Shown piece by piece: positions 1 to 64,000 of a stretch of DNA of 64,000 bases. How positions within the stretch are numbered: position 1 is the stretch's first letter; the number at the start of each line of letters is the position of its first letter. The position numbers were made by a program, and so were the translations under genes. This DNA is from an uncultured Candidatus Saccharibacteria bacterium (GTDB taxonomy: Bacteria; Patescibacteriota; Minisyncoccia; Phycocordibacterales; PALSA-1337). Below the pieces are notes generated by a model, which worked only from the letters and a program-made list of their open reading frames with translations, did not search any database and had not been told where the DNA came from. The stretch covers positions 16,334-80,333 of the forward strand of contig CAYHNH010000003.1 in NCBI GenBank assembly GCA_964358005.1, written 5' to 3'.

Positions 1-87
1 TTTGGAATATCTGAATCAGTTACAAATAGTGAATGGGCTACATACTACACGCCACTAAATATAACAGCCTACGTTGATGAAGAATGG

Positions 88-351
88 GTGGAAGATTTTA
101 AATCTTTGAGGGAGCATCGTAAAAAAGTTGATGAGGAGGTTAGGATAGAAAATGCTGAAAATCCTGAAAAAATAGCGAGATTGAAAAAAGAGTTTGGCAT
201 TACGGCTGTACCGACAAATGCAGATAAGACGCTGAGCGATAAAAGCGAAACATCTCAGTCTAAACCTGATAAGAAACAAATGAGTAGGAGAGTCAAAATA
301 ATAATAGGGGTAATTGTTATAGCCTTTATTTTAGCCGCTCTTTCTTCATAG
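88..351 (+). CDS. hypothetical small protein with C-terminal transmembrane segment
   Basis: 87-aa ORF; charged N-terminal half; hydrophobic C-terminus IIIGVIVIAFILAAL; no recognised domain. Confidence 0.3.
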   Translation: MEDFKSLREHRKKVDEEVRIENAENPEKIARLKKEFGITAVPTNADKTLSDKSETSQSKPDKKQMSRRVKIIIGVIVIAFILAALSS

Positions 352-370
352 ATCCTGACGATTTTCAATT

Positions 371-766
371 ATGACGAACTTTGCAAAAAATGTTCAAGAA
401 GCGACAGAAACTGAATTACTACTTTGGGTTAACACCCTTGATCCTAATTACACAAAGCTAGCATCGGATGAGTTGACTAGGCGCACCATAAAACGTCTTA
501 ATGAATCTGTTGATAAGAGCACGCTTCAAGCCAAAGAATCATCGGATGTCTCAGAAAGATTTACTGCCGCACTGTTCCTTCTCGCTGTTGCCCAACTACT
601 TGTAGCAGTTTTCCAACTGATCCTATCTTTTGTTTATCCAGACAATGAACAAGCTAGGGCGGCTTTGGGTATATTTATGGTAATTGCTACTGCCGTTATA
701 CTAACCTTCTTTGCCGGCAAGATATTCAAAGGGAAGCGGTCTAAAGCTAAATATGAAAAGAGTTAA
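371..766 (+). CDS. hypothetical membrane protein
   Basis: 131-aa ORF with two hydrophobic helices near the C-terminus; overlaps next gene start by 14 nt. Confidence 0.3.
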   Translation: MTNFAKNVQEATETELLLWVNTLDPNYTKLASDELTRRTIKRLNESVDKSTLQAKESSDVSERFTAALFLLAVAQLLVAVFQLILSFVYPDNEQARAALGIFMVIATAVILTFFAGKIFKGKRSKAKYEKS

Positions 767-1367
767 TAACCCCATAGAAACTGTAGATTTTGGAAAAACC
801 GTGATTCCAGAGAATCGCCTCAAATTTCTTGGCGATAAATGTGCTGAGGTGCTTAGTAAAGTCTCAGGGAATGTTATTGAAGTTGGTGTCTATAAAGGAG
901 GCACTCTCATTGAACTAGCTAAACAGGTAAGGGATGTCTGTCCGCAGTATAAGGTTTATGGAGTAGACACTTTTGAAGGTCATCCCTACGATGATGGCCA
1001 TCCAGTTCATCCTAAGGGTAAGTATGCGGATGTAAATATTACTGATCTTCAAGAGATAATCAAAAAGGAAGGCCTTAGTGAGTGGGTCGAGCTGATTCAA
1101 GGCAAGATCGAGGACGTTTTTGATTCCTTGCCGGCAAAAGAATTTGCGTTTGCCCACATCGATTGTGATCTCTACATACCAATAAAATTCTGTGCTACTC
1201 ACATTCCACCACATATTAAAAAAGGAGGAGTGATCTACTTTGATGATTATGGCCACGAGCATTGTCTTGGGGCTACAAAGGCTGTAGACGAGGTGTTTGC
1301 AAAGGCTGATATACATGAGGTATCGTTGAGTGACGGAACCTGTTGGTCAGGTTACATAAACCTCTAA
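753..1367 (+). CDS. TylF/MycF-family (macrocin-O-methyltransferase-like) class I SAM-dependent O-methyltransferase
   Basis: Start placed at ATG 753 because the ORF-track start at 711 is TTG. Motifs IEVGVYKGGTLIELAK and FAFAHIDCDLY with GGVIYFDDYGH match the TylF family. Confidence 0.6.
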   Translation: MKRVNNPIETVDFGKTVIPENRLKFLGDKCAEVLSKVSGNVIEVGVYKGGTLIELAKQVRDVCPQYKVYGVDTFEGHPYDDGHPVHPKGKYADVNITDLQEIIKKEGLSEWVELIQGKIEDVFDSLPAKEFAFAHIDCDLYIPIKFCATHIPPHIKKGGVIYFDDYGHEHCLGATKAVDEVFAKADIHEVSLSDGTCWSGYINL

Positions 1368-1369
1368 AT

Positions 1370-1852
1370 ATGGAACATAGTGCCATACTCACAAAAGAAC
1401 TTGTCCAAGAGGCGTATAAGCTGGTAGAAAAGGCTATTATCGACTTCCTTAAGGGTGATCATTCCAAGAAGGAATGGCTTCATGTGGTTGTTCTAGATCC
1501 GAGGGCTAAATTTGGCCAAGTTAAATATGAGGACGCCGTTCTCTTTGAGCATTCGATAAATCCTGATAAATGGGATTCCGATCTCAAGGATCGCGCACAC
1601 AAGAAGGCAATGGTTGCATGGGAACATGGAATGAATACCCACGATGTCCAGCAAAAACGCCCGTATCTTTTTAAGAAAGGTGATAACAAGTATGCCGGTG
1701 CTGTGGCTCATGAAGGCATCATCGTTTCTGTTGTAGCGATCCAATGGTACTTCGATGAACTTTTTGCAGAGTGGATCGCCGCCTCATGTCGCGCACTCGC
1801 GCTTGAAAAGATGGAGGCTATCATAAATGAGAAAGGAAGGCATTTTGTCTAA
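1370..1852 (+). CDS. hypothetical protein
   Basis: ORF-track start at 1343 is TTG; first ATG at 1370 lies directly after the upstream stop. No confident domain assignment. Confidence 0.4.
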   Translation: MEHSAILTKELVQEAYKLVEKAIIDFLKGDHSKKEWLHVVVLDPRAKFGQVKYEDAVLFEHSINPDKWDSDLKDRAHKKAMVAWEHGMNTHDVQQKRPYLFKKGDNKYAGAVAHEGIIVSVVAIQWYFDELFAEWIAASCRALALEKMEAIINEKGRHFV

Positions 1853-1855
1853 ATA

Positions 1856-3544
1856 ATGATCAAACTCGGACTTACATCCGGAATACATGATACTTCCGCA
1901 TCTCTTGTAATTGATGGGGTTATTGTTGCTGTTGGTGAGGAAGAGCGTTTCAATCGAAAGAAACATACGGGCGAATTTCCAGTAAATGCAATTCAGTTTT
2001 GTCTTGAGAGGGCTGGAATAAAGATAGGTGATGTAGATGAAGTGTGTGTTGGTATGAAATGGAGCGAGCGTGCCCAAGTGCGCTTGGATATGCGTATGAA
2101 ATTTGCCGATACCTCTGAGCTTAAAGAGCAAGTAAAAGCACAAGCAACCGAGGATATGAAAAGACACGACGAGGTTTCAAAGATCCTGACTGAGACGTTC
2201 GGCTATGCCGGCAAAATCACTTTTTATGACCATTATGATTGTCACGCCTCCTCTTGTTACTTTCCATCCGAATTTAACCATGCGGCTATCTTGATTCTCG
2301 ATGGAGCAGGTGAAAGAGCCTCTGCTCGGATATATAAAGCGACTGAAACAAAGCTAGAAAGCGTATTTCAGATCGATTACCCAAACTCCATAGGAAGATT
2401 TTACGGATGGATCACTGACTACTTGGGATTTCAAATAGATTGTGATGAGGGAAAGGTTATGGGTCTTGCATCATATGGCGACCTATCTCTGGTGGATCAG
2501 ATGAGTAAATTAGTTGCGATCAGTAAAGATGGGAGCTATCAACTGGACTATAGCTACTTCGGATTTATTCGTGACAATAGGCAAGGCTTCACCCCTAAAT
2601 TCTATGAAATGTTTGGGCCAAAACGAAACAAGAATGAAGAGATAACACAGCACCATATGAATGTCGCTCGTGCCGCTCAAGCAGCCTTGGAGGAGGTTGT
2701 GGTAGGTATGGTTAAGCTGGCAAAAGAGCTGACCGGAGAGGATAATCTATGCCTAAGCGGTGGCGTTGCTCTAAATAGCGTTGCAAATGGGAAGATCTTG
2801 GAATCTGGTCTATTCAAGAACATTTATATTTATCCGGCGGCCGGTGATGCCGGCACTGGTATAGGTGCGGCCTTATATGCCTATTACTCAGCTCAGAGTA
2901 ATAAAGTAACTCACCTTGAAAATCAGTCTGCCTATCTAGGATATGAATCGAATGATGGCGAGATCCTAAAAGCCTTAGCTAATAGCCAGCTAAAGTATTC
3001 AACCCCGACAAATCTTTATGAGGAAACAGCAAGTCTCCTTGTTCAAAACAAGGTTGTTGGTTGGTTTCAAGGTAGAGCAGAAGTCGGGCCAAGGGCGTTG
3101 GGTAACCGAAGCATACTTGCCAATCCTGCTCTTGCCGGCAATAAAGACAGAGTTAACAACAAGATTAAGTTCAGGGAATCATTCAGGCCGTTCGCTCCCA
3201 GCGTACTCAGTGAATATGCAAAGGAATATTTTGAGATGAGGGGTGCTGATTCGCCATACATGATTATGGCGTTCAACACTAAGGAAGATAAGAGAAATAA
3301 GATCCCAGCCGTTGTGCATGTGGATGGAAGCGCTAGAGTTCAGACTGTTACAAAAGAACAAAATGAGAAATACTTTGAGCTTATTGAAGAGTTTAATAGG
3401 CAATCGAGTATACCCATGCTTCTAAACACTTCGTTTAATAAAGCAGGCGAAGTGCTTGTGAACACCCCAGAACAGGCCATTGCCGCCTTTCTAGGATCAG
3501 AGTTGGACGTGCTTGTTATTGATAAATACCTAATACAAAAATGA
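1856..3544 (+). CDS. carbamoyltransferase, NodU/CmcH (NovN-like) family
   Basis: N-terminus MIKLGLTSGIHDTSASLVIDGVIVAVGEEERFNRKKHTGEFP is typical of the NodU/CmcH O-carbamoyltransferase family; 562 aa; ATG 4 nt after the upstream stop. Confidence 0.75.
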   Translation: MIKLGLTSGIHDTSASLVIDGVIVAVGEEERFNRKKHTGEFPVNAIQFCLERAGIKIGDVDEVCVGMKWSERAQVRLDMRMKFADTSELKEQVKAQATEDMKRHDEVSKILTETFGYAGKITFYDHYDCHASSCYFPSEFNHAAILILDGAGERASARIYKATETKLESVFQIDYPNSIGRFYGWITDYLGFQIDCDEGKVMGLASYGDLSLVDQMSKLVAISKDGSYQLDYSYFGFIRDNRQGFTPKFYEMFGPKRNKNEEITQHHMNVARAAQAALEEVVVGMVKLAKELTGEDNLCLSGGVALNSVANGKILESGLFKNIYIYPAAGDAGTGIGAALYAYYSAQSNKVTHLENQSAYLGYESNDGEILKALANSQLKYSTPTNLYEETASLLVQNKVVGWFQGRAEVGPRALGNRSILANPALAGNKDRVNNKIKFRESFRPFAPSVLSEYAKEYFEMRGADSPYMIMAFNTKEDKRNKIPAVVHVDGSARVQTVTKEQNEKYFELIEEFNRQSSIPMLLNTSFNKAGEVLVNTPEQAIAAFLGSELDVLVIDKYLIQK

Positions 3545-4155
3545 ATAAAAAGATTGTTATATTTGATTTTGACGGAGTGATCGTTGACTCGTTCTCGATG
3601 TGTCTCAAGATAGTTGATTCACGAGAATATATTACTGAACCAGAATACAGGCGTAGGTTTGAAGGTAATGTCTTTGATGCTAAAAGAAAATTCAAAGATC
3701 CGAATACGACTATGGAAAGCTTCGATCAACATTACGCTCCAGAGGTGATGAAGTGCGAGCCCTTTAAGGGCATGGCTGATGCAATCAAAGCACTATCTGA
3801 GAAATATATACTAGTGATAGTTTCATCTACGGAGACTGTTTCGATTGATTCGTATCTGAAGTCTGTAAACCTGAGGGATTACTTCAAAGAAATTCTAGGT
3901 AGTGATGTAGATAGGAGCAAGGTAAAGAAGATTCAGAGAGTTTTGAAGGATTACAAAGCTGAACCTACCGACGCCATTTTCATCACTGATACGCTAGGGG
4001 ACATCAATGAAGGCGATCATTGCGGCGTTAAATCTATTGCGGTTACTTGGGGTTATAACAATAAGGAGGTTCTGGAAAAAGGTAAACCGTATGCCATTGT
4101 GAAGGAGCCAGCAGAATTGACGCAGAAGGTTACGGAGTTCCTATCAAAGAAATAG
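3541..4155 (+). CDS. HAD-superfamily hydrolase
   Basis: N-terminal motif I VIFDFDGVIVDS; 204 aa; overlaps the carbamoyltransferase stop by 4 nt (ATGA coupling). Confidence 0.65.
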   Translation: MNKKIVIFDFDGVIVDSFSMCLKIVDSREYITEPEYRRRFEGNVFDAKRKFKDPNTTMESFDQHYAPEVMKCEPFKGMADAIKALSEKYILVIVSSTETVSIDSYLKSVNLRDYFKEILGSDVDRSKVKKIQRVLKDYKAEPTDAIFITDTLGDINEGDHCGVKSIAVTWGYNNKEVLEKGKPYAIVKEPAELTQKVTEFLSKK

Positions 4156-4256
4156 GCTCTTGTATGGCTCTAAACTGATGCCATTCCTGCATTTCCTTGA
4201 TTAATTGATTCCATTCAGCTCTAATTAGGGTCACATAATTTTAGCAACAAATAAAT

Positions 4257-4871
4257 ATGAATAAATACATTATAGGCGTATGTCTCGTTATTCTGGTTAT
4301 TGTCGGGGCGGTATACTTCTCGAAGAATAAAGATTTAAATGGTACCGGTAGCGACCCGCTTCTTGCGGGGGATGCAGTTTTAAAGGCGATCAAGGACGCA
4401 GATTACCAAAAACTTGAAAGTCTGACGAGCTCTGACGGGTTATCTTGGGATCACTACATAAACCTTGATCTTAAGGATTCGAAATATCATATTCCCAAAG
4501 ACCGGATTTCCTCAACTTTCACAAACTCTGAAAAACGTCTTTTTGGGTATGCGGATGGAAGCGGTGCCCCGATCGTGATAACGGGCAACGAGTACATGAA
4601 AAAATATGTGTATCGGCACGACTACCTGGACGCAACAAACACAAAGGTGACCATTATTAAGCCTTCTGTGGACATCACTAATGAGCAGGACAAATTTGTC
4701 ATGAGCCAAATGAATCTGTATGGTGGCATCGGCTCGAGAATCGTCACTGCGCACCACTATGCTGATCCCGCGGCCAACGATTTTGACTACAGCACCATTT
4801 ACCTCGTCTTTGATACCGAGAATGGGGAATATAAGCTAAGAGGGATTGCTCGCTACTACTGGACTATCTAG
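4257..4871 (+). CDS. hypothetical N-terminally membrane-anchored/secreted protein
   Basis: N-terminal hydrophobic helix IIGVCLVILVIVGAVYF followed by a soluble domain; no recognised family. Confidence 0.4.
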   Translation: MNKYIIGVCLVILVIVGAVYFSKNKDLNGTGSDPLLAGDAVLKAIKDADYQKLESLTSSDGLSWDHYINLDLKDSKYHIPKDRISSTFTNSEKRLFGYADGSGAPIVITGNEYMKKYVYRHDYLDATNTKVTIIKPSVDITNEQDKFVMSQMNLYGGIGSRIVTAHHYADPAANDFDYSTIYLVFDTENGEYKLRGIARYYWTI

Positions 4872-4882
4872 TACCCGCTGAC

Positions 4883-5257
4883 TCACTTCTTATAAACAGG
4901 CCCATGGCCTCTGATCTTCTTGAGCAGTTCGGCAGCTTCGTCATAGAGGGACATGCCTTGGAACATCTTACTGCCAGAGGAACTACATATCTCTAATAGC
5001 TCATCTATAGCTTCTCCGGTAAAGCCGGCCTCATGGAAGACGCTAGCCTTGCGCATAGTCCACCTGATACCGGCGACGGCGGCGGCTCGTGACCCTTCAG
5101 ATTCATATATAGCATCGATCTCAGACTGCGCCTGGAGCAGCCAACGCTCATAGACCTCCCTAGAATACGGGTCGGATTCGAGCTTGGGCAGTGCCTCGAC
5201 GGCTTCTTGGTCGGTTACCTGCCAATGCTCCGGGGCTGGCCCTGATTCGCCTTTCAT
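4883..5257 (-). CDS. hypothetical protein
   Basis: Track ORF starts at TTG 5296; first ATG gives MKGESGP... at 5257. No recognised domain. Confidence 0.3.
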   Translation of the reverse strand: MKGESGPAPEHWQVTDQEAVEALPKLESDPYSREVYERWLLQAQSEIDAIYESEGSRAAAVAGIRWTMRKASVFHEAGFTGEAIDELLEICSSSGSKMFQGMSLYDEAAELLKKIRGHGPVYKK

Positions 5258-5398
5258 AGTGCAAATATAGCATAATTTCGAAAAGTTGACACTCAAACCG
5301 TTTCATGTTACTTTATTTCCATATTAGCTGTTTTGAAAATGCAAAAATGGGCCTAGAAATACGCCTATCAAACTTCAACCCAAAGAGGAGATCCCTAT

Positions 5399-6358
5399 AT
5401 GGTCAGTGTAAGACTGCGCCGTAGATACGGTTTGCCTCTCGAAGGCGAAACCGGTCTCGATGCCCATCATGAAAGATTACTTTGTCATCTAGACGCCCGT
5501 CATACGGTCGAGGAAATGAGAGAGCTGGTCGCACAGTTTGAAGGGTTTAGATCGCTCGTTATGGCCGTTGATCAGTCGAATGGCAAGTCTGGAGTCCCAG
5601 CGTTAAGGCCTCAGGTGACGTCTGTCCAGAACGAGCAGCTCAATGGTCACTCCCACCGGATCGATGACTCCTATGTGCGCGAGAAATACAAACTGCCTCC
5701 TTCGGGGCCGTTAAGTCTGAATCGGGAGAGGATCGATAAGCTGATCTATTTGGAGCGAAACATCCAAGCTTACCAAAACGACCCCAAGATGGCCGGAGCG
5801 ATCAGAGACTGGCGTCAATTGATGCGGGGTATTCTGGCAGAACAGCGTTTCGTATCTGCCTGGACACACGATAATTTTTGTCAGCCCGGTGTAAAACTAG
5901 TCAGAGGAGCGACACTCCGTGAAGACACGGTCGACAAGGCTGATGCCATTATGGAACTTGTCGATGGCAGAATTTGGAAATTCCAGGTGAAGACTGGCCG
6001 TCAGGGCAGTTTTGAGGAGTTTGCCAGAATTGGGGTAGTGCTGGTTAGAACCAAGTATGATTATACTCCCGTCCAGATTCGGGCTGCCGCCATACGGGCC
6101 ATGTTTGATTATCTTGAGTTCAAGAAGAGCCTGATCCCGCTACCACTATATCTCGATGATGCCGAAACCGGAATCAAGATCGAACTTTCGTGGGCAGCAT
6201 TACAGCCGCAGTTTCGTAACCTGCCGCTATCTGATGTTTCCTTTGCCCACTTGAACGCACGCGCCCAGGAGGTCGTCCGATCCTACGGCAAGGCTACCCT
6301 TGCCTGCCAAGTCACAACGCCGCATGGAGCTACCCAGGTCATCCACGCCCCGAAATAG
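5399..6358 (+). CDS. hypothetical protein (319 aa)
   Basis: Long ORF with protein-like composition, divergent from the 4883-5257 gene; no recognised domain. Confidence 0.4.
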   Translation: MVSVRLRRRYGLPLEGETGLDAHHERLLCHLDARHTVEEMRELVAQFEGFRSLVMAVDQSNGKSGVPALRPQVTSVQNEQLNGHSHRIDDSYVREKYKLPPSGPLSLNRERIDKLIYLERNIQAYQNDPKMAGAIRDWRQLMRGILAEQRFVSAWTHDNFCQPGVKLVRGATLREDTVDKADAIMELVDGRIWKFQVKTGRQGSFEEFARIGVVLVRTKYDYTPVQIRAAAIRAMFDYLEFKKSLIPLPLYLDDAETGIKIELSWAALQPQFRNLPLSDVSFAHLNARAQEVVRSYGKATLACQVTTPHGATQVIHAPK

Positions 6359-6410
6359 TCGGGGCTTTTTTGTACGCAAAACCATTATACCAGGCCATAT
6401 CTGCAGGTAG

Positions 6411-6440
6411 TTGACAAACGCAGTCAAACTATGCTAGTAT
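6411..6440 (+). promoter_or_regulatory. candidate sigma70-type promoter of the cold-shock gene (TTGACA-N18-TGcTAGTAT extended -10)
   Basis: TTGACA at 6411-6416; TGc-TAGTAT at 6432-6440; about 58-nt leader before the csp ATG, consistent with long csp 5'UTRs. Confidence 0.4.
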
Positions 6441-6498
6441 GGACACTTCAAGAAGCGGAGTCGAATTCTTTGAAGTTAAAACTAAAGACAAAATCAAA

Positions 6499-6699
6499 AT
6501 GATGCAGGGAACGATCAAGACCCTTACGGATCGAGGATTCGGTTTCATCGCTCGCGAAGGCGAGACGAAGGACCTTTTCTTCCATTCGAAGGATCTGCAG
6601 GGTGTGGCTTTCGACAGCCTCCAGCAGGGTCAGGCAGTGTCATTCGAGGTTGTTGACGGTCCGAAGGGCCCTTCAGCCAAGAATGTTAAGCTCGCCTAA
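6499..6699 (+). CDS. cspA: cold-shock protein (CspA family)
   Basis: MMQGTIKTLTDRGFGFIAREGETKDLFFH...GQAVSFEVVDGPKGPSAKNV matches the CspA RNP1/RNP2 pattern; start taken at ATG 6499 rather than the upstream in-frame ATG 6439. Confidence 0.8.
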   Translation: MMQGTIKTLTDRGFGFIAREGETKDLFFHSKDLQGVAFDSLQQGQAVSFEVVDGPKGPSAKNVKLA

Positions 6700-6721
6700 C
6701 TAGTCAAGCTCGCAAGAGCGG

Positions 6722-6750
6722 AAAAAACACCCCGAAAGGGGTGTTTTTTC
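6722..6750. terminator. bidirectional rho-independent terminator
   Basis: aaaaaACACCCCgaaaGGGGTGTttttttc: 7-bp GC stem with GAAA tetraloop flanked by an A-tract and a T-tract, between convergent csp (+) and 6752-8281 (-). Confidence 0.6.
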
Positions 6751-6751
6751 T

Positions 6752-8281
6752 TTATCGCCCATAGACCGTTATGAAGCTCGGGGCGGAGTAGTATTTCCCT
6801 GAGGGTTTTTTGGCGAATACGCCGATATCTATCCTCTGCCTTGCTTCTTGTACCAAGAATCGGATGGTTGCAGTGGTTGGATCAGCTGGGTCGATAGTCA
6901 TCGCGACTGTGGAAGCATCGCTATTCAGGACTCTCCATTCGAATACATATCCCGCAGTCGAGCCGGTGATGTCTATGGCCTCCGCAGAGACTTTAATAGT
7001 CCTAGAGGCTGTCCCTGACTGAACGCTCCGTGCTATAGCCGCCGGCGTGGTAAAGAGCCTCTCGTCTCCGGTAAAATCTTCGCTCGCTATCCTGAGCCTG
7101 ACAAGCGGAGGGATGTCTGCGGCGGTAAGCTCATTGGCCAGGCGCACCAGCTTGGCCGAATCATAATTCGGCTGGGGCAGGCCGTTCAGTAGATAGTGCG
7201 CGCGCTCTGTATTCTCGTGAGCTATAGAGCCTAGATAGTCTGATTCACTGTTGATTGACCTATGCGCGTGGCGGATCGCCATCTGGAGAGTGGGCATCAG
7301 TAACTGACTATTCGTGAGGGCACGCTTCACGTCGGGTTTGAATGCTGCCAGGCCTGCCATCGCTATCTTCACGAATGGCAGATCGCTCCCGGAAGCGTCG
7401 TGTCTGTAGTAATTGCTGCCGTCCTTACCATAATCTTCGGAACTGATGACGTAGGGGGTGTTGGCTATGTTGTCATCAGTGGACTCGATGAGAGAAGGGT
7501 ATATGTAGAGATTGTTGCGCGTGTATTGCTCATATAGCGCGTCCGCACCGGCCTGCGTCTTGTAGATGGCATAGGCGATGCTGTGCTTCACGCTGCCGCT
7601 AGTCTCGCCTGCGTAGGATGCTTGGCCCACTGTTATACCCGGTCGCACCCCCGTGGCACGCCCGGCTCCTCCGGAAAGTTGCCACTGGTGCTGGGGGAAC
7701 AGCCTGTTGGCGGCGGGGCATTCGGGATTCGGTGTCCAGCCGTCGCATAGGTTCACATGGAGTCCATCACGGTTCTCATATGTATCGCTGGAATTACCAG
7801 CGGCTTTGCCCTGGGCGTAGAGGGTATTGAGCAAGTCGCAGGCTTCCTTCGAAATGACACGCGAGCTGTCGAGGCCGTCAGGGCCTATGAGAGCAGTGTT
7901 GCAGACAGTTCCTATTTGAGGTACTGGAGTAGGGGGAATAGGCTGAGAGATGGGGGGTATGTTTGGAGGTCCTGCAACGACGAGTGATGTTTGAGCCTGC
8001 ATCCTGGAAGCCAGCAGTGCCCGAGTGAGAGGTCCGACAACGCCTACCTGGGGCAGGCCATTTGCCCGTTGGAGCCGGGTGACTGCAGCTTTCGTCAGTA
8101 AACCGAAATAGCCTGTGACCAGGCCTTCGGGGTAGATATTAGCATCGCGTGCCAGGAATGACTGCAGGATGCGCACTTGGTCGCCTCGCGAGCCGAGCGA
8201 AAGGGGAGATGTGATTGACTGGGCACCAGCCATGCCGGTGAATGCCAGGAAAAGCGCCACGGTCAAAAAAAGAGTCTTCAT
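6752..8281 (-). CDS. secreted protein with N-terminal peptidoglycan-binding (PG_binding_1-like) domain
   Basis: Signal peptide MKTLFLTVALFLAFTGMAGA; RGDQVRILQSFLA...GYFGLLTKAAVTRLQRANGL resembles the PG-binding domain; 509 aa; rest unassigned. Confidence 0.5.
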   Translation of the reverse strand: MKTLFLTVALFLAFTGMAGAQSITSPLSLGSRGDQVRILQSFLARDANIYPEGLVTGYFGLLTKAAVTRLQRANGLPQVGVVGPLTRALLASRMQAQTSLVVAGPPNIPPISQPIPPTPVPQIGTVCNTALIGPDGLDSSRVISKEACDLLNTLYAQGKAAGNSSDTYENRDGLHVNLCDGWTPNPECPAANRLFPQHQWQLSGGAGRATGVRPGITVGQASYAGETSGSVKHSIAYAIYKTQAGADALYEQYTRNNLYIYPSLIESTDDNIANTPYVISSEDYGKDGSNYYRHDASGSDLPFVKIAMAGLAAFKPDVKRALTNSQLLMPTLQMAIRHAHRSINSESDYLGSIAHENTERAHYLLNGLPQPNYDSAKLVRLANELTAADIPPLVRLRIASEDFTGDERLFTTPAAIARSVQSGTASRTIKVSAEAIDITGSTAGYVFEWRVLNSDASTVAMTIDPADPTTATIRFLVQEARQRIDIGVFAKKPSGKYYSAPSFITVYGR

Positions 8282-8311
8282 ACATATATAGACGGATGTG
8301 GCGGCTTAATC

Positions 8312-8331
8312 TGTGCGCGATAAGGGACTCG
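8312..8331. repeat. 20-bp direct copy of the tRNA-Val 3' end (tgtgcgcgataagggactcg)
   Basis: Identical 20-mer at 8312-8331 and 8467-8486; the latter covers the 3' acceptor/T-arm end of tRNA-Val. Confidence 0.55.
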
Positions 8332-8467
8332 GTCACGGGTCCTCGCCTGCTGGCTCGGCCCGCGACCCCGCCTCGCTCGCCTTCGCGAGCTCCGGCCTTC
8401 TCGCCCCTTATCGCATCCCAATGATGCTCCATTCGGATAGCATTCCAGCTATCCTCATGGATCATTG

Positions 8468-8540
8468 TGCGCGATAAGGGACTCGAACCCCTGGCCTACC
8501 CCACGTCAAGGGGTCGCTCTACCAACTGAGCTAATCGCGC
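8468..8540 (-). tRNA. tRNA-Val (anticodon GAC)
   Basis: Manual cloverleaf: acceptor GCGCGAT/ATCGCGC, D-arm GCTC-AGTTGGTA-GAGC, anticodon loop TTGACGT, T-loop TTCGAGT; 73 nt, no encoded CCA. Confidence 0.85.
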
Positions 8541-8615
8541 GATTCACTTGCAGAACGACGATAACTCTAACAAAAAAATCCTGGAAAATCCACTTTTACC
8601 ACAAGCTTAAATTAG

Positions 8616-8687
8616 TAGCCCCACGGGGAATCGAACCCCGATTACTGCCTTGAAAAGGCAATGTCCTAACCGTTAGACGATGGGGCC
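8616..8687 (-). tRNA. tRNA-Glu (anticodon TTC)
   Basis: Manual cloverleaf: acceptor GGCCCCA with G1-U72, anticodon loop TTTTCAA, T-loop TTCGATT; 72 nt. Confidence 0.8.
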
Positions 8688-8773
8688 AGACCAGAAAACG
8701 ATAACATCTTTTTGTAAAATCCGCAAAAAATGCTAGAGTGTAGCGCATTCAGGGGCGCTAGGGCTCTTGATCA

Positions 8774-8860
8774 TGGAGAGGTGGCAGAGTGGTCTAATGC
8801 ACCACTTTCGAAAAGTGGCAGAGGCGCAAGCTTCTCGGGAGTTCGAATCTCCCCCTCTCC
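8774..8860 (+). tRNA. tRNA-Ser (anticodon CGA), long variable arm
   Basis: Acceptor GGAGAGG/CCTCTCC, anticodon stem-loop CCACT-TTCGAAA-AGTGG, long variable arm, T-loop TTCGAAT; 87 nt. Confidence 0.85.
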
Positions 8861-8868
8861 GCAAAAAA

Positions 8869-9306
8869 ATGAAGATATATCACTACAGCTCGCCCTGCAA
8901 TCTACCATTTAGCTTTGCTAGACACCATTGGTTCGTCATCGAGAAGGATGGCAGGCTCTCAAGATGGGAGATTCTCTTTAGGAATAATTCCCGTAAGGCA
9001 GGCTGGGGCCATCTGCATCTAGGCGCATTCAAGCCCTTTCAGGGCATTGAGGTGCTTCCTTTCAGTACCAAATACTCTTGGGGATCCAAGCTCATTGAAT
9101 CTGTCGTCGGTGACAGTCAGGAGATCAGGGACGCGGCTGAACTCATAGAAAATTCTGTCATCACCTACCCGCATAAGGAGAAATACGGGCTGCTCGGACC
9201 TAACAGCAATACGTATGCGCAATGGGTGCTCGATAATTGCCATCTCTTCAAGAAAAAATTGTCCTGGAATTCATTCGGCAAGGGATTCAAGTCAGATAGC
9301 CTGTAA
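8869..9306 (+). CDS. hypothetical protein (possibly DUF3750-like)
   Basis: The ORF-track N-terminus overlaps tRNA-Ser, so start taken at ATG 8869 (MKIYHYSS...). HHWFVIEKDG...GPNSNTYAQWVL motif; family assignment uncertain. Confidence 0.4.
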   Translation: MKIYHYSSPCNLPFSFARHHWFVIEKDGRLSRWEILFRNNSRKAGWGHLHLGAFKPFQGIEVLPFSTKYSWGSKLIESVVGDSQEIRDAAELIENSVITYPHKEKYGLLGPNSNTYAQWVLDNCHLFKKKLSWNSFGKGFKSDSL

Positions 9307-9387
9307 CTATTTTTAGTGTACGTCGTCTTATGACATGCGTGGTTTTTTGAGCGCATTATCAGATTATCAACTAACTAAAACAAACAT

Positions 9388-9564
9388 ATGGATATGCAAA
9401 AATATCTTAGCGGATTGGAGTACCCGGCGACGAAGCAGGACATCGTGGATAAGGCTAACGAGAACGATGCGCCCGATGAGGTCATGAAGAAGATAGACCT
9501 GCTGGATGATAAGGAGTATGCGAGTGCTGCCGACATAGGCAAAGCCAACGGCAAGATGAAATAA
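9388..9564 (+). CDS. small DUF2795-like protein (58 aa)
   Basis: MDMQKYLSGLEYPATKQDIVDKANENDAPDEVMKKIDLL... follows the DUF2795 pattern (YP.tK..lv..A...gA.d.v). Below the ORF-track length cutoff and found by eye. Confidence 0.5.
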   Translation: MDMQKYLSGLEYPATKQDIVDKANENDAPDEVMKKIDLLDDKEYASAADIGKANGKMK

Positions 9565-9616
9565 AAAGTGATACAATCCTCCGGTTGGGAGATCGCAGTG
9601 CACTGCCGCATTGCTT

Positions 9617-10120
9617 ATGAAGAAGATCATTCTCGCCGCGATCATAGGCGGCATATTCTTGTGCTTAGGAGTTGGTTATTTCGCGACGAGGCCCGAAGAG
9701 GTTAGGGAGGACAGATACTATAAGGTCGCCTATGTCATAGATGGCGATACTTTTGTCGCTGATGCAGACGGTCGCGATATTACCGTGCGCATGCTCGGCA
9801 TAGACACCCCGGAGACAGTGGATCCTAGCAAGCCGCCGGATTGCTTCGGCAGGGAGGCCTCAAATGCCACGAAAGCCCTATTGAAGGCCAGATCGGTCCA
9901 TTTTGGCATCAATAAGGGCAGGGAATTGAAGGACCGCTATGACAGGTACTTGTTGTATGTTTATCGGGATGATGGTTTGTTTGTGAATGAGTATCTTATC
10001 CGTGAAGGCTTTGCCAGGGAATACACCTTCGGCCGGCCTTATTCGATGCAGGCAGAATTTAGGAGCATGGAATCTAAAGCCAGGAAAGCTCATGTGGGAT
10101 TATGGGGTAAGTGCCAATGA
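9617..10120 (+). CDS. thermonuclease (staphylococcal-nuclease/SNase-like) family protein
   Basis: YKVAYVIDGDTFVADADGRDITVRMLGIDTPET...CFGREAS...RYLLYVYRDDGLFVNEYLIREGFA match the SNase fold motifs; N-terminal TM/signal; start at ATG 9617 (track start is TTG). Confidence 0.7.
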   Translation: MKKIILAAIIGGIFLCLGVGYFATRPEEVREDRYYKVAYVIDGDTFVADADGRDITVRMLGIDTPETVDPSKPPDCFGREASNATKALLKARSVHFGINKGRELKDRYDRYLLYVYRDDGLFVNEYLIREGFAREYTFGRPYSMQAEFRSMESKARKAHVGLWGKCQ

Positions 10121-11041
10121 TCACTTCGCGTGCAGATACAGATAGATGTCCTCTACGGCTTTGACAGCGTCGCCGGCGGCGATGTTGTTCTGGTGATAGA
10201 GGCCGTCAGTGCAGTCGCCAGCAGACCAGACTCCATCTAGAGATGCGCGTTGGGTCCTTGCGTCTATCGCTATGCGACCATATGCGTCGAGCTTGATGAT
10301 GTCCTTAGCAAATCCGGTGTTGGGTATCGAGCCTATCTCCACGAATATGCCTGTGACAGGTAGATCGACGTCCTTCTTTGTCTTGGTGTCTGTATAGATG
10401 AGATTCGTGACGAATTTGCCGCCTTTGACCTGCTTTGGCACGGCTCCAAGCACGGCTTTCATCTTGGGATGCTTCAAGACCTTGTCTATGGTCACTTGAT
10501 CGGCTCGGAAATCGCTACGGACCAGGAGGGTAACACTCTTGCAGTAGGCGAGGAGCTGGGCCGCAGCCTCTAGTGCCGCATTGCCTCCACCTATCACAGC
10601 CACATCCTGATCCGCGTAGAGTGGACCGTCGCAGGTGGCGCAGTAGGTGAGACCTTTGTTGTCATATTCCTCGGCTCCCGGTACTTCGAGCTTGCGCCTG
10701 CTCGAGCCTGTCGTGATGAGCACGGTCTTGGCTTCATATGATCCTTTGTCTGATGTCACCTTGAAATGTTCACCCGATCTCACTAGTCCAGTCACTGATT
10801 CGAGCTCCTTTACGTCGATGATGCCCTCGGCGTACGCCTTCAGGTGTTTCTCGAGCTTGTTAGAAAGCTCCAGTCCGGAGATCTTTATATCTCCAATCCA
10901 ATTCTCTATGCCCTCGGATACGGTCGACTGGCCATTCCAGTCCTTGGTTATGAAAACAGTCTTGAGGCGCTTCCTGGCGGCATAAACACCGGCTGCAACG
11001 CCGGCTGGTCCACCACCCAAGATTGCAAGGTCATAGAGCAT
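10121..11041 (-). CDS. trxB: thioredoxin-disulfide reductase
   Basis: LAILGGGPAGVAAGVYAARK FAD motif, redox-active CATCDG, GGGNAALEAA NADPH motif; 306 aa. Confidence 0.85.
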   Translation of the reverse strand: MLYDLAILGGGPAGVAAGVYAARKRLKTVFITKDWNGQSTVSEGIENWIGDIKISGLELSNKLEKHLKAYAEGIIDVKELESVTGLVRSGEHFKVTSDKGSYEAKTVLITTGSSRRKLEVPGAEEYDNKGLTYCATCDGPLYADQDVAVIGGGNAALEAAAQLLAYCKSVTLLVRSDFRADQVTIDKVLKHPKMKAVLGAVPKQVKGGKFVTNLIYTDTKTKKDVDLPVTGIFVEIGSIPNTGFAKDIIKLDAYGRIAIDARTQRASLDGVWSAGDCTDGLYHQNNIAAGDAVKAVEDIYLYLHAK

Positions 11042-11055
11042 TTAAAAAACGTAGG

Positions 11056-12270
11056 TTATTTGAGCCTGGATCTCCTCAAGAATGCCGGAACTGCACCCCA
11101 GTCGTCATCGTCATCGGTCTTAGCCTCCTTCTTGGCTTCGACTGTTGGGCGCTCTGTTTTAACTGCCACGGGTTCGCGTTTTGCATCAACGTTCAGTCCG
11201 TTGTAGATCTTGCCTTTTTCTGGCTTATCAGAGCCCCCCTTCATGATAGCTGCAACAGAAGGCTCAGCGGTGATAGGGGTAGGACGGGACTGTGCGGCTA
11301 TGGCTGCCGGATGGCCTTCGGGGAAGCCTGTGGCGATGACTGTGATCTTGATCTCATTCTTGCGCAGCTTGTCGTTCCTGACGGTACCGAAGATGATCTT
11401 GGCATCAGGGTCAATAGACTCTGTGATGACCTTGGCGGCATCCTGGATCTCGAACATTGTGAGGTCCTCGCCGCCAGCGATGGAGAAAAGGACTCCCTTG
11501 GCACCAGTGATGGAAACGTCGAGGAGTGGGGAATTGATGGCGGCCTTGGCTGCCTCGATAGCGCGATTCTCGCCGGTGGCAGTGCCGATGCCCATGAGCG
11601 CAGAGCCGGCGTTCTCCATGACAGTGCGGATGTCGGCGAAGTCGATATTGACGAGTCCAGGTGTGGTGATGAGGTCTGCTATGCCCTCGACTGCGTGACG
11701 GAGTATGTCATCGCACATGGCGAAAGCGGTCTTGACCGAAGTCGATTTGTCGATGTTTGCGAGAAGGCGGTCGTTCGGGATGACTATGATGGCGTCCACC
11801 TCCTTGCGGAGTTCCTCTAGGCCGGCGTCGGCGATGCGTGTACGCTGTCTGCCCTCAAAGAAGAAAGGCTTCGTAACTACGGCGACAGTGAGACAGCCGA
11901 GCTCCTTGGCGATGCGAGCGACGATGGGGCTAGCGCTCGAACCTGTGCCACCACCCTCGCCACAGGTGATGAAGACCATATCTGCCCCCTTTACCGTCTC
12001 TTGGATCTCGTCGCGAGTCTCTTCGGCGGCGCGTTTGCCCAGATCTGGATTCATGCCAGTGCCGAGGCCGCGAGTTATATTCTTGCCTATGTGTATGCGC
12101 TTCTTGGTGAGAGAACGGTGGAGATCCTGCGCATCGGTGTTGACTACGATGAAATCGACGCCCTTCACCTTGCAGTTGATCATATGATTCACTGCGTTGC
12201 CGCCGGAGCCGCCTACACCGAGGACTTTTATGCGTGCGAAGGCTTCGATGTCTGGCGTTATATTAGGCAT
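11056..12270 (-). CDS. ftsZ: cell division protein FtsZ
   Basis: VLGVGGSGGNAVNHM and GGGTGTGSSA tubulin signature; acidic C-terminal tail. Confidence 0.9.
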   Translation of the reverse strand: MPNITPDIEAFARIKVLGVGGSGGNAVNHMINCKVKGVDFIVVNTDAQDLHRSLTKKRIHIGKNITRGLGTGMNPDLGKRAAEETRDEIQETVKGADMVFITCGEGGGTGSSASPIVARIAKELGCLTVAVVTKPFFFEGRQRTRIADAGLEELRKEVDAIIVIPNDRLLANIDKSTSVKTAFAMCDDILRHAVEGIADLITTPGLVNIDFADIRTVMENAGSALMGIGTATGENRAIEAAKAAINSPLLDVSITGAKGVLFSIAGGEDLTMFEIQDAAKVITESIDPDAKIIFGTVRNDKLRKNEIKITVIATGFPEGHPAAIAAQSRPTPITAEPSVAAIMKGGSDKPEKGKIYNGLNVDAKREPVAVKTERPTVEAKKEAKTDDDDDWGAVPAFLRRSRLK

Positions 12271-12349
12271 GATGGGGATTAGGTCTGGGCAGGTTTATAG
12301 GGCTCAATCATATCAAGATATCGGTGAAATGCAACCGACGACCGGCGGG

Positions 12350-12898
12350 TCAGTCGGAGAATAGGACCCAGAGCGCTAGTAGTATGACGGCGATCTCGAG
12401 ATAGAAAGTCCACAGCCTTAGGTAGTATTTCCAGATGAATGTCCAGTAGTAGGCAAGCGTGCCTTTTCGTTCGTCTATATTTTCGACAGGGGCCGTATGA
12501 AGATAGAAAGGTTTTTTAGAAAATGGCCACAGCCACATGATGCCGTATTCTATGGAGTCAAATATGAAATGGCTCCAGGATCCGAACAATATGGTCCAGC
12601 CGATGTAGGAAGTGAACTGACTGCCGGCGATATAGCCAGCGAGGACAATGGTCAGGCTAGCCATAAGCCAGACTAGGGGAGCGTGGCTCCAGTACTTCCT
12701 GTGGCTGTCGGCCTTCTGTAGCTTCATCGATCTGTGCTCGAAAAAGAATTTGATGAGATCGAAGTCGGGTCCCTCCGATGCAATGAGTCCGATCACATAT
12801 AGCGCAGTCATCTGCGCTGGCGCGAAGACTGCTCCTCCTATGAATAAAAGAAGCTTCGTTGCCAGAAAGCCTCCTGCTAGGTGACCGGGTAAGACCAT
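12350..12898 (-). CDS. polytopic membrane protein (possible membrane-bound metal-dependent hydrolase, YdjM-like)
   Basis: Start chosen at ATG 12898 (MVLPGHLAGG...) to avoid overlapping ftsA; several hydrophobic helices with His/Asp/Trp-rich loops; assignment tentative. Confidence 0.35.
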   Translation of the reverse strand: MVLPGHLAGGFLATKLLLFIGGAVFAPAQMTALYVIGLIASEGPDFDLIKFFFEHRSMKLQKADSHRKYWSHAPLVWLMASLTIVLAGYIAGSQFTSYIGWTILFGSWSHFIFDSIEYGIMWLWPFSKKPFYLHTAPVENIDERKGTLAYYWTFIWKYYLRLWTFYLEIAVILLALWVLFSD

Positions 12899-12909
12899 GG
12901 CTCTTATCT

Positions 12910-14091
12910 CTAAGGCAAAAACTGCTTGAGCCAGCGGCTGGCGGCTCGCCAAGAATTCTTCATGAACTCCACTGAGGTGTCGATCTCGGGACCTTCCTCG
13001 GCGTGTATGCCCCAGATGCATAGTCCGTAGGCAACGGCCCAGGTGGCGTCTTTGAACGAGGACTTGCCGTCTATGGTGCCGATCGAACCTATGCGGGCGG
13101 GGAGCTTGAGGGCGACTTTCGCCATGGTGTCGAGGGCATTCAGGCTCGAGCCGCCGCCTGTGATGATGACACCGGCCGGCAGGAGGCCATTCCTGCCTAT
13201 CCTCTTCAGGTGTGCCTCTATGAGCTCGAATATGTCGGACATGCGCGCCGACACGATCTCCTCGAGCTTCTTTCTCGGGAAGGAACTGCCGGTTATGGCG
13301 CCGATCTTTATCTGCTCGGCTTCCTCTAGCGGTACGCGCAGGCCAAGGGCGATGTCATTGGTGATGTCGGTCGAACCTATAGGGAAGACCTCAAGCGAGG
13401 TCGGTATATTGTTCTCGAATACAGCGATCGAGACCGTCTCCGCGCCGATGTTCGTTAGCACGCAACCGGCGATCTTTTGGGTCTTGTTCAATGTGACGAA
13501 GCTCGCGGCTATGGGCGCGGCCATGATGTCCTCGACCTCTATACCGGCTTCGTTCACTGCGGCTATGAGGTCGGCGACATGGTGTTCGAGGCAGGTTATA
13601 AAAAGGGTCTTCTTCTCGACCTTGTTGCCCATGAGACCAAGAGGGCTGCCCAGGGATGAGTCTCCGTCGATCTTGAACTCGAGCGGTATGTCATAGATGA
13701 TCCTACGATTGGCTATGGCTGCGCGGGGGATGTCCTTTTCCGACTGTTCCTTGAGTTTTTCTATGTCGAGCGAGGTTATCTCTGCGTCGGCGCGGGAGGT
13801 GACGATCGAGCTCGAAACAACGGTGCTCGCCAAGCCGATGCCGCCGACGGCCACGAAGGCTTTCTTGATCTTGACGCCAGCCTTCTCCTCGGCGGCCGTA
13901 ACGGCCTTCCTGATGCTCTCCGAGACGTCTCTTACGTTGGTCACGTAGCCGTGGCGGAGGCCGCGGGATTCGGCCATGCCGGCGCCGATGACCTTGGGCA
14001 GGCCCCTCTCATTACGCTCACGCGTGTCTACTATGACCGCTTTTACGAAGTTGGTCCCTACGTCGATTCCTGTGATTATATTTCTTGCCAT
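12910..14091 (-). CDS. ftsA: cell division protein FtsA
   Basis: N-terminus IITGIDVGTNFVKAVI actin-like phosphate-1 motif; 393 aa; immediately upstream of ftsZ on the same strand. Confidence 0.85.
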   Translation of the reverse strand: MARNIITGIDVGTNFVKAVIVDTRERNERGLPKVIGAGMAESRGLRHGYVTNVRDVSESIRKAVTAAEEKAGVKIKKAFVAVGGIGLASTVVSSSIVTSRADAEITSLDIEKLKEQSEKDIPRAAIANRRIIYDIPLEFKIDGDSSLGSPLGLMGNKVEKKTLFITCLEHHVADLIAAVNEAGIEVEDIMAAPIAASFVTLNKTQKIAGCVLTNIGAETVSIAVFENNIPTSLEVFPIGSTDITNDIALGLRVPLEEAEQIKIGAITGSSFPRKKLEEIVSARMSDIFELIEAHLKRIGRNGLLPAGVIITGGGSSLNALDTMAKVALKLPARIGSIGTIDGKSSFKDATWAVAYGLCIWGIHAEEGPEIDTSVEFMKNSWRAASRWLKQFLP

Positions 14092-14433
14092 TTAAACCTT
14101 GAACTTACGACGAATCCTAGTCTCTATACGCTCCATTGTACCGCCATGGTCGTGTCCTTTCAAATGCACACAGCCGTGGATAAACAGGAACTTGATAAAA
14201 TTGTCGTACTGGCGGTCGAACTTGATAGCTTCCTTGCGCGCCTCGGAAGGGCAGATGTATATCTCACCTTCTTTCTTGTCGAGAGGGAAGCTCAAGATAT
14301 CTGTAGGCTTGTCCTTGTTGCGGTATATCTTGTTGAGCTTCCTGATCTCCCGTGAGGAAATAAAAGCGACGCTAAGCTCATAATCATGGCCGAGCGCCTC
14401 TTTCTTGATGTCTTTGAATATCCTGGGCACCAT
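14092..14433 (-). CDS. ybeY: rRNA maturation endoribonuclease YbeY
   Basis: HGCVHLKGHDH zinc-binding H-x-H-x5-H motif; 113 aa. Confidence 0.8.
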   Translation of the reverse strand: MVPRIFKDIKKEALGHDYELSVAFISSREIRKLNKIYRNKDKPTDILSFPLDKKEGEIYICPSEARKEAIKFDRQYDNFIKFLFIHGCVHLKGHDHGGTMERIETRIRRKFKV

Positions 14434-14438
14434 CGCCT

Positions 14439-14684
14439 CTACCTCCTACCGCGCACCTCAACTGCCGGTGCCTTGCCGAGCTTGATGAGCTCTGCCATGT
14501 CCTTGCGGCGCGTAAGATACTTCAGAGTCTTCATCTTGACCTTGTAGTGGGACTGGACGCGGGAATTGAAACGGAGGCTGCGGACGCGCGGTATGACGCC
14601 GGATGACTGGACTTTGCGGCTAAAACGGCGCAATACGCCGAGGGCGTTCTCGCCAGGATTCCTTGAGATTTCTACGTTTACCAT
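14439..14684 (-). CDS. rpsU: 30S ribosomal protein S21
   Basis: MVNVEISRNPGENALGVLRRFSRKVQSSGVIPRVRSLRF aligns with the S21 N-terminus ([21 protein letters not shown]...GVLAEVRRREFY); start at ATG 14684. Confidence 0.7.
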   Translation of the reverse strand: MVNVEISRNPGENALGVLRRFSRKVQSSGVIPRVRSLRFNSRVQSHYKVKMKTLKYLTRRKDMAELIKLGKAPAVEVRGRR

Positions 14685-14740
14685 GGGGAAAATAGTAGCA
14701 CGAGTGCGGATTCTGTGCAAATTAAGGGGCTATTTCGTGA

Positions 14741-16087
14741 CTACTTCGCCCAGAAGTCCCTCTCGGCCTTCTTCATATAATCGGACAGCTTTTCGATGGA
14801 AACAGTTTCCTGCGAATAAGTCTCTACATGGCGCACGATGGCAGTCTTGTCCATAGCCTCTTTCTTGCCGATGACGATGACGTAAGGCGTGTGGTATTTT
14901 TCGATGGTGGAGACCTGCGCACCCAGGCGGTCCTTGGCAAGCGATAGATACAGCGGAATTTTGGCCTGACGCAACTTCTCGACGATGTCGAGGGAGAGCA
15001 GTTTGGACTCTATACCGAGCTGTACGAATGAGGCTATGGGGCGCTTCATCCTCTTCACTATCTCGCGCATACCGTGACCGTTGCCCTTGATGGTGAGAGA
15101 CAGGCCGACACCTTGTATGTCCTTCTTCATACCTAGTCTCTTTGAGAGGCCGTTGTAGCGGACTCCTACGGCCAGAATGTGTTGGTCGGCCTTTGGGGCG
15201 GCTGTATCGGCGTTCACTATGACGAAGATAGTCTCGGTGCAATATGATCGGTTGCCTATGAGAGAATTGTTGATGCTATAGGGGACCTGGAGGGTTTCCA
15301 AGTACTCCAGGACTTCCTCGAGATGCCTGCGGCTCTCCTCGGAGAGGAAGTCCATGGAGCGAGGGGCGTGCTCATTCAGGGTCTTGGCGGCCGAATCGTG
15401 GGAGGTGAGCAACAGGAACGGGTCCTCCTTGAATAGCTGGCGGCACTCGGCTGTCATCTCGTTTATGTTCTTCCTGTAGAACGCCGTGAGCTCGCGGCTC
15501 CATCTAGTCATGGATTCGCGGTCGCCGACGCTGTTTATCTCGACGCGCGTGGTCGCATATCCTTCCTCAGACAGCATGGCGCGCCCTGCCTGGATGAGCG
15601 TAGCCTCGGCTATAGGTCCAGATGCTCCCAGTATCTCCAGGTCGGCATATCTGTGGCAGGTGTTCTTCTTGATCGCGCTCGCTTGCTTGCCGGCCGGCAG
15701 GCGACAAGGGTCCTTGAGATATATCATCACCGGCTGGGGCTTGGAGGCCCAATCGTCGGATTCGTATTTGCGGACCAGGGCGATCTTCTCCTCGACGCGC
15801 AAAGGAAGCCGTCCATGTCTCTCGGTCTCGTCATCGACGAAATCGTCCTCGATTATGTCCTTGGCTGCGTCTAAGTCGCTTTTTTCTATAGCCGGGCTTC
15901 TTGCGGGGGAGAATCCATAGTAGACCGCTGTTTCGCCAATCTTGTCCAGGAAGTCGATGTTCACATACTTGCTGTGGACCGGCGCCTTGATCTCGCGATA
16001 TACGCGCTTCGACTCCTTCAGAGCCTCCGCTTTCATCTCGGCTGGGGTTCTGACTATCTTCTTGTTATTTTGATGTGATTGCTTCAT
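14741..16087 (-). CDS. hisS: histidine--tRNA ligase-like class II aminoacyl-tRNA synthetase (divergent)
   Basis: Motif-3-like AVGVRYNGL (compare HisRS GGRYDGL) and a C-terminal HGPT-type anticodon-binding domain (YVIVIGKKEAMDKTAIVRHVETYSQETVSI). Confidence 0.55.
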   Translation of the reverse strand: MKQSHQNNKKIVRTPAEMKAEALKESKRVYREIKAPVHSKYVNIDFLDKIGETAVYYGFSPARSPAIEKSDLDAAKDIIEDDFVDDETERHGRLPLRVEEKIALVRKYESDDWASKPQPVMIYLKDPCRLPAGKQASAIKKNTCHRYADLEILGASGPIAEATLIQAGRAMLSEEGYATTRVEINSVGDRESMTRWSRELTAFYRKNINEMTAECRQLFKEDPFLLLTSHDSAAKTLNEHAPRSMDFLSEESRRHLEEVLEYLETLQVPYSINNSLIGNRSYCTETIFVIVNADTAAPKADQHILAVGVRYNGLSKRLGMKKDIQGVGLSLTIKGNGHGMREIVKRMKRPIASFVQLGIESKLLSLDIVEKLRQAKIPLYLSLAKDRLGAQVSTIEKYHTPYVIVIGKKEAMDKTAIVRHVETYSQETVSIEKLSDYMKKAERDFWAK

Positions 16088-16694
16088 GGTATTGTCCCGG
16101 CAATAATGAGATGGCTGTTAATGGCGTCAAACGTATGACTGGCTTGCCGATGATGAAATGCGCATCGAGCGACCCCCAATTGCGCGAATCAGAGCTCTCG
16201 GCGCGATTGTCTCCCATGACTATGTACTGGCCCGGGCCGAGAGGCTGTTTGTCCTCCGGAAAGACGCCAGTGTCGTGCGATCTGTGATATGCCTCCACGT
16301 AGGGTTCATCCAGAATGTGCTTGTCGGTGGATGAGGCGGACTCTATGGTCACCTTACCATCGGTCATACGGACCCTCTCCCCGGGGAGGCCGATGATGCG
16401 CTTTATGTAATACACGCTAGGGTTACCAGGATATTCGAAGACGATGACATCGCCTCTCTTGGGCGGGGCGAACCTGTAGGTCAGCCTGTCGACGATCAGG
16501 AATTGTCCTGTCGAGAAGGTGGGGTCCATGGATGGCCCATTCACTATGAATGGCTCGGCTACATAGAATCTTATGGGTATGGCGATGATGAAAGCGATCA
16601 CTATGACCCTGACCCATTCTCTGACGCCTTTCCAGAAGGCTTTGCGGTGAATCTCTAGGTCGGCATTAGGCTTTATGCTTTCCTCAGAATTCAT
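16065..16694 (-). CDS. lepB: signal peptidase I
   Basis: GPSMDPTF (catalytic Ser), GDVIVFEYPG, YIKRIIGLPGE, GDNRAESSDSR boxes; 209 aa. Confidence 0.8.
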   Translation of the reverse strand: MNSEESIKPNADLEIHRKAFWKGVREWVRVIVIAFIIAIPIRFYVAEPFIVNGPSMDPTFSTGQFLIVDRLTYRFAPPKRGDVIVFEYPGNPSVYYIKRIIGLPGERVRMTDGKVTIESASSTDKHILDEPYVEAYHRSHDTGVFPEDKQPLGPGQYIVMGDNRAESSDSRNWGSLDAHFIIGKPVIRLTPLTAISLLPGQYHEAITSK

Positions 16695-16773
16695 GTTAGG
16701 GCCTATTCTACTCGGTTTTTTGGCCTATTGCAAGCTTGTGCAGTTTGAGGGTTTTTTTTGCTATACTTCCGCC

Positions 16774-17370
16774 ATGAAATATATAATCGTCGGATTAGGC
16801 AACCCGGGAGAGGAGTATGCTCTTACCCGACATAACACCGGTAGGATCATCCTCGATCGCATCCGCGAGGAGCTCGAGGGTGATGATTTCGTCTTCGACA
16901 AGAAGCTGAACGCGGAGACTTCGGAGGTTAAGATCGGCAAGGAGAAGGTTTTGCTCGTAGCTCCGGACACATTCATGAATAATTCGGGCAAGGCCGTCGC
17001 ATCGCTGGTCAAGTCGAAGAAGGCCGCCGAAGGGATGCTGATCATATACGATGATTTTCAGTTACCGATAGGGAGGATGAAGATTTCATATGACAAGTCG
17101 AGTGGCGGGCACAACGGGCTCGAGTCCGTGATCAAGGCTGTGAAAACGGAGGCTTTCCCGAGGTTGCGTGTCGGCACGGCGCCGGCGACCGCGAAGGGTG
17201 CGGCGAAGATCCCTCACGGAGAAGAGAAGGTCTTGAAGCTCATACTGGGTAAGTTCAGGGATGAGGAGATGAAGGTCATAAAGAAGCTTGGAAAGCGGGC
17301 TGCCGAGGGTGTCGAGATTTTTGTTAAGGATGGCAGGGAGAAGGCGACTGGAGTGGTGAATGCAGGGTAG
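16774..17370 (+). CDS. pth: peptidyl-tRNA hydrolase
   Basis: MKYIIVGLGNPGEEYALTRHNTG N-terminal signature; start taken at the internal ATG 16774 of the track ORF. Confidence 0.85.
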   Translation: MKYIIVGLGNPGEEYALTRHNTGRIILDRIREELEGDDFVFDKKLNAETSEVKIGKEKVLLVAPDTFMNNSGKAVASLVKSKKAAEGMLIIYDDFQLPIGRMKISYDKSSGGHNGLESVIKAVKTEAFPRLRVGTAPATAKGAAKIPHGEEKVLKLILGKFRDEEMKVIKKLGKRAAEGVEIFVKDGREKATGVVNAG

Positions 17371-17568
17371 TGACGCTGGTGCGAAGTATTGTCTAGTTGA
17401 ATAGGCACCTCAAGGAGAAGAAGTAGTTCATCTTAGGTACCTATGCATTTTGGGACAGATTTTGTCTCAAAACCTATAGGTATGGTGGTACCGATGATAG
17501 TTCTCTAACAAAAAGGCCGGCACCTTGCCATGTCTGGCCGATGCCGGATCCCTCTTGTTTGTGAGTGA

Positions 17569-18825
17569 CTATTTCTTGCCCGTGAATGATAGCGCCATCT
17601 TCTGCTCCTTAGGATCGAAGAGAGTGATCTTGAATTCGTAGGTCTTGCCGAGCTCGAGAGTCTTCTTGAGCTTGTCCTCAGAACCGAACTCTGAGACGTG
17701 GACGAGACCGGCCACGCCTTCCTCTATGGAAGCGAGGGCGCCATGCTTGTTGAACTTGATGATGACTCCGGTGACCACCTGATCCTTCTTGTATTTCTTG
17801 CCTGCTTCGAGCCATGGGTTGGCCTTGAGCTGTTTCAATGACAGGGAGATCTTGCCATCCTTGATCTCTATGATCTTGGCCTTGATGCTCTGACCTGACT
17901 TCACGAAGTTGCGAGGATCATCGACGAGGCCCCAGTCGATCTCAGAGATATGAACGAGACCCTCGAGGCCTTCCTCGAGTTTGACGAATACTCCGAAGTC
18001 CACGACTCCAGTGACTGTGCCATCCACTTCATCACCGATCTCGTACTTGCTGACGATCTTCTCCTTTTCCTTATGCTCGCCGCCCTTCTCAGAGAATATG
18101 AGCTTGCCTTCCTTCGGGTCGGCTGTGATGATAGAGACCTGGATGCGCTGACCGACGAGCTTCTTCAGCTCATCAAGGATCTTGTCCTTGTCGCCGTCAG
18201 ATACGCGAGGGTAGTGTTCGGCCTTGAGCTGGGATGCCGGCAGGAATCCGACGATACCCTGCCATTCGATGAGCAATCCGCCCTTGTTGGCCTCTTTAAC
18301 CGGGAGTTCGAGGACCTTCTTTTCCTTGATAGCTACCTCGGCCTCGCTCCAGATGATGGCCTGACGAGCCTCCTTGAGAGACAGCTCGAGATAACCTTCC
18401 TTGTGCGCATTGTCTACGACCTTAGCCGCTATGACGTCGCCGATGTTTATCTTCTTGATAACGTCGCGGGCGATGATGAATTCGCGTCCATATATGATAC
18501 CTGTGCCGAAAGGCGCGAGGTCTACATAGACTGACGCCTTATCGAGCGCGATGACAGGTCCCTCCACGAGATCACCGATCTGCGGCGGGTTCTTCATGGC
18601 CAGGAACATTGGGGCCATGGAGTTGGCCTGCTGGGCCTCTGTGAGGACCTCAATGACAGGCTTCTTCACGCCTAGCGGCTTCTTATCGTCCCTCAGCTCT
18701 CCCTGCTTTATGGCTTCCTTGCCAGCCTCCTTTACTTCATTGGCTTTGGCCGCGGTAGTGCCCTCTGCAGGCTTGTCATCCTTGGGCTCGTCTTTACTAA
18801 AAGCACTCTTTAATTTATTGAACAT
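17569..18825 (-). CDS. rpsA: 30S ribosomal protein S1 (four S1 domains)
   Basis: Repeated S1/OB motifs (GDLVEGPVIALDKASVYVDL, GDVIAAKVVDNAHKEGYLELSL, GDEVDGTVTGVVDFGVFVKL, GVAGLVHVSEF); 418 aa. Confidence 0.85.
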   Translation of the reverse strand: MFNKLKSAFSKDEPKDDKPAEGTTAAKANEVKEAGKEAIKQGELRDDKKPLGVKKPVIEVLTEAQQANSMAPMFLAMKNPPQIGDLVEGPVIALDKASVYVDLAPFGTGIIYGREFIIARDVIKKINIGDVIAAKVVDNAHKEGYLELSLKEARQAIIWSEAEVAIKEKKVLELPVKEANKGGLLIEWQGIVGFLPASQLKAEHYPRVSDGDKDKILDELKKLVGQRIQVSIITADPKEGKLIFSEKGGEHKEKEKIVSKYEIGDEVDGTVTGVVDFGVFVKLEEGLEGLVHISEIDWGLVDDPRNFVKSGQSIKAKIIEIKDGKISLSLKQLKANPWLEAGKKYKKDQVVTGVIIKFNKHGALASIEEGVAGLVHVSEFGSEDKLKKTLELGKTYEFKITLFDPKEQKMALSFTGKK

Positions 18826-18939
18826 GTTTGTTTTCTATGCCCCGCGTCGAATTTATAATAAGCGCGCTACGGGATAACACAGATTGTTAATAGGGAACAA
18901 TGGAAAACTATCATATTCCATGCTAAATTACCATCCATC

Positions 18940-19572
18940 ATGGTTATCACATTTCTGGGCGGAGAATTCGTAAAGGTGCAGTTCGGCGACACTATTCTCG
19001 CCTTCAATCCTATCTCCAAGGACTCTACTCTGAAGACGGCGAAATTTGGCGCTGATATCGTCCTTTCGACCTTGAATCATCCGGACATGAATGGTGTCGA
19101 TCAGGTGTCATTTGGCGACAAAAAGGCCTTTGCAGTGAATAGCCCGGGAGAGTACGAGGTCAAAGGCGTCTTCATAAAGGGCCATGCTTCAGAGTCTGGC
19201 TACGGCGGCGAGAAAAGGATCAATACTATATATACGGTGGAGCTGGAAGGCATGAATATCTGTTTCCTCGGGGCGATCGATCAGTCAGAACTGCCAAAGG
19301 AAGCAGATGAGGCTATTGATAACGTGGATATATTGTTCGTGCCTGTGGGCGGCGACGGTGTGCTCAATGCCGAGAGGGCATACAAGCTCGCTATCTCCAT
19401 AGGTCCGAAGCTGATCATCCCGATGCATTATGGCGATATGGGTGGCAAGGATGCACTCAAAGCCTTCCTCAAGGAAGCAGGGGAATCCCCGAAAGCTGAG
19501 ACCAAGCTCACTCTCAAGAAGAAGGATCTCGAAGGCAAGGATGCCGATATCCTATTGCTAGAAAAGGAATAA
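18940..19572 (+). CDS. MBL-fold metallo-hydrolase (UPF0173-like)
   Basis: MVITFLGGEFVKVQFGDTILAFNP...LNHPDMNGVD... fits the metal-dependent hydrolase beta-lactamase fold family. Confidence 0.6.
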   Translation: MVITFLGGEFVKVQFGDTILAFNPISKDSTLKTAKFGADIVLSTLNHPDMNGVDQVSFGDKKAFAVNSPGEYEVKGVFIKGHASESGYGGEKRINTIYTVELEGMNICFLGAIDQSELPKEADEAIDNVDILFVPVGGDGVLNAERAYKLAISIGPKLIIPMHYGDMGGKDALKAFLKEAGESPKAETKLTLKKKDLEGKDADILLLEKE

Positions 19573-19592
19573 ACGTTGTACAATTCGCGTAC

Positions 19593-19904
19593 ATGAGCCT
19601 GTCTTCCTATATAGAAAATCTCAGAGAAAGGCCTGAACACATCAGGCGCCGGGCCGCGTTCTGGTGGTCATTCGGCTTCACTATCATAGTGTTCGCGTTC
19701 TGGGTGGCCTCTTTTACCTCTATAGGCATCGGATTTGGCAGTGGAGCACAGAGGGCAGTCAGCGTGACTGCCGAGAAGATCGTCACGCCAGGTCAGTCGC
19801 TGGTAGCTGGAGTGGGGGCCTTCGCTGGCGATGTCTGGAGCATGATCGTGGGACCGAAAACTGTCACATACCAAGAGGTAGAGGTTACGCCGGGGAAGAG
19901 GTAA
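19593..19904 (+). CDS. hypothetical membrane protein
   Basis: Two hydrophobic helices (FWWSFGFTIIVFAFWVASF; LVAGVGAFAGDVWSMIV); no known domain. Confidence 0.35.
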   Translation: MSLSSYIENLRERPEHIRRRAAFWWSFGFTIIVFAFWVASFTSIGIGFGSGAQRAVSVTAEKIVTPGQSLVAGVGAFAGDVWSMIVGPKTVTYQEVEVTPGKR

Positions 19905-19922
19905 AAATATCAAAATATCGGT

Positions 19923-19951
19923 TGTTAAATAGTCCCTTTTTTGCTATAATG
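19923..19951 (+). promoter_or_regulatory. candidate sigma70 promoter for gyrA (TTGTTA-N17-TATAAT with TGc extension)
   Basis: TTGTTA 19923-19928, 17-nt spacer, tgcTATAAT ending 19951, about 55 nt upstream of the gyrA ATG. Confidence 0.45.
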
Positions 19952-20006
19952 TATACACAAATCTATAGCTTTAATTGAAGCTTTTTTTGATTACAAAACC
20001 TGACAC

Positions 20007-22490
20007 ATGGCCAAGAAACACGAAGATCAACCCCTGAAGAAAGAATCAACCGGCGTTCCTAGAGTCGGACCCGGCATCGTCTCGCGCTCCATCACGACCG
20101 AGATGCGTGAGTCATTCCTCGACTATGCTATGTCGGTCATCACTGACCGCGCCCTCCCGGATGTGCGCGACGGTCTCAAGCCGGTGCACCGCCGCATACT
20201 GTATTCTATGCATGAGAAGGGTCTCACCGCCTCGGCCAAATTCCGCAAATCCGCAGTGCCGGTCTCCGACACTATGGGTAACTATCACCCTCACGGCGAC
20301 GCGGCTATCTACGAATCCCTAGTGAAGATGGCCCAGGATTTCACCATGCGCTACCCGCTCATCCAGGGGCAGGGTAACTTCGGTACTGTAGACGGCGACC
20401 CAGCTGCCGCCATGCGCTATACCGAAGCTCGCATGTCTCGCCTGTCAGCGGAGCTCCTGAAGGATATCGGCAAGGACACCGTCGAATTCCGCCCCAACTA
20501 TGACGGCACCAAGAAAGAGCCGTCAGTCCTACCGACCGCTGTACCGAACCTACTCCTGAATGGCACGCTCGGCATCGCTGTCGGTATGGCTACCAATATC
20601 GCTCCGCACAACCTCGGCGAGATCGTAGACGCCACGACGCACCTCGTAGATAACAAGGACGCGACCACCGAGGATGTGCTCAAGTTCATAAAGGGCCCTG
20701 ACTTTCCGCTCGGAGCAGTCGTCTACGGTGAGAAGGACATCCACCACGCCTACACTACCGGCCGCGGCGGCATGACCGTGCGCGGGGAAGCCGAGATCAC
20801 CGAGGACAAGAAGGGCCAATATCAGATCGTCATCACCTCGATACCATTCCGCGTGAACAAGAGCGAGCTCATCATCAGGATCGCCGACCTGGTGCGCGAC
20901 AAGATAGTCGAAGGCATCAAAGGTATCAGGGATGAATCGACCAAGGACATCCGCATCGTCATCGATCTGAAGCAAGGCTCGTATCCGGAAAAGGTTCTCA
21001 ATCTGCTCTACAAGCATACCCAGCTCGAGGAGATGTTCCACATGAATACCGTGGCGCTCGTAGGTGGTGTGCCACAGACCCTCGGCCTCAAGTCCATCCT
21101 CCAGGAATTCATCGCCCACCGCATAGAGGTCATACGACGCCGGACGAAATTCGACCTCGCTGCGGCCGAAGCGCGAGAGCATATCTTGCTCGGTCTTAAG
21201 AAGGCTCTCGACCACATAGACGAGATCATCACGCTCATCCGCGGCTCGAAGGATGCGCCAGAAGCCCATGCCGGCCTCATGAAGAAGTTCAAGTTCAGCG
21301 AGCTTCAGGCTACAGCTATCTTGGAGATGCGCCTGCAGAAGCTAGCCGGCCTCGAGCGCAAGAAGGTGCTCGACGAGCTCAAGGAAGTTCAGGCCCTCAT
21401 CGAAGATCTGAAGGGCATCCTAGGCAGTGAGAAGCGCGTCCGCACCATCATCAAGGATGAGCTCACCGACATCAAAGCTCGCTACGGCGACGAGCGCAGA
21501 ACCAAGATAGTGAAGCACGGCGTCAAAGAATTCAGCGTCGAAGATCTCATCGCTGACGAAGAGTCGGTGCTAGTCCTCACTAAGGGCGGCTATATCAAGC
21601 GCACTGATCCGTCGGAGTATCGCAAGCAGAGGCGCGGCGGCGTCGGTGTCGTCGATCTCGACACCAAGGAAGAGGATTTCATCTCGCATCTCGTGTATGC
21701 CACTACCCACAACGACCTGCTTTTCTTCACGGACAAGGGCAAAGCCTACCAGATAAAGATGCACGAAATACCAGAAGGCAAGCGTGCCACCAAGGGCAAG
21801 TCCATCATGAACTTCCTGTCGCTCTCGGACGGCGAGCGCGTGACCTCCATCCTGCCTATGCCGAAGAATAAGAAAGAGGCTGATGGTCTGACGCTCGTCA
21901 TGATAACCAAGAACGGCACTGGCAAGAAGTCATCAGCCAAGCATTTCAAGGACGTGCGCCGATCCGGTTTGATCGCCATATCGCTCGACAGCGGCGATGA
22001 GCTCATCTCTGTTTCATTCGCGTCCAAGTCGGATGAGATCGTCATCGCGACGAAGGAAGGCCAATCCATCCGTTTCAAGGAGGCTGACGTCCGAGAGATG
22101 GGCAGGAATGCAGCTGGTGTGCGCGTCATCCGTCTCGACAAGGATGATCACGTCATATCTGCCGATGTTGTATCGAAGGAGGCCAAGAATCCGATGCTTT
22201 TCGTACTAGGCGCCAATGGCTATGGCAAGAAGACCGAGCTTTCAGAATACAAAGTCCAGAAGCGCGGCGGCTCGGGCATCCTCACTATGAATGTAACGGC
22301 CAAGACTGGCCCGCTCATGGCCGCGCGCGTCGTCACTGATGAAGTAGAAGAGGTCGTCGCCATGTCGAAGAAGAGCCAGGTCATCCGCGTGGATTTGAAG
22401 GAGATACCGACATTGAGTCGTGCCACCCAGGGCGTGCGCGTCATGAAGCTGCGTGAGGGGGATTCACTGGCAAGCTTGATTTGTTTGTAG
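20007..22490 (+). CDS. gyrA: DNA gyrase subunit A
   Basis: [26 protein letters not shown] with the active-site Tyr region; C-terminal beta-pinwheel repeats; 827 aa. Confidence 0.95.
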
Positions 22491-22495
22491 AAAAA

Positions 22496-22608
22496 GCAGG
22501 GGAAAGCAAGTGGCATGAAGGGACATTGCGAGCGCGACTGGCGCGAGCACTAGGAATTTCGCAGCAGCGAAATATCCGTGTCCCTGGATGACACTTGCTT
22601 CCCCTTGC
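22496..22608. repeat. long-range imperfect inverted repeat (15/17 bp arms) forming an approximately 110-nt hairpin in the gyrA 3' intergenic region
   Basis: gcaggggaaagcaagtg (22496-22512) against cacttgcttccccttgc (22592-22608), with internal GC-rich palindromic segments (gcgcgactggcgcgagc). Confidence 0.4.
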
Positions 22609-22667
22609 TTGCTTTGTCCACACAGACAAGCCTGCCAATAGATGATCCATGCTAAAATTACGGGACC

Positions 22668-23186
22668 ATGTTCTCCGACCCTGGAGCAAATATCGCTAAA
22701 TTAGGCGTCGCTGACGGCATGAAAGTTGCCGACCTCGGTGCCGGGTCGGGCTTCTATTCTATAGAGTCAGCCAAGCGCGTAGGCGCTAGTGGCCGCATCT
22801 ACGCCATAGATGTCCAGAAGAACCTCCTGGAGAGGCTGCGTTCGGTGGCTCAAGCCCAAAGCCTCAATAACGTCGAGGTCATATGGGCCAACGCCGAGAA
22901 GATAGGCGGCACCAAGCTCAAGGATGCCTTAGTGGACAGAGCCATAGTCTCCAACATCCTCTTTCAGGTCGCCAAAATGGATGATTTTGCTCTGGAGGTC
23001 AAGCGGATCACGAAGTCCGGAGGCAAGCTCCTTATCATCGAATGGAATGAGACTACGCCGCTCGCCCCCAAGACCCAGGTGCCCCAGATAAAGGTCCAGA
23101 CGTTGTTCGAGAAGAGCGGCTTCAAGCTGGAGGAGACCTTCCCGGCGGGTGCTAGTCACTATGGCATGATATTTACGCGCATATGA
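22668..23186 (+). CDS. class I SAM-dependent methyltransferase
   Basis: VADLGAGSGFYS motif I, IYAIDV motif II; 172 aa. Confidence 0.6.
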   Translation: MFSDPGANIAKLGVADGMKVADLGAGSGFYSIESAKRVGASGRIYAIDVQKNLLERLRSVAQAQSLNNVEVIWANAEKIGGTKLKDALVDRAIVSNILFQVAKMDDFALEVKRITKSGGKLLIIEWNETTPLAPKTQVPQIKVQTLFEKSGFKLEETFPAGASHYGMIFTRI

Positions 23187-24484
23187 AAACCACTAAATTC
23201 CAGGTAATAACGCTCATAGTCTTCATCGTCTTCATCATCGCAGGCGTAACCATGTTCGCCACATATAAAGGCAGCCAATCAGAGCAGTCACTGCCACCAG
23301 TCACCATGTGGGGCACTTTTCCCAAGGATCAGTTCGATCAGTATGTTGTAAAAGTGAACAACGCTTTGCCCCAGCAATTCAACATCAGGTATGAGCAGGT
23401 GAGCGCACAGTCATTCTTGAACCGTTTCGTATCGGCGCTAGCTAAGGGCGCCGGTCCAGATGCCATACTCGTCGAGGCTGACATAATCCTGCCACTGCAG
23501 GACAAGCTCACGGCTATCCCATATGACCTCTACCCGCAGAGGGCCTTCATAGACCAGTTCATAGACGAGGCGCAGGTCTATCTCGGCAACGATGGTCTCA
23601 TCGGCATACCGTTCTCTGTAGATCCTATGGTCATGTATTGGAATAAAGACTCCTTCAACGCGGCCGGCATACCTCTGCCGCCGAAGTACTGGGATGAGCT
23701 CCGGGTCGTGAATAAAAAGCTCACGACGAAGGACGACAATGGCACTGTAACGCGGAGCGGCGCGGCTATGGGCGATTTTAGCAATGTCACAAATGCTCGC
23801 GAGCTCCTAGGCAGTCTCATACTGCAGTCGGGCAATGCGGTGACTGGGCCGAGCGAGCGTGGGGGATTGAAGAGCCTACTAAAGTCTACCGGAGAACGCA
23901 GTCCCGTGGCGGCTGTCACTTTCTTTACGCAATTTGTGGATCCCGGCAATGAGAATTATTCCTGGAACCATTCATGGCCAGACTCTAGGACGGCCTTCGT
24001 CTCGGGTAAGCTGGCCACATACTTCGGCATGGCCTCCGAGCTTTTTGCCCTGCGGAACAAGAATCCGAACCTGAATTTTGACGTGTCTCCCATACCGCAA
24101 TACAGGACCGGGGGAGTCGCGGCCACCTATGGCAAGATATATGGCTTCTCGATAGTGAAGCAATCGCAGGTGTCGAATGCCGCCTATCAGATGATATATA
24201 CCCTGACCGCCCCTCAATTCCTGTATGAGATATCCAATGGGATGTATCTGCCATCCGTAAGCCGGGCCATCATATCAGCCGGGTCGAAAGACCCATATGT
24301 CTCTAGGTTCAATGAAGCGGCTCTGATATCTAGGACCTGGAGGGACGCCGATTCGAGCGTCTCGTCGAGAATATTCGGGTCAATGGTGCAGACTATAACG
24401 ACAGGCCGCAAGTCTGTCGCGGAGGCACTAGATGAAGCATCGGAGGAATATGACGCGGCCCTCCTACAGGCAATCGGCGAATAA
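23183..24484 (+). CDS. extracellular solute-binding protein (ABC-transporter type), N-terminally membrane anchored
   Basis: N-terminal TM helix then about 400-aa periplasmic-binding-protein-like domain (WNKDSFNAAGIPLPPKYWDEL; sugar/oligopeptide SBP-like); overlaps upstream MT by 4 nt. Confidence 0.55.
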   Translation: MKTTKFQVITLIVFIVFIIAGVTMFATYKGSQSEQSLPPVTMWGTFPKDQFDQYVVKVNNALPQQFNIRYEQVSAQSFLNRFVSALAKGAGPDAILVEADIILPLQDKLTAIPYDLYPQRAFIDQFIDEAQVYLGNDGLIGIPFSVDPMVMYWNKDSFNAAGIPLPPKYWDELRVVNKKLTTKDDNGTVTRSGAAMGDFSNVTNARELLGSLILQSGNAVTGPSERGGLKSLLKSTGERSPVAAVTFFTQFVDPGNENYSWNHSWPDSRTAFVSGKLATYFGMASELFALRNKNPNLNFDVSPIPQYRTGGVAATYGKIYGFSIVKQSQVSNAAYQMIYTLTAPQFLYEISNGMYLPSVSRAIISAGSKDPYVSRFNEAALISRTWRDADSSVSSRIFGSMVQTITTGRKSVAEALDEASEEYDAALLQAIGE

Positions 24485-24487
24485 CAT

Positions 24488-25030
24488 ATGAAGGAAATAT
24501 CAAAAAAAGGCGTGATACTGGCGATACTAGGTGTGAGCTTTTTCAGCTTCGCTGGCATAGCAAGCGCGGTCAATCCCGCTGATGTGCCTCCGGTCAATCT
24601 CACCAAGACGCCTGACGCTGGCGGGCCATTTGGCGCTTTCAAGATACTGCAGTGCGATGGGCCGGCTAAATTGAACGATGTCTCAACGCACAGGGTCAAG
24701 AATACCGATGGCAATTGGCAGGTTGAAACTGTGAACGGAGTTCCGTGGACGCCAGATCCGAAATTCGTAGCCTGCGATTTCCGCGGCTTGATGATCCAGA
24801 TCCAGTTCCTCATCAATGCGGCAGTGGTCATCGGCGTCCTGGCGGCGCTCATCGGCTTTGCCTACGCCGGCTTCCTTTATATCACCGGCACCCAGGCCAA
24901 CCTCAAGAAGGCCCACACTATATTCCCGAAGATATTCTGGGGCTTTGTGATCATGCTCATGGCCTGGTTCATCGTTTATCAGATATTAGCTTGGCTAACG
25001 CCTGCGGCGTCGGCGTACTTGCCGCAATAA
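24488..25030 (+). CDS. paralog A of secreted two-TM-hairpin (VirB2/TrbC-pilin-like topology) family; about 85-aa Cys-containing ectodomain
   Basis: Signal peptide MKEISKKGVILAILGVSFFSFAGIASA; C-terminal TM1 (LINAAVVIGVLAALIGFAYAGFLYI), basic loop (KKAHTIFPK), TM2 (IFWGFVIMLMAWFIVYQILAWL). Confidence 0.5.
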   Translation: MKEISKKGVILAILGVSFFSFAGIASAVNPADVPPVNLTKTPDAGGPFGAFKILQCDGPAKLNDVSTHRVKNTDGNWQVETVNGVPWTPDPKFVACDFRGLMIQIQFLINAAVVIGVLAALIGFAYAGFLYITGTQANLKKAHTIFPKIFWGFVIMLMAWFIVYQILAWLTPAASAYLPQ

Positions 25031-25034
25031 CAAC

Positions 25035-25892
25035 ATGCATCCATTTAGAACAAAGGTCATCGTGGCACTGTCGCTCTCTCTGGCGTGTCTCTTTGCGGTT
25101 CTGCCGATATCTACAGCCAGCGCCCAGAGCTTTACGACGAATATCTCGGAGGTCACAGAGACCGGCTTCGACGTGAATTGGACGTTCGTGACTGGTGCAC
25201 AAAGGTACATGGTTTTTTGGAAAGCTAGATCCGAGGCGAGCTTCAGGCAGTCTAGCCCGATCTTAGCTTCGGCGGCGGCTACTCGCTATGCGCTCAGAAA
25301 CCTAACCCCAAGCACTCAATACGAGGTCTTTGTGGGAGTATCGATGGATGGCGCTTCATATGATGGGCAGACTGCGGTAAGCGCTCGCACACTGGGAGGG
25401 ACGGTTCCACCAACCCCTACGCCTGCTCCATCTCCCACCCCTGCGCCAACCCCTGCACCTACTCCAGCCCCCACACCGACGCCTGTCCCAGTACCAACAC
25501 TTGCACCAACACTTGCGCCGACACGTGCCCCAGGCACCGGTACTGGCAGTACTGGCACGCAAAACATGTTCTATATCCAGAACCCCCTCAATCCACAATT
25601 CAACAGCGTCGGGGGTCTAGTCAGCGGCTTTCTGGAGATATTCTCTTATCTGGTGATACTTTTCGCGGTTCTGATGCTCATCTGGGTAGGTCTGCAGTTC
25701 GTCCTGGCCCAGGGAAATGCCGAAAGGATGAAGGAGCTCAAGAAATGGCTACTGTGGATAGTGGTCGGCATAGCTCTCGTAATAGGTGCTAGAATTGTCG
25801 TTGCAGTAGTGATTAGTACCCTGGATGCGACTGGCGTAGTAAATCAAGGAGTCATCAGGGGCGCTCGTAATGCATTAGATGGCAGACCATAA
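25035..25892 (+). CDS. paralog B: signal peptide, fibronectin type III domain, Pro/Thr linker, C-terminal two-TM hairpin
   Basis: FN3 pattern (FDVNWTFVTGAQRYMVFWK...LTPSTQYEVFVGV); PTPTPAPSPTPAPTPAPTPAPTPTPVPVPT linker; TM1-AQGNAERMKELKK-TM2 hairpin. Confidence 0.55.
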   Translation: MHPFRTKVIVALSLSLACLFAVLPISTASAQSFTTNISEVTETGFDVNWTFVTGAQRYMVFWKARSEASFRQSSPILASAAATRYALRNLTPSTQYEVFVGVSMDGASYDGQTAVSARTLGGTVPPTPTPAPSPTPAPTPAPTPAPTPTPVPVPTLAPTLAPTRAPGTGTGSTGTQNMFYIQNPLNPQFNSVGGLVSGFLEIFSYLVILFAVLMLIWVGLQFVLAQGNAERMKELKKWLLWIVVGIALVIGARIVVAVVISTLDATGVVNQGVIRGARNALDGRP

Positions 25893-25896
25893 TAAG

Positions 25897-26271
25897 ATGA
25901 TAAAAAACATGTTGAATTCCAGAATCAAGATGGCGACTATGACAGGAGCGACGATACTGTTTCCATTGACCGCCTTCGCCGCTGACAAAAAGCTCTCCGA
26001 CATAATAAATACAATAGTTTCCTATCTCGGCGATATTCTCTTCCTGCTCATGGCCCTGGCTGTGGTCATATTCGTCTGGTATGTGATCAAGTATTTCATC
26101 ATGCCGAATGAGAGCCGCAAGGAGGCCGGTCAATATGTCATGTACAGCCTGATCGGATTCTTCGTTATACTCTCTATGTGGGGGATAGTTAGTGTGATCT
26201 CGAATACACTGGACATAGGAGGAGCTGGCCCCCAGACTTGGGATAATTTTAGGAACATATTTCCCCGTTAA
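25897..26271 (+). CDS. paralog C of two-TM-hairpin family
   Basis: Signal-like MATMTGATILFPLTAFAADKK; TM1 ILFLLMALAVVIFVWYVIKYFI, loop MPNESRKEAGQY, TM2 VMYSLIGFFVILSMWGIVSVI. Start ambiguous between ATG 25879, 25897 and 25909. Confidence 0.5.
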   Translation: MIKNMLNSRIKMATMTGATILFPLTAFAADKKLSDIINTIVSYLGDILFLLMALAVVIFVWYVIKYFIMPNESRKEAGQYVMYSLIGFFVILSMWGIVSVISNTLDIGGAGPQTWDNFRNIFPR

Positions 26272-26286
26272 TATATAAGAAAATCC

Positions 26287-26739
26287 ATGAATAGCGCAGC
26301 AGTCACAAATGCCGGCACTCTGATAAGCAAGTTCGATTACCTTTTCCGTTCGGCTGTATGGCTCATGGTGTCCCTGGCGATCGTTTTCATCGTATGGCAC
26401 GCATTGCAGTTCATAAGGGAAGCGGGAGGCGACGAGAGGAAGAAGCACCAGAACGCTATATTGTGGGGCATCGTCGGTCTTGCGGTTATCCTCTCGATCT
26501 GGGGACTTGTCGCCATATTGAGCAATACATTTAATGTCGGCAATGTCGAAGGCCAGAATGAAGCGGCGAGGAATATAAACAAGCTCATCATACCCAGGAG
26601 CTCGTTCCAGAGTGGTGGTGGATCTAATCCTACGCCTGCCCCCGGACCCGGCACTGGCACCGGATCCAACCCACCTGGACCTGGTACGGGCACTGGATCT
26701 AACCCCCCTGGCCCGGGTACTGGCACCGGATCGAATTGA
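26287..26739 (+). CDS. paralog D of two-TM-hairpin family, C-terminal GPGTGTGSNPP x3 repeat tail
   Basis: TM1 AVWLMVSLAIVFIVWHALQFI, loop REAGGDERKKHQNA, TM2 ILWGIVGLAVILSIWGLVAIL; no obvious signal peptide. Confidence 0.5.
   Translation: MNSAAVTNAGTLISKFDYLFRSAVWLMVSLAIVFIVWHALQFIREAGGDERKKHQNAILWGIVGLAVILSIWGLVAILSNTFNVGNVEGQNEAARNINKLIIPRSSFQSGGGSNPTPAPGPGTGTGSNPPGPGTGTGSNPPGPGTGTGSN
26641..26736 (+). repeat. three tandem 33-nt units encoding the identical peptide GPGTGTGSNPP with synonymous nucleotide differences
   Basis: Units at 26641-26673, 26674-26706 and 26707-26736; the peptide is conserved while third codon positions vary. Confidence 0.6.
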
Positions 26740-26840
26740 TAGTAATCCACAGCTAGGCTTAAATAAAACCGTAATACTGCTATAATTGCAGACAGCTAGA
26801 AATTGTCGTTTAGCATCCTTATTAAAATCATTAAATTAGT

Positions 26841-27215
26841 ATGAAAAAGCTTATAACAACACTCGCTTTCACCCTCGCGCCAGCCATAGCTTTCGCCCAG
26901 GTAAACGCCCCTGTCAGGGATTTCAATAGCCTGACCCAGAAGACCATAGGTATCGGCAACACCATCATCGGCGTGCTCATAGCTATCGCGGTCATATTCA
27001 TCGTCTATAACGTTCTGATGTTCATCGTCAAGGCCGGAACGGACGACAGGAAGACATATCAGAAGGCCATCCTTTGGGGCATCGTCGGTCTTGCTGTTAT
27101 CCTCTCGATCTGGGGTCTCGTCGCCATCCTTACGAACACCTTCGGCACAGCCGGCAACCCTGTAGGTCCTGCAACTCTCTACCCAGTCAATCCAGTACCG
27201 GTACCAGCTCAATAA
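26841..27215 (+). CDS. paralog E of two-TM-hairpin family
   Basis: Signal peptide MKKLITTLAFTLAPAIAFAQ; TM1-KAGTDDRKTYQKA-ILWGIVGLAVILSIWGLVAIL; shares a near-identical 60-nt stretch with paralog D (26461-26520 against 27067-27126). Confidence 0.55.
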   Translation: MKKLITTLAFTLAPAIAFAQVNAPVRDFNSLTQKTIGIGNTIIGVLIAIAVIFIVYNVLMFIVKAGTDDRKTYQKAILWGIVGLAVILSIWGLVAILTNTFGTAGNPVGPATLYPVNPVPVPAQ

Positions 27216-27218
27216 ATA

Positions 27219-27527
27219 ATGCGAGGATTGCTCCCATCACTGGTATCTGAAGCGCATGCCCAAGCCGCGACAAGCAACGTCGCGGCGTTTGGCAATGTCC
27301 TGAATCCGATAATCACTAATATCGTAAACCCCATCGTCAAGCTGGCCTTCGCGGTCGCAGTGGTGGTGTTCGTGTATGGGGTGATACAAATGATCTTGAA
27401 TAAGACAGACGCTGAATCTCACAAGAAAGCCAGGTGGAGCATGCTGGGAGGGCTCATCGGTATGGTCATAATGGTTTGCGCCTGGGGAATAGTGTATCTG
27501 GTGGCAAACACGGTAAAGGGTTTTTAG
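27219..27527 (+). CDS. paralog F of two-TM-hairpin family
   Basis: Signal-like MRGLLPSLVSEAHAQA; TM1 LAFAVAVVVFVYGVIQMIL, loop NKTDAESHKKARW, TM2 SMLGGLIGMVIMVCAWGIVYLV. Confidence 0.5.
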   Translation: MRGLLPSLVSEAHAQAATSNVAAFGNVLNPIITNIVNPIVKLAFAVAVVVFVYGVIQMILNKTDAESHKKARWSMLGGLIGMVIMVCAWGIVYLVANTVKGF

Positions 27528-27614
27528 GGTAAAAAAAGAGGCCGCGCAGTCTGTTTGAGTTTTGAATTCAAACGACGGCGCGGCCACTCGTGTGGTAGAG
27601 AATGTGCTGAACTC

Positions 27615-28250
27615 TCAATCCTCGGGGTTCGACAGGGCGAGCTGCCACCAGTTCCTGGGGAGTGCCCCCATGAAGACGATATAACCGAGGCGTGAACGGG
27701 TGATTGAGTCACCTGCCACGATCCGGAAACCCGCCTTATGGGTATGGGCGACCTTGAACTTCTGTTCGTTGTCGGGGTTATAACTGACCGTCCGCTTCGG
27801 GAAGGTGTGGACGGCCTGGCCATCCACACAATACTGGAAGGGGACATTGTCCACGATGCCGACCTCGATCGAGTAACCTGCCGGCACGTCGATCTCCTCG
27901 ATCGTGCGACCTGTGCTGACCGTGAAGCTACCATACTTCAGGATCGGCGGCCGAGATGGCATGGCCGGAGCAGCATACGCCTGCGGCGTTTGCTGCTGAT
28001 AGGCCATGGCCGGCGGGGGTTGGAACTGTCCGCCCCCCTGCAGTGCCCGCTGGGCCTGCTGCGCCGCGGCCGCTTGCCGCTTCGCCGCCGCCTCTTCGCG
28101 CCGGGCCGCCTTGGCTTCCTCGACCTCCGCGTAGTTCACGCGAAAGCCATTGATGAGGACTCCCAGGAGGACCAGTGCCACGGCCCCGATCAGGAGCCAT
28201 TTCAACGTTTTCGGGTTCTGAGTTTTGTTGTTTTTTTTGTCTGCGCTCAT
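27615..28250 (-). CDS. hypothetical N-terminally membrane-anchored protein with Ala/Gln-rich linker
   Basis: TM helix WLLIGAVALVLLGVLI, then AKAARREEAAAKRQAAAAQQAQRA low-complexity stretch and a 110-aa C-terminal domain; G+C-rich. Its ATG overlaps the upstream gene stop (TAATG). Confidence 0.45.
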   Translation of the reverse strand: MSADKKNNKTQNPKTLKWLLIGAVALVLLGVLINGFRVNYAEVEEAKAARREEAAAKRQAAAAQQAQRALQGGGQFQPPPAMAYQQQTPQAYAAPAMPSRPPILKYGSFTVSTGRTIEEIDVPAGYSIEVGIVDNVPFQYCVDGQAVHTFPKRTVSYNPDNEQKFKVAHTHKAGFRIVAGDSITRSRLGYIVFMGALPRNWWQLALSNPED

Positions 28251-29326
28251 TAGTTGCCTTTCTTGTTGTTGGATTTTTTGCCCAGCGTCGATGTGTCGGT
28301 CAACGCTATGTTACTGATGCCGCCCCTGCCACCCTCGATGCGGGTGACGCGCTGATCGCGCATGAGGCGGGCCTTCTGGAACTTTTCCCACATCTGTTCC
28401 CAGGTGCCGATCCTGGAGGCCTTCATATACATCTCGACGATCTCCAGATTCGTCTTGGTCTCGGCCACTTCGGCCAGACGGTCGAACACTTCGCGAGCTT
28501 GCGCTCTCATAGCCTCCAGGATGTCATCCGGCAGATCGAATTTGGCTTGTATCTGCCTGACTTCGATGCCAAACGTCTCACCCTCGAAGATGTGCTCAAG
28601 TTCAGCCTCCATCGGGCCTGCCAGGAATTGCTTCGGGTCGGTGACTACTTGATGACTGCTCAGTCCTACCGCCCGCGCCTTGGTGTCCTGGACCACGATG
28701 CCGTCGAGCAGGGGCTTGATGCCATCCCACTTTCCGGCCTGGACGAAGTCGACCGCATCGCTGAGGTCAACCTCGAACCGTCCATCGATCTCTCCATCCA
28801 AGGGAACCTGATCCACCCCGCAGATTATCTGCATGTGAAATTCGAGATTCTTGTCCGTGATGTCGATCGGGTCGGTATCGATGTGGAATGGCCAGATTGG
28901 TAAGACCAAGGTTCTTCCTCCTACTGTGATACCGCCGTTCTCTTGATCAATGTAGGCATCCCAGCATTTGAGGAGGCCGGCAGTCCGTGGATCGGATGGG
29001 TGAACCTTTTCACCTTTCCACCAGATCAGGATACCTAGCACCAATGGCGGAAGCCCGAAGGGATTTCCGAGAAGGGACAGGGTGATTCCTGACCCGACGA
29101 GTAATATGCAGACCATGAGGATGGAGAGCGTAATGCCGTTCGCAAATGGCTTCAGGCTCGGCGCAGACGTCTCGTGACGCTTTTTGCGCTTCGCCTTCTG
29201 ACCATCGTCTGTCACTTGCGGCTTCTCGGCTTTCGCCAGGGAAGCACGCGAGTTGATCATGAGCATGATTATGGCAACGACAGCCATTATCAGTCCGATC
29301 CCTATCAGTATGTTACCGATGTTCAT
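28250..29326 (-). CDS. SPFH/band-7 (stomatin/flotillin-like) domain membrane protein
   Basis: Two N-terminal TM helices then SPFH-like core (GITVGGRTLVLPIWPF...EAMRAQAREVFDRLAEVAETKTNLEIVEMYMKA). Start uncertain between ATG 29326 and upstream TTG 29389. Confidence 0.45.
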   Translation of the reverse strand: MNIGNILIGIGLIMAVVAIIMLMINSRASLAKAEKPQVTDDGQKAKRKKRHETSAPSLKPFANGITLSILMVCILLVGSGITLSLLGNPFGLPPLVLGILIWWKGEKVHPSDPRTAGLLKCWDAYIDQENGGITVGGRTLVLPIWPFHIDTDPIDITDKNLEFHMQIICGVDQVPLDGEIDGRFEVDLSDAVDFVQAGKWDGIKPLLDGIVVQDTKARAVGLSSHQVVTDPKQFLAGPMEAELEHIFEGETFGIEVRQIQAKFDLPDDILEAMRAQAREVFDRLAEVAETKTNLEIVEMYMKASRIGTWEQMWEKFQKARLMRDQRVTRIEGGRGGISNIALTDTSTLGKKSNNKKGN

Positions 29327-29604
29327 TTGGACGCTAGTTTCGAGCCGTCCCGGAATGGGAGGCTCATTGGTTGAGGATTGAGTTTTCAACGTGCTTTCGT
29401 ACGTTGGTATTGACTGGTGTTAATAGTAGCACTTTTGGGTATGTTTGTCAAGTAATAAAATGGCTCAAAATATGGGTTATTGGGCGTAGGCAGCTCAAAT
29501 TTGGGACAAAAAAGCGCCCCCGATGCAAGCATCAGGGGCGTTGTGTTCTTCGCTATGGATCCCTGCGGACCCTGGAGGAAGAACGTCACGAGTAGAGACC
29601 TTCG

Positions 29605-31347
29605 TCAGTAGCGGAAATGACCGCTGTAGACGACGGGATCGACTCGGGTGTGGCCTCGGAAGGCCGGGGGGAGCGGCAGCGGGTTCACGACCGGCACCAC
29701 ATACTGCATCCGTTCAACCGGTGCGCAGTAGGCGGGATTGTAGCTTTGGCCGTAATCGGCGTAGGCCACCTGCCCGTAGTTGGTCTGCTGCTGGGGCGCT
29801 CGGACGAGCGTCCCATTCTGCTCCGGCGGCGAGCGGTAAAGCTCTTCGCCGGGGTAGGGGTGCGGAACGATGGCACTTACAGGCTTCGCCCCCAGCTGCG
29901 GCCCTTGCGGAGCGGCCGACTCGGGTTGAACCCGCGGTCCTTCATCCGGCATCTCGCGACGCGAGCGACCGGACTGGACTGGGGCGGGCTGGAAGCCCTG
30001 ACCCTGGTGCGGCTGACCCTGGACGACCTGGGGCGCCGCGGGCTGCACGTAGATCACCTGCGGGGCAGGCGCTGCCGCTGCCGGTTGAGCCGGCTGCGAC
30101 GGAACGGGCGCCCAGGGTTGGTGGATCGCATGCATGCTGTAGGATTGCCAGGCCATGAAGGCCAGGCAGCCCAGGATCAGCACGATGACGAACACCAGCG
30201 CCCAGAGCCACGGGGACCCGGACTTCGACGACTTGGTCGTGCGCTCCGAGGTGGTCGTTGCCGACCTCCGCGAACCGCCGCGACGCTTGTCATCGTCGTC
30301 ATCCGAACTGCCACCACCGGAGCCACCACCACCGAACTTCGCGAGAAGCTCGGAGTGGCGCTTGTTCGCATCGGAATCCGAGCGAGCAAAACCGTCGTTG
30401 ACGGTGCCGGCGAGCTGCGTGACCTGGTTCTTCAGCGCTTCCAGCTCCGTGCGGAGCTTGGTGGCCTCATCCTTGGTCGCCGCGTTGCCGATCTTCGTGC
30501 GAAGCTCGGCCATCTCGCGCTCGATCGCGATGATACGGGCGTCGTTGTTGCCAGCAGGCTGGTTGCCGCCGCCGGTGTTGTCACCAGGCTTCGGCTTCTC
30601 AACGTGTTGCAACGCCAGGACGTGCTCGGGGAGGAGTTCGAACACACAGGTGCCCGGCTCGCTCTTGTTGCCGTCCTTGTCGAACGACACGACCGAGACC
30701 ACGAGCTCGTCGCCCGCGGGGTTCAGCTTCGGCTTGTTGCCGAGCAGGACCTCGAGATGACCGTGCGTCACCCCGTCCTTGTCGATCGCCTTGTCGGCCG
30801 CGTTGGCCGTCATGGGCCCGAAGCTGTCACCGGCCTTGTTCTTGGCCGAAATGACGTGCTTCACGACGGACGGTTCTTCCGTCGTGATCCGGAGGAAGAG
30901 CCCACCACGGGTCTCTTCCTTCCGCTTGTTCGTGCGCTTGACGTCCGGCTTCTTCACGGCTTTCTTGCCGGCGCTCGCGCCACTGCCGCCACCACTTGTG
31001 CCGGACGCATTGGCCATGACTTCCGTCACGGTCATCGCGTCGAGGGTGGTTTGGCCAGTGGCCATTTCGGCGGCGGGCGTGCTGTTGGCGTCCGTCACCT
31101 TGATCTCGACATCGATCGGCTCTCCGACCACGATGTCCGTGATCGGGTTCTTGGTTTGGAGTTGGAGTTTGGTGATGTCGAACTGCAGCTTGTCCGACAC
31201 CATGTCACTGCGAGCGATCGTTCCAAGCCAGAGCAGCGTGCCCTTGGCGTTGGTGACCGTAGCGGTGACGTGGGTGGTATCTGCAGAGAGGCTTTCCAAG
31301 TAGACTTGGGCACCCTCGATTTTGGTAACATTGGGCTTCGTTGGCAT
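29605..31347 (-). CDS. large bitopic membrane protein: about 390-aa cytoplasmic region with coiled coil, single TM, about 180-aa Pro/Gln-rich C-terminal tail
   Basis: Coiled-coil segment IAIEREMAELRTKIGNAATKDEATKLRTELEALKNQVTQLAG; TM WLWALVFVIVLILGCLAFMAW; tail PQVIYVQPAAPQVVQGQPHQGQGFQPAPVQ. Most G+C-rich gene in the window; the antisense ORF is judged a shadow. Confidence 0.5.
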   Translation of the reverse strand: MPTKPNVTKIEGAQVYLESLSADTTHVTATVTNAKGTLLWLGTIARSDMVSDKLQFDITKLQLQTKNPITDIVVGEPIDVEIKVTDANSTPAAEMATGQTTLDAMTVTEVMANASGTSGGGSGASAGKKAVKKPDVKRTNKRKEETRGGLFLRITTEEPSVVKHVISAKNKAGDSFGPMTANAADKAIDKDGVTHGHLEVLLGNKPKLNPAGDELVVSVVSFDKDGNKSEPGTCVFELLPEHVLALQHVEKPKPGDNTGGGNQPAGNNDARIIAIEREMAELRTKIGNAATKDEATKLRTELEALKNQVTQLAGTVNDGFARSDSDANKRHSELLAKFGGGGSGGGSSDDDDDKRRGGSRRSATTTSERTTKSSKSGSPWLWALVFVIVLILGCLAFMAWQSYSMHAIHQPWAPVPSQPAQPAAAAPAPQVIYVQPAAPQVVQGQPHQGQGFQPAPVQSGRSRREMPDEGPRVQPESAAPQGPQLGAKPVSAIVPHPYPGEELYRSPPEQNGTLVRAPQQQTNYGQVAYADYGQSYNPAYCAPVERMQYVVPVVNPLPLPPAFRGHTRVDPVVYSGHFRY

Positions 31348-31613
31348 GGTTCTGACTTCCGGTAATGACCGCGCTTTTTGAAGGCGCAGGTCGGGTTTAG
31401 TTGTTCATTTCAACCCACCTGCGCTTGCGCGAAAGGGGCCGAACTGATGCTTTCACAGACAAAAGTATTCGGCTGTCAACAGGATGCTTGATCCTGGGGC
31501 TACACAGCCCTGAACTATGAATTCTTGTACAATGATACTACATATAGAGGTAAAAGTCAAGGGCAGATGAAATATAACTATAATATCGAATAAAGGCTCA
31601 AGTTTGCTGTTTT

Positions 31614-31665
31614 CTAGAAAAAAAGAAGGCCCGCAGTCATAAATGACGGCTGGGCCCTCCTCGTA
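31614..31665 (-). terminator. candidate rho-independent terminator (minus strand) after the 31697-33181 gene
   Basis: On the minus strand GGGCCCAGCCGTCA-TTTA-TGACTGCGGGCC imperfect hairpin followed by TTCTTTTTTTC. Confidence 0.35.
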
Positions 31666-31696
31666 GAGGATTGAAACTAACTCTTTTTGATAAACA

Positions 31697-33181
31697 TTAT
31701 CTGAGGTTACGATCGCACCAGTTCCTGGCAGGAACCGGATGGAACGCTGACTGGAGCAGGCCGAGCGCGCCTGTCGTCGGATCCCTTCCGACCAGTTCTT
31801 CCCAGGGGATGTAGGTGGGGTGGCGGTCGATCGTGTTACTGCCATTCAGGAACATTTCACCTTTCTTGAAGTAGTACCACAGACCGTCGTCACCATCGCC
31901 TTCCTGACCGCACTGCTCGAACGAGGGAAGCAGTTTCCGTCCGAGCTTCTTCAGCTCGAATATACGGATCATGCGCACGGGATACTCGAGGATGCCGGCA
32001 TAGCGATAGGTGGCCTTCGAACCAGTCACGCACAGCTTGAGCTCCTCGTCAGAGAAGATCTGCACGTTACCGGTCTTCTTGGCCCGGACCACCGTGACGC
32101 CTGGCATCTTCTTGTCGTCGGGGATGTGCTTCTGAAGCAGATTCCGACAATGCCTGGCCGCCTTGTGCGCATTCCGGCTGTCCGTCGTCGTGGCGCTCAG
32201 CAGGATGATCCGCTCCTCGCCATCGAGAAGCGCCCGAACGAAGATGGGCGCCTCCTTGCTCTGCCTGTCGACCTCGGACCAGAAGTCCGCTTGGTCGATA
32301 TGCATCGCCACGAAGGCATACTCGAGCAGGTCTGCGATGTCCTGTTCCGTGGTCGCCACATCCTTGGCGCTGGTCCGCGCCATCGCTTCGACTCCGAAGG
32401 CCAGTTCCGTGACGTAAGTTCGGTCTGCGCCTTCTTTGTCGGGAACGAATGTCGCTTTGCGTTGCATGCTGCCATGCATGCGCTGGAACAGGCTGCTGCG
32501 GATGCGCGGTTCCATCGGGCCGTTGGCCTCCTCCCAATCGCCGAGCCACTTGCGGAAGTAGTCGACGAGGTTCTTCTCTCCGGGGGGACGCTCCAGCTTG
32601 ACCGAAGCCATGATCTGGCTCTCGCGAGTGATGATCGCAATGATCAGCGGCTCAATGAAGCTAAAGATCCTCTTGGCGGCGTCGACATTTCGACGATTGT
32701 CCACCTTGATGAGCTCAGCTAGCATCGTCGACCGACAACCACTCTCGGTGTCGCACCGCAGGACTTCTGCCAGAAGCCGCCGCAGCGCCGCCACGTCCTC
32801 CTTCTTAAGGTAGTTCGCGACGAGCCGAGTCGAACACCATCCGGGCATGCGGTCGCCACCTTCCTTCAGGTGCTCGTTGAAGCGACACTTGTCGCCAGTT
32901 CCGAACGGCAGGATGCCGTCCGCGTCGAACTGTTCCTCTGTGCCGGTCATGTCGCCGAAGACGATGTTCCGGTCCCGCAAGGCTTTGCGGATACCGGGGA
33001 ACACGTCTTCGCCGAACAGTGCCGCCACTATCGCTCCAGCGACTTCGTCAAGGTGTGGCGATGGATGCATCGCCAGTTTCTTGACTGGGATCACTGGTAC
33101 CGGGTATGCGAACCCGGTGAACGTCGGGTTTATGAACCCTGCTGACGCTATCATGGGAGTCCTTTGGTTGATGAGGCCCAT
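31697..33181 (-). CDS. hypothetical protein (494 aa), G+C-rich
   Basis: Long ORF with protein-like composition; possible metal-binding His-rich N-terminal motif (MHPSPHLDEV); no family recognised. The plus-strand overlapping ORFs are shadows. Confidence 0.45.
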   Translation of the reverse strand: MGLINQRTPMIASAGFINPTFTGFAYPVPVIPVKKLAMHPSPHLDEVAGAIVAALFGEDVFPGIRKALRDRNIVFGDMTGTEEQFDADGILPFGTGDKCRFNEHLKEGGDRMPGWCSTRLVANYLKKEDVAALRRLLAEVLRCDTESGCRSTMLAELIKVDNRRNVDAAKRIFSFIEPLIIAIITRESQIMASVKLERPPGEKNLVDYFRKWLGDWEEANGPMEPRIRSSLFQRMHGSMQRKATFVPDKEGADRTYVTELAFGVEAMARTSAKDVATTEQDIADLLEYAFVAMHIDQADFWSEVDRQSKEAPIFVRALLDGEERIILLSATTTDSRNAHKAARHCRNLLQKHIPDDKKMPGVTVVRAKKTGNVQIFSDEELKLCVTGSKATYRYAGILEYPVRMIRIFELKKLGRKLLPSFEQCGQEGDGDDGLWYYFKKGEMFLNGSNTIDRHPTYIPWEELVGRDPTTGALGLLQSAFHPVPARNWCDRNLR

Positions 33182-33311
33182 GCCTCGTTTTTGGTTTTGG
33201 GAAATAGCGCTGTTCTCTCAGATATGTTGTAAAGAACGGAGAAACCAGCTGAGGCGCATTATATCACATAATTAAGCTATAAGTCAATATACTCTGTAAA
33301 TGTCAATTTTG

Positions 33312-33393
33312 TGGGCACGGGGAGACTCGAACTCCCAAGTCTTGCGACACATGGTCCTAAGCCATGCGCGTATACCAATTCCGCCACGTGCCC
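33312..33393 (-). tRNA. tRNA-Leu (anticodon TAG), long variable arm
   Basis: Acceptor GGGCACG/CGTGCCC, anticodon stem-loop CATGG-CTTAGGA-CCATG, long variable arm, T-loop TTCGAGT; 82 nt. Confidence 0.85.
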
Positions 33394-33428
33394 ATGCCTC
33401 GATAATAATACACGAAACCTTTGCCTTT

Positions 33429-33502
33429 GTGCGCCCAGTAGGGATCGAACCTACGACCTTGTCCTTAAGAGGGACCTGCTCTACCAGCTGAGCTATGGGC
33501 GC
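33429..33502 (-). tRNA. tRNA-Lys (anticodon CTT)
   Basis: Acceptor GCGCCCA/TGGGCGC, D-arm GCTC-AGCTGGTA-GAGC, anticodon loop CTCTTAA (one 27-43 mismatch), T-loop TTCGATC; 74 nt. Confidence 0.8.
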
Positions 33503-33670
33503 GAGTGAGGACGAAAGCGAGCGTTCCAACGCTCAGCTTTAGTCCGAGCGACGCGCCTATATGTCCTCATATGGGCGCGAGTGAGAAAAAATATACCAGA
33601 AAATGAGCTTTTGGGCAATTGACGAGGCGTACCCTTGAAATCCCACCGCCCATATGTCATACTGCATTCC

Positions 33671-33898
33671 ATGGTAAATCGAATGCGCTCTACGCGCTCC
33701 CACCGCAATAACAGAAGGTCGCATCATTCGCTCGATGCGGCACGCGTCTCGAAGTGCAGCAATTGCGCCGCAGCTCACAAGAGCCACGCGATCTGCATGA
33801 ATTGCGGCTGGTACAACGGACGCAAGGTCATCGACTTCGCCGTGAAGGCGGCCAAGCAGTCGAAGAAGATAGAGGCCAAGAAGGCGGCAGCGAAGTAG
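33671..33898 (+). CDS. rpmF: 50S ribosomal protein L32
   Basis: MVNRMRSTRSHRNNRRSHHSL aligns with the L32 N-terminus (..TRSKRGMRRSHDAL); CxxC...CxxC zinc ribbon (CSNC...CMNC); GWYNGRKVI matches the L32 C-terminal motif. Confidence 0.75.
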   Translation: MVNRMRSTRSHRNNRRSHHSLDAARVSKCSNCAAAHKSHAICMNCGWYNGRKVIDFAVKAAKQSKKIEAKKAAAK

Positions 33899-33958
33899 GC
33901 AGGGCAGGTGGCGCGTTGCAAAATGGGCATGGTCTGGCAGTTTCAGAACTTTTAATAC

Positions 33959-34858
33959 ATGGCAAATCGACATCTCTCACGTTCAGTCGTACTGCAATCC
34001 CTCTTTGAATGGGATTTCTGTGGAGGGCACTCCGATCTGGAGCCGCTTATCGCCCGCAATATCAAGGAATTCGCACCAGGACTCACCGATCAGTCATTTG
34101 TAGATGATCTCATAAAAGGCGTCATCGCCAAGAAGAAAGAGCTCGATACTATCATCGAGAAGGCCGCTCCTGATTGGCCGATAGACAAGATATCGCCGGT
34201 AGACAGGAATGTCCTGCGCTTGGGGCTGTATGAGCTCCTGTTCGCTGACCGCGGTGAGGTGCCAGCCAAGGTCGCTATAAACGAGGCCATCGAGCTGGCC
34301 AAGACATTCGGGGGAGATACGAGCGGAAGATTCGTGAACGGCGTGCTCGGCGCGGTCTATAAGGAACTAGGCGAGCCGGGCAAAGAGGCGGCGCCGATGA
34401 AGAAAAAGAAGATACCAGATGTGCCGTTCGAGAGCATGCTCATCCAGCATCTCGGCGGGGCGGTGATATACGCGAAAAGCGGCAAAGACATATATCTCGC
34501 GTTCGTCCATGACATATTTGGGCATTGGACATTATCTAAGGGCAAGATAGCGGAGGGCATAGATCCGACCGAGGGCACAGTAGCGAAGGTCATGGAGGAA
34601 GTCGGTCTCGAGGTCAGGATAAAAGCCGACCTTGGCTCCAATGAATACGTGGCCAACGACCCGGAGCTCGGCAAGATCAGGAAGCAGGTGCACTATTATC
34701 TGGCCGAGTCGCCGTTCGTCGATCTCAAGCTGGCCAAGAAGCCCGGTCTAGATGACGCCAAATGGTTCAAGCTCTCCGACATCCTTGAGCTCAATTTTTA
34801 TAATGACATCCTGCCTATCGTCACTAAGGCGGTGACTATGCTTAGCGAACAAAAATGA
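33959..34858 (+). CDS. nusB: NusB transcription antitermination factor fused to a C-terminal Nudix-like domain
   Basis: Residues 1-138 match NusB (RHLSRSVVLQSLFEWDF...VDRNVLRLGLYELLF...AINEAIELAKTFGGD..GRFVNGVLG); the C-terminal about 160 aa carry a Nudix-fold signature (WTLSKGKIAEGIDPTEGTVAKVMEEVGLEV) with a degenerate Nudix box. Confidence 0.7.
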   Translation: MANRHLSRSVVLQSLFEWDFCGGHSDLEPLIARNIKEFAPGLTDQSFVDDLIKGVIAKKKELDTIIEKAAPDWPIDKISPVDRNVLRLGLYELLFADRGEVPAKVAINEAIELAKTFGGDTSGRFVNGVLGAVYKELGEPGKEAAPMKKKKIPDVPFESMLIQHLGGAVIYAKSGKDIYLAFVHDIFGHWTLSKGKIAEGIDPTEGTVAKVMEEVGLEVRIKADLGSNEYVANDPELGKIRKQVHYYLAESPFVDLKLAKKPGLDDAKWFKLSDILELNFYNDILPIVTKAVTMLSEQK

Positions 34859-35556
34859 CGACCATAAATTTCGAATCTCTGGCGGAGCATATCGGCGTGG
34901 CTTTTTCTGATATATCCATATTGCGGACGGCCTGCACGCACCGGTCGTATCTGAATGAGAACCGCGGCTCGGGCATGGAGCATAATGAGCGCCTTGAATT
35001 CCTGGGCGATGCGGTCCTCGAGCTGGTGGTGACCAGCTTTTTATACAGAAAATATCCGAAGAGGCAGGAAGGGGATCTGACGGCCTATCGGTCGGCTATC
35101 GTGAATACCGTGAGCCTGACGAAGGTCGCGGAGAGGATCGGCTTGGGCGACTACATGCTTTTGTCCCGTGGCGAATCCAAGGATACCGGCCGCGCGAGGT
35201 CGGTCATAATAGCGAACGCTGTCGAAGCCACGATCGGCGCTATCTATATAGACCAGGGCTATGACGCGGCGGGGCAGTTCGTAGCGGATCATATCCTGAA
35301 TGTCATAGATATAGAGAACATAGTCGAGAATAAATCTTGGATGGACGCCAAGAGCCGATTCCAGGAGATGGCGCAGGAGAAGACTGGTGTCACGCCGACT
35401 TACAGAACGCTGAAGGAGGCGGGACCGGATCATGACAAACAGTTCACTCTGGCGGTATTTCTAGGCGATGTGCAGGTTGCCATAGGCAGTGGGCCGTCTA
35501 AGCAGGAGGCGGAACAGCGCGCGGCTGAGAAGGGGCTTGAGGTGAAGGGGTGGTAA
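34855..35556 (+). CDS. rnc: ribonuclease III
   Basis: ERLEFLGDAVLELVV catalytic signature plus C-terminal dsRBD; ATGA overlap with the nusB stop. Confidence 0.9.
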   Translation: MTTINFESLAEHIGVAFSDISILRTACTHRSYLNENRGSGMEHNERLEFLGDAVLELVVTSFLYRKYPKRQEGDLTAYRSAIVNTVSLTKVAERIGLGDYMLLSRGESKDTGRARSVIIANAVEATIGAIYIDQGYDAAGQFVADHILNVIDIENIVENKSWMDAKSRFQEMAQEKTGVTPTYRTLKEAGPDHDKQFTLAVFLGDVQVAIGSGPSKQEAEQRAAEKGLEVKGW

Positions 35557-35595
35557 TTATTCTCATCTATCAACAACCGTAGCAGGACCTGAGTT

Positions 35596-35940
35596 TTATT
35601 CCATATAACCCTCGTAATCGCCGTTGTCGTATTTAGCCGGCTCAAACTTTATCTTCACACCTAGCGCTTTTGTCAGCTTTATCAACTGATAGAGAGTCGG
35701 GTTAGTGCGTCCTGATTCGATGCGCGCGATGTTTGACTGTGGTATGCCACAATGCTTCGATAGGTCATTCTGGCTCCATCCTTTTTCTTCGCGGTGACGC
35801 GCGAGATCTTTAAAAATCTCGAACATAAGGCTAAGGTAGCCGAATGATCCGCCGTCCTTAGAATTTTTAAGGTCGGTGAAGATGAATTCGGTGTATTTTT
35901 TAGGTGGTGGAACAAATGGTACGTATGACATCGCGGGCAT
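35596..35940 (-). CDS. XRE-family helix-turn-helix transcriptional regulator
   Basis: C-terminal HTH_XRE segment GWSQNDLSKHCGIPQSNIARIESGRTNPTLYQLIKLTKALG; start tentatively at ATG 35940. Confidence 0.55.
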   Translation of the reverse strand: MPAMSYVPFVPPPKKYTEFIFTDLKNSKDGGSFGYLSLMFEIFKDLARHREEKGWSQNDLSKHCGIPQSNIARIESGRTNPTLYQLIKLTKALGVKIKFEPAKYDNGDYEGYME

Positions 35941-36045
35941 TTTATCAGTTCTGTTGAGATTGTGCATCAAAAAATAACTGGGAGCAAAAAATGCAGATAG
36001 GTGGAACAAGGGCAGGCGGGGGGTAAGGGTGTTCCAGTACAGGCC

Positions 36046-36113
36046 CTATATCATCTTTGATATAGGTTTTTCGCGTAAAACGACGAGAATTCCCTATATC
36101 ATATATGATATAG
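36046..36113. promoter_or_regulatory. two operator-like 8-4-8 inverted repeats CTATATCA-N4-TGATATAG spaced 48 bp apart
   Basis: ctatatcaTCTTtgatatag at 36046-36065 and ctatatcaTATAtgatatag at 36094-36113, in the divergent region between the XRE regulator (-) and the smc-like gene (+). Confidence 0.5.
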
Positions 36114-36232
36114 CCCACGGGAATGAGAACGTGTGCCCCCTGCCAGAAGCGCACACAACCAAACGCGGTGCTCCACATATTCACGCCCAATTTTCGACTT
36201 TTTACGCTACAATTAGGCGACATCCCAATAGA

Positions 36233-38536
36233 ATGTATCTAAAGTCCCTGGAATTATCGGGTTTCAAATCATTCGCCAAAAAGGCGAACCTTTCGTTTAC
36301 CTCGCCGATCACCGGCATCGTGGGACCAAACGGCTCTGGAAAGTCCAACATAGCCGAGGCCTTCAAGTTCGTCCTCGGCGAGCAGTCGATCAAATCCCTG
36401 CGCGGCAAGCGCGGCGAGGACATGATCTGGAACGGCGGCGGAGGCGACAGTGGACTGGCTAGTGGGAGCGGCGGTAGTGGTGGCGGCAGTGGCGGCGGAT
36501 CGCGAGCCAACCGCGCCAACATAAGGCTGACATTCGATAATTCACGCAGGATATTCCCGACCATAGATTTCGATGAAGTTACTCTCGAGCGCGTGGTGAA
36601 CCGCGATAACTCCAACGAATATCTCCTGAATGGCACGCAAGTTCGCCTGAAAGACATCATCGAGCTTTTGGCTGGTGCGCATATCGGTGCGACGGGCCAC
36701 CACATCATTTCCCAGGGCGAGGCTGACCGCATACTTACAGCCTCCATACGCGAGCGTCGCGAGATGATCGAGGATGCGCTCGGTCTCAAGATCTACCAGT
36801 GGAAGAAGCTCGAGAGCACCCGCAAACTGGAGCGGACCGAAGAGAATATGAAACAGGTTGAGTCGCTCCGCCGCGAGATCGCGCCTCACATAAAGTTTCT
36901 GAAGAAGCAGGTTGAAAAGATAGAGAAGTCGCGCGAGATGCGAGTAGAGCTGGTAAATCTGTATAAGGAGTATTTCGCCATAGAGGAAGCATATCTCGGA
37001 TCCGAAAAGAAGCGCCTGACAGACGAGCTCTCCGGTCCGAAAAAAGAACTGGGCGAACTCGAACGCGAGCTAGAGCGCGCCAAAGCCGTGCTCACAGCGG
37101 CCAAAGGCAAAGACGAGAAAAGCCATGAGGTCATAGAGATAGAGAGCCGTTTGGCCGCCATACGCGGAGAGAAGGATGACATCATGCGCGAGCTCGGTCG
37201 CATCGAGGGTGAGATCAACGCTGACCGCCGCGCCGTAGAGAAGGAGAAAGACAAGCTCAAGAAGGATGAATTCAAGACGGTCTACCTGAAGGACCTGGAG
37301 GACGTGGTGAAGACCGTTGAATCACTGAAGAGCATCGGCGACATCCTAGAGCTCCTGCGGACGTTCATAAAGAAGCACAGGGTAGCCAGCGATTCTAGCC
37401 TGATCGGTGAAGCCGAGAGGGAGATTGAAGGCCTGCTCAAGGATAAATCAAAGCATGACGACAAGCTCAGGGCATTGACGAGCTCCGAGCACAAGTTGCG
37501 CGCCGACTACGAGGCGCTCAAGAAGAACATAGAGAAGGAAAAGGACACCAACCGGGACGCCGAGAAGGATGTCTTCAGGATCATCGCCCGTCAGAATGAG
37601 ATACGCGGGGTCATCGCCGGGCTGACTTCAGCCATGAGTGTCGTCCAACATGACGAAGACAATTTCAAGAGAGAACTGGGAGAGGCCGGGAGCATAGCCG
37701 GCAGGGAGGCTGTCGAGTACGGCGGAGTTGAGGGGCTGGCGCTCGGAGCGGCTCTCATGAATGAGTCCAGTCGCCTTGCCCAGGAGGATCGCCGCAAGAA
37801 AATAGAGAGGATCAAGATCCGCCTCGAGGATTCCGGCCTTGGCGGCAGTGCCGAGGTGCTCAAGGAGTATAAGGAGACCGAGGAGCGCGATGCATTCTTG
37901 GCACGCGAGCTCGAGGATCTGGCTAAAGCCAAGGGCGAGCTCCACAAGCTCATAGCCGAGCTCGATGTCCGCATAGATGTAGAGTTCAAACAGGGCATCC
38001 TGAAGATCAACAATGAGTTCCACAAGTTCTTTACGCTGATGTTCGGCGGCGGTAAGGCGGAGCTTACGGTGGTCAGGGAGGTCAGACGCAAGAAGAAGTC
38101 AGACACCCTCGATCTGGCCGAAGTGCTTTCTGACTCCGAGATCGAGAATCCGGCAGACAAGGACGACCAGGAGGAAGGTCCGGAGGGTCTGGAGGTGAAC
38201 GTCAGTTTGCCGCGCAAGAAGGTGAAAGGTCTCATGATGCTCTCTGGCGGCGAGCGCGCGCTGACCTCGATCGCATTGCTGTTTGCGATCTCTCAGGTCA
38301 ATCCGCCGCCCTTCATCATTCTGGACGAGACTGACGCCGCGCTTGATGAGGCCAACTCACGCAAATATGGAGATATGATCGAAAGCCTTTCCAGGAATTC
38401 ACAGCTGATACTGATAACTCATAACCGCGAGACGATGTCACGCGCCGGAGTGCTTTACGGTGTAACAATGGGGGGTGATGGTGCGTCAAAGCTATTGTCC
38501 ATCGCATTCGAGGAGGCAGTAAAAGTGGCAAAGTAG
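36233..38536 (+). CDS. smc: SMC-family chromosome-segregation ATPase, shortened (about 767 aa) with Gly-rich insertion
   Basis: N-terminal Walker A (MYLKSLELSGFKSF...IVGPNGSGKSNI); long coiled-coil region; C-terminal signature and Walker B (LSGGERALTSIALLFAISQVNPPPFIILDETDAALD); GGGGDSGLASGSGGSGGGSGGGS insertion near the N-terminus. Confidence 0.7.
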   Translation: MYLKSLELSGFKSFAKKANLSFTSPITGIVGPNGSGKSNIAEAFKFVLGEQSIKSLRGKRGEDMIWNGGGGDSGLASGSGGSGGGSGGGSRANRANIRLTFDNSRRIFPTIDFDEVTLERVVNRDNSNEYLLNGTQVRLKDIIELLAGAHIGATGHHIISQGEADRILTASIRERREMIEDALGLKIYQWKKLESTRKLERTEENMKQVESLRREIAPHIKFLKKQVEKIEKSREMRVELVNLYKEYFAIEEAYLGSEKKRLTDELSGPKKELGELERELERAKAVLTAAKGKDEKSHEVIEIESRLAAIRGEKDDIMRELGRIEGEINADRRAVEKEKDKLKKDEFKTVYLKDLEDVVKTVESLKSIGDILELLRTFIKKHRVASDSSLIGEAEREIEGLLKDKSKHDDKLRALTSSEHKLRADYEALKKNIEKEKDTNRDAEKDVFRIIARQNEIRGVIAGLTSAMSVVQHDEDNFKRELGEAGSIAGREAVEYGGVEGLALGAALMNESSRLAQEDRRKKIERIKIRLEDSGLGGSAEVLKEYKETEERDAFLARELEDLAKAKGELHKLIAELDVRIDVEFKQGILKINNEFHKFFTLMFGGGKAELTVVREVRRKKKSDTLDLAEVLSDSEIENPADKDDQEEGPEGLEVNVSLPRKKVKGLMMLSGGERALTSIALLFAISQVNPPPFIILDETDAALDEANSRKYGDMIESLSRNSQLILITHNRETMSRAGVLYGVTMGGDGASKLLSIAFEEAVKVAK

Positions 38537-38619
38537 GGGCATTCCCAAGGGAACCCAAGGGGGATGGTCAGCTCTTGATTTTAGTCAGATTTCATCGTAC
38601 AATGCTCTAGCATAAACAT

Positions 38620-41379
38620 ATGCCTCCCATCCAAAAACTCACAACCAAGGCCCGAGAAGCCCTGAAGCGCGCCCACGAGCTCGCTATAGAGCGCGGCCAG
38701 AATCATGTGAACCCGGTTCACCTGCTTTGTGCGCTCATACTGCAGGAGGAGAGCATGGTGGCCTCCATCCTCGACAAGCTCGAGGTAGATACGCCGATGC
38801 TCACGGACATCGTGCTCGAGCATATCGAGGCTCCTGAGGGCTCGAATGTGCTTTCGCCTTCATATCAGATATATCTCACTCCGGATCTGGCCCAGATCCT
38901 GGATAATTCTCTGCGCGTGGCTGGCCTCATCAAGGATGAGTTCATTTCGACTGAGCATCTATTCCTGTCCATATTCGATATACCGTGCACTGCCCGCGAC
39001 ATCCTCGGCCGCTTCAAGATAGAGCGCGATGCCGTCATGAAGATCGTCGAAGAGCTCAAGTCTAACCCGCCGACCAAGGAGTCAGAGCCCAAGAAATTCA
39101 GAACTCTATATAAATACGCCCGTTCACTCACCAAGCTCGCCCGCGAGAACCGACTCGACCCAGTCATCGGCCGCGACAATGAGATCATGCGCATCATCCA
39201 GATACTCTCGCGTCGCACCAAGAACAACCCGATACTCATCGGCGAGGCCGGCGTCGGAAAGACTGCTATTGTCGAGGGCTTGGCTCTGCGCATGTCGCAG
39301 GGCGACGTCCCAGAATCTCTGAAGGACAAGGAGCTCGTGTCGCTCGACCTAGGTCAGCTCATCGCCGGCACCAAATATCGCGGCGAGTTCGAGGAGAGGC
39401 TGAAGAACATACTAAAGGAAGTGGAGCGCGCCGATGGCAAGATAATACTTTTCATAGATGAGATACATACCATTGTCGGCGCTGGAGCCTCCGAAGGCTC
39501 GATGGACGCATCGAACATGCTGAAACCGGCTCTCGCGCGCGGCGAGCTCCGTGCTATCGGTGCGACCACGATCAAGGAATATCAGAAATATATAGAGAAG
39601 GACCCGGCTCTCACTCGGCGCTTCCAGCCCGTGCATGTGAATGAGCCTTCGATCGAGGATGCAGTAGCCATCCTTCGTGGGCTCAAGGACAAGTATGAGA
39701 TGTATCACGGCGTCAGGATCACTGACGATGCCATCGTGGCCGCGGTTACTCTAGCCAGCCGCTATATCTCCGACCGATTCCTGCCTGACAAGGTGGTAGA
39801 TCTCATAGATGAGGCTTCTTCCTCGTTGCGCATATCGCTCGAGAACATGCCGCCTGAGCTAGAGGAGACACGCCGCAAGATCATGCGCCTAGAGATAGAG
39901 CGCGAGGCGCTAAAGAAAGAGGCTGATCAGCCCGAACGGCAGTCAGGCAAGACCGCCAAGCTACGCATGACCAAGATAGAGCAGGAGATAGCCGATCTCA
40001 AGGAGTCTACCTCGGAGCTCGAGCTCAAGTGGAAGAATGAAAAGGAGACCATCACCGACATGAAGCGCATGAAAAAGGAGCTGGAGGCTCTACGCATCGA
40101 GGCTGATATGGCTGAGGCGCGCGCAGATCTAGCAAAGGCCGCAGAGATGCGCTACGGCCGCATACCGGCTCTCGAGAAGGACCTAGAAGCCAGGAGCAAG
40201 CGTCTCAAAAAGCTTCAGGCCTCTCGCCGCATACTCAAGGAGGAGATCACTGCCGAAGATATCGCTGGCGTTGTTTCGCGCTGGACAGGCATACCTGTCT
40301 CGAGGATGCTCGAGTCCGAGGCCGCGAAGCTCATGCGCATGGAGATGGATCTCAGGAATAGGATAGTGGGCCAGGATGAGGCTGTTACGAAGATAGCCGA
40401 TACGATCCGACGCTCTCGCGCCGGCATCGCCGACCAGAATCGTCCGATCGGCTCATTTATATTCCTCGGTCCGACTGGTGTAGGTAAGACCGAGCTCACC
40501 AAGGCTCTGGCTGAATTCATGTTCAATGACGAGAAAGCTCTCATCCGCGTAGATATGTCGGAGTTCATGGAGAAGCACTCTGTCTCGAAGCTCATCGGCG
40601 CTCCTCCTGGCTACGTAGGTCATGACGAATCTGGCGGGCTTACAGAGACCGTGCGCCATCGCCCGTACTCCGTGATCCTGTTCGATGAGATAGAGAAGGC
40701 CCATCCGGAAGTTTTCAACATACTCCTCCAGGTGCTCGACAATGGTCGCCTGACGGATGCTAAGGGCCGCGTAGTCAATTTCAGGAATACAGTCATCATC
40801 ATGACTTCTAACATCGGCGCTCAGCACATCGAGCGCATGGAGAAGCTCGGCTTCGCCAAGAGCATCGGCACAGATAGCCGGAGTCGCGATATCGAGAATT
40901 ATGCCGAAGCCAAGAACAAGATCAATTCTGCCCTCAAGGATTATTTCCGCCCGGAATTCCTGAACCGCATCGACGATATCATCATATTCGATATCCTTAC
41001 GCCGGCAGCCATCAAGGAGATCGTCACTATCCAGGTCGCCGAGGTGGTGAAGAGGCTCACAGACAAGAATATAGAGCTGGTGATGTCATCGGCCGTCCTC
41101 GACTATCTCGCCAAGGAGGGCTACAACCCGCAGTATGGTGCGCGTCCCCTGCGCCGTTTGATCCAGAATAGGATACTGACTCCTGTGGCCAATCTGCTCA
41201 TCAGCCAGTCAGTGTCGAAGGGAGGCGTGATCATGGTGGGTCTGAAGCCTGCGATGGGAACTGGTAAGGAAGGCCAGATGGAATTCACTTTTGATGTCAA
41301 AAAGAAGCATGTGCCTGCGGGTAGGCAAGGCAAAGGAGAGAGCCCGATAATCATGAGGGAGGCTGTGGCGCAGAAATAA
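38620..41379 (+). CDS. clpB: ATP-dependent chaperone ClpB (Hsp100 family)
   Basis: Clp N-domain repeats; two AAA+ modules with Walker A GEAGVGKT and GPTGVGKT; long coiled-coil middle domain; 919 aa. Confidence 0.9.
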
Positions 41380-41758
41380 TCACTCATAGCGGTATTTTTT
41401 GATTGTCGGCAAGTGGGGGGGCGTCAGCCTTCCTTCAGCTCAACTTTTTTCATTTACAATAATAGACAGACGTGGTGCTATCAGAGGATATTACACCGTC
41501 ACGAATATTTACTAACGCAGCATCCTTGCTTGTTTGGCTGATAATTTCAAAAAGTGTTTTACTGCATAACAGTTACTCCTTCTTGTAAATAAAATTTTCT
41601 GTCTGGAACAAGAAGGTAGTCCGCCAGGCAAGCGCGATAATCATTTGGCACCGTATATCCTCTTTTAGGCGGATGGCGCTCATCGGCTCCGAGATCTCAA
41701 AAGCGACTGGAAAAGGCTGAATCATATGGTACACTCTTAAGCGTTCGCATTTTGAATC

Positions 41759-41842
41759 GCGCCGGTGGTGGAGTGGTCAATCACATCACGCTGTAAACGT
41801 GACGACCTTTGGTCTTCGGGGGTTCGAATCCCTCCCGGCGCA
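41759..41842 (+). tRNA. tRNA-Tyr (anticodon GTA), long variable arm
   Basis: Acceptor GCGCCGG/CCGGCGC, anticodon stem-loop TCACG-CTGTAAA-CGTGA, long variable arm, T-loop TTCGAAT; 84 nt. Confidence 0.8.
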
Positions 41843-41889
41843 CAGTAGTATCAGTGGTATGTGGACACAGATTTTATCTAGGAGTCTGA

Positions 41890-43083
41890 TTATTTGACGA
41901 TGACCCTCTTTAGTTGCTGAGGGATTTTCACTGCTATCTCATAAGCAATAGTCCCACAATTCTTGGCATGGGCTAATATGGAGTTAGGGTCATCCTTGCT
42001 ATCGCTCACCACAGTCACTGACATGCCGAGCTTCAGGCCGCAGACTCCTGGGACAGTGGAGGCATCTATAGTTGTTATGTTCATGCTGACCCGGCCGATG
42101 ATGGGGCAGATCACTTCGCTCCCGCCGCTCGCATCAAGCTTTGCATGATTTTGGATAATCACTTGAACGGCCCCTTTATTCGAGAGCCTGCGGTCGAGGC
42201 CCTCATAGTATCCGACGGGTATAGTAGCTATGCACATCTCGCGATCAGCCTTGAATGTATTGCCGTAACCGACAGTCTCGCCTGGTAGGAGAGTCTTCAA
42301 GCCTGTGATGATAGTCGTCATTTTGAGGACCGGTCGAAGGTCAAGCTTTTTATTCAGCACCGGATTTTCTGAGAGGCCGTAGAGGCCGATGCCGAGCCTG
42401 ATCACGTTGCCGCGTATGTCATCGCTAAACCTAGAGCCATCGGTCGCGGCCGCGTGGATGTACCATATGTTCGGAAAGGCAGTCTTGAATTCAGCTACCA
42501 CATCATTCCAATGCACGACCTGGGCTTCGGTGAACGACTCGTCGGCATTGTCGGCGTCGCTAAAATGAGTGCATATGCCCTCGAGTCTGATGCAGGGATT
42601 CTTCTCGAGCAGCTCTATCGCGTATCGGACCTCATCCATGAGGATGCCCTGGCGATGCATTCCAGTGTCTATCTTTATGTGCACATGCACGACCGATGCG
42701 ATATTCTTTATGGCCCTCAAGGTGTCAATGTTCGTTATGGTAAAGGAGGTGCGCTTGATGCTCGATTCCATGATCGTGCGCGGTCTGGTATAGCCGATGA
42801 TGAGCAGAGGGGTCTTGATGCCTCGGGCTCGCAGAGCCACAGCCTCGAAGTACGAATCGACGGCGATAAATGGGATTCGCTTGTCATGCCTTAGGATGTC
42901 GGCCACCTCGAATAGCCCGTGGCCGTAAGCGTTGCTCTTCAGCACTGGAGCGACGTAGCCATGGGGGATGAGTTTGCGGAATTCCTGTAGATTATGGAGC
43001 AGGCGCTCCCTGGAAATGGAAACAGCGATGAGGGGCTCATAGGGGAAGCGCTTCCTGGAGAGCCAGTTGAGGAGTCGTCTCAT
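41890..43083 (-). CDS. alr: alanine racemase
   Basis: PLP-lysine motif VAPVLKSNAYGHG near the N-terminus; TIM-barrel plus C-terminal beta domain; 397 aa. Confidence 0.8.
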   Translation of the reverse strand: MRRLLNWLSRKRFPYEPLIAVSISRERLLHNLQEFRKLIPHGYVAPVLKSNAYGHGLFEVADILRHDKRIPFIAVDSYFEAVALRARGIKTPLLIIGYTRPRTIMESSIKRTSFTITNIDTLRAIKNIASVVHVHIKIDTGMHRQGILMDEVRYAIELLEKNPCIRLEGICTHFSDADNADESFTEAQVVHWNDVVAEFKTAFPNIWYIHAAATDGSRFSDDIRGNVIRLGIGLYGLSENPVLNKKLDLRPVLKMTTIITGLKTLLPGETVGYGNTFKADREMCIATIPVGYYEGLDRRLSNKGAVQVIIQNHAKLDASGGSEVICPIIGRVSMNITTIDASTVPGVCGLKLGMSVTVVSDSKDDPNSILAHAKNCGTIAYEIAVKIPQQLKRVIVK

Positions 43084-43140
43084 ATTTGCATTATGTCCCG
43101 AAATCCGCTATATTACAACCTCGATAAATAAGATAAAAAC

Positions 43141-43296
43141 ATGTCCCAGGACCAGCTAATACAGATCAGAAACAAGGAGACCGGCGAGGTCTATTTTACG
43201 CGCAAGAACAAGAAGAAAGTCGAGCGCAAGATCGAGCTCAAGAAATACAGTGCCAAGCTCCGTAAGCATATTACTTTCAAGGAAGCGAAGAAATAA
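43141..43296 (+). CDS. rpmG: 50S ribosomal protein L33
   Basis: 51-aa product MSQDQLIQIRNKETGEVYFTRKNKKKVERKIELKKYSAKLRKHITFKEAKK matches the L33 pattern (YTT.KNKRN.P.RLELKKY.P..RKH..H.E.K). Below the ORF-track cutoff and found by eye. Confidence 0.7.
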   Translation: MSQDQLIQIRNKETGEVYFTRKNKKKVERKIELKKYSAKLRKHITFKEAKK

Positions 43297-43461
43297 ACAA
43301 TAGGTACAAGGGAATATCCGTGTTTCTGAGAGAACTTACTCTTCGGGACACGGATATTTTCCTGCTGGAAAATTCCTCGTGCTCGCCTACCCGGCTCGCA
43401 AGGTCCCTCAGAATAAGTTCTCTCACAAACACTTCTTTGCTATACTCACAAAGTTCCTTAA

Positions 43462-43532
43462 GGGCGATTAGTTTAATGGTAGAACAGTTCTCTCCAAAAG
43501 AACTGGTGGGGGTTCGATTCCTCCATCGCCCG
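43462..43532 (+). tRNA. tRNA-Trp (anticodon CCA)
   Basis: Acceptor GGGCGAT/ATCGCCC, anticodon stem-loop GTTCT-CTCCAAA-AGAAC, T-loop TTCGATT; 71 nt. Confidence 0.85.
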
Positions 43533-43575
43533 CAGATTTTGGCCTAAATATGTTATCCCCAGGGATCTCTTGCCA

Positions 43576-43593
43576 GGTGAACGATAGTTCACC
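43576..43593. promoter_or_regulatory. perfect 18-bp palindrome GGTGAAC-GATA-GTTCACC (Cheo-box-type SOS operator, GAAC-N4-GTTC)
   Basis: Seen directly at 43576-43593, about 250 bp upstream of lexA and about 40 bp upstream of a small ORF; matches the Gram-positive/Cheo-type LexA box core. Confidence 0.55.
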
Positions 43594-43630
43594 TATACTA
43601 TATCCATTAGAGGTTAACTATCAAATACCC

Positions 43631-43837
43631 ATGAGCAAGCATCAATTAGTCAGGTCCCTTCGTTCGGAGATCAAGAAGCTTAATAGGATCATAGACCGCA
43701 AGATCATGCTCGGTCTGCCATATAGCGATGACAGTCGCCGCCACAAATTCCTGGTGTTACAGCTCAAACGTCTGACACCAGCGAGGATTGGCTGGTTCAG
43801 CAGATCCATGAGCTTCGTTTCGATATTCATGCTCTAA
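43631..43837 (+). CDS. small basic hypothetical protein (68 aa) between the SOS box and lexA
   Basis: ATG 43631, MSKHQLVRSLRSEIKKLNRIIDRK...; could be spurious, but it lies between an SOS-like operator and lexA in the same orientation. Confidence 0.25.
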   Translation: MSKHQLVRSLRSEIKKLNRIIDRKIMLGLPYSDDSRRHKFLVLQLKRLTPARIGWFSRSMSFVSIFML

Positions 43838-43844
43838 TAGACCC

Positions 43845-44408
43845 ATGGATTCATACAAGGATAAGATCTTGGGCTTCTACTCATCACGCAAGCGCATGCC
43901 GAGCTATGCGGAGATTATGAAGCTAGTGGGCTTCAAGTCAAAGAATGCCGTCTACAAGCTCATAGAGAATCTGGTGGAGCAGGGCGTAGTGATCAAGGAT
44001 GCCACTGGCCGTCTCATACCGACCAAGCTTATGGATGAAGTCCCTCTCCTCGGCCTCGTGGAAGCAGGATTTCCTTCGGAAGCAGATGCACAGACGCTCG
44101 ATACCATAGACGTCAATGAATATCTCTTCGAACACAAGGAGTCATCGTATCTATTGCGCGTGAAAGGCGACTCCATGATCGAGGCTGGCATACATGAGGG
44201 CGATATGGTCATAGCGGAACGCGGCCGCGCTGCCAAGCCGGGTGACATAGTCATAGCGTGCGTGGATGGGGCCTGGACCATGAAATATCTGCGCACAAAA
44301 GCCGGCAAGAATTACCTCGAGCCAGCCAATAAGAGGTATAAGCCTATCTATCCCGAGACGGCATTGGAAATAGCGGCTGTGGTGAAGGGTGTGGTGAGGA
44401 AGTATTGA
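43845..44408 (+). CDS. lexA: LexA repressor (S24 peptidase)
   Basis: N-terminal LexA-type winged HTH (MPSYAEIMKLVGFKSKNAVYKLIENLVEQGVV); cleavage-site/peptidase segment VKGDSMIEAGIHEGDMVIAERG with the catalytic Ser in GDSM and the catalytic Lys. Confidence 0.85.
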   Translation: MDSYKDKILGFYSSRKRMPSYAEIMKLVGFKSKNAVYKLIENLVEQGVVIKDATGRLIPTKLMDEVPLLGLVEAGFPSEADAQTLDTIDVNEYLFEHKESSYLLRVKGDSMIEAGIHEGDMVIAERGRAAKPGDIVIACVDGAWTMKYLRTKAGKNYLEPANKRYKPIYPETALEIAAVVKGVVRKY

Positions 44409-44501
44409 GCGCCTTGCCTTTTGTCGTGGTAATAGTAATATGCGGCCAGATAATTGAAATAGTCACAGCATCAACAACCCCGCTAGGGAGGAGTTCATCT
44501 C

Positions 44502-45791
44502 ATGATCTACATAGGTACCCCCGTAGCCATGAAGGAGCTCCTTCATGGCACCAGTTGCTATATAACCGAGGTGACGATCACCTCTCGCGATTCGAACAAG
44601 TTCAGTGGCCGCCTCACGCTAGAGGACAGCTCTACTGCCAGCGACGAGAGCCATATCTGGATGGCGACCTACGCTCAAGGGACTGGTTGGATGGTTACAG
44701 GGGACGGCGTCAAGCTGTCCAATGGCGAACGAATCAGATCTACAAAAACCTACCCGTTCTCCCTCAAGTCTGCTATCAATGATGGCGTGAGGGGATTCCT
44801 CTCCGAGTGGTTGGCCAAGAACAGGAGCATTATCCACGAGCGCAAAGGGCCGGAAGCGGCAGAAACGCCTGCTCCGCCCCCGCCTCCTCCAGCTCCATCA
44901 AGCAACGGCTCGTCGCCCAAGGGCATCGAGATCGTCGAGGTCCTGCTCGCTGAGGTCATCCCGTTCGAGGGCCAACCTCGGTTAGAGTGGTCGGAATCCG
45001 ATCATCTCGACATGGTCAATGGCTTGAAGCAGGACGGCCAGAAGCAGCTCATAATCGTCACTCCCATCACCGGTATTCCAGGCAAGCGCTGGAAGCTCGT
45101 GGATGGAGAGCGGCGTTTCCGCGGCGGCCTCGCTGCAGGAAAGCAGAAGATGTTCGCCATTGTCCGGCGCTACGCTTCTGAAAAGGAGATGTTCTGGGAC
45201 TCTCTGACGATGAACATGCATCGCCGCGGGCACACTCCTTACGAATGTGTGCGCGATATCGGCAGGGCCATGCGCGACGGCAAGACGGTGCAGGAGATCT
45301 GCATCGGCACCGGGCTCTCCGACTGTGCGGTCTACCAATTCCTCCAGATGCAAAGGCTCGAGCCGTCGCTCTTGGAGCTACTGCGTCTGTCTGTCCCGAA
45401 GAAGGACCGACTGAGCGTGGAGTCTGCCAAGAAGCTCTCCCGTGTGCCTGACCAGAAGGAGCAGCTGCGCATCTGGGGCATCGCCAAGAAGGAGAGCACC
45501 CCGAGCCTTCGGAAGCTCAAGGTGGATGAGCTGACTGCGCCGATACTGCATAGCCTCCCGGTAAAAGGTCGCGTCCGCAAGCCTAGCGATAATGCGGTTC
45601 GGCTGTTGAGGGTCCTACAGAACCTCGAGGCTGGCGTCGCGTTCATCGAGAGGGCTACGGATGCCGATCTCAGGGCCTTTGCGACCTGCGCAAGGTCGAC
45701 GACGGTCAATACCAGCGACCTCCTGAAGCGGTTGAATGTTGCAACGAGAGGCTGGAACTCATTCAGGGACAAGGTGGTCAAGGTGGCTTGA
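44502..45791 (+). CDS. ParB/Srx-like N-terminal (nuclease) domain protein, 429 aa, G+C-rich
   Basis: Central ParB-N motif LIIVTPITGIPGKRWKLVDGERRFRG; unknown N-terminal 150 aa and a Pro-rich linker (PAPPPPPPAPSS); GGGAGGAG RBS 7 nt upstream of the ATG; 94 bp downstream of lexA. Confidence 0.55.
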   Translation: MIYIGTPVAMKELLHGTSCYITEVTITSRDSNKFSGRLTLEDSSTASDESHIWMATYAQGTGWMVTGDGVKLSNGERIRSTKTYPFSLKSAINDGVRGFLSEWLAKNRSIIHERKGPEAAETPAPPPPPPAPSSNGSSPKGIEIVEVLLAEVIPFEGQPRLEWSESDHLDMVNGLKQDGQKQLIIVTPITGIPGKRWKLVDGERRFRGGLAAGKQKMFAIVRRYASEKEMFWDSLTMNMHRRGHTPYECVRDIGRAMRDGKTVQEICIGTGLSDCAVYQFLQMQRLEPSLLELLRLSVPKKDRLSVESAKKLSRVPDQKEQLRIWGIAKKESTPSLRKLKVDELTAPILHSLPVKGRVRKPSDNAVRLLRVLQNLEAGVAFIERATDADLRAFATCARSTTVNTSDLLKRLNVATRGWNSFRDKVVKVA

Positions 45792-45934
45792 AGACCTCCA
45801 TGATCGCCACGGGGCGGAAGCAATTCCGCCCTTTTTTGATTCATGTCTGGGAATAGCAAATATCAATACAACAAAAATCGCAGGTGAGGGCCTGCGATCG
45901 ACGGATGGAGCACCGGTCGGTGCTGTAAGGGGAG

Positions 45935-46204
45935 TCATGATTCCGTGCCCCGTGGATTTAGGAGCAGTTCGACCTCGTAGGCACGGGCCGGTTCGAACCG
46001 GACGCTCCCCGGCTGTAGTGTTTCGATGCTGTCGCGATGAATGAGGAGATCGAGCACTTGGGCATCAGTCATCGCCTCTCCGTTGGCCCGGTTTACGAAA
46101 CCATCGGCGCCGAAGGACAATTCCATTCTCGGCAGAAACTCGAGGATATATCCCCGGCCTGCGACAGTGAAGATACGCTCTGGGACATTCGTTGGATTAG
46201 CCAT
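45935..46204 (-). CDS. hypothetical small protein (low confidence)
   Basis: ORF with ATG at 46204 (MANPTNVPERIF...); no domain; may be non-coding. Confidence 0.2.
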   Translation of the reverse strand: MANPTNVPERIFTVAGRGYILEFLPRMELSFGADGFVNRANGEAMTDAQVLDLLIHRDSIETLQPGSVRFEPARAYEVELLLNPRGTES

Positions 46205-46759
46205 AAATTGATCTGTACACAATGCTACATATTGCCAATCGTCTCGTCAATGCGTAGGAATTTTCAATATAAATAAAAGAGCGCGTAACCAACCCATGTC
46301 GGTTACGCGCCCACAACTCAACCCCTTAGAGGCAGAGACCGGACCCCCGAAGGGCGACCGGGCTTTCGTGATGGTGACCACCAACGTCGACGCCTTGCGT
46401 CGCGGTCGGTGGATAGCATCCTTATTACTCCAGTGCGACTGATGACTAACCGTCAAACCGTCTGACGGCTCGCGCTTCATGTGGAGCACCGACTGTCCTT
46501 CCCGTGGTCACGGGATCCAGTACCGAGAAGCATCGGTACCCTTATCGGAAACGCGGTTCCAGCGGGGCCAATCGAGTGGTCCCAACGCGCGTTCCATGCT
46601 GGCCTCGATCTGGCAGAATGCCGTGAATACAAGGCCAATATGGAACGCGCGATACACGTGGAGTGACTCAATGAACGTTATGTGGGTAGTATACCACGCA
46701 GGAATGATTTGTCAAGTCCGTGTGTGGGGCATAAATTCGTTGTACGATAAGGCAACTCT

Positions 46760-47365
46760 ATGCCAACTGAATTAACAGCAATTTTTGGAGTTCTATCTGG
46801 AATCGCAGTCCTAATCGGTGGCATCCCATATCTCCGAGACATTCACCTAAATAGAGCACAGCCTCATATATTGAGCTGGTTGGGCTGGACCTTTATCACT
46901 GCTCTCGGTGCCAGCGCGATGCAGGCTGAAGGCAGCACTTGGGTGGTCGGAATACTGTGGGCGAATGCGCTCAATTCCTTCCTGATAGCGGCGTACTCGG
47001 CTATTAAGAAAACTGGTGTCTGGTCGACTGGTATCTATGATTATATTTTTTTCGGGCTAGGCGTCATGGGACTAGTCCTGTGGCAGGTTTTGGATATGCC
47101 TGTCCTGGCGATTATCTGTGCCATTGCAGCTGACTTGTCGTTTGGCATTCCGACGATCATAAAATCATACAAGAATCCGGGATCAGAAACATTCTTTGTG
47201 TGGCTAATGTCCTCTGTTTCTGGTTTTCTTAGCTTGCTTGCTATCCAGCAATTCGTTTTCCATGAGGTGGCATATCCACTATATTTGTTTATTTATGACA
47301 CTATAGTCATGCTACTAGTATTGAAAATAATTCACAGACCAGGCCGTGGTCTCGTTCAGAAATAA
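46760..47365 (+). CDS. polytopic membrane protein (6 predicted helices), low-G+C
   Basis: 201 aa, highly hydrophobic (IFGVLSGIAVLIGGIPYL; VVGILWANALNSFLIAAYSAI; ...); no family recognised. Confidence 0.45.
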   Translation: MPTELTAIFGVLSGIAVLIGGIPYLRDIHLNRAQPHILSWLGWTFITALGASAMQAEGSTWVVGILWANALNSFLIAAYSAIKKTGVWSTGIYDYIFFGLGVMGLVLWQVLDMPVLAIICAIAADLSFGIPTIIKSYKNPGSETFFVWLMSSVSGFLSLLAIQQFVFHEVAYPLYLFIYDTIVMLLVLKIIHRPGRGLVQK

Positions 47366-47369
47366 TTTC

Positions 47370-48683
47370 ATGCCTGACATCGACCTATACAACAAATCTC
47401 CCGAATCATACGATGATCTCCAACACATGCGCCCGGACTATGTCGGTGCGCAAAAGGCGTTTATAGATCTGGCGGTACAACATTTGAACGGCAAACAGAA
47501 TATCTCTGTCGCTGATTTCTGCTGCGGCACAGGTCAAGACACCAAAACGCTCGCCGGACATGTGAAGATTGATAAGGCCACGCTCATAGACATAAACAAG
47601 GACTTTTTGAGAATTGCTAAGGAGAAGGACATTGGAGTTCACAATATCGTGACGATTTGCTCTGACATTCTGGAGGCTGACGTGTCAGCGAATAATGATC
47701 TAGTCATCTCGATGTTCGCCTATCACCATGTTCCAAATAATAGGAAGGCTGATTATCTAAAGAAGGCGAAGGAGGCTCTTAAGCCTGGCGGCCTGCTTCT
47801 TCTAGGTGAGATATTCATGCAGAGTAAGGCGGATACGTTGAAGTACTATGAGGATTTGATCGCTTCGATTCCCGGATCGAAGGATAATCCTGCTTTGGTC
47901 AGTTTTCTAAGGCAGACTGCGCAAAGCGATGATTTTGAATTTAAAGTCTCCAAGGAGTATGCCTACAATCAACTAAAAGAGGCAGGTTTTTCTCTGGTTG
48001 AGTCGAAAAAGATATGGCCCCTCGATGGCAGTTTGTCGGCTGATGATGGGACATTTGTGGAGGTTTGGAAATCAAATATTACGAAATTGTTTCTAACATC
48101 TGCAGGTTTTACTAACTCTGAAACTACAGATATTTTGATGGAAGAGATCCCAAAGCAGGCCGAATTGTGTAAGGTTTTGATGATTAGCTGCACCCAGGAT
48201 GAGACTGAGGAATCCTATGTGAATGAGTCCAAGAATGAGCTTCGATCACTCGGTTTCAAGGACATAAAGGTTCTTGATCTGCACAAACCGATGAAGCCTG
48301 ATCCTGCCGACATTGTGTATGTCTGTGGCGGCAATACTTTTGCGATCCTGCAGAAAATGAAAGAAACGGGTGTCGATAAATTTATAATTGATTCAGTGAA
48401 TAAGGGTGCCTTGTACATAGGCGTTTCCGCGGGAAGCATTATGGCTGGCAAGACCATCGAGATTGCCGGATGGGGCTCGACCGGAGACAAGAATGAGGTC
48501 GGCCTCAAGGATCTCACTGGCTTCGGTTTTACTGACGTAGCAGTTTTTCCTCATTATCAGACTTCACAAAAAGATGAGGTCGCGGAATTCAAGAAGAGGG
48601 CCACTTATCCGGTTATTGAAATTACCGACAATCAGATGGTGTTTGTGAGGGATAATAAAGCAAAAAAGATAGGGAGATTTTAA
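47370..48683 (+). CDS. fusion protein: class I SAM-dependent methyltransferase (N-terminal) plus peptidase S51/dipeptidase-E-like domain (C-terminal)
   Basis: N-terminal VADFCCGTGQDTKTLAGH (motif I) ...LLLGEIFMQS; C-terminal IVYVCGGNTFAILQKMKETG...IGVSAGSIMAG (GGNTF plus nucleophile-elbow serine typical of the S51 family). Start at ATG 47370 (track start is GTG 47346). Confidence 0.5.
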   Translation: MPDIDLYNKSPESYDDLQHMRPDYVGAQKAFIDLAVQHLNGKQNISVADFCCGTGQDTKTLAGHVKIDKATLIDINKDFLRIAKEKDIGVHNIVTICSDILEADVSANNDLVISMFAYHHVPNNRKADYLKKAKEALKPGGLLLLGEIFMQSKADTLKYYEDLIASIPGSKDNPALVSFLRQTAQSDDFEFKVSKEYAYNQLKEAGFSLVESKKIWPLDGSLSADDGTFVEVWKSNITKLFLTSAGFTNSETTDILMEEIPKQAELCKVLMISCTQDETEESYVNESKNELRSLGFKDIKVLDLHKPMKPDPADIVYVCGGNTFAILQKMKETGVDKFIIDSVNKGALYIGVSAGSIMAGKTIEIAGWGSTGDKNEVGLKDLTGFGFTDVAVFPHYQTSQKDEVAEFKKRATYPVIEITDNQMVFVRDNKAKKIGRF

Positions 48684-48720
48684 AGTGGACATAAATCCGA
48701 TTTGGAGTAATATTTAAGCC

Positions 48721-49251
48721 ATGTCCGTCACCCTCATCTTCGAAGCTCACGGCACGACATTCGACAACGAAGCTCATCTCTCGTCGGGCTGGAATGACGT
48801 GGCTCTGTCGCCATTGGGCGAGCGGCAATCGCGAGAGATGGGCGAGCGCTACAAGGACGACCATTTCGACGCCATATTCTGCTCGGACCTACAGCGCGCC
48901 TACAAGAGCGCCGAGATCGGATTTGGGGACAAATGGCCGATCATCCGCGACGCCCGATTACGAGAATGCAACTACGGCGACTTGACCCAGAGCCCGAGCG
49001 AAATAGTCGACAGGGAAAAGCCGCAGAGGATACATACGCCATTCCCGAACGGGGAGAGCTATATGCAGACCAATGTCCGTATGAAGTCATTCCTGGATGA
49101 TTTGAAGCGCGATTACAATGGCAAGCGCGTCATGGTCATCGGTCATCGCGCGACCCAGTATGGCATCCAGAACATCGTCGAAGGCACGCCGTACGAGAAG
49201 CTCACCACCACGCATTTCAAATGGCAGCCAGGGTGGGGGTATGAGGTGTAA
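48721..49251 (+). CDS. histidine phosphatase (phosphoglycerate-mutase-like) family protein
   Basis: N-terminal LIFEAHGTTFDNEA (RHG-type catalytic His motif variant) ...GWNDVALSPLGERQSREMGERY; 176 aa. Confidence 0.55.
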   Translation: MSVTLIFEAHGTTFDNEAHLSSGWNDVALSPLGERQSREMGERYKDDHFDAIFCSDLQRAYKSAEIGFGDKWPIIRDARLRECNYGDLTQSPSEIVDREKPQRIHTPFPNGESYMQTNVRMKSFLDDLKRDYNGKRVMVIGHRATQYGIQNIVEGTPYEKLTTTHFKWQPGWGYEV

Positions 49252-49263
49252 AGCATAATTTTC

Positions 49264-49950
49264 ATGGAAAATATAAAAGAAGACGGAACAATTAATAAAG
49301 AAAGGAAAGTGCCTTGTTCAGAATGTGCATCCAAAACTTATCACAAGGTCTTAAAATCGATTAATTATCTTGAATCTGGGGACTGGGGAATTACATGGGG
49401 TAATTATGAAATAATTATATGTCAGGGATGTAGATATATTTCCTTTAGAAAAGTTTTAGGGACTGATGATGTAATTGGACAAGATGAGGAGGGAAATTTC
49501 ATATACGAGGAGGAAGAGGAGTTGTTCCCTCCAAGATTGAGTGGAAGGAAAGAGCTTGAGGATAATAGGTTTTTGCCCTTGGATGTCGGAAGAGTATATC
49601 GTGAGACCTATCGTGCTATTAATGGCGAACAACCGATTCTCGCCGGAATGGGAATCAGGGCGTTGGTTGAAGCTGTATGTGTTGAAGAAAAAATAAAGGG
49701 TAGAAACTTGGAGAAAAGGATTGATAACCTAGTTGAAGCTGATTTACTTACCAAGAAAGGCGCTGAAATTCTTCAGCAAATTAGGCTTTATGGTAATGAT
49801 GCGGCTCACGAAGCAAAAGCGGCAAAGATTGAGGATCTGGGGGTCCTAATGGATATAGCCGAAAACCTTCTACACAATACATACCTACTTAAGATAGGGG
49901 TAGCAAAGCTAGAAAAAGTAAAAAGTAAGCCTAAAGAGGCTAAGAAATAG
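49264..49950 (+). CDS. DUF4145-domain protein with N-terminal Cys4 zinc-ribbon-like region
   Basis: CSEC...CQGC N-terminal pairs; C-terminal DUF4145 signature (KRIDNLVEADLLTKKGAEILQQIRLYGNDAAHEAKAAKIEDLGVLMDIAENLL). Confidence 0.5.
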   Translation: MENIKEDGTINKERKVPCSECASKTYHKVLKSINYLESGDWGITWGNYEIIICQGCRYISFRKVLGTDDVIGQDEEGNFIYEEEEELFPPRLSGRKELEDNRFLPLDVGRVYRETYRAINGEQPILAGMGIRALVEAVCVEEKIKGRNLEKRIDNLVEADLLTKKGAEILQQIRLYGNDAAHEAKAAKIEDLGVLMDIAENLLHNTYLLKIGVAKLEKVKSKPKEAKK

Positions 49951-49999
49951 AACCCTGGTTTGCCTGGTATTGACTTTAAAATTAGGCTACAATTAGTCT

Positions 50000-50602
50000 A
50001 TGGACATACAGAGGGCACAGCAAGCAGCTTTGTATTTTGCATCTAGCGTAAGCGATCTATATCTGGTTAAGCTTATGAAGCTTTTCTATTATCTAGATTT
50101 CATTTCTGTAAGAGAGACAGGTAAATCTGTCACAAATGATACTTATTTTCATTTGCCATACGGACCAATACCGAGCTTTATAAAGGATAATATTGATTCT
50201 CTAGATTCTGGTATTAAGGCGGAGGAGGTAAAAATACTTGATCCAAATCAAACCGGTACCCCGGTGTGGTTAAAGATTTCTAGTATATTTGACGGGGTTC
50301 TCGAGTTAAACACTAGGGGGAAAGGTAAAATTGCCAAAGTGGTTAATGGTCAGGCTTTTGATAGTAATAAAATTTCTGAATATGAAAAGAATCTCTTGGC
50401 CGATATTGTCAGAGATCTTGGAAATAAAACAGTGCAGGAAATTGTTAATATGACGCACTCTGAACCACCTTATGCACAAACCTCACCTAGTCAGGCAATT
50501 CCATATGATCTTGCATTTCAATTAGATGTAAGGCAGATATTGCCAAGTAGGACTGTAGTTTTCGATAAGGAAATTGCCTTCTCAAGATTTGTTTCATCCT
50601 AA
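50000..50602 (+). CDS. Panacea (DUF4065/SocA-like) domain protein, candidate type II antitoxin
   Basis: KLMKLFYYLDFISVRETGKSVTNDTYFHLPYGPIPSF matches the DUF4065/Panacea core (KLqKLLYyaDf....G..itg..y.a...GPV). Confidence 0.6.
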   Translation: MDIQRAQQAALYFASSVSDLYLVKLMKLFYYLDFISVRETGKSVTNDTYFHLPYGPIPSFIKDNIDSLDSGIKAEEVKILDPNQTGTPVWLKISSIFDGVLELNTRGKGKIAKVVNGQAFDSNKISEYEKNLLADIVRDLGNKTVQEIVNMTHSEPPYAQTSPSQAIPYDLAFQLDVRQILPSRTVVFDKEIAFSRFVSS

Positions 50603-50608
50603 TATGTT

Positions 50609-51058
50609 ATGCCTCCAGTAAAGTTTGGTGAAATTTATTTTAAAAGAGGCCAACTCAAAAACAAGCTTAGTGGATCTTCCGATGGTCACTACGTGGTTGT
50701 GCTAGGAGTCGATACAAAAGCAAACTCAATTTTGTATCAGACTCTGGAATCGGGCCTTAATAAAGTATTTTTATATCCAAACTCGCCCAAGGCCCCGTTC
50801 ATTGATGTTGATACAGTTTCCTTTATTAACTATAGAAAATATTTAAATTTATTACATAAAGACACATGTATTATGATGCATTATGGAGTAGATACAGAGT
50901 CCTTGCCAGTGTTTCTATCTCCTAAATATGTTAAGAAGGGTATATTGAGTGATCATAATAAAAAAGCATTAATGATTAGTATAATTCCGGCTAGAGGATA
51001 TAGATTATCTGTACAAGAGTCATTACTGATAAATTATGCTTACCAAAATTATAAATGA
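50609..51058 (+). CDS. candidate toxin partner of the Panacea-domain gene (possible PemK/MazF-like fold)
   Basis: Starts 7 nt after the Panacea gene stop. N-terminal GEIYFKRGQL...DGHYVVVLGVD resembles the G(D/E)I(W/Y).V.....G.E....RP.vVv pattern of PemK/MazF/CcdB-fold toxins; weak. Confidence 0.35.
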   Translation: MPPVKFGEIYFKRGQLKNKLSGSSDGHYVVVLGVDTKANSILYQTLESGLNKVFLYPNSPKAPFIDVDTVSFINYRKYLNLLHKDTCIMMHYGVDTESLPVFLSPKYVKKGILSDHNKKALMISIIPARGYRLSVQESLLINYAYQNYK

Positions 51059-51070
51059 TGTTTTAAGGCC

Positions 51071-51652
51071 ATGAACAATAAACTTATTGGTACTATCATT
51101 ATAGTCGCCATTGCATTGATTGGGGCATATTATATTGGCCAAAATTCAAAGGGTCCTGTTCAGGAGCCTCTTCCTATTAAGACTGAAGCGAATTATATTG
51201 TGCCGACTCCAGTTGCCAAAAAAAATCCCGCCAATCAATCCGCTAAGACGAGTATTGAGTTATCGGAGAACCCAGAGTATTTGTTTAGTAAGAATTTTGA
51301 TCCCAGCCTTGTAAAGGTGTATGGAGTAGGAGTTGGAGATTATCAGAGTAAAATCGACCCTTCATCAGTTGTAGAAGGCGTGGAATATTTTGGTTGGATT
51401 CATACTACAAATAAAATTGGATATCGAATTGCCGACAATAAAGTTGTGGAGATTTCATTAAACAGTTCTGTGCTCGCCCGGATGGGTATTTTTCGTCAGG
51501 ATGAGATTATTATTAGATTTGGTAAGCCAGATCAGACCAACGAGTCTGGAAATTCACCATACAAGACATTTAAATACTACTATATCAATAAAGGCTTGGT
51601 TGTTTCCTACTACGAAACTGGTGGTTTGGCGGTAAATATAATTGATAATTAA
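51071..51652 (+). CDS. hypothetical N-terminally membrane-anchored protein
   Basis: TM helix LIGTIIIVAIALIGAYYI then a 165-aa soluble domain; low G+C. Confidence 0.35.
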   Translation: MNNKLIGTIIIVAIALIGAYYIGQNSKGPVQEPLPIKTEANYIVPTPVAKKNPANQSAKTSIELSENPEYLFSKNFDPSLVKVYGVGVGDYQSKIDPSSVVEGVEYFGWIHTTNKIGYRIADNKVVEISLNSSVLARMGIFRQDEIIIRFGKPDQTNESGNSPYKTFKYYYINKGLVVSYYETGGLAVNIIDN

Positions 51653-51663
51653 TTTTAAAATAT

Positions 51664-51906
51664 ATGCCAACCCCACAAGTGCTGAACTTGCTCGGTTTAA
51701 TACTAAATACGGCTGCTGCCATCGTATTAATTGTTCCAAATCTTAGCCCAACAAAGAGTTTAAATGATGATCAGGTCATTTCTGGAAAACCAGGGTCACC
51801 AGAGTATATTCAGGTTAAGGACTTAAAGGAAAGCTGTATAAATAAAATAGGACTAATTCTATTAGCCTTGGGATTTATCTTACAGATAATATCTATCTTC
51901 TATTAA
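51664..51906 (+). CDS. small two-TM membrane protein (80 aa)
   Basis: VLNLLGLILNTAAAIVLIV and IGLILLALGFILQIISIFY hydrophobic helices. Confidence 0.3.
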   Translation: MPTPQVLNLLGLILNTAAAIVLIVPNLSPTKSLNDDQVISGKPGSPEYIQVKDLKESCINKIGLILLALGFILQIISIFY

Positions 51907-51960
51907 GTGCGTGCACGCCGTTAGATTTTAGTGTTTTGTGAAAAGGCGTATACTGTTTGC

Positions 51961-53136
51961 ATGGAACCCCTAGCCAACAAAATACGACCCCAAAACCTGA
52001 AGGAGTTCGTGGGGCAGGAGCATCTGGTGGGCCCGGGGAAACCTTTGCGCAAAGCCATAGAGGACAAGCACCTGTTCTCATTCGTGCTCTGGGGACCTCC
52101 GGGGACGGGCAAGACGACGATAGCGCGCATATATGCGAACGCCCTGGATGCGCGGCTGTATGAATTGTCGGCCGTGTCCGCGGGCAAAGACGACATCAGG
52201 AAGATCATCGACGATCCCGAGATGCTCGATCAGCGACCGAAGCTGCTATTCCTGGATGAAATCCACCGCTTCAATAAAGCCCAGCAGGATTTCCTCCTGC
52301 CTCATGTGGAGAGTGGCAAGCTCACATTGATCGGCGCCACCACCGAGAATCCCAGCTTCGAGGTCATACCGGCACTTTTGTCGCGCTGCCGTGTATTCGT
52401 GCTCAAGTCACTGACCGAAGATGACCTCCGCGCTATCGTGAAGCGCACGAAGCTGAAGGTGCCCAAGGCCGCCGAGGACTGGCTCGTCGGTCTGGCCAAT
52501 GGCGACGCCCGCATAGCCATCACGGCGATCGAGAACTGCAAGCGCCTCTATGGAGCCATCACCCTCGAGAATCTCAAGAATACATTCGAGCACGCCTTCA
52601 TCAGGTTCGATAAGAAAGGGGAGGAGCACTACGATACTATTTCCGCATACATAAAGAGCATGCGTGCCGGTGATGCTGACGCGGCTTTGTATTACCTCGC
52701 GCGTATGGTGGAGGGAGGGGAGGATCCCAAATTCATTGCGAGAAGGATGGTCATATTTGCTTCAGAGGATATCGGACTAGCTCAGCCGACCGCGCTCGTC
52801 GTGGCCAATGCGGTGTTTGAGGCTGTAGATACGATAGGGATGCCGGAGGCTGGTATCAACCTCGCGCACGGAACGGCGTATCTGGCTCTGGCCGCTAAGG
52901 ATCGTTCAGCTCATGACGGCTATTTCGAGGCTCTCGGCGACGTGAAGAAAACGGGCAATCTGCCTATACCTATGAAGGTCAGGAATGCACCAACCAAGAT
53001 GATGAAGGAGATGGGCTATGGCGCCGGCTATGAGAAGTATGACAAGGAGAGCTATCTGCCGGAGAAGCTGAAGGGGAAGAAGTATATAAAAAGGCCGGAT
53101 AAGGGCTTGGGGAAAAACGAGGGAGGGGAAAGGTGA
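51961..53136 (+). CDS. rarA: replication-associated recombination protein A (AAA+ ATPase RarA/MgsA)
   Basis: Walker A WGPPGTGKTT, Walker B LLFLDEIHRFNKAQQD, and the C-terminal MgsA helical domain (GYGAGYEKYDKESYLP). Confidence 0.85.
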   Translation: MEPLANKIRPQNLKEFVGQEHLVGPGKPLRKAIEDKHLFSFVLWGPPGTGKTTIARIYANALDARLYELSAVSAGKDDIRKIIDDPEMLDQRPKLLFLDEIHRFNKAQQDFLLPHVESGKLTLIGATTENPSFEVIPALLSRCRVFVLKSLTEDDLRAIVKRTKLKVPKAAEDWLVGLANGDARIAITAIENCKRLYGAITLENLKNTFEHAFIRFDKKGEEHYDTISAYIKSMRAGDADAALYYLARMVEGGEDPKFIARRMVIFASEDIGLAQPTALVVANAVFEAVDTIGMPEAGINLAHGTAYLALAAKDRSAHDGYFEALGDVKKTGNLPIPMKVRNAPTKMMKEMGYGAGYEKYDKESYLPEKLKGKKYIKRPDKGLGKNEGGER

Positions 53137-53181
53137 TAGAGTATGGGTATTAGGATTAATCAATAACATCTTTCATTTAAC

Positions 53182-53598
53182 ATGAAACAAGTACTTGCTA
53201 GGGTGTATCACAACAGAAACATAGACACGGGCGCTCTCATCATCCGCCTCGCCATCGGTATCATATTCGTATCAGCCGCCTGGATGAAGATGTCCGACAT
53301 GACCGCGACCGTCGGATTCTTCGCTCAGATGGGCTTCTCGGCTTCGCAGGCGTATCTCGTAGCCTGGGTCGAGATGATCGGCGGCGTGCTGCTCATCCTC
53401 GGATTGTTCATCAAACCGGCCTCGGTAGCTCTCGCAGTCATCATGGCAGTCGTTGTCTGGGGTACTCCCGGCAGTAAGTATGACGTATTCTTCGGGCATA
53501 ACTACCAGTTCATCCTCTTGGTCACTCTCATCGCCCTGTACTTCATAGGCGCTGGCAGATTCTCGGCCCTATTCCTCCGAAAGAAAGGCTCGAACTAG
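53182..53598 (+). CDS. DoxX-family membrane protein
   Basis: Four hydrophobic helices; IIRLAIGIIFVSAAWMKM and VEMIGGVLLILG match DoxX. Confidence 0.65.
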   Translation: MKQVLARVYHNRNIDTGALIIRLAIGIIFVSAAWMKMSDMTATVGFFAQMGFSASQAYLVAWVEMIGGVLLILGLFIKPASVALAVIMAVVVWGTPGSKYDVFFGHNYQFILLVTLIALYFIGAGRFSALFLRKKGSN

Positions 53599-54498
53599 TT
53601 TTTCCGCTTCGGCATTCTCGCCGGGCCTGAACCACCTGATGGCCGTATTCTTGCGCCACCAGGTTTTTTGGCGTCGGGCATATTGCCAGATCTTCGTTGT
53701 GAGGGTCACCTGGAGCTCCTCGAGGGTGAGGTTGTTCTGCAGATATTCAGCCAGGTATCTATATTCGAGGCCGAGCTCCTTCATGCGGGCATAGCTTAGG
53801 CTGTATCCCTCGGGACCTGGGGCATGGAGCTTGTGGGCCTCTTCTATCATGCCGCCCTGCAGACGTGCGGAGAGGCGGTTCACGATCCTTGTCCGTATCT
53901 CATCGTCGGCCGGCATAATGCCGATCATGAGCGGGTCGTATTTGGCGTGCGATACCAACATGGGGACTTGCCCGAGATTTTGGGCGATGAGAAGGGCACG
54001 AATGACGCGGCGCTTATTGCTATAGCTTCCGTTCGACTTCATCTCCTCGGCGCGGCGTGGATCGAGGAAGTGGAGCTCCTTGTAGAGGGCCTCTAGGGGC
54101 TGTAGTTCCAGGGATTGCTGGACCTCATGGTCGGTCTCGATTTCAGGTAATTTTGTGTCGTTGATCAGCGCATCGATATAGAAACCAGTGCCACCGCAAA
54201 TGATAGGCAGTCTTCGGCGATGGAGGATGTCCGCTACGGCATCTTCGGCGAGGTGCTTCCATTGGGAAACGGTGTATCTCTCGTGGGGATCGGCGATGCT
54301 TAGTCCATAGTGCTTGACTCCTTTTGTCTCTGTTGGGGTTATCTTGCCGGTGCCTATGTCGAGACCCTTGTAGACCTGGCGCGAGTCAGCGGATATGACT
54401 TCGCCATCGAATTTGAGGGCCAGCTCCACAGCCAGGTCGCTCTTACCTGAGGCTGTCGGGCCAACTACTACGAGGATCTTGGGTCTCTCTGTTTTCAT
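53569..54498 (-). CDS. miaA: tRNA dimethylallyltransferase
   Basis: ILVVVGPTASGKSDLAVELA P-loop and ISADSRQVYKGLDIGTGK motif; start at ATG 54498 (MKTERPK...), 4 nt from the tRNA-Leu 3' end. The longer track ORF runs through the tRNA. Confidence 0.85.
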   Translation of the reverse strand: MKTERPKILVVVGPTASGKSDLAVELALKFDGEVISADSRQVYKGLDIGTGKITPTETKGVKHYGLSIADPHERYTVSQWKHLAEDAVADILHRRRLPIICGGTGFYIDALINDTKLPEIETDHEVQQSLELQPLEALYKELHFLDPRRAEEMKSNGSYSNKRRVIRALLIAQNLGQVPMLVSHAKYDPLMIGIMPADDEIRTRIVNRLSARLQGGMIEEAHKLHAPGPEGYSLSYARMKELGLEYRYLAEYLQNNLTLEELQVTLTTKIWQYARRQKTWWRKNTAIRWFRPGENAEAEKLVRAFLSEE

Positions 54499-54502
54499 TC
54501 TG

Positions 54503-54584
54503 TGCCGGGAGGGAGAATCGAACTCCCATGGATTACTCCGCACGATTTTGAGTCGTGTGCGTCTACCAATTCCGCCATCCCGGC
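54503..54584 (-). tRNA. tRNA-Leu (anticodon CAA), long variable arm
   Basis: Acceptor GCCGGGA/TCCCGGC, anticodon stem-loop CACGA-CTCAAAA-TCGTG, long variable arm, T-loop TTCGATT; 82 nt. Confidence 0.85.
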
Positions 54585-54627
54585 TTGTGTGGCAAAGTCT
54601 ACAATATTTTTGTGTTAAAATACATCC

Positions 54628-55587
54628 ATGTCTACCGGCTACGTAAATAACGCTGTCTTCTGGGTGGAGATCGAAAAGATCGCGCCCAACCCGTACCAGC
54701 CGCGCCGTGAATTCGATGTCGACAAATTGCGTGACCTCGCTGACTCCATAAAGATGTACGGGGTGTTGCAGCCCCTTACTGTGAGCCGCAAAGAGGTATA
54801 TCGCGCGGACGGTGGCATGAATGTCGAGTATGAGCTCATCTCCGGTGAGCGTCGTTTGCGCGCTTCGAAGCTCGCCGGCCTGTCGCAGGTGCCTGTGCTC
54901 ATCAGAACTGGCGAGGATGATGGCCGGGTCAAGCTCGAACTCGCCATCATCGAGAATCTCCAACGCGAGGATCTAAACCCGATCGACCGAGCACGCTCGT
55001 TTGAGCGTTTGGCTAAGGAATTTAAACTCAAGCAGATCGAGATTGCCGAGAAGGTCGGCAAAAGCAGGGAGTATGTCTCCAATTCTGTCCGCATTCTTTC
55101 ATTGCCTGATGAGATGATCACTGCTCTCGAGGAAGGTAAGATATCCGAGGGACATACGAGACCCCTCCTCATGCTCATCGACCGGCCGGAGGAGCAGATC
55201 GTCCTATTCAAGGAGATCATGATGAAGAAGCTCACAGTGCGTGAAGCAGAGTCGTTGTCGCGCCGGGTAGCAACGGAGAAGATACGCAACAAAACGAAAT
55301 ATCTCGATCCGGCTATCATTGAAATGGAAAAGAACTTTACGGAATCGCTTGGCACACGAGTCCGTATCGAAAAGAACAAGGAAGGAGGCACTGTGACGAT
55401 CGACTTCTTCAGCCCTGATGACCTGCGGGCGCTGCTCGAGAAGCTCAATAAGACTGAGGCAGTGGTAGCGGCCATGCCGGCAGTCGCAGTTAGCGAAGAC
55501 CAAAAGCCCATGGATGACCGAGCGCCTGCGGATGTAGTCAAGGAAGACAATACGGAGCTGTATTCTCTGAAGAATTTTTCACTGTAA
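54628..55587 (+). CDS. parB: chromosome partitioning protein ParB/Spo0J
   Basis: ParB-N box (YELISGERRLRASKLAGLSQVPVLIR), HTH and C-terminal dimerisation region; no parA adjacent in this window. Confidence 0.85.
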   Translation: MSTGYVNNAVFWVEIEKIAPNPYQPRREFDVDKLRDLADSIKMYGVLQPLTVSRKEVYRADGGMNVEYELISGERRLRASKLAGLSQVPVLIRTGEDDGRVKLELAIIENLQREDLNPIDRARSFERLAKEFKLKQIEIAEKVGKSREYVSNSVRILSLPDEMITALEEGKISEGHTRPLLMLIDRPEEQIVLFKEIMMKKLTVREAESLSRRVATEKIRNKTKYLDPAIIEMEKNFTESLGTRVRIEKNKEGGTVTIDFFSPDDLRALLEKLNKTEAVVAAMPAVAVSEDQKPMDDRAPADVVKEDNTELYSLKNFSL

Positions 55588-55671
55588 GGAGGAGCTCGGT
55601 CTGAGAGCGCTGGACAAAAAATCACGCCCCAGGTGGAGCGTGATCGAGGAGAATGTCTGGATAGATTCGAA

Positions 55672-56049
55672 CTAGTTCACCGGAGCCATGTCGGCGAGAA
55701 GATCGCTGATCAGCGACCTGACCTGCTCGATCGTGAAGGGCTTATTCAGCATGTGCGGGCTGAATTTGGCCATCCGATCAGCTGTGCTTCGGCTCAAGGC
55801 ACCGGAGACAAAGACGATAGGGAAGGTGTGGCCAAGCCTTCTGATATCCTCCGCCATGATGATGCCATCCATTCGGGGCATCTGATAATCGGTGATAACG
55901 AGGTCAGGTGGAAAGGCTTTTATCGCCTTCAGGCCTTCGATCCCATCGGAAGCCTCAAGCACATTGTAGCCGGCTTGTCTGCATACCGCTGCTACGACAC
56001 CCCGCAGGGGCAGATCGTCATCAACGATGATGATGGTTTTCGTACGCAT
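55672..56049 (-). CDS. single-domain response regulator (CheY-like receiver)
   Basis: MRTKTIIIVDDDLPLR...LVITDYQMPRMDG... receiver signature with phospho-acceptor Asp and conserved Lys region; 125 aa. Confidence 0.7.
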   Translation of the reverse strand: MRTKTIIIVDDDLPLRGVVAAVCRQAGYNVLEASDGIEGLKAIKAFPPDLVITDYQMPRMDGIIMAEDIRRLGHTFPIVFVSGALSRSTADRMAKFSPHMLNKPFTIEQVRSLISDLLADMAPVN

Positions 56050-56173
56050 TTTCTTTAAAAGGGCTGATTGTTACTGGAAATGACGGGCGGAGTGCCTGTC
56101 ATTACGAGATGCATTTTCGCACACAAATTATATAAAGTCAATAGGCTATCCCTGAATTCTAGCCTAGCCTGAA

Positions 56174-58378
56174 CTAAGCCTTGACCTTCTTCTGGAAGCC
56201 GCGCTTGGCTTTGGGCTTGGCGAGCATCTCGAGCGCGCGCGAGAGAGTGATGGTGTAGACGTCGTCGGGCGCCTTTATGGATCTAAAATCCTTGTCGCGG
56301 ACTACATAAGGGCCGAAGCGTCCTATCGATGCCGTCACCTCCAAGCTGGTAGCTGGATCTATGCCGAGCTTACGTGGCACGCTCAAGTATTTAAGAGCTT
56401 CCTCCATAGTGATTTTCGATGGGTCGGTTGTTTTTGGAATGGATGCCATTCTTGGTTTTACAGCACCCTTGGTCTTCTTCTCTGGCTTGAATCCGAGCTG
56501 GACATATGGACCAAAGCGGCCATTCAATACAAAGATCGGCAGACCTGTCGTGGGGTCAGTGCCTATGGGCTCGTCTTTCTTGAATTCCATGCCTTCCAAA
56601 GTGAGCGCTCCGTCGCAGTCAGGATATTTCTCACATGACAGGAATTTGCCGTTGCGGCCGAGCTTGATCTCCATGGGTGAGGCGCACTTAGGGCATTTGA
56701 ACTTCGGGTCAGCCTTGCCGAGGTTGGTGGCCTTGGCCAGCTTCTCTTTGGATTTGACGTCCTTGTGGAATGGTCCATAGAAATCCGAGAGGGTCTTTAA
56801 GTAGGTGCGTTCGCCGCTCGCTATCTCGTCGAGCTGATTCTCCATGTCGGCAGTGAACGAGTCGCTGATGTATGACGGGAAATATTCCTCCAGGAATGAG
56901 GAGACGACATCGCCGGTGTCGGTCGGCTTGAGCGAGCGGTTGTCGCGCTCGACATATCCGCGGTCCTCGATGGTCTTGCAGATAGATGCATACGTAGAAG
57001 GTCTGCCTATGCCGCGCTTCTCCAGTTCCTTGATGAGGCCGGCCTCTGTGTATCTGGAAGGCGGCTGAGTCTGCTTCTCCTCAGCGGCGATGGAGACAAG
57101 CGCGATAGCCTCGCCCTTCTTGCACTTAGGCAGGGTCATCTCCTCGCCGACTGATTCTGGGTCGGCTTTGAGCCAGCCATCGAAGAGGACTCGGGAGCCG
57201 TTTGCCTCGAAGACAGGCAGCTTATCACCGGACACGTTCGCGGAGATCTTGGTCCTGGCCATGATGGCGTCGCTCATCTGTGAAGCGACGGCCCTCTGCC
57301 ATATGAGACGGTAGAGCTTCTTCTGCTCGTCATTGGCGCCCGCGGATTCTTTTTTAAATACGCTGGGGCGTATGGCCTCGTGAGCCTCTTGGGCATTCTT
57401 GCTCTTTGTGGTGAATTTCCTGAATGAGAGATATTGTTTGCCGTAATTTTTCTCTATGGTCGCGCCAATCTGGTCGAGTGCCTGCTGGCCGAGATTGGTC
57501 GAATCCGTGCGCATATAGGTGATGTGGCCGGCCTCGTAAAGCTTCTGGGCTATGCCCATGGTGCGGGAAGGCGTAAACCCGAGGCGGGTGCTGGCCGTCT
57601 GTTGGAGCGTAGAGGTGATGAAAGGCGCCTTGGGCGAGCGCTTGACCTCGCTCTCCTCAATATCTGTGATCGTCCACTTCTCTTTTTTTGCAGTCGCTAG
57701 AATGGAGTCTACCTCCTTTTTGTCGCGGGGCTCCTTGGAGCAGGTGAGTGCTAGCGGTTGCTCGCTATCTGTATTCCACATGCCAGCGATGGCCCAATAC
57801 GTCTCTGGCACGAATGCACGGATCTCTCGCTCGCGCTCCATTATGATGCGCAGGGCTGGTGACTGGACGCGGCCGGCCGAGAGGCCATAGCGGACTTTCT
57901 TCCAAACTAGGCCGGAGAGGTCATAGCCTACGATGCGGTCGAGGACACGACGGGCCTCCTGGGCCTGGCGTAGATTCTGGTCTATCTCGCGTGGATGTTG
58001 GAGCGCCTCATTCACTGCCTCCTTGGTGATCTCATAGAAGGCGGCTCGCTCTATTTTTTGTGCCACGCTGGGGCCGAGGCGCTCTTTCAGTATCTCGGCT
58101 ATATGCCAGGCTATGGCTTCGCCTTCGCGGTCGGGGTCTGTCGCTAGTATTATCTCATCGGCTTTGGCAGCTTGGGTGGATATGTCGTCTAGAACATCCA
58201 TCTTCTTGGCGACGATCTCATAGTGGGGAACGAAGCCGCCCTCGATGTCGACAGCCTTCTTGTTTGATTTGGGCAGGTCACGGACGTGGCCGACGGAGGC
58301 GCGGACGATGAAATCATCGCCAAGATATTTGGAGATGGTCTTAGATTTCGATGGCGATTCGACGATGACTAATTTCAT
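56174..58378 (-). CDS. topA: DNA topoisomerase I
   Basis: N-terminal Toprim MKLVIVESPSKSKTISKYLG, active-site Tyr region, C-terminal Cys4 zinc ribbons (CPKCASPM...CEKYPDCDG); 734 aa. Confidence 0.9.
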   Translation of the reverse strand: MKLVIVESPSKSKTISKYLGDDFIVRASVGHVRDLPKSNKKAVDIEGGFVPHYEIVAKKMDVLDDISTQAAKADEIILATDPDREGEAIAWHIAEILKERLGPSVAQKIERAAFYEITKEAVNEALQHPREIDQNLRQAQEARRVLDRIVGYDLSGLVWKKVRYGLSAGRVQSPALRIIMEREREIRAFVPETYWAIAGMWNTDSEQPLALTCSKEPRDKKEVDSILATAKKEKWTITDIEESEVKRSPKAPFITSTLQQTASTRLGFTPSRTMGIAQKLYEAGHITYMRTDSTNLGQQALDQIGATIEKNYGKQYLSFRKFTTKSKNAQEAHEAIRPSVFKKESAGANDEQKKLYRLIWQRAVASQMSDAIMARTKISANVSGDKLPVFEANGSRVLFDGWLKADPESVGEEMTLPKCKKGEAIALVSIAAEEKQTQPPSRYTEAGLIKELEKRGIGRPSTYASICKTIEDRGYVERDNRSLKPTDTGDVVSSFLEEYFPSYISDSFTADMENQLDEIASGERTYLKTLSDFYGPFHKDVKSKEKLAKATNLGKADPKFKCPKCASPMEIKLGRNGKFLSCEKYPDCDGALTLEGMEFKKDEPIGTDPTTGLPIFVLNGRFGPYVQLGFKPEKKTKGAVKPRMASIPKTTDPSKITMEEALKYLSVPRKLGIDPATSLEVTASIGRFGPYVVRDKDFRSIKAPDDVYTITLSRALEMLAKPKAKRGFQKKVKA

Positions 58379-58438
58379 GGGTGCGTTCAGTATTACATTA
58401 TAATTTCATGCAAGGCAAATATGGTGGCGGATTTTACG

Positions 58439-59308
58439 CTATATACATCTGACGGTATCGTCCGAAATGCTGACCAATCCCTCTAGCTCAAGATAGGCAA
58501 GTTTCTCATTCAGTTTAGTGGGTGACATCCGTAATTTTTCGGAAAGGTGATCGATAGTGTATTCAGAGATTTTGAGCACCTCGATGATGCTCCGAGAGTC
58601 TTGGTCCAGCTTCTCTACAATAGATAGGGTTTCGGAGGATAGCTTGTTGGCCTCAAAACCGAAGTTTTCAAGCACATCTCTGGCTGAGCTCACCATCAAC
58701 GCACCATTTTTGATGAGCATGTGCGGTCCATATGAGTGTGAATTTGATATCGGCCCAGGTATCGCCATAATGTCTCTGTCATATTCCTCGGCGTGTTTTG
58801 CGGTCATTAGAGAACCAGACCCCTTGCCGGCTTCAACTATGAGGGTCGCATGCGATAGTCCGGCCATGAGCTTGTTTCTTGCAGGAAATGCCCATTTGCC
58901 TGTGTCGTAGCCGACCCTCCATTGCGAGACGAGAGCCCCTCCCTTATCCACGATCTCTCGAGCGAGCCTGGTATGCGCAGGCGGGTATATAGCCTTCCAT
59001 TCTAGGGTCGAACCTGGAAAAGCGATGCAGTGGAGGCCGGCATCCAGAGCTGCCATATGGGCTATGCTGTCTATTCCCAGGGCGAGACCGGAGACTATGG
59101 AGATAGGGTATCCTCGGAGTCCGCTCAAAATTTTATTGACGGAATCTCTTCCGTATGTCGTCCAATCACGCGAACCGACGACACATAGGTATTTTCTGTC
59201 TTCATCAACAGGAAAATGGCCTCTTATATAGAGTTTTCTGGGAGACCCAGGCATATTTTTTAGAGTATTTGGATAATCGCTCTTATTCAGAATATTTATT
59301 TCATTCAT
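58439..59308 (-). CDS. dprA: DNA-processing protein DprA (Smf)
   Basis: Rossmann-like DprA core (IVSGLALGIDSIAHMAALDAG...MAIPG) plus C-terminal wHTH. Confidence 0.8.
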   Translation of the reverse strand: MNEINILNKSDYPNTLKNMPGSPRKLYIRGHFPVDEDRKYLCVVGSRDWTTYGRDSVNKILSGLRGYPISIVSGLALGIDSIAHMAALDAGLHCIAFPGSTLEWKAIYPPAHTRLAREIVDKGGALVSQWRVGYDTGKWAFPARNKLMAGLSHATLIVEAGKGSGSLMTAKHAEEYDRDIMAIPGPISNSHSYGPHMLIKNGALMVSSARDVLENFGFEANKLSSETLSIVEKLDQDSRSIIEVLKISEYTIDHLSEKLRMSPTKLNEKLAYLELEGLVSISDDTVRCI

Positions 59309-59484
59309 GTCAATAAAAATTATTGGTTAATAAGACAACACAATGATTCCCGCGAGGCAGCCGGCGTGTGGAAATCGAAAGCCCAAAAGCGCAGCCACGC
59401 AAAAAATCGCGCACAGGCGCGGCAGTGGGCACCATTATAACACTTTTTTTATTGTCCATATATTGCTATTATTACCGCACTGAC

Positions 59485-60747
59485 ATGCTAGACATCAGAT
59501 TCATCCGCGAAAACAAGGACATAGTGGCGGCTGCGGCCAAAAAGAAGCATATAGCCTTCGATGTGGACGAGCTCATCGCTCTCGATGAAAAGCGGCGAGC
59601 GCTTATGGCGGCCTCCGAAGCAAAAAGGGCTGAGCAGAATGCCGCTAACAGCAGCATAGCCAGCGCCATTTCTGCCGATGACCGCGCCAGACTCATCTCG
59701 TCGATGAAGACCGTCAAGACCGACCTCGAAAAGGCCGAAACAGAGCTCAAGGAGATCATGAAAGCCTGGCAAGATCTCATGCTCCGAGTGCCCAACATTC
59801 CAGACATGTCCGTCCCGGAGGGTGACAGCGATGCCGACAATAAGGAGGTAAAAGTCTGGGGAGAAAAGACCGCATTTTCATTTGAGGCCAAAGACCATAT
59901 AGAGCTCATGACCAACCTAAAGATGGTGGATTTCGAGAGAGCGGCGAAGGTCCACGGGTTCAGAGGCTATTATCTGACTGGGGATGGCGCCAGGCTCTGC
60001 TTCGCTATCTGGAGCTACGCCATGGATTTCTTCTCTGGCAAGGGCTTCACCCCGATCATGCCCCCGGCGATAGTGAGAAAGATATTTTTGTACGGCACCG
60101 GCTATCTCCCAGGCGACGCGAATGATTTCTATACGATTCAAGACGGCGATGTGCTCGCTGGCACTGCGGAGGTCCCGCTTATGGCCATGCATAGCGAGGA
60201 GATCCTAGATCTAGCCGAATTGCCCAAGAGATACCTCGGATTCTCTCCGAGCTATAGGAGGGAGATAGGCGCCCACGGCAAGGACGTCAAGGGTCTAATT
60301 CGTGTCCATGAGTTTCAGAAATTCGAGCAGGTCGTCATATGCGAGGCCAACCACGAGACTTCGGTGAGGACTCATGAGGAGCTCAATCGCAACACGGAGG
60401 AATTCATTGAATCGTTGGGTATCCCGTATCACACTGTCATCAATTGTGGTGGAGACTTGGGTATCGGGCAGGTCAAAAAATATGATATAGAGCTCTGGGT
60501 TCCTAAGGAAGGCAAGTATAGAGAGATTTCGTCTGCTTCGTATTTCCACGATTTCCAATGCCGCCGCCTCAATATCCGCTACAAGGACGCCGCGGGTAAG
60601 ATGAACTACTGCCATTCATTGAATTCCACCGCCATCCCGACGCCGCGCATACTTGTGTCGCTCGTGGAGAACTTCCAGCAGGCTGATGGCACCATCAGAG
60701 TACCGGAGGCGCTCGTTAAATATCTAGGCAAGAATGCGATCCAATAA
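59485..60747 (+). CDS. serS: serine--tRNA ligase
   Basis: MLDIRFIRENKD N-terminal coiled-coil arm; class II motifs (GFSPSYRREIG, HEFQKFEQV, MNYCHSLNSTAIPTPR); start at ATG 59485 inside the longer track ORF. Confidence 0.85.
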   Translation: MLDIRFIRENKDIVAAAAKKKHIAFDVDELIALDEKRRALMAASEAKRAEQNAANSSIASAISADDRARLISSMKTVKTDLEKAETELKEIMKAWQDLMLRVPNIPDMSVPEGDSDADNKEVKVWGEKTAFSFEAKDHIELMTNLKMVDFERAAKVHGFRGYYLTGDGARLCFAIWSYAMDFFSGKGFTPIMPPAIVRKIFLYGTGYLPGDANDFYTIQDGDVLAGTAEVPLMAMHSEEILDLAELPKRYLGFSPSYRREIGAHGKDVKGLIRVHEFQKFEQVVICEANHETSVRTHEELNRNTEEFIESLGIPYHTVINCGGDLGIGQVKKYDIELWVPKEGKYREISSASYFHDFQCRRLNIRYKDAAGKMNYCHSLNSTAIPTPRILVSLVENFQQADGTIRVPEALVKYLGKNAIQ

Positions 60748-61618
60748 CTCACGCCAGTCGAAGCCCTTCGCGGAGAGGCGTCGCAGGCGCGCGATCATAG
60801 GCACGATCGCCGGTGTGTTGGCAGTCGCATCCTGGCTGTTCTCACTCTCCAGGCTCTCATTCATATCGGCTCTGGCGATCGAGGATGTAGAGGTGTATGG
60901 CGTCGAAGCCGACCTTGCCCCAGTCATGCGATCCGCTGCGCTCGAGGCTATGAGTGGCGCCTACCTGGGCATATTCTCCAAAGGCAACGCATTCACATAC
61001 CCAGAAGCCAGGATTGTTGCATGGGTAGCTTCGTCGTCGCCTCGTGTGATGAACGTCAGCGTGAGGAGATCCGGCCTGCACAAGCTGGTGGTGTCAGTGT
61101 CAGAAAAGGCCACGGCCGCCATCATCTGTGCCGATCTGCCCGATCTCTCGGATGGTTCTCTCGACCGGAATGAGAACTGCTACGAAGCCGACGCTACCGG
61201 CTACGTATTCAAGCCCGTGGGCGGTTCGCCTTCAGCCGATTTGTTTAGATATTACATTCCCGACCTGGCTGGCAAGAAGCTGGATGGATCATTCGCGACG
61301 AGCACGGAGAAATTCCGGACTATCTTCGAACTGCTCTCGTCAGTGAAAGAGGCCGGCATAGGTGTCCATGGCATCCTACTTGAGAATGGTCATGACTACG
61401 AGCTGTATGCCGACAATCCCGCCGGTGGGTCTCTGGTCGTCATCACCATGAATGAGGATGCGGGGCTTGAAGTACAAAAAGAGAACCTCATCGCCTACTG
61501 GAACCGCATGGTCGCCCTGGCAAAAACCAAAAGCGTCAACCTGGCCTGGGATGAGATAAAACTGCAATACCCTCCGAATGTCTACTCGCGCCCAGATTTC
61601 GGACTCGAATCAAAATGA
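60734..61618 (+). CDS. cell division protein FtsQ/DivIB-like (TM plus POTRA)
   Basis: Basic N-terminus, TM helix AIIGTIAGVLAVASWLF, then POTRA-like IEDVEVYGVE...RVMNVSVRRSGLHKLVVSVSEKATAAII pattern. Confidence 0.45.
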   Translation: MRSNNSRQSKPFAERRRRRAIIGTIAGVLAVASWLFSLSRLSFISALAIEDVEVYGVEADLAPVMRSAALEAMSGAYLGIFSKGNAFTYPEARIVAWVASSSPRVMNVSVRRSGLHKLVVSVSEKATAAIICADLPDLSDGSLDRNENCYEADATGYVFKPVGGSPSADLFRYYIPDLAGKKLDGSFATSTEKFRTIFELLSSVKEAGIGVHGILLENGHDYELYADNPAGGSLVVITMNEDAGLEVQKENLIAYWNRMVALAKTKSVNLAWDEIKLQYPPNVYSRPDFGLESK

Positions 61619-62526
61619 GGAGTTTTTTTATGGTCCTGTTCTATGGTCTGGCGCTGGTCTTCGGAGGTATCCTGATCATGTGGGGGCTGGATCGTATCTC
61701 AGAGCGTGAGCCCTCGGTGGCAAATACCGATGGCACCGTGAATGATGGGCTGAGCCGCCTCATACGCTACACTGCTAATGAGGAGGAGGACGTGATAAAT
61801 TCCGCGCTTGGCAGTTTGCCACAAGGTGAGGATCGTATAACCGCATCGTCATATATAGTCAAGAATCTAACCAAGAACAGCGTGTGGACTGAATACGACT
61901 CGGACAGGATCAGGCCCATAGCCTCGGTCGCCAAGCTGGTGACTGCGGTGATAGCGCGCAAGCTCATTCCCGAAGATGCCGAGATCAGCATCTCAGCGGC
62001 TATCGTCAATACTTTCGGCAACACTGCGGGCTTCAGAGAGGGCGAAACATTTTCTGCATCTGACCTCATGTACCCGCTTCTCATGGTCTCATCGAATGAC
62101 GCAGCCGAAGCCTTCGCCAGGAAATTTGGCCGCAAGCTATTCGTGAGGGCCATGAATGACTTCGTGCAATCCATAGGGGCATACAAGACATATTTTTCGG
62201 ATCCTTCCGGCCTGTCGAAGAACGATGTTTCCTCCGCTGGTGATTTGGCACTGATCCTGGGTTGGATACGCCAGAATGAACCCAGCATACTCGATATCAC
62301 GCTGACGAAGACCAAGACTGTGCGCAATCATACTTGGGTGAACCCCACGCATTTCCTCTCGTGGTCGTACTATATTGGTGGCAAGAATGGGTTCATCGAC
62401 GAGGCTGGCAGGACTGCCGCGGCGCTCTTCCGGTTGGGCTATGAAAAAGACATATACGCCATAGTAGTACTTGGCAGCGAGAACAGAGATGCTGATGTGG
62501 TGCGTTTGATAAACAAGGTCAAATAA
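61615..62526 (+). CDS. D-alanyl-D-alanine carboxypeptidase (serine peptidase S11/PBP5-like)
   Basis: SxxK (ASVAKLVTA), SxN (VSSNDAAE), KTG-like (GGKNG) motifs; N-terminal TM; ATGA overlap with the upstream gene. Confidence 0.6.
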   Translation: MRSFFMVLFYGLALVFGGILIMWGLDRISEREPSVANTDGTVNDGLSRLIRYTANEEEDVINSALGSLPQGEDRITASSYIVKNLTKNSVWTEYDSDRIRPIASVAKLVTAVIARKLIPEDAEISISAAIVNTFGNTAGFREGETFSASDLMYPLLMVSSNDAAEAFARKFGRKLFVRAMNDFVQSIGAYKTYFSDPSGLSKNDVSSAGDLALILGWIRQNEPSILDITLTKTKTVRNHTWVNPTHFLSWSYYIGGKNGFIDEAGRTAAALFRLGYEKDIYAIVVLGSENRDADVVRLINKVK

Positions 62527-62540
62527 TATACATTAGGCCG

Positions 62541-63524
62541 ATGAACTTCTGGAATAGTTTGAGGAAGGCAGGCAAGCCGCTTTTTGTCATGGCTCCGATG
62601 GCGAACGTGACAGACGTTGTTTTTCGCGGCCTGTTCGCCAAATACGGCAAGCCGGATGTGACCTGGACCGAATTTGTGTCTGCCGACGGGCTCATATCTC
62701 CAGGCAGGAAGAAGCTGATGATAGATCTGAAGTTCTCGCCGAAGGAGAGGCCGATTGTGGCCCAGCTTTTTACCGGTCATCCCGAAGCCATGAAGAAGGC
62801 CGCGGCGCTTGCGGCAAAGCTGCGATTCGATGGCATAGATATCAATATGGGCTGTCCCGATCGTGCTGTCGAGAAGCAGGGCGGTGGTGCGGCACATATA
62901 AAGAACCCGAAGCTGGCGATAGAGGTCCTGGAGGCGGCGCGCGCAGGTGCAAAAGGCCTGCCCGTGAGCGTGAAGACTCGCATCGGCTATAACTCGTATG
63001 ATATTGGATGGACAAGACTGCTCCTAGAGCAGAAACTGCCGGCGCTCACGGTCCATCTGAGGACACGCAAGGAGATGTCAGATGTGCCGGCGCATTGGGA
63101 GCACATGGGAGAGATAGTCAGGCTTCGAGATGAGATCAGCCCGGAGACGATCATTCTGGGTAACGGCGATGTCGAGTCGATAGAGGACGGCCGTGCCAAG
63201 ATAAGGAAATACGGTTGTGATGGTGTGATGATAGGTCGCGGAATATTCGGTAAGCCATGGCTCTTCGAGAAGAAGGCTTTGCACGATTTTGGAGAATCGG
63301 CCCGTGAGCGTACGCCGGAGGAGCGTTTGAAGATCCTGGTTGAACACGCCAAGCTTTTCGAGAAGACATTCAAGGGCGTAAAAAGTTTCGCCGTAATGAG
63401 GAAGCATTTCAAGGCCTATGTGAACGGCTGGGACGGGGCTAAGGAGCTAAGGGCCGAGCTCATGACTGCCGAGGATGCGAAAGGGGTGGCGACTATCGTT
63501 AAGGCCTATTTGAAATCATGCTAA
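62541..63524 (+). CDS. dus: tRNA-dihydrouridine synthase
   Basis: MAPMANVTDVVFR, FDGIDINMGCP (catalytic Cys), TIM-barrel Dus family pattern. Confidence 0.8.
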   Translation: MNFWNSLRKAGKPLFVMAPMANVTDVVFRGLFAKYGKPDVTWTEFVSADGLISPGRKKLMIDLKFSPKERPIVAQLFTGHPEAMKKAAALAAKLRFDGIDINMGCPDRAVEKQGGGAAHIKNPKLAIEVLEAARAGAKGLPVSVKTRIGYNSYDIGWTRLLLEQKLPALTVHLRTRKEMSDVPAHWEHMGEIVRLRDEISPETIILGNGDVESIEDGRAKIRKYGCDGVMIGRGIFGKPWLFEKKALHDFGESARERTPEERLKILVEHAKLFEKTFKGVKSFAVMRKHFKAYVNGWDGAKELRAELMTAEDAKGVATIVKAYLKSC

Positions 63525-63533
63525 AATAACCTC

Positions 63534-64000
63534 ATGGCAGTCCTATACCGCACATATCGCCCCCAAAAATGGCCCGAAGTCATGGGCCAGGAGCACATAA
63601 TAGACGCGCTCAAGGATGCGATAGCAAACGAGAGAATTGCTCATGCCTATCTTTTTTCTGGATCGCGTGGCACCGGCAAGACGACCGTGGCTCGTATCCT
63701 CGCTAGAGAAGTCAAAACAGCGACAGATGACATCTATGAGATAGATGCGGCTTCGAACCGCGGCATCGATGACATCCGACAATTGCGCGAGCATGTCTCC
63801 GTTCTGCCGTTCTCCTCGGCCTACAAGGTGTATATCGTCGACGAAGTCCACATGCTATCCAAAGACGCTTGGAATGCGCTTTTGAAGACTCTCGAGGAAC
63901 CGCCCAAGCATGTCATTTTCATATTGGCGACCACGGAGCTGGACAAAGTTCCAGAGACGATAGTCTCGCGCTGTCAGACCTTCGCCTTCAGGAAGCCCTC
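63534..64000 (+). CDS. dnaX: DNA polymerase III subunit gamma/tau (3'-truncated by the window end)
   Basis: [57 protein letters not shown] (Walker A) ...IVDEVHML (Walker B); the ORF runs off the window and so is absent from the ORF track. Confidence 0.8.

Follow-up and report, generated by a model that had tools for sequence, protein, structure and literature searches.

The window analyzed here, a stretch of 64,000 nt, carries near its start a compact run of four plus-strand genes (Table 1). They lie exactly where the sequence-only reading had placed them and belong to the families it had named, with Pfam matches to TylF in the methyltransferase, to Carbam_trans_N and Carbam_trans_C in the carbamoyltransferase, and to HAD_2 in the phosphatase. 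That reading had also described overlaps of 4–25 nt between the genes. The 4-nt overlap of the last two (3541/3544) holds, but with ATG starts the other junctions are gaps of 2 nt (1367/1370) and 3 nt (1852/1856); a 25-nt overlap results only when the TTG at 1343 is taken mechanically as the start. Homologs of equal length back the ATG at 753 and the one at 1370. Since the upstream membrane-protein ORF shares 14 nt with the start of the methyltransferase gene, the tightly packed co-directional array, which numbers 11 genes on the source contig (L001), reaches upstream of position 753. A recurring CTAAAT-ATG start context that contains upstream TAA stops suggests translational coupling. Promoter and terminator scans gave signal at chance level; the single, tightly packed transcription unit proposed earlier is plausible. 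None of the four proteins has a transmembrane segment.

Table 1. Features at the left end of the window
Feature	Position	Strand	Description
228-aa island ORF, 3′ part	1..351	+	C-terminal transmembrane segment; GC3 0.31; whole gene at L001 7810-8496
131-aa membrane protein	371..766	+	Kyte-Doolittle 19-residue maximum 2.61; GC3 0.34
Methyltransferase	753-1367	+	204 aa; Pfam TylF 6.3e-17, Methyltransf_24 8e-15
ORF2	1370-1852	+	160 aa; GlcG/HbpS/DUF336-fold; recurrent carbamoyltransferase partner
Carbamoyltransferase	1856-3544	+	562 aa; Carbam_trans_N 2.2e-60, Carbam_trans_C 1e-70
HAD phosphatase	3541-4155	+	204 aa; HAD_2 2.3e-21
Interval holding the right-hand island end	4156..4882	.	GC3 step; junction placed to interval only
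204-aa protein, N-terminal membrane anchor	4257..4871	+	Kyte-Doolittle maximum 2.61 at residue 4

The third gene encodes a predicted full-length O-carbamoyltransferase of the NodU/CmcH/TobZ type, whose N-domain is Kae1-like and whose C-domain is YrdC-like, both intact. Its relatives in the PDB are GdmN (1.2e-98), NovN (9s2t, 2.8e-96), and TobZ (∼1e-82); it aligns end to end with GdmN and keeps the catalytic motifs, with HxxxH, DG.GE, GGVALNS, GPRALGNRS, and LNTSFN all aligned. NodU is the top NCBIfam model, but the score against this equivalog, 209.6 bits, is far under its cutoff of 1000, which rules out a NodU ortholog. Among the matches listed, the carbamoyltransferases of 47%–82% identity include proteins under Patescibacteria, Dojkabacteria, and Aenigmarchaeota names, with a Woesearchaeota protein next at 43%; the earlier view that this capability is unusual for a reduced genome was therefore overstated.

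The first gene encodes a putative short SAM-dependent O-methyltransferase related to TylF, MycF, and NovP. It scores 62.1 bits against Pfam TylF (cutoff 23), covering profile positions 65–241 of 264, and its best PDB relatives are NovP (2wk1, 9.5e-10), MycF, and CalS11, with which its glycine-rich SAM motif and its DxDxY and DDY acidic motifs align. It lacks ∼65–85 N-terminal residues found in NovP and MycF. The last gene encodes a predicted HAD-IA phosphatase (COG0546/phosphoglycolate-phosphatase-like), at 77.2 bits against Pfam HAD_2 (cutoff 23.8); its DxD motif I reads FDFDGVIVD in translation, and the NCBIfam phosphoglycolate-phosphatase models all score far under cutoff. ORF2, listed earlier as an unknown protein, indeed matches no Pfam or NCBIfam family, but its fold is GlcG/DUF336-like. 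It differs from the small-ligand-binding proteins of that group (GlcG, HbpS, EfgA, PduO-C) in having no significant Pfam match and in the near-invariant SG of the DUF336 family, which is replaced by AI in ORF2 and its close clade. Our literature search turned up no report of a DUF336 protein acting together with a carbamoyltransferase.

An integrative island of ∼11.7 kb carries the four genes as cargo at its distal end; its host is a Parcubacteria-type CPR bacterium from Hainich groundwater, whose GyrA falls within a 90% cluster containing a Candidatus Taylorbacteria protein. Window position 1 lies within this low-G+C block. On the source contig, G+C is 0.33–0.46 over 1501–13000 and ∼0.51–0.59 outside; in the window, it is 0.39–0.44 over positions 1–5000 and ∼0.53 in the remainder. 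GC3 is 0.37–0.45 in the four cassette genes and 0.28–0.45 across the island, compared with 0.56–0.66 in the flanking host genes. The island starts at a tRNA-Glu(CTC) gene (L001 1318–1392), into which extends the 3′ end of the gene for a 507-aa Resolvase+Recombinase protein, a large serine recombinase (phrog_95 integrase, 1.9e-86); after this come an AAA_25 helicase-like gene and eleven co-directional genes. The cassette is low in G+C because it is carried within this mobile island, and the horizontal origin proposed from composition has stronger support than the window sequence by itself could give. The genes are accessory and mobile rather than broadly conserved housekeeping enzymes.

The flanking genes gave little annotation. 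The 228-aa island ORF, which begins 335 nt upstream of the window start, has no family in Pfam, PHROG, or PADLOC, and the Pfam and NCBIfam matches of the 131-aa membrane protein are all sub-threshold. On the right, GC3 steps from at most 0.43 (HAD) to at least 0.58 in the minus-strand gene at 4883–5257. The membrane-anchored 204-aa gene between them, for which family searches (Pfam and NCBIfam among them) returned no match, has a GC3 of 0.53, between island and host values; in L002 it comes after the HAD gene, a place it does not occupy in the related locus L021, and it is the final gene of the island or else the first of the host. At the right end of the island, a search for the tRNA-Glu end gave no repeat reaching 9 nt, as expected for a recombinase of the serine type.

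A comparison of gene neighborhoods at about ten independent loci shows that the partners of the carbamoyltransferase (CT) recur: the same methyltransferase (MT), the same small protein (ORF2), or a phosphoesterase. The arrangements are ORF2-CT-HAD-PEMT-like methyltransferase in L021 (CT 82% identical), IMPase-MT-HAD-CT in L024 (72%), CT-HAD followed by an Asn-synthase-like amidotransferase in L022 (62%), HAD′-CT-ASCH-DUF6879-NUDIX in L015 (60%), HTH-MT-CT in L025–28 (59%), and PEMT-MFS-x-CT-NUDIX, with a GT1 gene near the CT, in the Aenigmarchaeota locus L017 (57%). ORF2 also accompanies far more divergent enzymes, in integrase-ORF2-CT-IMPase of the Saccharibacteria locus L003 (only 39%) and adjoining CT-HAD″ in L007 (only 29%), so that three divergent carbamoyltransferase lineages have it as a companion. 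Methyltransferase homologs of 61%–74% identity adjoin the carbamoyltransferase in L024 and L025–28, and HAD orthologs of 40%–89% identity do so in L021, L024, and L022. In the phosphoesterase slot stands an IMPase-like protein, a NUDIX hydrolase, or a HAD protein from one of at least three lineages that cannot be aligned with one another. Such varied phosphoesterases, together with ORF2 beside divergent carbamoyltransferases, speak for functional coupling and not inherited synteny. At L013, a close ORF2 homolog occurs without a carbamoyltransferase downstream, and some neighbors at other loci, among them thymidylate kinase and CarS in L019, may be housekeeping genes with no link to the cassette.

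These loci often lie beside a tRNA or integrase gene inside a low-G+C patch. The low-G+C stretch of L025 begins just past tRNA-Ser, L022 begins 70 nt past tRNA-Tyr, and L003 adjoins a tyrosine integrase at a dip in G+C. As an accessory module, the cassette recurs among CPR bacteria and is also found at one Aenigmarchaeota locus; its architecture and mobility appear undescribed, while the enzyme families are already known. That the island simply packs together four unrelated cargo genes with no shared pathway strikes us as improbable. Gene density in CPR genomes and islands makes short spacers and overlaps weak evidence for an operon, the promoter and terminator scans are uninformative, and gene order differs from locus to locus. 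However, the same families regroup around the carbamoyltransferase in varying orders and with non-orthologous replacements, and the overlap or abutment of the methyltransferase and carbamoyltransferase genes is kept at 59%–74% protein identity.

The parallel drawn by the sequence-only reading, with NovP and NovN of novobiocin biosynthesis (4-O-methylation and then 3-O-carbamoylation of noviose), holds at the level of homology: There, too, a metal-dependent O-methyltransferase of the TylF family is paired with a two-domain O-carbamoyltransferase of the NodU/CmcH type. The homology is at family level only (NovP, 41.7 bits; NovN, 326.5 bits), and the 204-aa cassette methyltransferase is without the N-terminal 65–85 residues of NovP. 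The cassette also differs in having no glycosyltransferase, dTDP-sugar genes, or aglycone pathway, in its HAD phosphatase and DUF336-fold partners, and in its location on a small integrative CPR island and not in an actinomycete biosynthetic cluster. With TobZ and GdmN the carbamoyltransferase has in common the two-domain plan, in which the YrdC-like domain makes carbamoyl-AMP and the Kae1-like domain transfers the carbamoyl group; its nearest relatives among the matches listed (47%–82%), from uncultivated CPR bacteria plus one Aenigmarchaeota protein, nevertheless make up a clade with a gene neighborhood of its own. The nodS-nodU pair (Nod-factor N-methylation and 6-O-carbamoylation) likewise sets a SAM methyltransferase gene beside a carbamoyltransferase gene, but the cassette methyltransferase is of the TylF O-methyltransferase type and there are no nodABC-type chitooligosaccharide genes.

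The likeliest reading, whose chance we put at about even, is that this distal island cargo is a cytoplasmic cassette that would O-methylate and O-carbamoylate a phosphorylated, sugar-like small metabolite. The identities of the genes, their intact domains, the island setting, and the repeated partnerships are observed; family-level homology and gene neighborhood are the basis of every functional step, and from them we infer what the substrate is like, in which order the steps run, and what the small protein does. The phosphatase would strip phosphate from, or expose a hydroxyl on, the phosphate ester of a sugar, polyol, or nucleoside; one hydroxyl would be O-methylated by the short methyltransferase, which is NovP-like and predicted to be metal-dependent; and the carbamoyltransferase, by homology to TobZ, GdmN, and NovN, would convert carbamoyl phosphate and ATP to carbamoyl-AMP and then carbamoylate a different hydroxyl. 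The GlcG/DUF336-fold protein may serve the carbamoyltransferase as a small-ligand-binding accessory. The recurrent phosphatase and NUDIX hydrolase partners point to a small phosphorylated substrate. Glycosyltransferase, sugar-nucleotide, and flippase genes are absent from the island and from 45 window ORFs searched with Pfam; this, together with the N-terminally short methyltransferase, favors a small substrate over a polymer. Against a free metabolite, the characterized relatives of both enzymes act on sugars or macrocycles attached to large natural products.

The glycan substrate favored in the sequence-only reading is left unproven by that same scan and by the phosphatase and NUDIX partners, so that the reading is supported in its gene families, tight unit, and horizontal origin but not in its glycan or in the rarity it assigned. 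In its strongest form, the island enzymes would modify a surface glycan or cell-wall precursor of the host, a seroconversion-like change altering recognition by phages or partner cells. Surface-modifying genes are common on mobile elements; NovP, MycF, and CalS11 are all sugar methylators, and the carbamoyltransferase family covers Nod-factor and aminoglycoside sugar carbamoyltransferases. Small membrane-anchored proteins also flank the cassette, and the amidotransferase of L022 and the GT1 gene of L017 would fit. We nonetheless regard envelope decoration as rather unlikely: The island and the scanned window ORFs lack a polymerase as well as the genes sought above; one carbamoyltransferase clade spans organisms with unlike envelopes, CPR bacteria and, in L017, an archaeon of the Aenigmarchaeota; and the enzymes that recur beside the carbamoyltransferase, phosphatases and NUDIX hydrolases, are soluble and do not belong to the envelope.

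The module is self-contained and moves between unrelated hosts without scaffold-biosynthesis genes, as a resistance module might that inactivates or alters an exogenous hydroxylated compound (aminoglycoside-like or a nucleoside antibiotic). We give this little credence. To our knowledge, O-carbamoylation has not been described as a resistance mechanism; the constant need for a phosphatase and a ligand-binding partner would be left unaccounted for, and the island has no efflux or regulator gene. The substrates of the characterized relatives are nevertheless tobramycin, novobiocin, geldanamycin, and capuramycin (CapB, PMC6384614). CapB carries out 2′-O-carbamoylation of the nucleoside antibiotic capuramycin, and its cluster also lists a putative O-methyltransferase, CapK (PMC6384614). 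By description, this precedent would fit the NUDIX- and nucleotidase-like partners of the cassette, but CapB sits in a large actinomycete cluster, and the cassette offers no evidence for a nucleoside substrate.

For a phosphorylated small metabolite as substrate, the remaining competitor is a nucleic acid: carbamoylation of a hydroxymethylated DNA or RNA base, or tRNA modification. The phage 5-hydroxymethylcytosine carbamoyltransferase (Yang et al. 2021, eLife; PMC8670742) has in common with the cassette enzyme its Pfam architecture, carbamoyl phosphate and ATP chemistry, and carriage on mobile elements; a replicative-helicase-like gene lies on the island; and NUDIX (MutT-like), ASCH, and thymidylate kinase genes adjoin the carbamoyltransferase at other loci. 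The two enzymes are, however, only 26% identical with many gaps (92 bits, vs. 334 bits for GdmN); GdmN and other natural-product enzymes align far better. The partner that defines the phage system, a thymidylate-synthase-like hydroxymethylase, is absent at all loci examined, as are dCMP deaminase and MazG-like genes. In IMG/VR, neither the carbamoyltransferase nor the methyltransferase nor ORF2 has a close relative, and phage carbamoyltransferases are only 30%–34% identical to the cassette enzyme. We consider this reading highly improbable.

The four genes near the window's left end, encoding a TylF-like methyltransferase (MT), a 160-aa protein (ORF2), an O-carbamoyltransferase (CT), and a HAD phosphatase, are cargo of an integrative island of ~11.7 kb. 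G+C is 0.39-0.44 in the first 5 kb of the window compared with ~0.53 elsewhere, and the low-G+C block covers positions ~1400-13000 of the source contig (L001; Hainich aquifer well H41, 0.1-µm fraction), the window start falling inside it. One end of the block is occupied by a large serine recombinase abutting a tRNA-Glu(CTC) gene, ~6.8 kb upstream of the window. The ~14 last codons of the recombinase gene (ending in TPRGIEPRFQP and the stop) are encoded antisense to this tRNA's 3′ half, and its frame therefore crosses the presumed island/tRNA junction. An AAA_25 replicative-helicase-like gene follows, and then eleven co-directional genes, among which MT, ORF2, CT, and HAD are numbers 7-10. GC3 is 0.28-0.45 in island genes versus 0.56-0.66 in flanking host genes (Mur ligase, CSD, FtsZ, and TrxR included). 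The sequence-only reading had proposed a horizontal origin from the lower G+C; that proposal holds, and the recombinase abutting tRNA-Glu, together with the break in GC3, supplies a mechanism. An att search found no repeat of the tRNA end of at least 9 nt near the right boundary. Serine recombinases require merely a very short core, so the lack of such a repeat is not unexpected.

Features of the window and of the contig upstream of it (window positions, equal to L001 positions minus 8145, unless L001 is stated)
Feature	Position	Strand	Family or context
tRNA-Glu(CTC)	L001 1318-1392		left end of low-G+C block
Large serine recombinase, 507 aa	L001 1352-2875		phrog_95 integrase, 1.9e-86
Membrane ORF, 131 aa	371-766		upstream of MT
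MT	753-1367	+	TylF/Methyltransf_24, 6.3e-17 (Pfam, NCBIfam)
ORF2	1370-1852	+	no family match (Pfam, NCBIfam)
CT	1856-3544	+	Carbam_trans_N, 2.2e-60; Carbam_trans_C, 1e-70
HAD	3541-4155	+	HAD_2 hydrolase, 2.3e-21
204-aa gene	4257-4871		GC3 intermediate, 0.53
D7 direct repeat, 20 nt	8312-8331 and 8466-8485		exact copies, spaced 154 nt
tRNA-Val(GAC)	8467-8540	-	3′ end covered by one D7 copy
Solute-binding protein, 433 aa	23183-24484		two genes ahead of T4SS_pilin-domain protein
T4SS_pilin-domain protein, 285 aa	25035-25892		T4SS_pilin, 7.2e-08
Two ORFs of ~580 aa	29605-31365	both	no Pfam family for minus-strand ORF
NusB-NUDIX ORF, 299 aa	33959-34858		NusB domain, C-terminal NUDIX domain
Methyltransferase-Peptidase_S51 fusion	47346-48683		second low-G+C block
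His_Phos_1 phosphatase	48721-49251		second low-G+C block
DUF4145	49264-49950		second low-G+C block
SocA/Panacea antitoxin-domain protein	50000-50602		second low-G+C block
193-aa ORF	within 47000-52000		second low-G+C block; no assigned family

The element is an island and not a recognizable phage. There are no phage structural genes in it, the PHROGs matches being to the integrase, a helicase/primase-like ATPase, and generic methyltransferases alone; close relatives of ORF2, CT, or MT are absent from IMG/VR, and BFVD contains no match to the ORF2 fold. Relatives on plasmids are distant (<40% identity for CT, 33% or less for MT), as are phage CTs (30-34%). A known defense system was likewise rejected, since PADLOC returned a single marginal partial match (mad2) over 35 MT residues.

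Pfam and NCBIfam bear out, on the + strand, the four ORFs and the family types first proposed for them. The MT and ORF2 starts are placed at the ATG codons at 753 and 1370 because homologs have equal length, and with these starts the cassette junctions are gaps of 2 nt and 3 nt and an overlap of 4 nt. The tight spacing reported earlier thus stands for the 4-nt overlap (3541/3544), but the 25-nt overlap came from a mechanical TTG start at 1343 and is withdrawn. Three of the four cassette starts, and that of the next gene, share a CTAAAT-ATG context: (C)TAAAT(A)-ATG is found at MT, ORF2, CT, and the 204-aa gene (746-755, 1363-1372, 1847-1858, and 4249-4259), with an embedded TAA that is the upstream gene's stop codon in the case of ORF2 and CT. 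No obvious Shine-Dalgarno sequence accompanies these four starts. The motif also occurs at L001 5080, 8888, and 12392 (repeat finder, families D4 and D10). Because the 131-aa ORF overlaps the MT start by 14 nt and the start context is shared, the transcription unit is probably longer than four genes. A promoter and terminator scan gave counts no higher than the shuffle level.

CT is an intact predicted O-carbamoyltransferase of the NodU/CmcH/TobZ family. It has the two-domain architecture of Carbam_trans_N (Kae1/ASKHA-like; PF02543, residues 4-340, 205.4 bits against a cutoff of 24) and Carbam_trans_C (YrdC-like; PF16861, residues 392-562, 237.1 bits against 27), and it aligns over its full length with GdmN (1.2e-98), NovN (2.8e-96), and TobZ (~1e-82). 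The end-to-end alignment with GdmN conserves H-x-x-x-H (HYDCHA), DGAGE, GGVALNS, GDAG, GPRALGNRS, FRPFAP, VDGSARVQ, and LNTSFN. By homology with TobZ and GdmN, CT would carbamoylate a hydroxyl group at the expense of carbamoyl phosphate and ATP. It was rejected as a NodU ortholog (NF041651 equivalog, 209.6 bits against a cutoff of 1000). Modification of nucleic acid, as in the phage system that carbamoylates 5hmC, is very improbable: CT is just 26% identical to the published enzyme, the thymidylate-synthase-like partner of that enzyme is missing, and thymidylate synthase, dCMP deaminase, and the PRA-PH domain are absent from every locus examined.

The methyltransferase scores 62.1 bits against PF05711 (cutoff 23) and, aligned with NovP, retains the SAM-binding and acidic metal-binding motifs (E.GV.kGG, idcDlY, fDDY). 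Among solved structures it is closest to the sugar O-methyltransferases NovP, MycF, and CalS11. However, MT has 204 aa against 250-283 aa in the characterized enzymes and lacks the N-terminal ~60-85 residues, the match spanning profile positions 65-241 of 264 and NovP residues 85-278; its subfamily is made up of similarly short proteins of ~205 aa. HAD is, from its sequence, a HAD-IA phosphatase resembling COG0546 phosphatases (PF13419, 77.2 bits against a cutoff of 23.8; motif I DxD in FDFDGVIVD at residues 8-16). Its substrate specificity is left unassigned because the best score against NCBIfam phosphoglycolate phosphatase equivalogs is 68 bits, with a cutoff of 225.

ORF2 has a GlcG/HbpS-like (DUF336) fold. 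There is no Pfam match, and hence no significant sequence match to DUF336 (PF03928); two distant relatives match PF03928 at E = 0.005-0.006, below the cutoff. A close ORF2 occurs in just one of 185,579 species-representative genomes. In a Candidatus Riflebacteria protein (P0156; MBF0408091.1, 2784 aa, annotated "Ig-like domain-containing"), the ORF2 profile matched 13 stretches, the top-scoring one corresponding to profile positions 75-144; part of the fold may be used repeatedly there, or the matches may be a compositional artifact.

By all-against-all BLAST and tblastn over loci, we compared the neighborhoods of ORF2, CT, and MT homologs. Most close ORF2 homologs (L003-6, L008/9/12, and L014) precede a CT lineage 34-39% identical to the window CT; at L013 there is no CT downstream. 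Over all loci, ORF2-family proteins adjoin CTs of three divergent lineages. The neighboring phosphoesterase varies among at least three mutually unalignable HAD lineages (HAD' and HAD'' included), IMPase-like proteins (30% identical between L003 and L024), and MutT-like NUDIX hydrolases.

Loci with relatives of the window CT (identities are to the window proteins; x, other gene)
Locus	Gene order	CT identity	Other identity
L021	ORF2-CT-HAD-PEMT-like MT	82%	
L024	IMPase-like-MT-HAD-CT	72%	MT 74%
L022	CT-HAD, then Asn-synthase-like gene	62%	
L015	HAD'-CT-ASCH-DUF6879-NUDIX; ORF2 relative across tRNA-Gln	60%	
L025-28	HTH-MT-CT	59%	MT 61%
L017/18 (Aenigmarchaeota)	PEMT-like-MFS-x-CT-NUDIX	57%	
L019	CarS-like-CT-thymidylate kinase	54%	
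L003/L010 (Saccharibacteria MAG)	tyrosine integrase-ORF2-CT-IMPase-like	39%	ORF2 70%
L007	ORF2 beside CT-HAD''	29%	ORF2 46%

A methyltransferase also recurs, either TylF-like or isoprenylcysteine-MT-like. The PEMT/ICMT-type membrane methyltransferases near CT in L021 (3885-4427) and L017 (5489-5995), both loci without a TylF-like MT, are merely 32% identical over 107 residues, and such enzymes may substitute functionally for it. The module is mobile in other genomes too: it opens a low-G+C stretch directly after tRNA-Ser in L025, begins 70 nt past tRNA-Tyr in L022, and, in L003, sits next to an integrase where G+C dips. Two further CT neighbors, of 156 aa in L015 and 187 aa in L017, were rejected as hidden ORF2 relatives (hhalign probability ~0.1%), a different L015 ORF (172 aa) being the relative there (30% identity, 1e-10). 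On the other strand, a tRNA-Gln(TTG) at 6909-6980 overlaps the L015 156-aa gene (6825-7295, upstream of HAD'-CT), and this gene call is therefore probably spurious.

The cassette proteins are all cytoplasmic, with no transmembrane segments in any of the four, and their genes are closely spaced on a mobile island and keep recurring together. That partners are replaced non-orthologously and re-associate in shuffled order argues for a shared pathway; that the four genes are unrelated cargo is accordingly a reading to which we give little probability. We favor, at about even confidence, a cassette that would tailor a small phosphorylated metabolite. The precursor is suggested to be phosphorylated (a sugar, polyol, or nucleoside phosphate, for example) because phosphoesterases recur beside CT. 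It would be small, rather than a polymer or large aglycone, because the N-terminal region of MT is missing and glycosyltransferase and NDP-sugar genes are absent from the island and the window ORFs scanned. ORF2 probably binds a small ligand, aiding carbamoyl transfer.

The sequence-only reading had placed the genes in glycan decoration, and the NovP/NovN noviose-tailoring pair is indeed the closest analog of the cassette at the level of homology; nodS-nodU is a looser parallel, as is CapB of capuramycin, which performs 2′-O-carbamoylation (PMC6384614). However, the accessories that define these systems (glycosyltransferase, NDP-sugar, and scaffold pathways) are absent here, and a Pfam scan found no glycosyltransferase or NDP-sugar biosynthesis genes in the island or among the 45 window ORFs that it covered. 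Glycan decoration is therefore unproven and less likely than small-molecule tailoring, and decoration of an envelope glycan in particular we consider unlikely. Modification of a xenobiotic is less probable still. The earlier description of the capability as unusual for a reduced genome was overstated.

The enzymes are of known families; what is new is the architecture of the module, that it moves on integrative islands, and that it occurs in CPR bacteria as well as in one archaeon of the Aenigmarchaeota. In a literature search, we found no paper linking DUF336 proteins to carbamoyltransferases or describing the module in CPR, nor, in searchable papers, a description of the cassette's partner types with carbamoyltransferases. 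A more speculative reading, rather unlikely in our estimate, is that ORF2, CT, and a phosphoesterase, with or without MT, form a hitherto unrecognized mobile biosynthetic module of ultra-small, symbiotic CPR bacteria and DPANN archaea. It would convert a universal phosphorylated metabolite (nucleotide or sugar phosphate) to an O-carbamoyl/O-methyl analog, with the DUF336-like protein as obligate partner in carbamoyl transfer. Possible products would be an antimetabolite or chain terminator of nucleoside type, or else an effector that is secreted and acts against hosts, competitors, or viruses.

Biosynthetic genes are very scarce in CPR bacteria and DPANN archaea, whose mobile elements and small molecules are little known. 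The window offers a concrete, bounded case of an integrative island with a chemistry-encoding cassette, and a testable association: in these lineages, CT and the GlcG-like protein come together time and again with phosphoesterases that can replace one another. A modified nucleoside or sugar as product could bear on episymbiont-host interaction or virus resistance; should the product turn out to be an ordinary decoration of a surface or metabolite, the gain would lie mainly in annotation, namely a fold and functional context for an orphan family (628 representative clusters) and for the short TylF-like subfamily.

The host is a Parcubacteria-type CPR bacterium: GyrA shares an at least 90% cluster with a protein of Candidatus Taylorbacteria, and an identical CT fragment carries the NCBI label "Patescibacteria group." The remainder of the window carries housekeeping genes (HisRS, signal peptidase, Pth, S1, GyrA, SMC, ClpB, Alr, TopA, and eight tRNAs). 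Positions 47000-52000 form a second low-G+C block (0.36-0.48), probably another accessory or mobile region. The 20-nt D7 repeat at tRNA-Val could be an att-like scar of another integration event. The NusB-NUDIX ORF has an unusual architecture. Two ORFs of ~580 aa, one on each strand, cover almost the same stretch in the G+C-richest kilobase of the window (0.65 at 30001-31000), and there is a T4SS_pilin-domain protein shortly after a solute-binding protein.

Follow-up and report, generated by a model that had tools for sequence, protein, structure and literature searches.

The window analysed here is a stretch of 64 kb with a GC content of 51.8%, and the sample of origin is a 0.1-um groundwater fraction. 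At positions 24488-27527 it contains six co-oriented genes, termed A to F, whose products each carry at the C-terminal end a pair of hydrophobic helices and, between them, a short basic loop. These genes had been described in an earlier note as a tandem array of paralogous membrane-hairpin proteins. The open reading frames are exactly as given there, hydropathy indicates two TM-like helices in each product, and the loops quoted in the note are present. The features of the locus are listed in Table 1.

Table 1 Genes and protein features at the hairpin gene array and its flanks
Feature	Position	Strand	Description
Class I SAM methyltransferase	22668..23186	+	172 aa; Pfam Methyltransf_31/11/25; stop overlaps the start of the solute-binding protein gene; conserved first gene of the cassette
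Extracytoplasmic solute-binding protein (SBP)	23183..24484	+	433 aa; MalE/UgpB-like oligosaccharide-binding fold; N-terminal hydrophobic anchor or signal
Pilin A	24488-25030	+	180 aa; leader 1-27 (ASA↓V), ectodomain ~70 aa, hairpin 98-133 / 136-170; divergent T4SS_pilin subfamily
Pilin B	25035-25892	+	285 aa; leader 1-30, FN3 nt 25116-25409, Pro/Thr-rich linker nt 25410-25557, hairpin, conserved C-terminal segment of ~30 aa
Pilin C	25879-26271	+	130 aa from first ATG; leader ending AFA↓A, hairpin
Pilin D	26287-26739	+	150 aa; without leader; hairpin; GPGTGTGSNPP-repeat C-terminal tail, nt 26644-26732
Pilin E	26841-27215	+	124 aa; leader ending AFA↓Q, hairpin, Pro-rich C-terminal tail
Pilin F	27219-27527	+	102 aa; short atypical leader ending AHA, hairpin, without tail
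Membrane protein (context only)	28250..29389	-	379 aa, convergent; three TM-like segments and a weak SPFH/Band-7-like domain (Band_7 18.5 bits, below cut-off)

The methyltransferase and SBP genes and the array through F show operon-like packing. The junction between SBP and pilin A (TAA CAT ATG) is tightly coupled, the gaps between the genes of the array range from -14 to 15 nt with a single exception of 101 nt, and no plus-strand terminator-like site was found within the array. For pilin C, gene callers choose a start at 25909, and the resulting 120-aa protein is more likely than the 130-aa version. BLAST homologues of the convergent membrane protein are encoded on the minus strand past the array in 15 of the loci compared.

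In each of the six proteins, two Kyte-Doolittle peaks above 1.6 are located at the C-terminal end, and the hairpin loop is rich in Lys and Arg. The AF2 model of A has a pLDDT of 78.7 overall and of ~90 in the hairpin. An AxA motif, a putative cleavage site judged from the motif, follows the hydrophobic leader in A, B (ASA↓Q), C and E. The leader of F comprises 14 residues and is kept in the F orthologues, and D is the only protein with none. The earlier statement that most members have a cleavable-looking signal peptide is fair.

The N-terminal regions of A and B are larger. The ectodomain of A is conserved and contains two invariant cysteines (CDGP...C[DN]F). In B, the fn3 score of 23.7 bits (E-value 5.7e-5) lies below the Pfam cut-off of 25. 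The domain is accepted nevertheless because a search with residues 28-125 gives 944 cluster representatives, most of them giant proteins with many repeats, and the three that were tested all contain a strong PF00041 domain; the FN3 domain proposed earlier is confirmed by homology at the sequence level. The Pro/Thr-rich linker of B and the tail of D (33 nt x 2.7) are both genuine tandem DNA repeats. D and E have ILWGIVGLAVILSIWGLVAIL in common; a stretch of 22 aa that is identical in both is 85% identical at the nucleotide level.

Assignment to the T4SS pilin family

Five of the six proteins exceed the gathering threshold of the Pfam family PF18895 (T4SS_pilin, 26.6 bits), with 32.8 bits for B, 36.9 for C, 35.1 for D, 27.6 for E and 38.1 for F (E-values 3e-6 to 2e-9). 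Pilin A has no direct Pfam match. About half of its homologues (47/103) carry PF18895, and an hhalign comparison of the A-family profile with the B-F-family profile yields a probability of 96.8% (E-value 2.6e-10). Two homologues, P0066 (of A) and P0110 (of B), bear the PGAP name 'pilin'. Judged from these profiles, A is a divergent member of the PF18895 family. Among B to F, pairwise BLAST E-values range from 4e-5 to 4e-27. Paralogues are ~20-34% identical over aligned pairs, with 51% for D and E, and the similarity among the hairpin proteins is, by sequence comparison, not due to chance.

Matches to the TrbC/VirB2 family PF04956 are found for B (22.1 bits), F (18.3 bits) and C (12.3 bits), all below the threshold of 27.9, and A, D and E have no match. 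Of 22 B orthologues (156-229 aa), 21 carry PF18895, 20 carry PF04956 in precomputed annotation of unstated match strength, and 19 carry both. The reading as VirB2/TrbC-like T4SS pilins put forward in the earlier note is upheld through PF18895, a family that it had named beforehand, with A as a divergent member and without the PF04956 threshold being reached.

Against NCBIfam, all of B to F match NF045849 best (28.1, 25.8, 25.8, 32.9 and 25.3 bits, respectively; threshold 40). It represents the pilin-like conjugal transfer proteins Mbov_0395 / MMCAP2_0565 from ICEs of Mollicutes. The sub-threshold matches span the whole hairpin, and both groups are hairpin proteins of monoderms associated with T4SS. 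The Mollicutes proteins, in contrast, are encoded by single genes on ICEs amid conjugation genes.

The upstream solute-binding protein and T4SS genes

For comparison across relatives, 54 species-representative loci from Taylorbacteria-like Paceibacteria were used, 44 of them with complete arrays on which gene order was assessed. The closest loci belong to Ca. Taylorbacteria / Paceibacteria MAGs. The cassette is core and syntenic in the 54 loci, with gyrA, the methyltransferase and the SBP followed by the pilins, and wherever a species-representative locus extends far enough, the methyltransferase is encoded directly 5' of the SBP.

The protein encoded directly upstream of the array was correctly named an ABC solute-binding protein in the earlier note. 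It matches SBP_bac_1 (73.3 bits) and SBP_bac_8 (64.2 bits), and its AF2 model (pLDDT 90.2) has manno-, malto- and cyclodextrin-binding proteins as top Foldseek PDB matches (E-value 4e-24). Fold and Pfam domains are those of the membrane-tethered MalE/UgpB-type SBPs of monoderm ABC importers. Unlike these, the present protein lacks a lipobox, and the window ORFs scanned by Pfam include neither an ABC permease nor a transporter ATPase (no BPD_transp; the sole ABC_tran match is SMC); the same is true of the syntenic loci of relatives. A further difference is its coupling to a hairpin protein of the pilin family, and it is more than the near neighbour listed in the earlier note. The SBP gene is located directly 5' of A in 51/51 distinct loci with upstream DNA captured, and both are fused in at least four lineages (P0171, P0169, P0181, L046). 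The four fusion proteins are free of TM segments at the junction, and around a fusion the synteny is unchanged. Since the adjacency of SBP and A is inseparable from the regional synteny, evidence of a physical link comes from the fusions alone; on account of these, the sequences suggest a physical partnership between the SBP and pilin A.

Pfam scans that covered the 60 largest non-shadow ORFs of the window revealed no gene for VirB4, VirD4 or VirB6, and no Walker A motif is present among the window ORFs without Pfam match. Likewise, T4SS ATPase or channel genes are absent from the ~12 kb beyond the window ends (~8 kb on the upstream side and 3.7 kb on the downstream side). Counted from the array, the stretch without such a gene extends over ~32 kb on the upstream and ~40 kb on the downstream side, and the absence claimed earlier for 20 kb on either side holds. 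Two relatives with the same array are VirB4-positive (Table S1, PMC12102498), with no VirB4 within 10 kb of their arrays, which agrees with the earlier proposal of an apparatus encoded elsewhere.

A rather unlikely alternative is a membrane complex that is centred on the SBP and independent of any T4SS. The hairpins would oligomerise and tether the MalE-like protein at the cell surface for the capture of host oligosaccharides or for adhesion, and no extended pilus would be formed. The constant position of the SBP gene 5' of A agrees with such a complex but is also what the synteny of the region would give, leaving the fusions as the pertinent evidence, together with the missing lipobox and importer genes. 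Should the SBP keep its N-terminal anchor uncleaved, both ends of the fusion proteins would be fixed in the membrane. The lack of virB4 near the array fits as well, as does the VirB4-negative status of many related MAGs (13/36 'Taylorbacteria' MAGs, including 5/5 high-GC ones; Table S1, PMC12102498). These calls, however, may result from the incompleteness of draft MAGs, and the two VirB4-positive relatives carry this same cassette. Moreover, homologous arrays sit in T4SS clusters and are co-essential in Saccharibacteria (PMC12102498, PMC12857230, PMC10633639), which speaks against a role apart from T4SS.

Gene order and orthology of the array in relatives

The array consists of five genes in 24 species and of six in 20. 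The orders found are ABCEF (24), ABCEEF (14), ABCDEF (5) and ABCEFE (1). The pilin order A-B-C-E(-E)-F is fixed in 44/44 complete arrays, with A always first and F last in 43/44. Identity by array position amounts to 43-59% for orthologues versus 22-34% between paralogues. Specifically, C orthologues at position 3 are 47-56% identical, E orthologues 49-55% and F orthologues at the last position 49-54%. The best matches of D are the position-4 (E-type) genes of relatives, and this sequence similarity marks D as an E-type duplicate specific to its lineage. In ~45% of the species there are two genes of the E type.

By the same comparison, the array is made up of five old orthologue groups and is not a freely diversifying family. 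The term 'diversifying' used in the earlier note does not apply to the hairpin cores; it is appropriate for the N-terminal extension of B alone. Between species, the ORFs at the B position vary in length from 139 to 412 aa, and this extension is the only hypervariable part of the array. An FN3 domain was found in none of the 22 B orthologues and is observed only in the present window. The best explanation of these data is that the pilin set is chromosomal and vertically inherited.

The variability of B, the low identity of the paralogues and the frequent duplication of the E type would also be expected if the paralogues were interchangeable major pilins, used singly or mixed for antigenic or host-range variation, a role that has been put forward as a speculation, with Bartonella and Anaplasma as the models (PMC12102498). 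This appears improbable. Positional orthologues are recognisable in distant species and the order is invariant, which is the signature of distinct conserved roles and not of turnover. In addition, no silent cassette, inverted repeat or recombination site was seen in the array, and its repeats are found only within coding sequence.

Known pilin arrays and proposed roles of the subunits

Tandem arrays of VirB2-like pilins have already been described in Patescibacteria (PMC10633639, PMC12102498, PMC12857230). The six genes are a VirB2-like pilin array of this known kind, and the array itself is not the novelty for which the earlier note had taken it. Quinonero-Coronel et al. 2025 (PMC12102498) listed 441 patescibacterial arrays of 2-11 genes, in tandem or with one gene between, at a mean identity of ~25% and a maximum of 54%. 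In Ca. Southlakia epibionticum, a series of predicted pilins is essential within the T4SS cluster SEML1_0006-0019 (Wang et al. 2023, PMC10633639); a later review numbered these essential pilins as six (PMC12857230). The published arrays, including those of S. epibionticum and of N. lyticus TM7x (the 'Sec-secreted array'), resemble the present one in family (PF18895), gene number and divergence, and also in their location on the chromosome of a monoderm with a reduced patescibacterial genome, off mobile elements. The present array differs in that it lies outside any T4SS cluster, although the pilin gene is likewise distant from virB4 in 813/1,948 of the surveyed assemblies (~42%; PMC12102498). 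It also belongs to a Taylorbacteria-like member of the Paceibacteria, whereas published arrays are most abundant in Microgenomatia and Saccharimonadia (PMC12102498). The papers cited here on patescibacterial arrays make no mention of a fixed orthologue order, of an SBP in coupled or fused form or of a pilin that bears FN3, nor of a visualised pilus of the present family in any patescibacterium.

With VirB2, TrbC and TraA (PF04956), the subunits of the T, RP4 and F pili, the proteins share the plan of two hydrophobic helices and a short basic loop, in most of them behind a putative leader, and the PF04956 matches are weak but consistent. In contrast to these systems, the organism is monoderm, no virB genes are adjacent, five to six distinct subunits take the place of one major pilin, and A and B carry large N-terminal domains. 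Furthermore, no solved pilin in the PDB was detected by profile searches, and fold searches with the A model returned only generic helical hairpins, including ATP synthase c subunits.

It is highly implausible that the six are unrelated two-TM proteins (holins, bacteriocin immunity proteins or ATP-synthase-c-like proteins) that mimic the pilin topology, since apart from these fold matches only Phage_holin_2 (E-value 0.16) and Colicin_im (E-value 0.013) point that way, far below cut-off against five proteins that pass PF18895 and the 'pilin' names of P0066 and P0110, and the locus is surrounded by housekeeping genes with no phage or bacteriocin context and no relevant match in a PHROGs scan. 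The assignment to holins or immunity proteins that the earlier note had set against its own reading was thus not obtained.

The favoured explanation, to which a probability of roughly 65% is given, is a set of VirB2-like pilins that serves a T4SS encoded elsewhere and in which the subunits have non-redundant roles. By the positive-inside rule and by analogy with F and T pilins, Sec/YidC would insert each pilin into the membrane and the housekeeping signal peptidase would trim it; the basic loop would then face the inside of the cell, and the two termini would lie outside. From this membrane pool, a T4SS of the VirB4/VirB6 type, with its genes in another part of the genome, would assemble a surface filament or a channel-proximal structure for contact with host cells. 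Several observations weigh against this explanation: the lack of T4SS ATPase and channel genes around the array, the VirB4-negative 'Taylorbacteria' MAGs, to which all five high-GC ones belong (the window has 51.8% GC), the PF04956 scores below threshold, the lack of matches to solved pilins, the lack of a visualised pilus in the papers cited, the missing leader of D and the atypical one of F.

That the orthologue groups are fixed speaks for non-redundant roles of the pilins. Of these, C, E/D and F would serve as the short subunits of the core. B would act as a display subunit, and the module at its exposed N-terminus, which in the present window is FN3 on a Pro/Thr stalk, would be exchangeable. 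For A, the part of an adaptor is proposed: its conserved two-cysteine ectodomain would hold the co-translated MalE-like SBP, non-covalently in the present organism and covalently, by fusion, in some lineages. What looks new for this family of arrays is the SBP that is constantly encoded just 5' of the array and that, in some relatives, forms one fusion protein with the first pilin.

Architecture and family membership of the pilin array

The six pilin-like genes A-F form a densely packed series of plus-strand ORFs, as determined by ORF calling, directly downstream of a gene for a MalE-like solute-binding protein (SBP). Positions and domain content are listed in the table. All six proteins end in two hydrophobic segments of ~19-25 residues each, with 10-15 residues rich in Lys/Arg forming the loop between them. 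Hydrophobic leaders with an AxA end are present on A, B, C and E. The F-type leader has neither a basic n-region nor a normal hydrophobic core, comprises 7-14 residues and ends in AHA, HAA or AAS in every species examined; its shortness is conserved among F orthologues. In an AlphaFold model of A (pLDDT 78.7), a leader helix is followed by a small ectodomain rich in beta structure and by a long helical hairpin (pLDDT ~90). Intergenic gaps within the array range from -14 to 15 nt, except for 101 nt between D and E. The SBP stop lies 3 nt ahead of the A start, and the SBP gene itself overlaps the stop of a small methyltransferase gene. In a promoter/terminator scan, in which neither type of site exceeded the shuffled expectation by more than 2 standard deviations, no plus-strand terminator-like site was found within the array, which is therefore likely a single operon. 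D and E share an identical stretch of 21-22 residues (85% nucleotide identity, 14/22 third positions) that sits in 155 nt of 73% nucleotide identity, suggesting that a duplication or partial gene conversion took place fairly recently.

Features of the pilin cassette, its surroundings and related loci (window positions unless a locus is named)
Feature	Position	Strand	Length	Content
Low-GC left end	1-5000			39-44% GC; TylF-type methyltransferase, carbamoyltransferase, HAD hydrolase
Small methyltransferase gene	22668-23186			
SBP gene	23183-24484			MalE-like
Array A-F	24488-27527	+		six ORFs
Pilin A		+	180 aa	leader, two-cysteine ectodomain, C-terminal hairpin
Pilin B		+	285 aa	leader, FN3, Pro/Thr linker, hairpin
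Pilin C		+	130 aa (alternatively 120)	leader, hairpin
Pilin D	26287-26739	+	150 aa	hairpin, GPGTGTGSNPP repeats, without leader
Pilin E	26841-27215	+	124 aa	leader, hairpin
Pilin F		+	102 aa	short leader, hairpin
F leader	27219-27260		14 residues	AHA end
G+C-rich block	27615-33181	-	211, 379, 580, 130, 494 aa	58-65% GC; Pfam-less genes
tRNA-Leu/tRNA-Lys	33311-33502			adjoin G+C-rich block
A+T-rich islet	47000-52000			36-44% GC (52% overall); histidine phosphatase, DUF4145 protein, SocA/Panacea-domain antitoxin-like protein, two unknown small proteins
Run upstream of window left end	L063 1352-9997			unknown small genes, AAA_25 protein, large serine recombinase
F-type leaders in relatives	L003 12018; L004 12372; L005 12193			
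SBP-A fusion P0171			659 aa	
SBP-A fusion P0169			586 aa	
SBP-A fusion P0181			599 aa	
SBP-A fusion in L046	8666-10459		597 aa	one ORF
SBP-A locus in L060	3522-5501			listed among SBP-A loci

An earlier note had read these genes, from the sequence alone, as VirB2/TrbC-like pilins with variable ectodomains. The details it gave are present in the sequence, namely the quoted loops, the residues common to D and E, the D repeats (GPGTGTGSNPP), the ectodomain of A with its two cysteines, and the FN3 domain with Pro/Thr linker of B. The assignment to a pilin family holds as well. B, C, D, E and F pass the gathering threshold (26.6 bits) of the Pfam T4SS_pilin family PF18895 with 27.6-38.1 bits (E-values 3e-6 to 2e-9). 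For the classical TrbC/VirB2 family PF04956, only sub-threshold matches of B, C and F were obtained. The best NCBIfam match of B-F is the Mollicutes ICE 'pilin-like conjugal transfer protein' model (NF045849), below its cut-off. A has no direct Pfam match; PF18895 is found in about half of its homologues (47/103), one of which is named 'pilin' by NCBI, and in a profile-profile comparison the A family aligns with the B-F family along the whole hairpin (probability 96.8%). No solved pilin was among the PDB matches of the A-family, B-F-family and B-family profiles; those obtained, e.g. GABA-B receptor and AmtB, were rejected as chance transmembrane matches. Fold searches returned generic hairpins only, a two-helix hairpin being too simple for a fold search to decide.

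Conserved gene order and genomic surroundings

The cassette was compared across 54 species-representative loci, each encoding an A-type protein; the closest named relatives are Candidatus Taylorbacteria / Paceibacteria MAGs. A common frame is found in all 54 loci: gyrA, methyltransferase, SBP, A, four to five further pilins, a variable block, rpmF, nusB, rnc and smc. Of the species with a complete array, 24 have five pilin genes and 20 have six. When every pilin is assigned to its best-matching window paralogue, the orders are ABCEF (n=24), ABCEEF (n=14), ABCDEF (n=5) and ABCEFE (n=1). Positional orthologues share 43-59% identity, compared with 22-34% between window paralogues (51% for D and E). 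Judged by these identities and orders, the paralogues are five old orthologue groups, each conserved separately. By the same measure, D is a lineage-specific E-type copy whose leader, kept in E and all E-type orthologues, was lost.

Free diversification or antigenic switching of the paralogues is opposed by these fixed, separately conserved groups, and the description of the family as 'diversifying' is not upheld. The assembled structure is probably heteromeric, with distinct roles for its subunits, rather than variable, as suggested by the five ordered groups. Hypervariability proper is limited to the N-terminal extension of B. Across species, ORFs at the B position encode 139 to 412 aa; linkers of mucin-like Ser/Thr/Gly/Pro composition occur in the extension, as do Cys-rich repeats in one case. 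Among the orthologues and species loci compared, an FN3 domain on a B-type pilin is seen in this window alone. A search with full-length B, limited to 8000 candidates and swamped by the Pro/Thr linker, gave no FN3-pilin fusion among the matches listed, and the FN3 part alone retrieved giant repeat proteins only among the best 150 matches listed. The B type may represent a scaffold for hypervariable exposed modules.

The window is an ordinary patescibacterial chromosome segment with hisS, lepB, pth, S1, gyrA, ftsZ/ftsA, nusB, rnc and smc, as well as clpB, alr, lexA, topA, dprA and serS. Proteins of the window are also found in a 0.1-um-filtered Hainich groundwater assembly, and an Rfam scan of the window returned tRNAs only. 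The G+C-rich block downstream of the array had been taken for an island. Its G+C-richness is real; scans of its genes against PHROGs and NCBIfam gave nothing meaningful, and there is therefore no evidence of prophage or island origin. Most of its proteins contain 1-3 TM segments as well as stretches rich in Ala, Gln and Pro. In relatives, the corresponding place is occupied by a block that differs in gene number and content; of the window's proteins, just the 379-aa SPFH-like one (15 loci) and the 494-aa one (3 loci) are found there again. The block looks like a variable surface-protein slot in a conserved frame, not a foreign island. Elsewhere, the A+T-rich islet may be a toxin-antitoxin or defence islet, and the low-GC left end together with the run upstream of it is probably an integrated element.

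Coupling of the solute-binding protein to pilin A

The gene upstream of A encodes a confident SBP according to Pfam. Its model has a pLDDT of 90.2, and the nearest solved structures in a fold search are those of proteins binding manno-, malto-, cyclo- and arabino-oligosaccharides. Scanning ORFs of the window revealed neither a permease nor an ATPase to partner it. The SBP gene precedes A wherever upstream DNA was captured, usually with a stop-start spacing of 0-12 nt. On its own, this adjacency could be plain synteny. SBP and A are joined in a single ORF in at least four lineages. The four fusions are only 52-70% identical to each other, and in all four the hydrophobic core of the A leader is swapped for a short non-hydrophobic linker, so that the predicted topology of the fusion stays coherent. 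Fusion P0171 passes the PF18895 cut-off and occupies the same syntenic slot in two assemblies. Such repeated, topology-respecting fusions are Rosetta-stone evidence that the SBP and the A-type subunit physically cooperate. Read-through of the SBP stop into A was rejected: both share a frame in the window, but this frame relation is not conserved in relatives. No mention of an SBP-pilin link in CPR was found in the literature searched, including PMC10633639, PMC12102498 and PMC12857230. Genetically welded to A, the SBP is a candidate ligand-recognition component, and the two form a Rosetta-stone pair for interaction and structural studies.

At one related locus (P0101, ENA ERZ1426819), the SBP gene is split or truncated (359 aa + 71 aa) and the A-type pilin, of 298 aa, has an extra N-terminal domain of ~130 residues, a further instance in which a pilin of the cassette has gained an N-terminal module.

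Relation to type IV secretion and proposed function

A series of predicted pilins lies within the T4SS cluster of Southlakia epibionticum and is essential for epibiotic growth; the same study remarks that Gram-positive T4SSs normally have no pilus (Wang et al. 2023, PMC10633639). In 3,035 genomes searched with PF04956 and PF18895, VirB2-like pilins were reported in 1,948 VirB4-positive assemblies, of which only 1,135 have them close to virB4, together with 441 pilin arrays of 2-11 genes (identity 25% on average, 54% at maximum; Quinonero-Coronel et al. 2025, PMC12102498). Six sequence-divergent VirB2-like pilins are highlighted in a 2025 review (PMC12857230). The window array is an instance of the published kind (PMC12102498), separation from virB4 included. 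As the earlier note had stated, T4SS ATPase and channel genes are missing nearby: no VirB4, VirD4 or VirB6 is encoded among the window's 60 largest non-shadow ORFs, no Walker A motif occurs in its Pfam-less ORFs, and no T4SS genes were found in the ~8 kb and 3.7 kb looked at beyond its ends. L015 and L028, two relatives that carry exactly this cassette, are given as VirB4-positive in PMC12102498 Table S1; no VirB4 lies within 10 kb of their arrays.

The main rival explanation is that the cassette is an SBP-centred membrane complex needing no T4SS. Homology to pilin arrays within T4SS clusters and the two VirB4-positive relatives speak against it; the SBP coupling and fusions, and VirB4-negative MAGs of 'Taylorbacteria', speak for it. 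Among the RIFCS MAGs of that name, 23/36 are VirB4-positive and 13/36 negative; the five with names indicating 49-51% GC are all negative (Fisher p = 0.003; PMC12102498 Table S1), the window having 51.8% GC. Because these are draft MAGs, this is a lead, not evidence. If the high-GC subclade keeps the cassette, it would provide a natural test of T4SS independence.

The initial observation is thus confirmed and its interpretation essentially right, for a phenomenon already described. What is new is confined to traits of this lineage: a fixed five-group order in a Paceibacteria cassette, the coupling and fusion of the SBP, and an FN3-bearing pilin. The locus adds no new kind of system, and the SBP-pilin partnership is the part worth follow-up.

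The likeliest topology and route of assembly can be modelled on the positive-inside rule and on knowledge of F and T pilins. On insertion, the basic loop of the hairpin proteins would stay in the cytoplasm and both termini would come to lie outside. The housekeeping LepB would trim the proteins, and a VirB4/VirB6-type machine encoded elsewhere would draw on this membrane pool to build a surface filament or channel-proximal structure. This would expose the N-terminal domains and C-terminal tails on the outside. We propose that C, E/D and F could be core subunits, B a display subunit with swappable binding modules, and A an adaptor holding the glycan-binding SBP. In a bolder form, for which a probability of roughly 0.3 seems appropriate, the cassette would encode a composite surface organelle in which a VirB2-family hairpin subunit carries a MalE-like oligosaccharide-binding protein. 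In most species, A's two-cysteine ectodomain may bind the SBP non-covalently, with a covalent link in the fusion lineages. A fold for solute binding may in this way have come to serve as the head that recognises host glycans, either on a patescibacterial T4SS pilus or on a T4SS-independent filament or complex, with B possibly acting as second display subunit. In a more radical version, high-GC Taylorbacteria may keep the cassette without VirB4, and VirB2-family proteins may function without a T4SS.

Patescibacteria make up a large share of uncultured bacteria and seem to live in attachment to other cells. In the one genetically tractable species, the T4SS with its pilin series is essential to this attached lifestyle. 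The ordered orthologue groups, the B scaffold and the SBP-A pair of this locus offer three testable handles.

Follow-up and report, generated by a model that had tools for sequence, protein, structure and literature searches.

The locus and its genes

The window (the whole 64-kb stretch of DNA analysed) comes from a Hainich groundwater contig whose closest genomes are Paceibacterota/Taylorbacteria MAGs. Four minus-strand ORFs form a block that adjoins a tRNA-Leu/tRNA-Lys pair on one side and a pilin array on the other:

25035..27527, plus strand: pilin array, left conserved flank, five VirB2-like (T4SS_pilin) genes
25035-25892, plus strand: pilin gene 1, with fn3 domain (PF18895)
25879-26271, plus strand: pilin gene 2 (PF18895)
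26287-26739, plus strand: pilin gene 3 (PF18895)
26841-27215, plus strand: pilin gene 4 (PF18895)
27219-27527, plus strand: pilin gene 5 (PF18895)
27615..28250, minus strand: small bitopic protein, 211 aa
28250..29389, minus strand: divergent SPFH/Band-7 protein, 379 aa from TTG (profile matches)
29423..29451, minus strand: promoter-like site upstream of the SPFH-211 pair (10/12 consensus with extended TG; consensus match only)
29515..29540, minus strand: intrinsic-terminator-like hairpin after the 580-aa gene (11-bp stem with 8 G-C pairs, then T-run)
29605..31347, minus strand: long bitopic protein, 580 aa (sequence, hydropathy)
31532..31560, minus strand: promoter-like site upstream of the 580-aa gene (10/12 consensus matches)
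31697..33181, minus strand: predicted DHH/DHHA1-fold phosphoesterase-like protein, 494 aa (fold)
33258..33287, minus strand: promoter-like site upstream of the 494-aa gene (11/12 consensus with extended TG)
33311-33393, minus strand: tRNA-Leu(tag), right conserved flank (ARAGORN)
33429-33502, minus strand: tRNA-Lys(ctt), right conserved flank (ARAGORN)

All five array genes exceeded the gathering score of Pfam PF18895, and virB4 was absent from the window among the genes examined. On the right, rpmF and nusB come after the tRNA pair.

The four minus-strand genes described in the earlier note, including a coupled pair encoding a membrane-anchored and an SPFH protein, were recovered as ORFs: the stop codon of the SPFH gene overlaps the start codon of the 211-aa gene within the sequence TAATG, and the two genes are translationally coupled. 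The SPFH ORF was taken as 379 aa from TTG, alternative calls being 345 or 358 aa. Its product contains a hydrophobic hairpin whose turn reads GNPFGLPP, together with an SPFH domain and a C-terminus that is helical, while an N-terminal TM segment with a K/R-rich loop is present only in the window and in its closest relative, L003. The match to Band_7 (E = 0.0022) fell below the cut-off; the L003 ortholog (74% identical) carries a precomputed Band_7 match, and five of the 19 homologs from the same position in related genomes match it as well (best 3.8e-9). The family profile matches prohibitin 8rrh (E = 5e-5), and the two SPFH subfamilies occurring at this position are joined by hhalign (P = 93.9%). 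The 211-aa protein begins with a K-rich N-terminus and one TM segment, followed by a long helix rich in Ala and Gln; a Pro/Gln linker then leads to a beta-rich C-terminal domain (about 100 aa) for which an extracytoplasmic position is predicted. Membrane topologies of the block proteins were deduced from charge distribution only.

Hydropathy and composition bore out the bitopic nature and Pro/Gln-rich tail of the 580-aa protein. A single hydrophobic TM segment (~376-405) is preceded by a K/R-rich stretch; by prediction, the N-terminal ~375 aa would be cytoplasmic and the Pro/Gln/Ala-rich tail (175 aa; 18% Pro, 13% Gln, 12% Ala) outside the cell. In the N-terminal region, two segments are beta-rich, the linkers are rich in Gly and Ser, and a helical stretch (~265-330) is heptad-like. 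A Pfam search with this protein returned no significant match, and one non-self homolog only was detected. GC3 of its ORF is 0.81, against 0.65 for the antisense ORF. As for the 494-aa protein, previously said to have no recognisable domain, sequence matches were indeed absent from Pfam, NCBIfam and PDB, but a DHH/DHHA1 fold is predicted. Its conserved polar cluster is formed by H39, H43, D45, E46, N102, E103, H104, D144 and N446-G447-S448, the position of N102 being occupied by D in most family members.

Base composition of the block

The region 27540-33400 is G+C-rich as reported before: its GC of 0.584 is the highest among all 5.86-kb windows of the 64 kb, native windows averaging 0.533 (sd 0.007, maximum 0.548), with only these 64 kb of the genome serving as the compositional baseline. 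The two highest 1-kb bins are 30001-31000 (0.654) and 32001-33000 (0.607). The tetranucleotide signature is likewise atypical at 24-33 kb, pilin array included (r = 0.49-0.69, against 0.83-0.90 elsewhere). Codon adaptation, in contrast, is native, and the claim that the 580-aa gene has codon use unlike ftsZ or gyrA did not hold: measured against the core genes of the window, its CAI is 0.726 versus 0.735 and 0.774, and all four block genes (0.66-0.73) lie within the core range. Block-gene GC3 ranges from 0.69 to 0.81, the value for the 580-aa gene being the window maximum but exceeding that of core genes (up to 0.75) only modestly.

The GC of the four genes is 0.604, whereas their amino acids would give 0.570 if encoded with native codon usage, and core genes have about 0.545. 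About 40% of the G+C excess thus comes from Pro/Ala/Gly/Gln-rich amino-acid composition and the remainder from GC-richer synonymous codons. Three of the four genes exceed the amino-acid-expected GC by 0.035-0.054 (core-gene maximum 0.027); from this synonymous excess and the atypical tetranucleotides, import from a GC-richer relative is possible. Across 18 genomes compared, including those with 39-42% core GC, the long gene surpasses core genes in G+C without exception, which indicates that G+C richness is a property of the gene class. The excess is a lineage-wide property of the cassette genes.

The same slot in related genomes

An SPFH-type cassette was found at the same position in 20 genomes of related Paceibacteria and in four additional contigs from metagenomes. 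The order pilin array, cassette, tRNA-Leu/Lys occurs at 17 genome loci, and in three more genomes the SPFH gene is present with the array off the locus. Wherever both flanks are visible, the cassette lies between the array and the tRNA pair, and this pair bounds the slot in all ten array-bearing relatives scanned for tRNAs. In its recurring architecture, the cassette combines a small bitopic protein with an SPFH protein and a long bitopic protein rich in Pro, to which the 494-aa DHH-like protein is sometimes added; the full four-gene order is also present in L003, L084 and L086. Cassette proteins are extremely divergent among genomes, often past sequence recognition, and the long proteins in third position share a common architecture with no demonstrable homology, their equivalence being assumed. 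Slot GC is higher than flank GC in 15 of 18 genomes. Not every relative shows this arrangement: in about nine close ones, neither array nor SPFH gene lies upstream of nusB, and in L017 the slot is empty, with the array ~100 bp from tRNA-Leu. Absence of the block from relatives, which the earlier note proposed to check, is thus seen in L017 but not in the 20 cassette-bearing genomes, and the view of the block as an inserted island is contradicted, on the earlier note's own terms, by these cassettes in the same synteny.

That note had also proposed acquisition from the actinobacterial host of a CPR epibiont, with insertion beside the tRNA genes. Such a transfer would fit the location of the GC-richest part of the window at the tRNA-Leu 3' end, its tetranucleotide signature and the Pro/Ala/Gln-rich long protein, which is like many actinobacterial envelope proteins. 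However, no actinobacterial, phage or plasmid homologs were found for the block, and a match to DUF6779 (E = 0.06) was not significant. Relatives of the 494-, 580- and 211-aa proteins numbered 2, 2 and 5 among 5.8 billion proteins, all in environmental metagenome/MAG records, and every one with checkable context or source name belongs to this lineage. Moreover, the GC3 and native CAI are unlike high-GC Actinomycetota, cassettes of the same architecture fill the slot even where core GC is 39-42%, and the organism is a groundwater 'Taylorbacteria'-like Paceibacterium, not known as an epibiont of Actinobacteria. Host-derived acquisition is thus largely refuted and retains hardly any credibility.

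Alternatively, the block could be a degenerate integrative element, i.e. a genomic island targeted to a tRNA, or what is left of a prophage, that came from an unknown donor and lost its integrase. The geometry (3' side of tRNA-Leu), the atypical composition and the empty site in L017 are consistent with this, as are weak PHROG matches to Zot-like and spanin families (E ~3e-4), but the latter sit on TM and low-complexity stretches. ARAGORN and domain searches agreed with the earlier observation that the block adjoins the tRNA pair without an integrase; recombinases and phage structural genes were not found in the block either. There are no att-like repeats, the tRNA end is not directly repeated at the far boundary, and only the tRNA was matched in a DNA search of 50,697 phage and 72,556 plasmid records. 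Since nearly all syntenic relatives have the slot filled by the same architecture, an ancestral resident is favoured over repeated insertion, and we consider an integrative origin highly improbable.

Exchange within the lineage

Comparison with L003 revealed a replaced segment:

30330..33310, no strand: tRNA-proximal segment replaced relative to the closest relative L003, comprising the 580-aa N-terminal half and the 494-aa gene (blastn, dS)

Identity by blastn is 86.6% over 22557-25030 and 81.7% over 26674-30330; no blastn match to L003 was obtained over 30330-33310, and the tRNA-Leu end is identical thereafter. For MT172, SBP433, p180, pil124, the 211-aa gene and the 580-aa C-terminal part, dS is 0.41-0.88 and dN 0.03-0.08, with intermediate dS for the SPFH gene (0.98) and pil102 (1.16). 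The 494-aa gene has a dS of 2.5 (saturated) and a dN of 0.64, and the 580-aa N-terminal half a dS of 1.1. Within the 580-aa protein, residues 340-580 are conserved (dN 0.076) and residues 1-339 replaced (dN 0.81). In comparison with this nearest relative, a distant allele has taken the place of part of the cassette.

It might be argued that these genes evolved fast but purely vertically, with the GC excess due to amino-acid bias and the divergence to relaxed or diversifying selection in place. The native CAI, the conserved synteny, the share of GC excess explained by amino acids, dN/dS below 1 in every segment and SPFH subfamilies partly tracking the NusB+RNase III tree all accord with this. 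Nevertheless, dS is higher in the 494-aa gene and in the 580-aa N-terminal half than in most genes of the flanks for this pair of genomes, and the switch at ~30330 is abrupt. Slot GC3 also departs from core in both directions, being 0.56 and 0.74 versus 0.34 in the low-GC genome L013 and 0.63-0.71 versus 0.78 in the high-GC genome L019, whereas GC3 of the pilin genes, which are kept in relatives, follows core GC3. In addition, the types of small protein and the genomes that have the DHH-like gene are dispersed across the core tree, whose resolution is weak. Purely vertical descent is therefore unlikely.

Hypervariability and cassette replacement beside a tRNA would also be expected of an anti-phage or competition module, in which a DHH-like nuclease would work jointly with membrane proteins and variability would stem from an arms race. 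The nuclease-superfamily fold agrees with this, and other members of the DHH-like family lie near restriction-modification genes in L087. Still, none of the four proteins matched any of 5,027 PADLOC models, no toxin, immunity or sensor domains were recognised in them, most slot cassettes lack the DHH-like gene, and the conserved core of SPFH and bitopic proteins is typical of membrane organisation. We regard a conflict system as very unlikely.

A model of the cassette

The block is probably the form taken in this genome by a hypervariable, clade-specific cell-envelope cassette, which occupies a fixed slot between the VirB2-like pilin array and tRNA-Leu/tRNA-Lys-rpmF-nusB in groundwater and soil 'Taylorbacteria'-like Paceibacteria and is exchanged within this lineage. 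According to the function that we infer for it, the SPFH protein would form a cytoplasm-facing membrane scaffold corralling the two single-pass proteins; the variable beta-domain of one and the Pro-rich tail of the other would extend into the envelope beside the products of the pilin array. The most exchangeable sub-cassette would consist of the long protein's cytoplasmic N-terminal domain and the DHH-like phosphoesterase; they appear to travel together and may act jointly, the latter being, judging by its fold, a putative metal-dependent nucleotide or oligonucleotide hydrolase. Cassettes might be swapped among related Paceibacteria via homologous recombination in the conserved flanks, a process which would resemble a flexible island of the replacement type rather than the capture of foreign DNA by an integrase. 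As the linkage between cassette and pilin array is known within one synteny-sharing clade only, it could reflect phylogenetic inertia rather than functional coupling.

Comparison with known systems

The left flank, a tandem of five divergent T4SS_pilin genes, is like the VirB2-like pilin arrays of Patescibacteria, of which 441 with 2-11 genes each have been described (PMC12102498). An adjacent SPFH cassette is not mentioned there, the terms 'SPFH' and 'Band_7' being absent from the text of that paper.

As in SPFH/NfeD operons (stomatin-NfeD, QmcA-YbbJ, FloT/YuaG-YuaF), the SPFH gene is translationally coupled to that of a small partner which is anchored in the membrane and has a beta-rich domain at its C-terminus. 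Unlike in these operons, the 211-aa partner has no NfeD (PF01957) match and a single TM segment, its C-terminal domain being placed outside the cell by prediction, its low-confidence fold model resembles a jelly-roll or beta-sandwich and not an OB fold, and the SPFH protein belongs to a very divergent clade-restricted subfamily. The 494-aa protein differs from DHH/DHHA1 phosphoesterases (PggH, NrnA, RecJ, GdpP) in having HxxxHxDE, (D/N)EH, D144 and NGSxT instead of the DHH and GGGH motifs, and in carrying an inserted helical domain of ~190 aa. Its motifs may resemble those of MYG1/UPF0160, a possible relative.

With tRNA-linked integrative islands the block shares its place at a tRNA 3' end, atypical composition and absence from one relative, but it lacks an integrase or att duplication, and its site is filled by cassettes of related architecture in nearly all syntenic relatives. 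Replacement-type flexible genomic islands, a concept of Rodriguez-Valera and colleagues, are reportedly variable envelope loci such as O-antigen and glycosylation islands. The cassette differs from them in encoding an SPFH scaffold, two single-pass proteins and a DHH-like enzyme rather than glycosyltransferases, and in residing in an ultra-small CPR bacterium, the functional equivalence of cassettes being judged here from architecture only. It is like them in its fixed position between conserved flanks, in the divergent yet architecturally equivalent cassettes of individual genomes, in the abrupt fall of similarity at a boundary between close relatives, and in atypical composition with mostly envelope-associated products and without an integrase.

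Composition and gene content of the block

The block at 27540-33400 lies between an array of VirB2-like pilin genes (25035-27527) and a tRNA-Leu/tRNA-Lys pair. It had been described in the earlier note, from sequence alone, as a G+C-rich set of four minus-strand genes adjoining the tRNAs, and this description was confirmed. Its G+C content (0.584) is the maximum among all 5.86-kb windows of the 64 kb, compared to a mean of 0.533 (sd 0.007, maximum 0.548) for those in the native part, and the two most G+C-rich 1-kb bins both fall within it. The following features were located; tRNA-Leu(tag) faces the block with its 3' end (33311):

27615-28250, minus strand: gene for a 211-aa protein
28250-29389, minus strand: SPFH gene (379 aa from a TTG start; 345 or 358 aa in alternative gene calls)
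29605-31347, minus strand: gene for a 580-aa protein
31697-33181, minus strand: gene for a 494-aa protein
33311-33393, minus strand: tRNA-Leu(tag), directly after the block
33429-33502, minus strand: tRNA-Lys(ctt), beside tRNA-Leu(tag)

As stated previously, the SPFH and 211-aa genes form a coupled pair, overlapping as TAATG. Judging from consensus scans, the 494-aa and 580-aa genes may each form a transcription unit, and the SPFH-211 pair a third; a strong terminator-like hairpin was detected by sequence scan downstream of the 580-aa gene. Beside the tRNA pair, a 16-nt exact direct repeat, TATGGGCGCGAGTGAG, occurs at 33494-33509 and 33570-33585; the first copy overlaps tRNA-Lys at its 5' end, and the second falls 76 nt away, in the interval that separates rpmF from the tRNA pair.

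Codon usage, which had been thought unlike that of ftsZ or gyrA, turned out to be native. When the core genes of the window itself were taken as reference, the CAI of the block genes was 0.66-0.73 (ftsZ 0.735, gyrA 0.774), inside the core-gene range of 0.56-0.77. The observed G+C content of the four genes is 0.604, while core genes average about 0.545, and the value predicted from their amino acids with native synonymous codons is 0.570. Therefore, roughly 40% of the excess is due to a composition rich in Pro, Ala, Gly and Gln, the remainder being due to G+C-richer third positions (GC3 0.69-0.81 in block genes versus 0.69 in core genes). An atypical tetranucleotide signature spans about 24-33 kb, pilin array included.

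Clearly foreign codon usage (CAI 0.45-0.60) was instead seen in three other, low-G+C blocks of the window. The one at 371-4871 (gene G+C content 0.40-0.45, GC3 0.34-0.53) encodes a TylF-like O-methyltransferase (711-1367), a carbamoyltransferase (1856-3544; CAI 0.53, the sole gene scored there) and a HAD hydrolase (3541-4155), and by composition looks much more foreign than 27540-33400. By composition, 49264-51652 stands out most in the window (G+C content 0.33-0.39, GC3 0.28-0.35, CAI 0.45-0.49, tetranucleotide r = 0.28). Besides a DUF4145 protein and a 193-aa membrane protein, it encodes a SocA/Panacea-domain antitoxin (50000-50602) and, after it, a 149-aa partner without a match; it is likely to be an islet of toxin-antitoxin or defence genes acquired recently. 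A second low-G+C stretch, 46760-48683 (0.44-0.45), includes a SAM methyltransferase fused to a Peptidase_S51 domain (47346-48683).

The same slot in related genomes

A metagenome of Hainich groundwater (0.1-µm fraction) contains the same contig. A neighbouring protein, NusB fused to a Nudix-like C-terminal domain (33959-34858, 299 aa), was used to scan species-representative genomes, and led to MAGs of Paceibacterota/'Candidatus Taylorbacteria' with 65-83% identity. The fusion itself is kept at this identity among the best 80 Paceibacteria genome matches.

Among these MAGs, 17 loci retained the order gyrA-methyltransferase-solute-binding protein-p180-p285-pilins-[slot]-tRNA-Leu/tRNA-Lys-rpmF-nusB-rnc-smc-clpB (p180 and p285 being left-flank genes), each with a cassette in the slot between the two flanks. 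In three further loci the slot SPFH gene was present and the pilin array lay beyond the locus end, and four additional metagenome contigs share the arrangement of pilin array, cassette and tRNA. The slot measures 3.2-8.8 kb in the relatives, and its genes recur with the architecture and orientation seen in the window:

Position 1: small single-pass protein, 118-211 aa
Position 2: SPFH-like protein, 310-395 aa
Position 3: long single-pass Pro-rich protein, 237-889 aa
Optional gene: homolog of the 494-aa protein, in several genomes, in either orientation

The complete four-gene order was also found in L003, the closest relative, and in two other related loci, L084 and L086. About nine close relatives have no pilin array upstream of nusB at all.

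These data bear on the proposal of the earlier note that the block, in case the genome belonged to an epibiont of Actinobacteria, was a candidate acquisition from the host; orthologs in the same synteny throughout the lineage had been named there as counter-evidence. Since such cassettes do occur across the lineage, and no Actinomycetota homologs accompany the native CAI and the near-core GC3, an island from an actinobacterial host is not supported. Among 5.8 billion proteins, the 494-aa, 580-aa and 211-aa proteins had two, two and five matches, respectively (self included). The non-self matches were environmental or Taylorbacteria-like relatives with the same pilin-array context, a lineage judged from genomic context and a few source names, as most hits carry no taxonomy. 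Comparison with phage and plasmid records by blastn returned tRNA-Leu as the sole match, and none of the four proteins matched PADLOC defence-system models. Zot-like, spanin, GspM, DUF6779 and CCDC90 matches from the Pfam, NCBIfam, PHROGs and PADLOC searches were rejected as low-complexity or transmembrane artefacts.

In each of the 18 genomes compared, among them some with a core G+C content of 39-42%, the long gene was richer in G+C than the core, and the slot exceeded its flanks in 15 of 18. G+C richness is thus a property of the gene class throughout the lineage. This removes a tempting, unsupported claim of host-to-epibiont gene transfer and illustrates that G+C richness beside a tRNA can be an intrinsic, lineage-wide trait of a gene class.

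Exchange of the slot within the lineage

Proteins flanking the slot in L003 are 92-98% identical to those of the window, and DNA identity is 86.6% over 22557-25030 and 81.7% over 26674-30330. At about 30330 the similarity breaks abruptly: no DNA similarity to L003 was detected over 30330-33310, after which the tRNA-Leu end is identical again. In this one close pair, synonymous divergence is deeper inside the dissimilar stretch than outside.

Divergence between the window and L003 (Nei-Gojobori; one close pair; the halves of the 580-aa protein are residues 1-339 and 340-580)
MT172, SBP433 and p180 (left flank), pil124 (pilin), 211-aa gene, 580 C-terminal half: dS 0.41-0.88, dN 0.03-0.08
pil102 (pilin): dS 1.16, dN 0.13
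SPFH gene: dS 0.98, dN 0.18
580 N-terminal half: dS 1.1, dN 0.81
494-aa gene: dS 2.5 (saturated), dN 0.64

Together, the identity break and the pattern of dS and dN indicate that the tRNA-proximal 3 kb were replaced by a distant homologous allele. Exchange is also visible in base composition, as GC3 of the slot departs from core GC3 both upwards and downwards across relatives, while that of the neighbouring pilin genes follows the core. For example, slot GC3 reaches 0.56 and 0.74 in L013 (core 0.34), and 0.68 for the small gene of L031 (core 0.31), but 0.63-0.71 in L019, where the core value is 0.78. The most extreme decoupling was observed at L013 5910-7880 and L031 2950-3447, where slot genes have GC3 of 0.68-0.74 against 0.31-0.34 in the core. 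Furthermore, two SPFH subfamilies, connected by hhalign (P = 93.9%), pair with at least three small-protein types. The distribution of SPFH and small proteins follows a NusB+RNase III tree only in part, and this tree is resolved too weakly for incongruence to be demonstrated. Overall, the evidence says that the slot has been exchanged within the lineage.

A DHH-like family in the cassette

The 494-aa protein had no sequence match in Pfam, NCBIfam, PHROGs or PDB. A profile search of 1.84 billion cluster representatives yielded 619 relatives at E<=1e-3, and a confident AF2 model of the family, built from 60 relatives (pLDDT 89.2, pTM 0.87), was matched by Foldseek to RecJ-Cdc45 (probability 0.96), with a predicted two-domain DHH plus DHHA1 fold. 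Residues H39 (60/60), H43, D45, E46, (D/N)102-E103-H104, D144 (60/60) and N446-G447-S448 are conserved in the family and retained in the window protein.

The likeness to DHH/DHHA1 phosphoesterases lies in this predicted fold, the difference in the motifs: the canonical DxD, D, DHH, D and GGGH motifs of the superfamily are absent from the family. The window protein did not match Pfam DHH (PF01368) or DHHA1, and only three of 60 members matched Pfam DHH, weakly (best 0.0046). In view of the missing canonical DHH/GGGH motifs and of a helical insertion of about 190 residues, we file the protein as having a DHH fold, predicted to be phosphoesterase-like, outside any curated DHH family. The HxxxHxDE and FDEH motifs presumably resemble those of MYG1; membership of MYG1/UPF0160 found no profile support, as none of the 60 members matched the UPF0160 profile at E<=1. 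Designed helical repeats returned by PDB sequence searches with the family were discarded as spurious.

Distant members also occur in contexts without an SPFH gene. In the related locus L087, such a member (8001-9377, 458 aa) has type I restriction-modification genes and a ParB-methyltransferase fusion as neighbours, an unrelated setting which shows that the family is not bound to SPFH cassettes. The modelled DHH/DHHA1 fold is assigned to an unannotated family of about 620 sequence clusters, and yields a directly testable biochemical hypothesis.

SPFH and bitopic proteins

The assignment of an SPFH/band-7 protein was upheld at the level of the family. The window protein alone matched Band_7 with E = 0.0022, below the Pfam gathering score. 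Band_7 was matched by five of 19 slot SPFH homologs (best 3.8e-9), a precomputed match to it exists for the L003 ortholog, and the family profile matches prohibitin (E = 5e-5), so that a putative SPFH domain is detectable by profile. It is preceded by a hydrophobic stretch (84-122) with a GNPFGLPP turn, kept in relatives on sequence inspection and predicted to form an N-terminal membrane anchor or hairpin. In having a hydrophobic stretch with a Gly/Pro turn ahead of the SPFH domain, the protein resembles stomatin-type hairpins. The 211-aa protein was considered as an NfeD partner of the SPFH protein, which found no support: it did not match the NfeD domain (PF01957), and a low-confidence model did not favour the C-terminal OB fold.

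The 580-aa protein is bitopic with a Pro/Gln-rich tail, as had been noted. It has one hydrophobic segment (about 376-405) preceded by a K/R-rich stretch, and a 175-aa tail (18% Pro, 13% Gln, 12% Ala). The minus-strand reading is real, since GC3 is 0.81 as opposed to 0.65 for the antisense ORF and the C-terminal half is under purifying selection between the window and L003. No significant Pfam family match was obtained. Counterparts in relatives share the architecture without detectable sequence homology, and HMMs of the small proteins gave no match to the C-terminal domains of the long ones.

Possible link to the pilin array

Taken together, the block is a hypervariable, clade-specific cassette of predicted envelope genes whose slot is conserved and which shows evidence of replacement within the lineage; it includes a newly recognisable family with a predicted DHH fold. 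A literature search returned no description of an SPFH-bitopic-DHH-like module.

VirB2-like pilin arrays are widespread in Patescibacteria (PMC12102498), and the same article cites one of them, in Ca. Southlakia epibionticum, as reported to be essential. In the window, the array begins with a gene (25035-25892) that encodes an unusually decorated VirB2-like pilin, with a signal peptide, fn3, a Pro/Thr/Ala-rich linker and a C-terminal T4SS_pilin domain. Linkage of cassette and array was seen in a single syntenic clade only, and a metagenome scan returned no loci but those of the same clade and synteny, so that the linkage may reflect shared ancestry; functional coupling of cassette and pilins is therefore no more than a possibility.

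On the model of other SPFH systems, the SPFH protein could form a cytoplasm-facing oligomeric scaffold that would confine the coupled 211-aa partner and the long bitopic protein. The predicted extracytoplasmic beta domain of the former and the Pro-rich tail of the latter might extend into the envelope, next to the pilin-array products. As the N-terminal part of the 580-aa protein and the DHH-like gene were replaced jointly between the window and L003, this part, predicted to be cytoplasmic, may act as a pair with the DHH-like protein. It is tempting, though rather improbable, to go further and see here a host/phage-interface module: in cooperation with the neighbouring VirB2-like pilus genes, an SPFH ring would organise two hypervariable single-pass envelope proteins, the exchangeable cytoplasmic domain of the long protein would regulate the new DHH-like family and vary along with it, and swapping of cassettes among relatives would set partner or phage specificity. 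If true, this would be a previously undescribed module of CPR bacteria. In any case, a replacement-type variable locus has been identified beside a VirB2-like pilin array in streamlined Paceibacteria genomes, and because one array of this kind has been reported as essential, it is a candidate for surface specificity in not-yet-culturable organisms.

Comparison with known genomic islands

Two known concepts can be compared with the slot. With tRNA-integrated (integrase-mediated) genomic islands it shares the position at the tRNA-Leu 3' end, and differs from them in three respects. i) As already noted, no integrase is present: the four proteins have no integrase or recombinase domain (Pfam, PHROGs, NCBIfam), and no other ORF of this type occurs within 27.5-33.6 kb. 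ii) No repeat of at least 14 nt joins the tRNA-Leu gene to the 27.5-kb boundary, and no attL/attR-like repeat was found. iii) The site is rarely empty: against the 17 loci with a cassette, an empty slot occurs in a single relative, L017, with about 100 bp between pilin array and tRNA-Leu.

Of the known concepts, a replacement-type flexible island kept by recombination in conserved flanks fits best, functional equivalence of the variants being assumed. The slot resembles such islands in its constant position between conserved flanks in many genomes and in the abrupt loss of similarity between close relatives, as between the window and L003. The cassettes have their architecture in common, and their SPFH proteins are homologous; the small proteins are of at least three types, and no homology was detected among the long ones.
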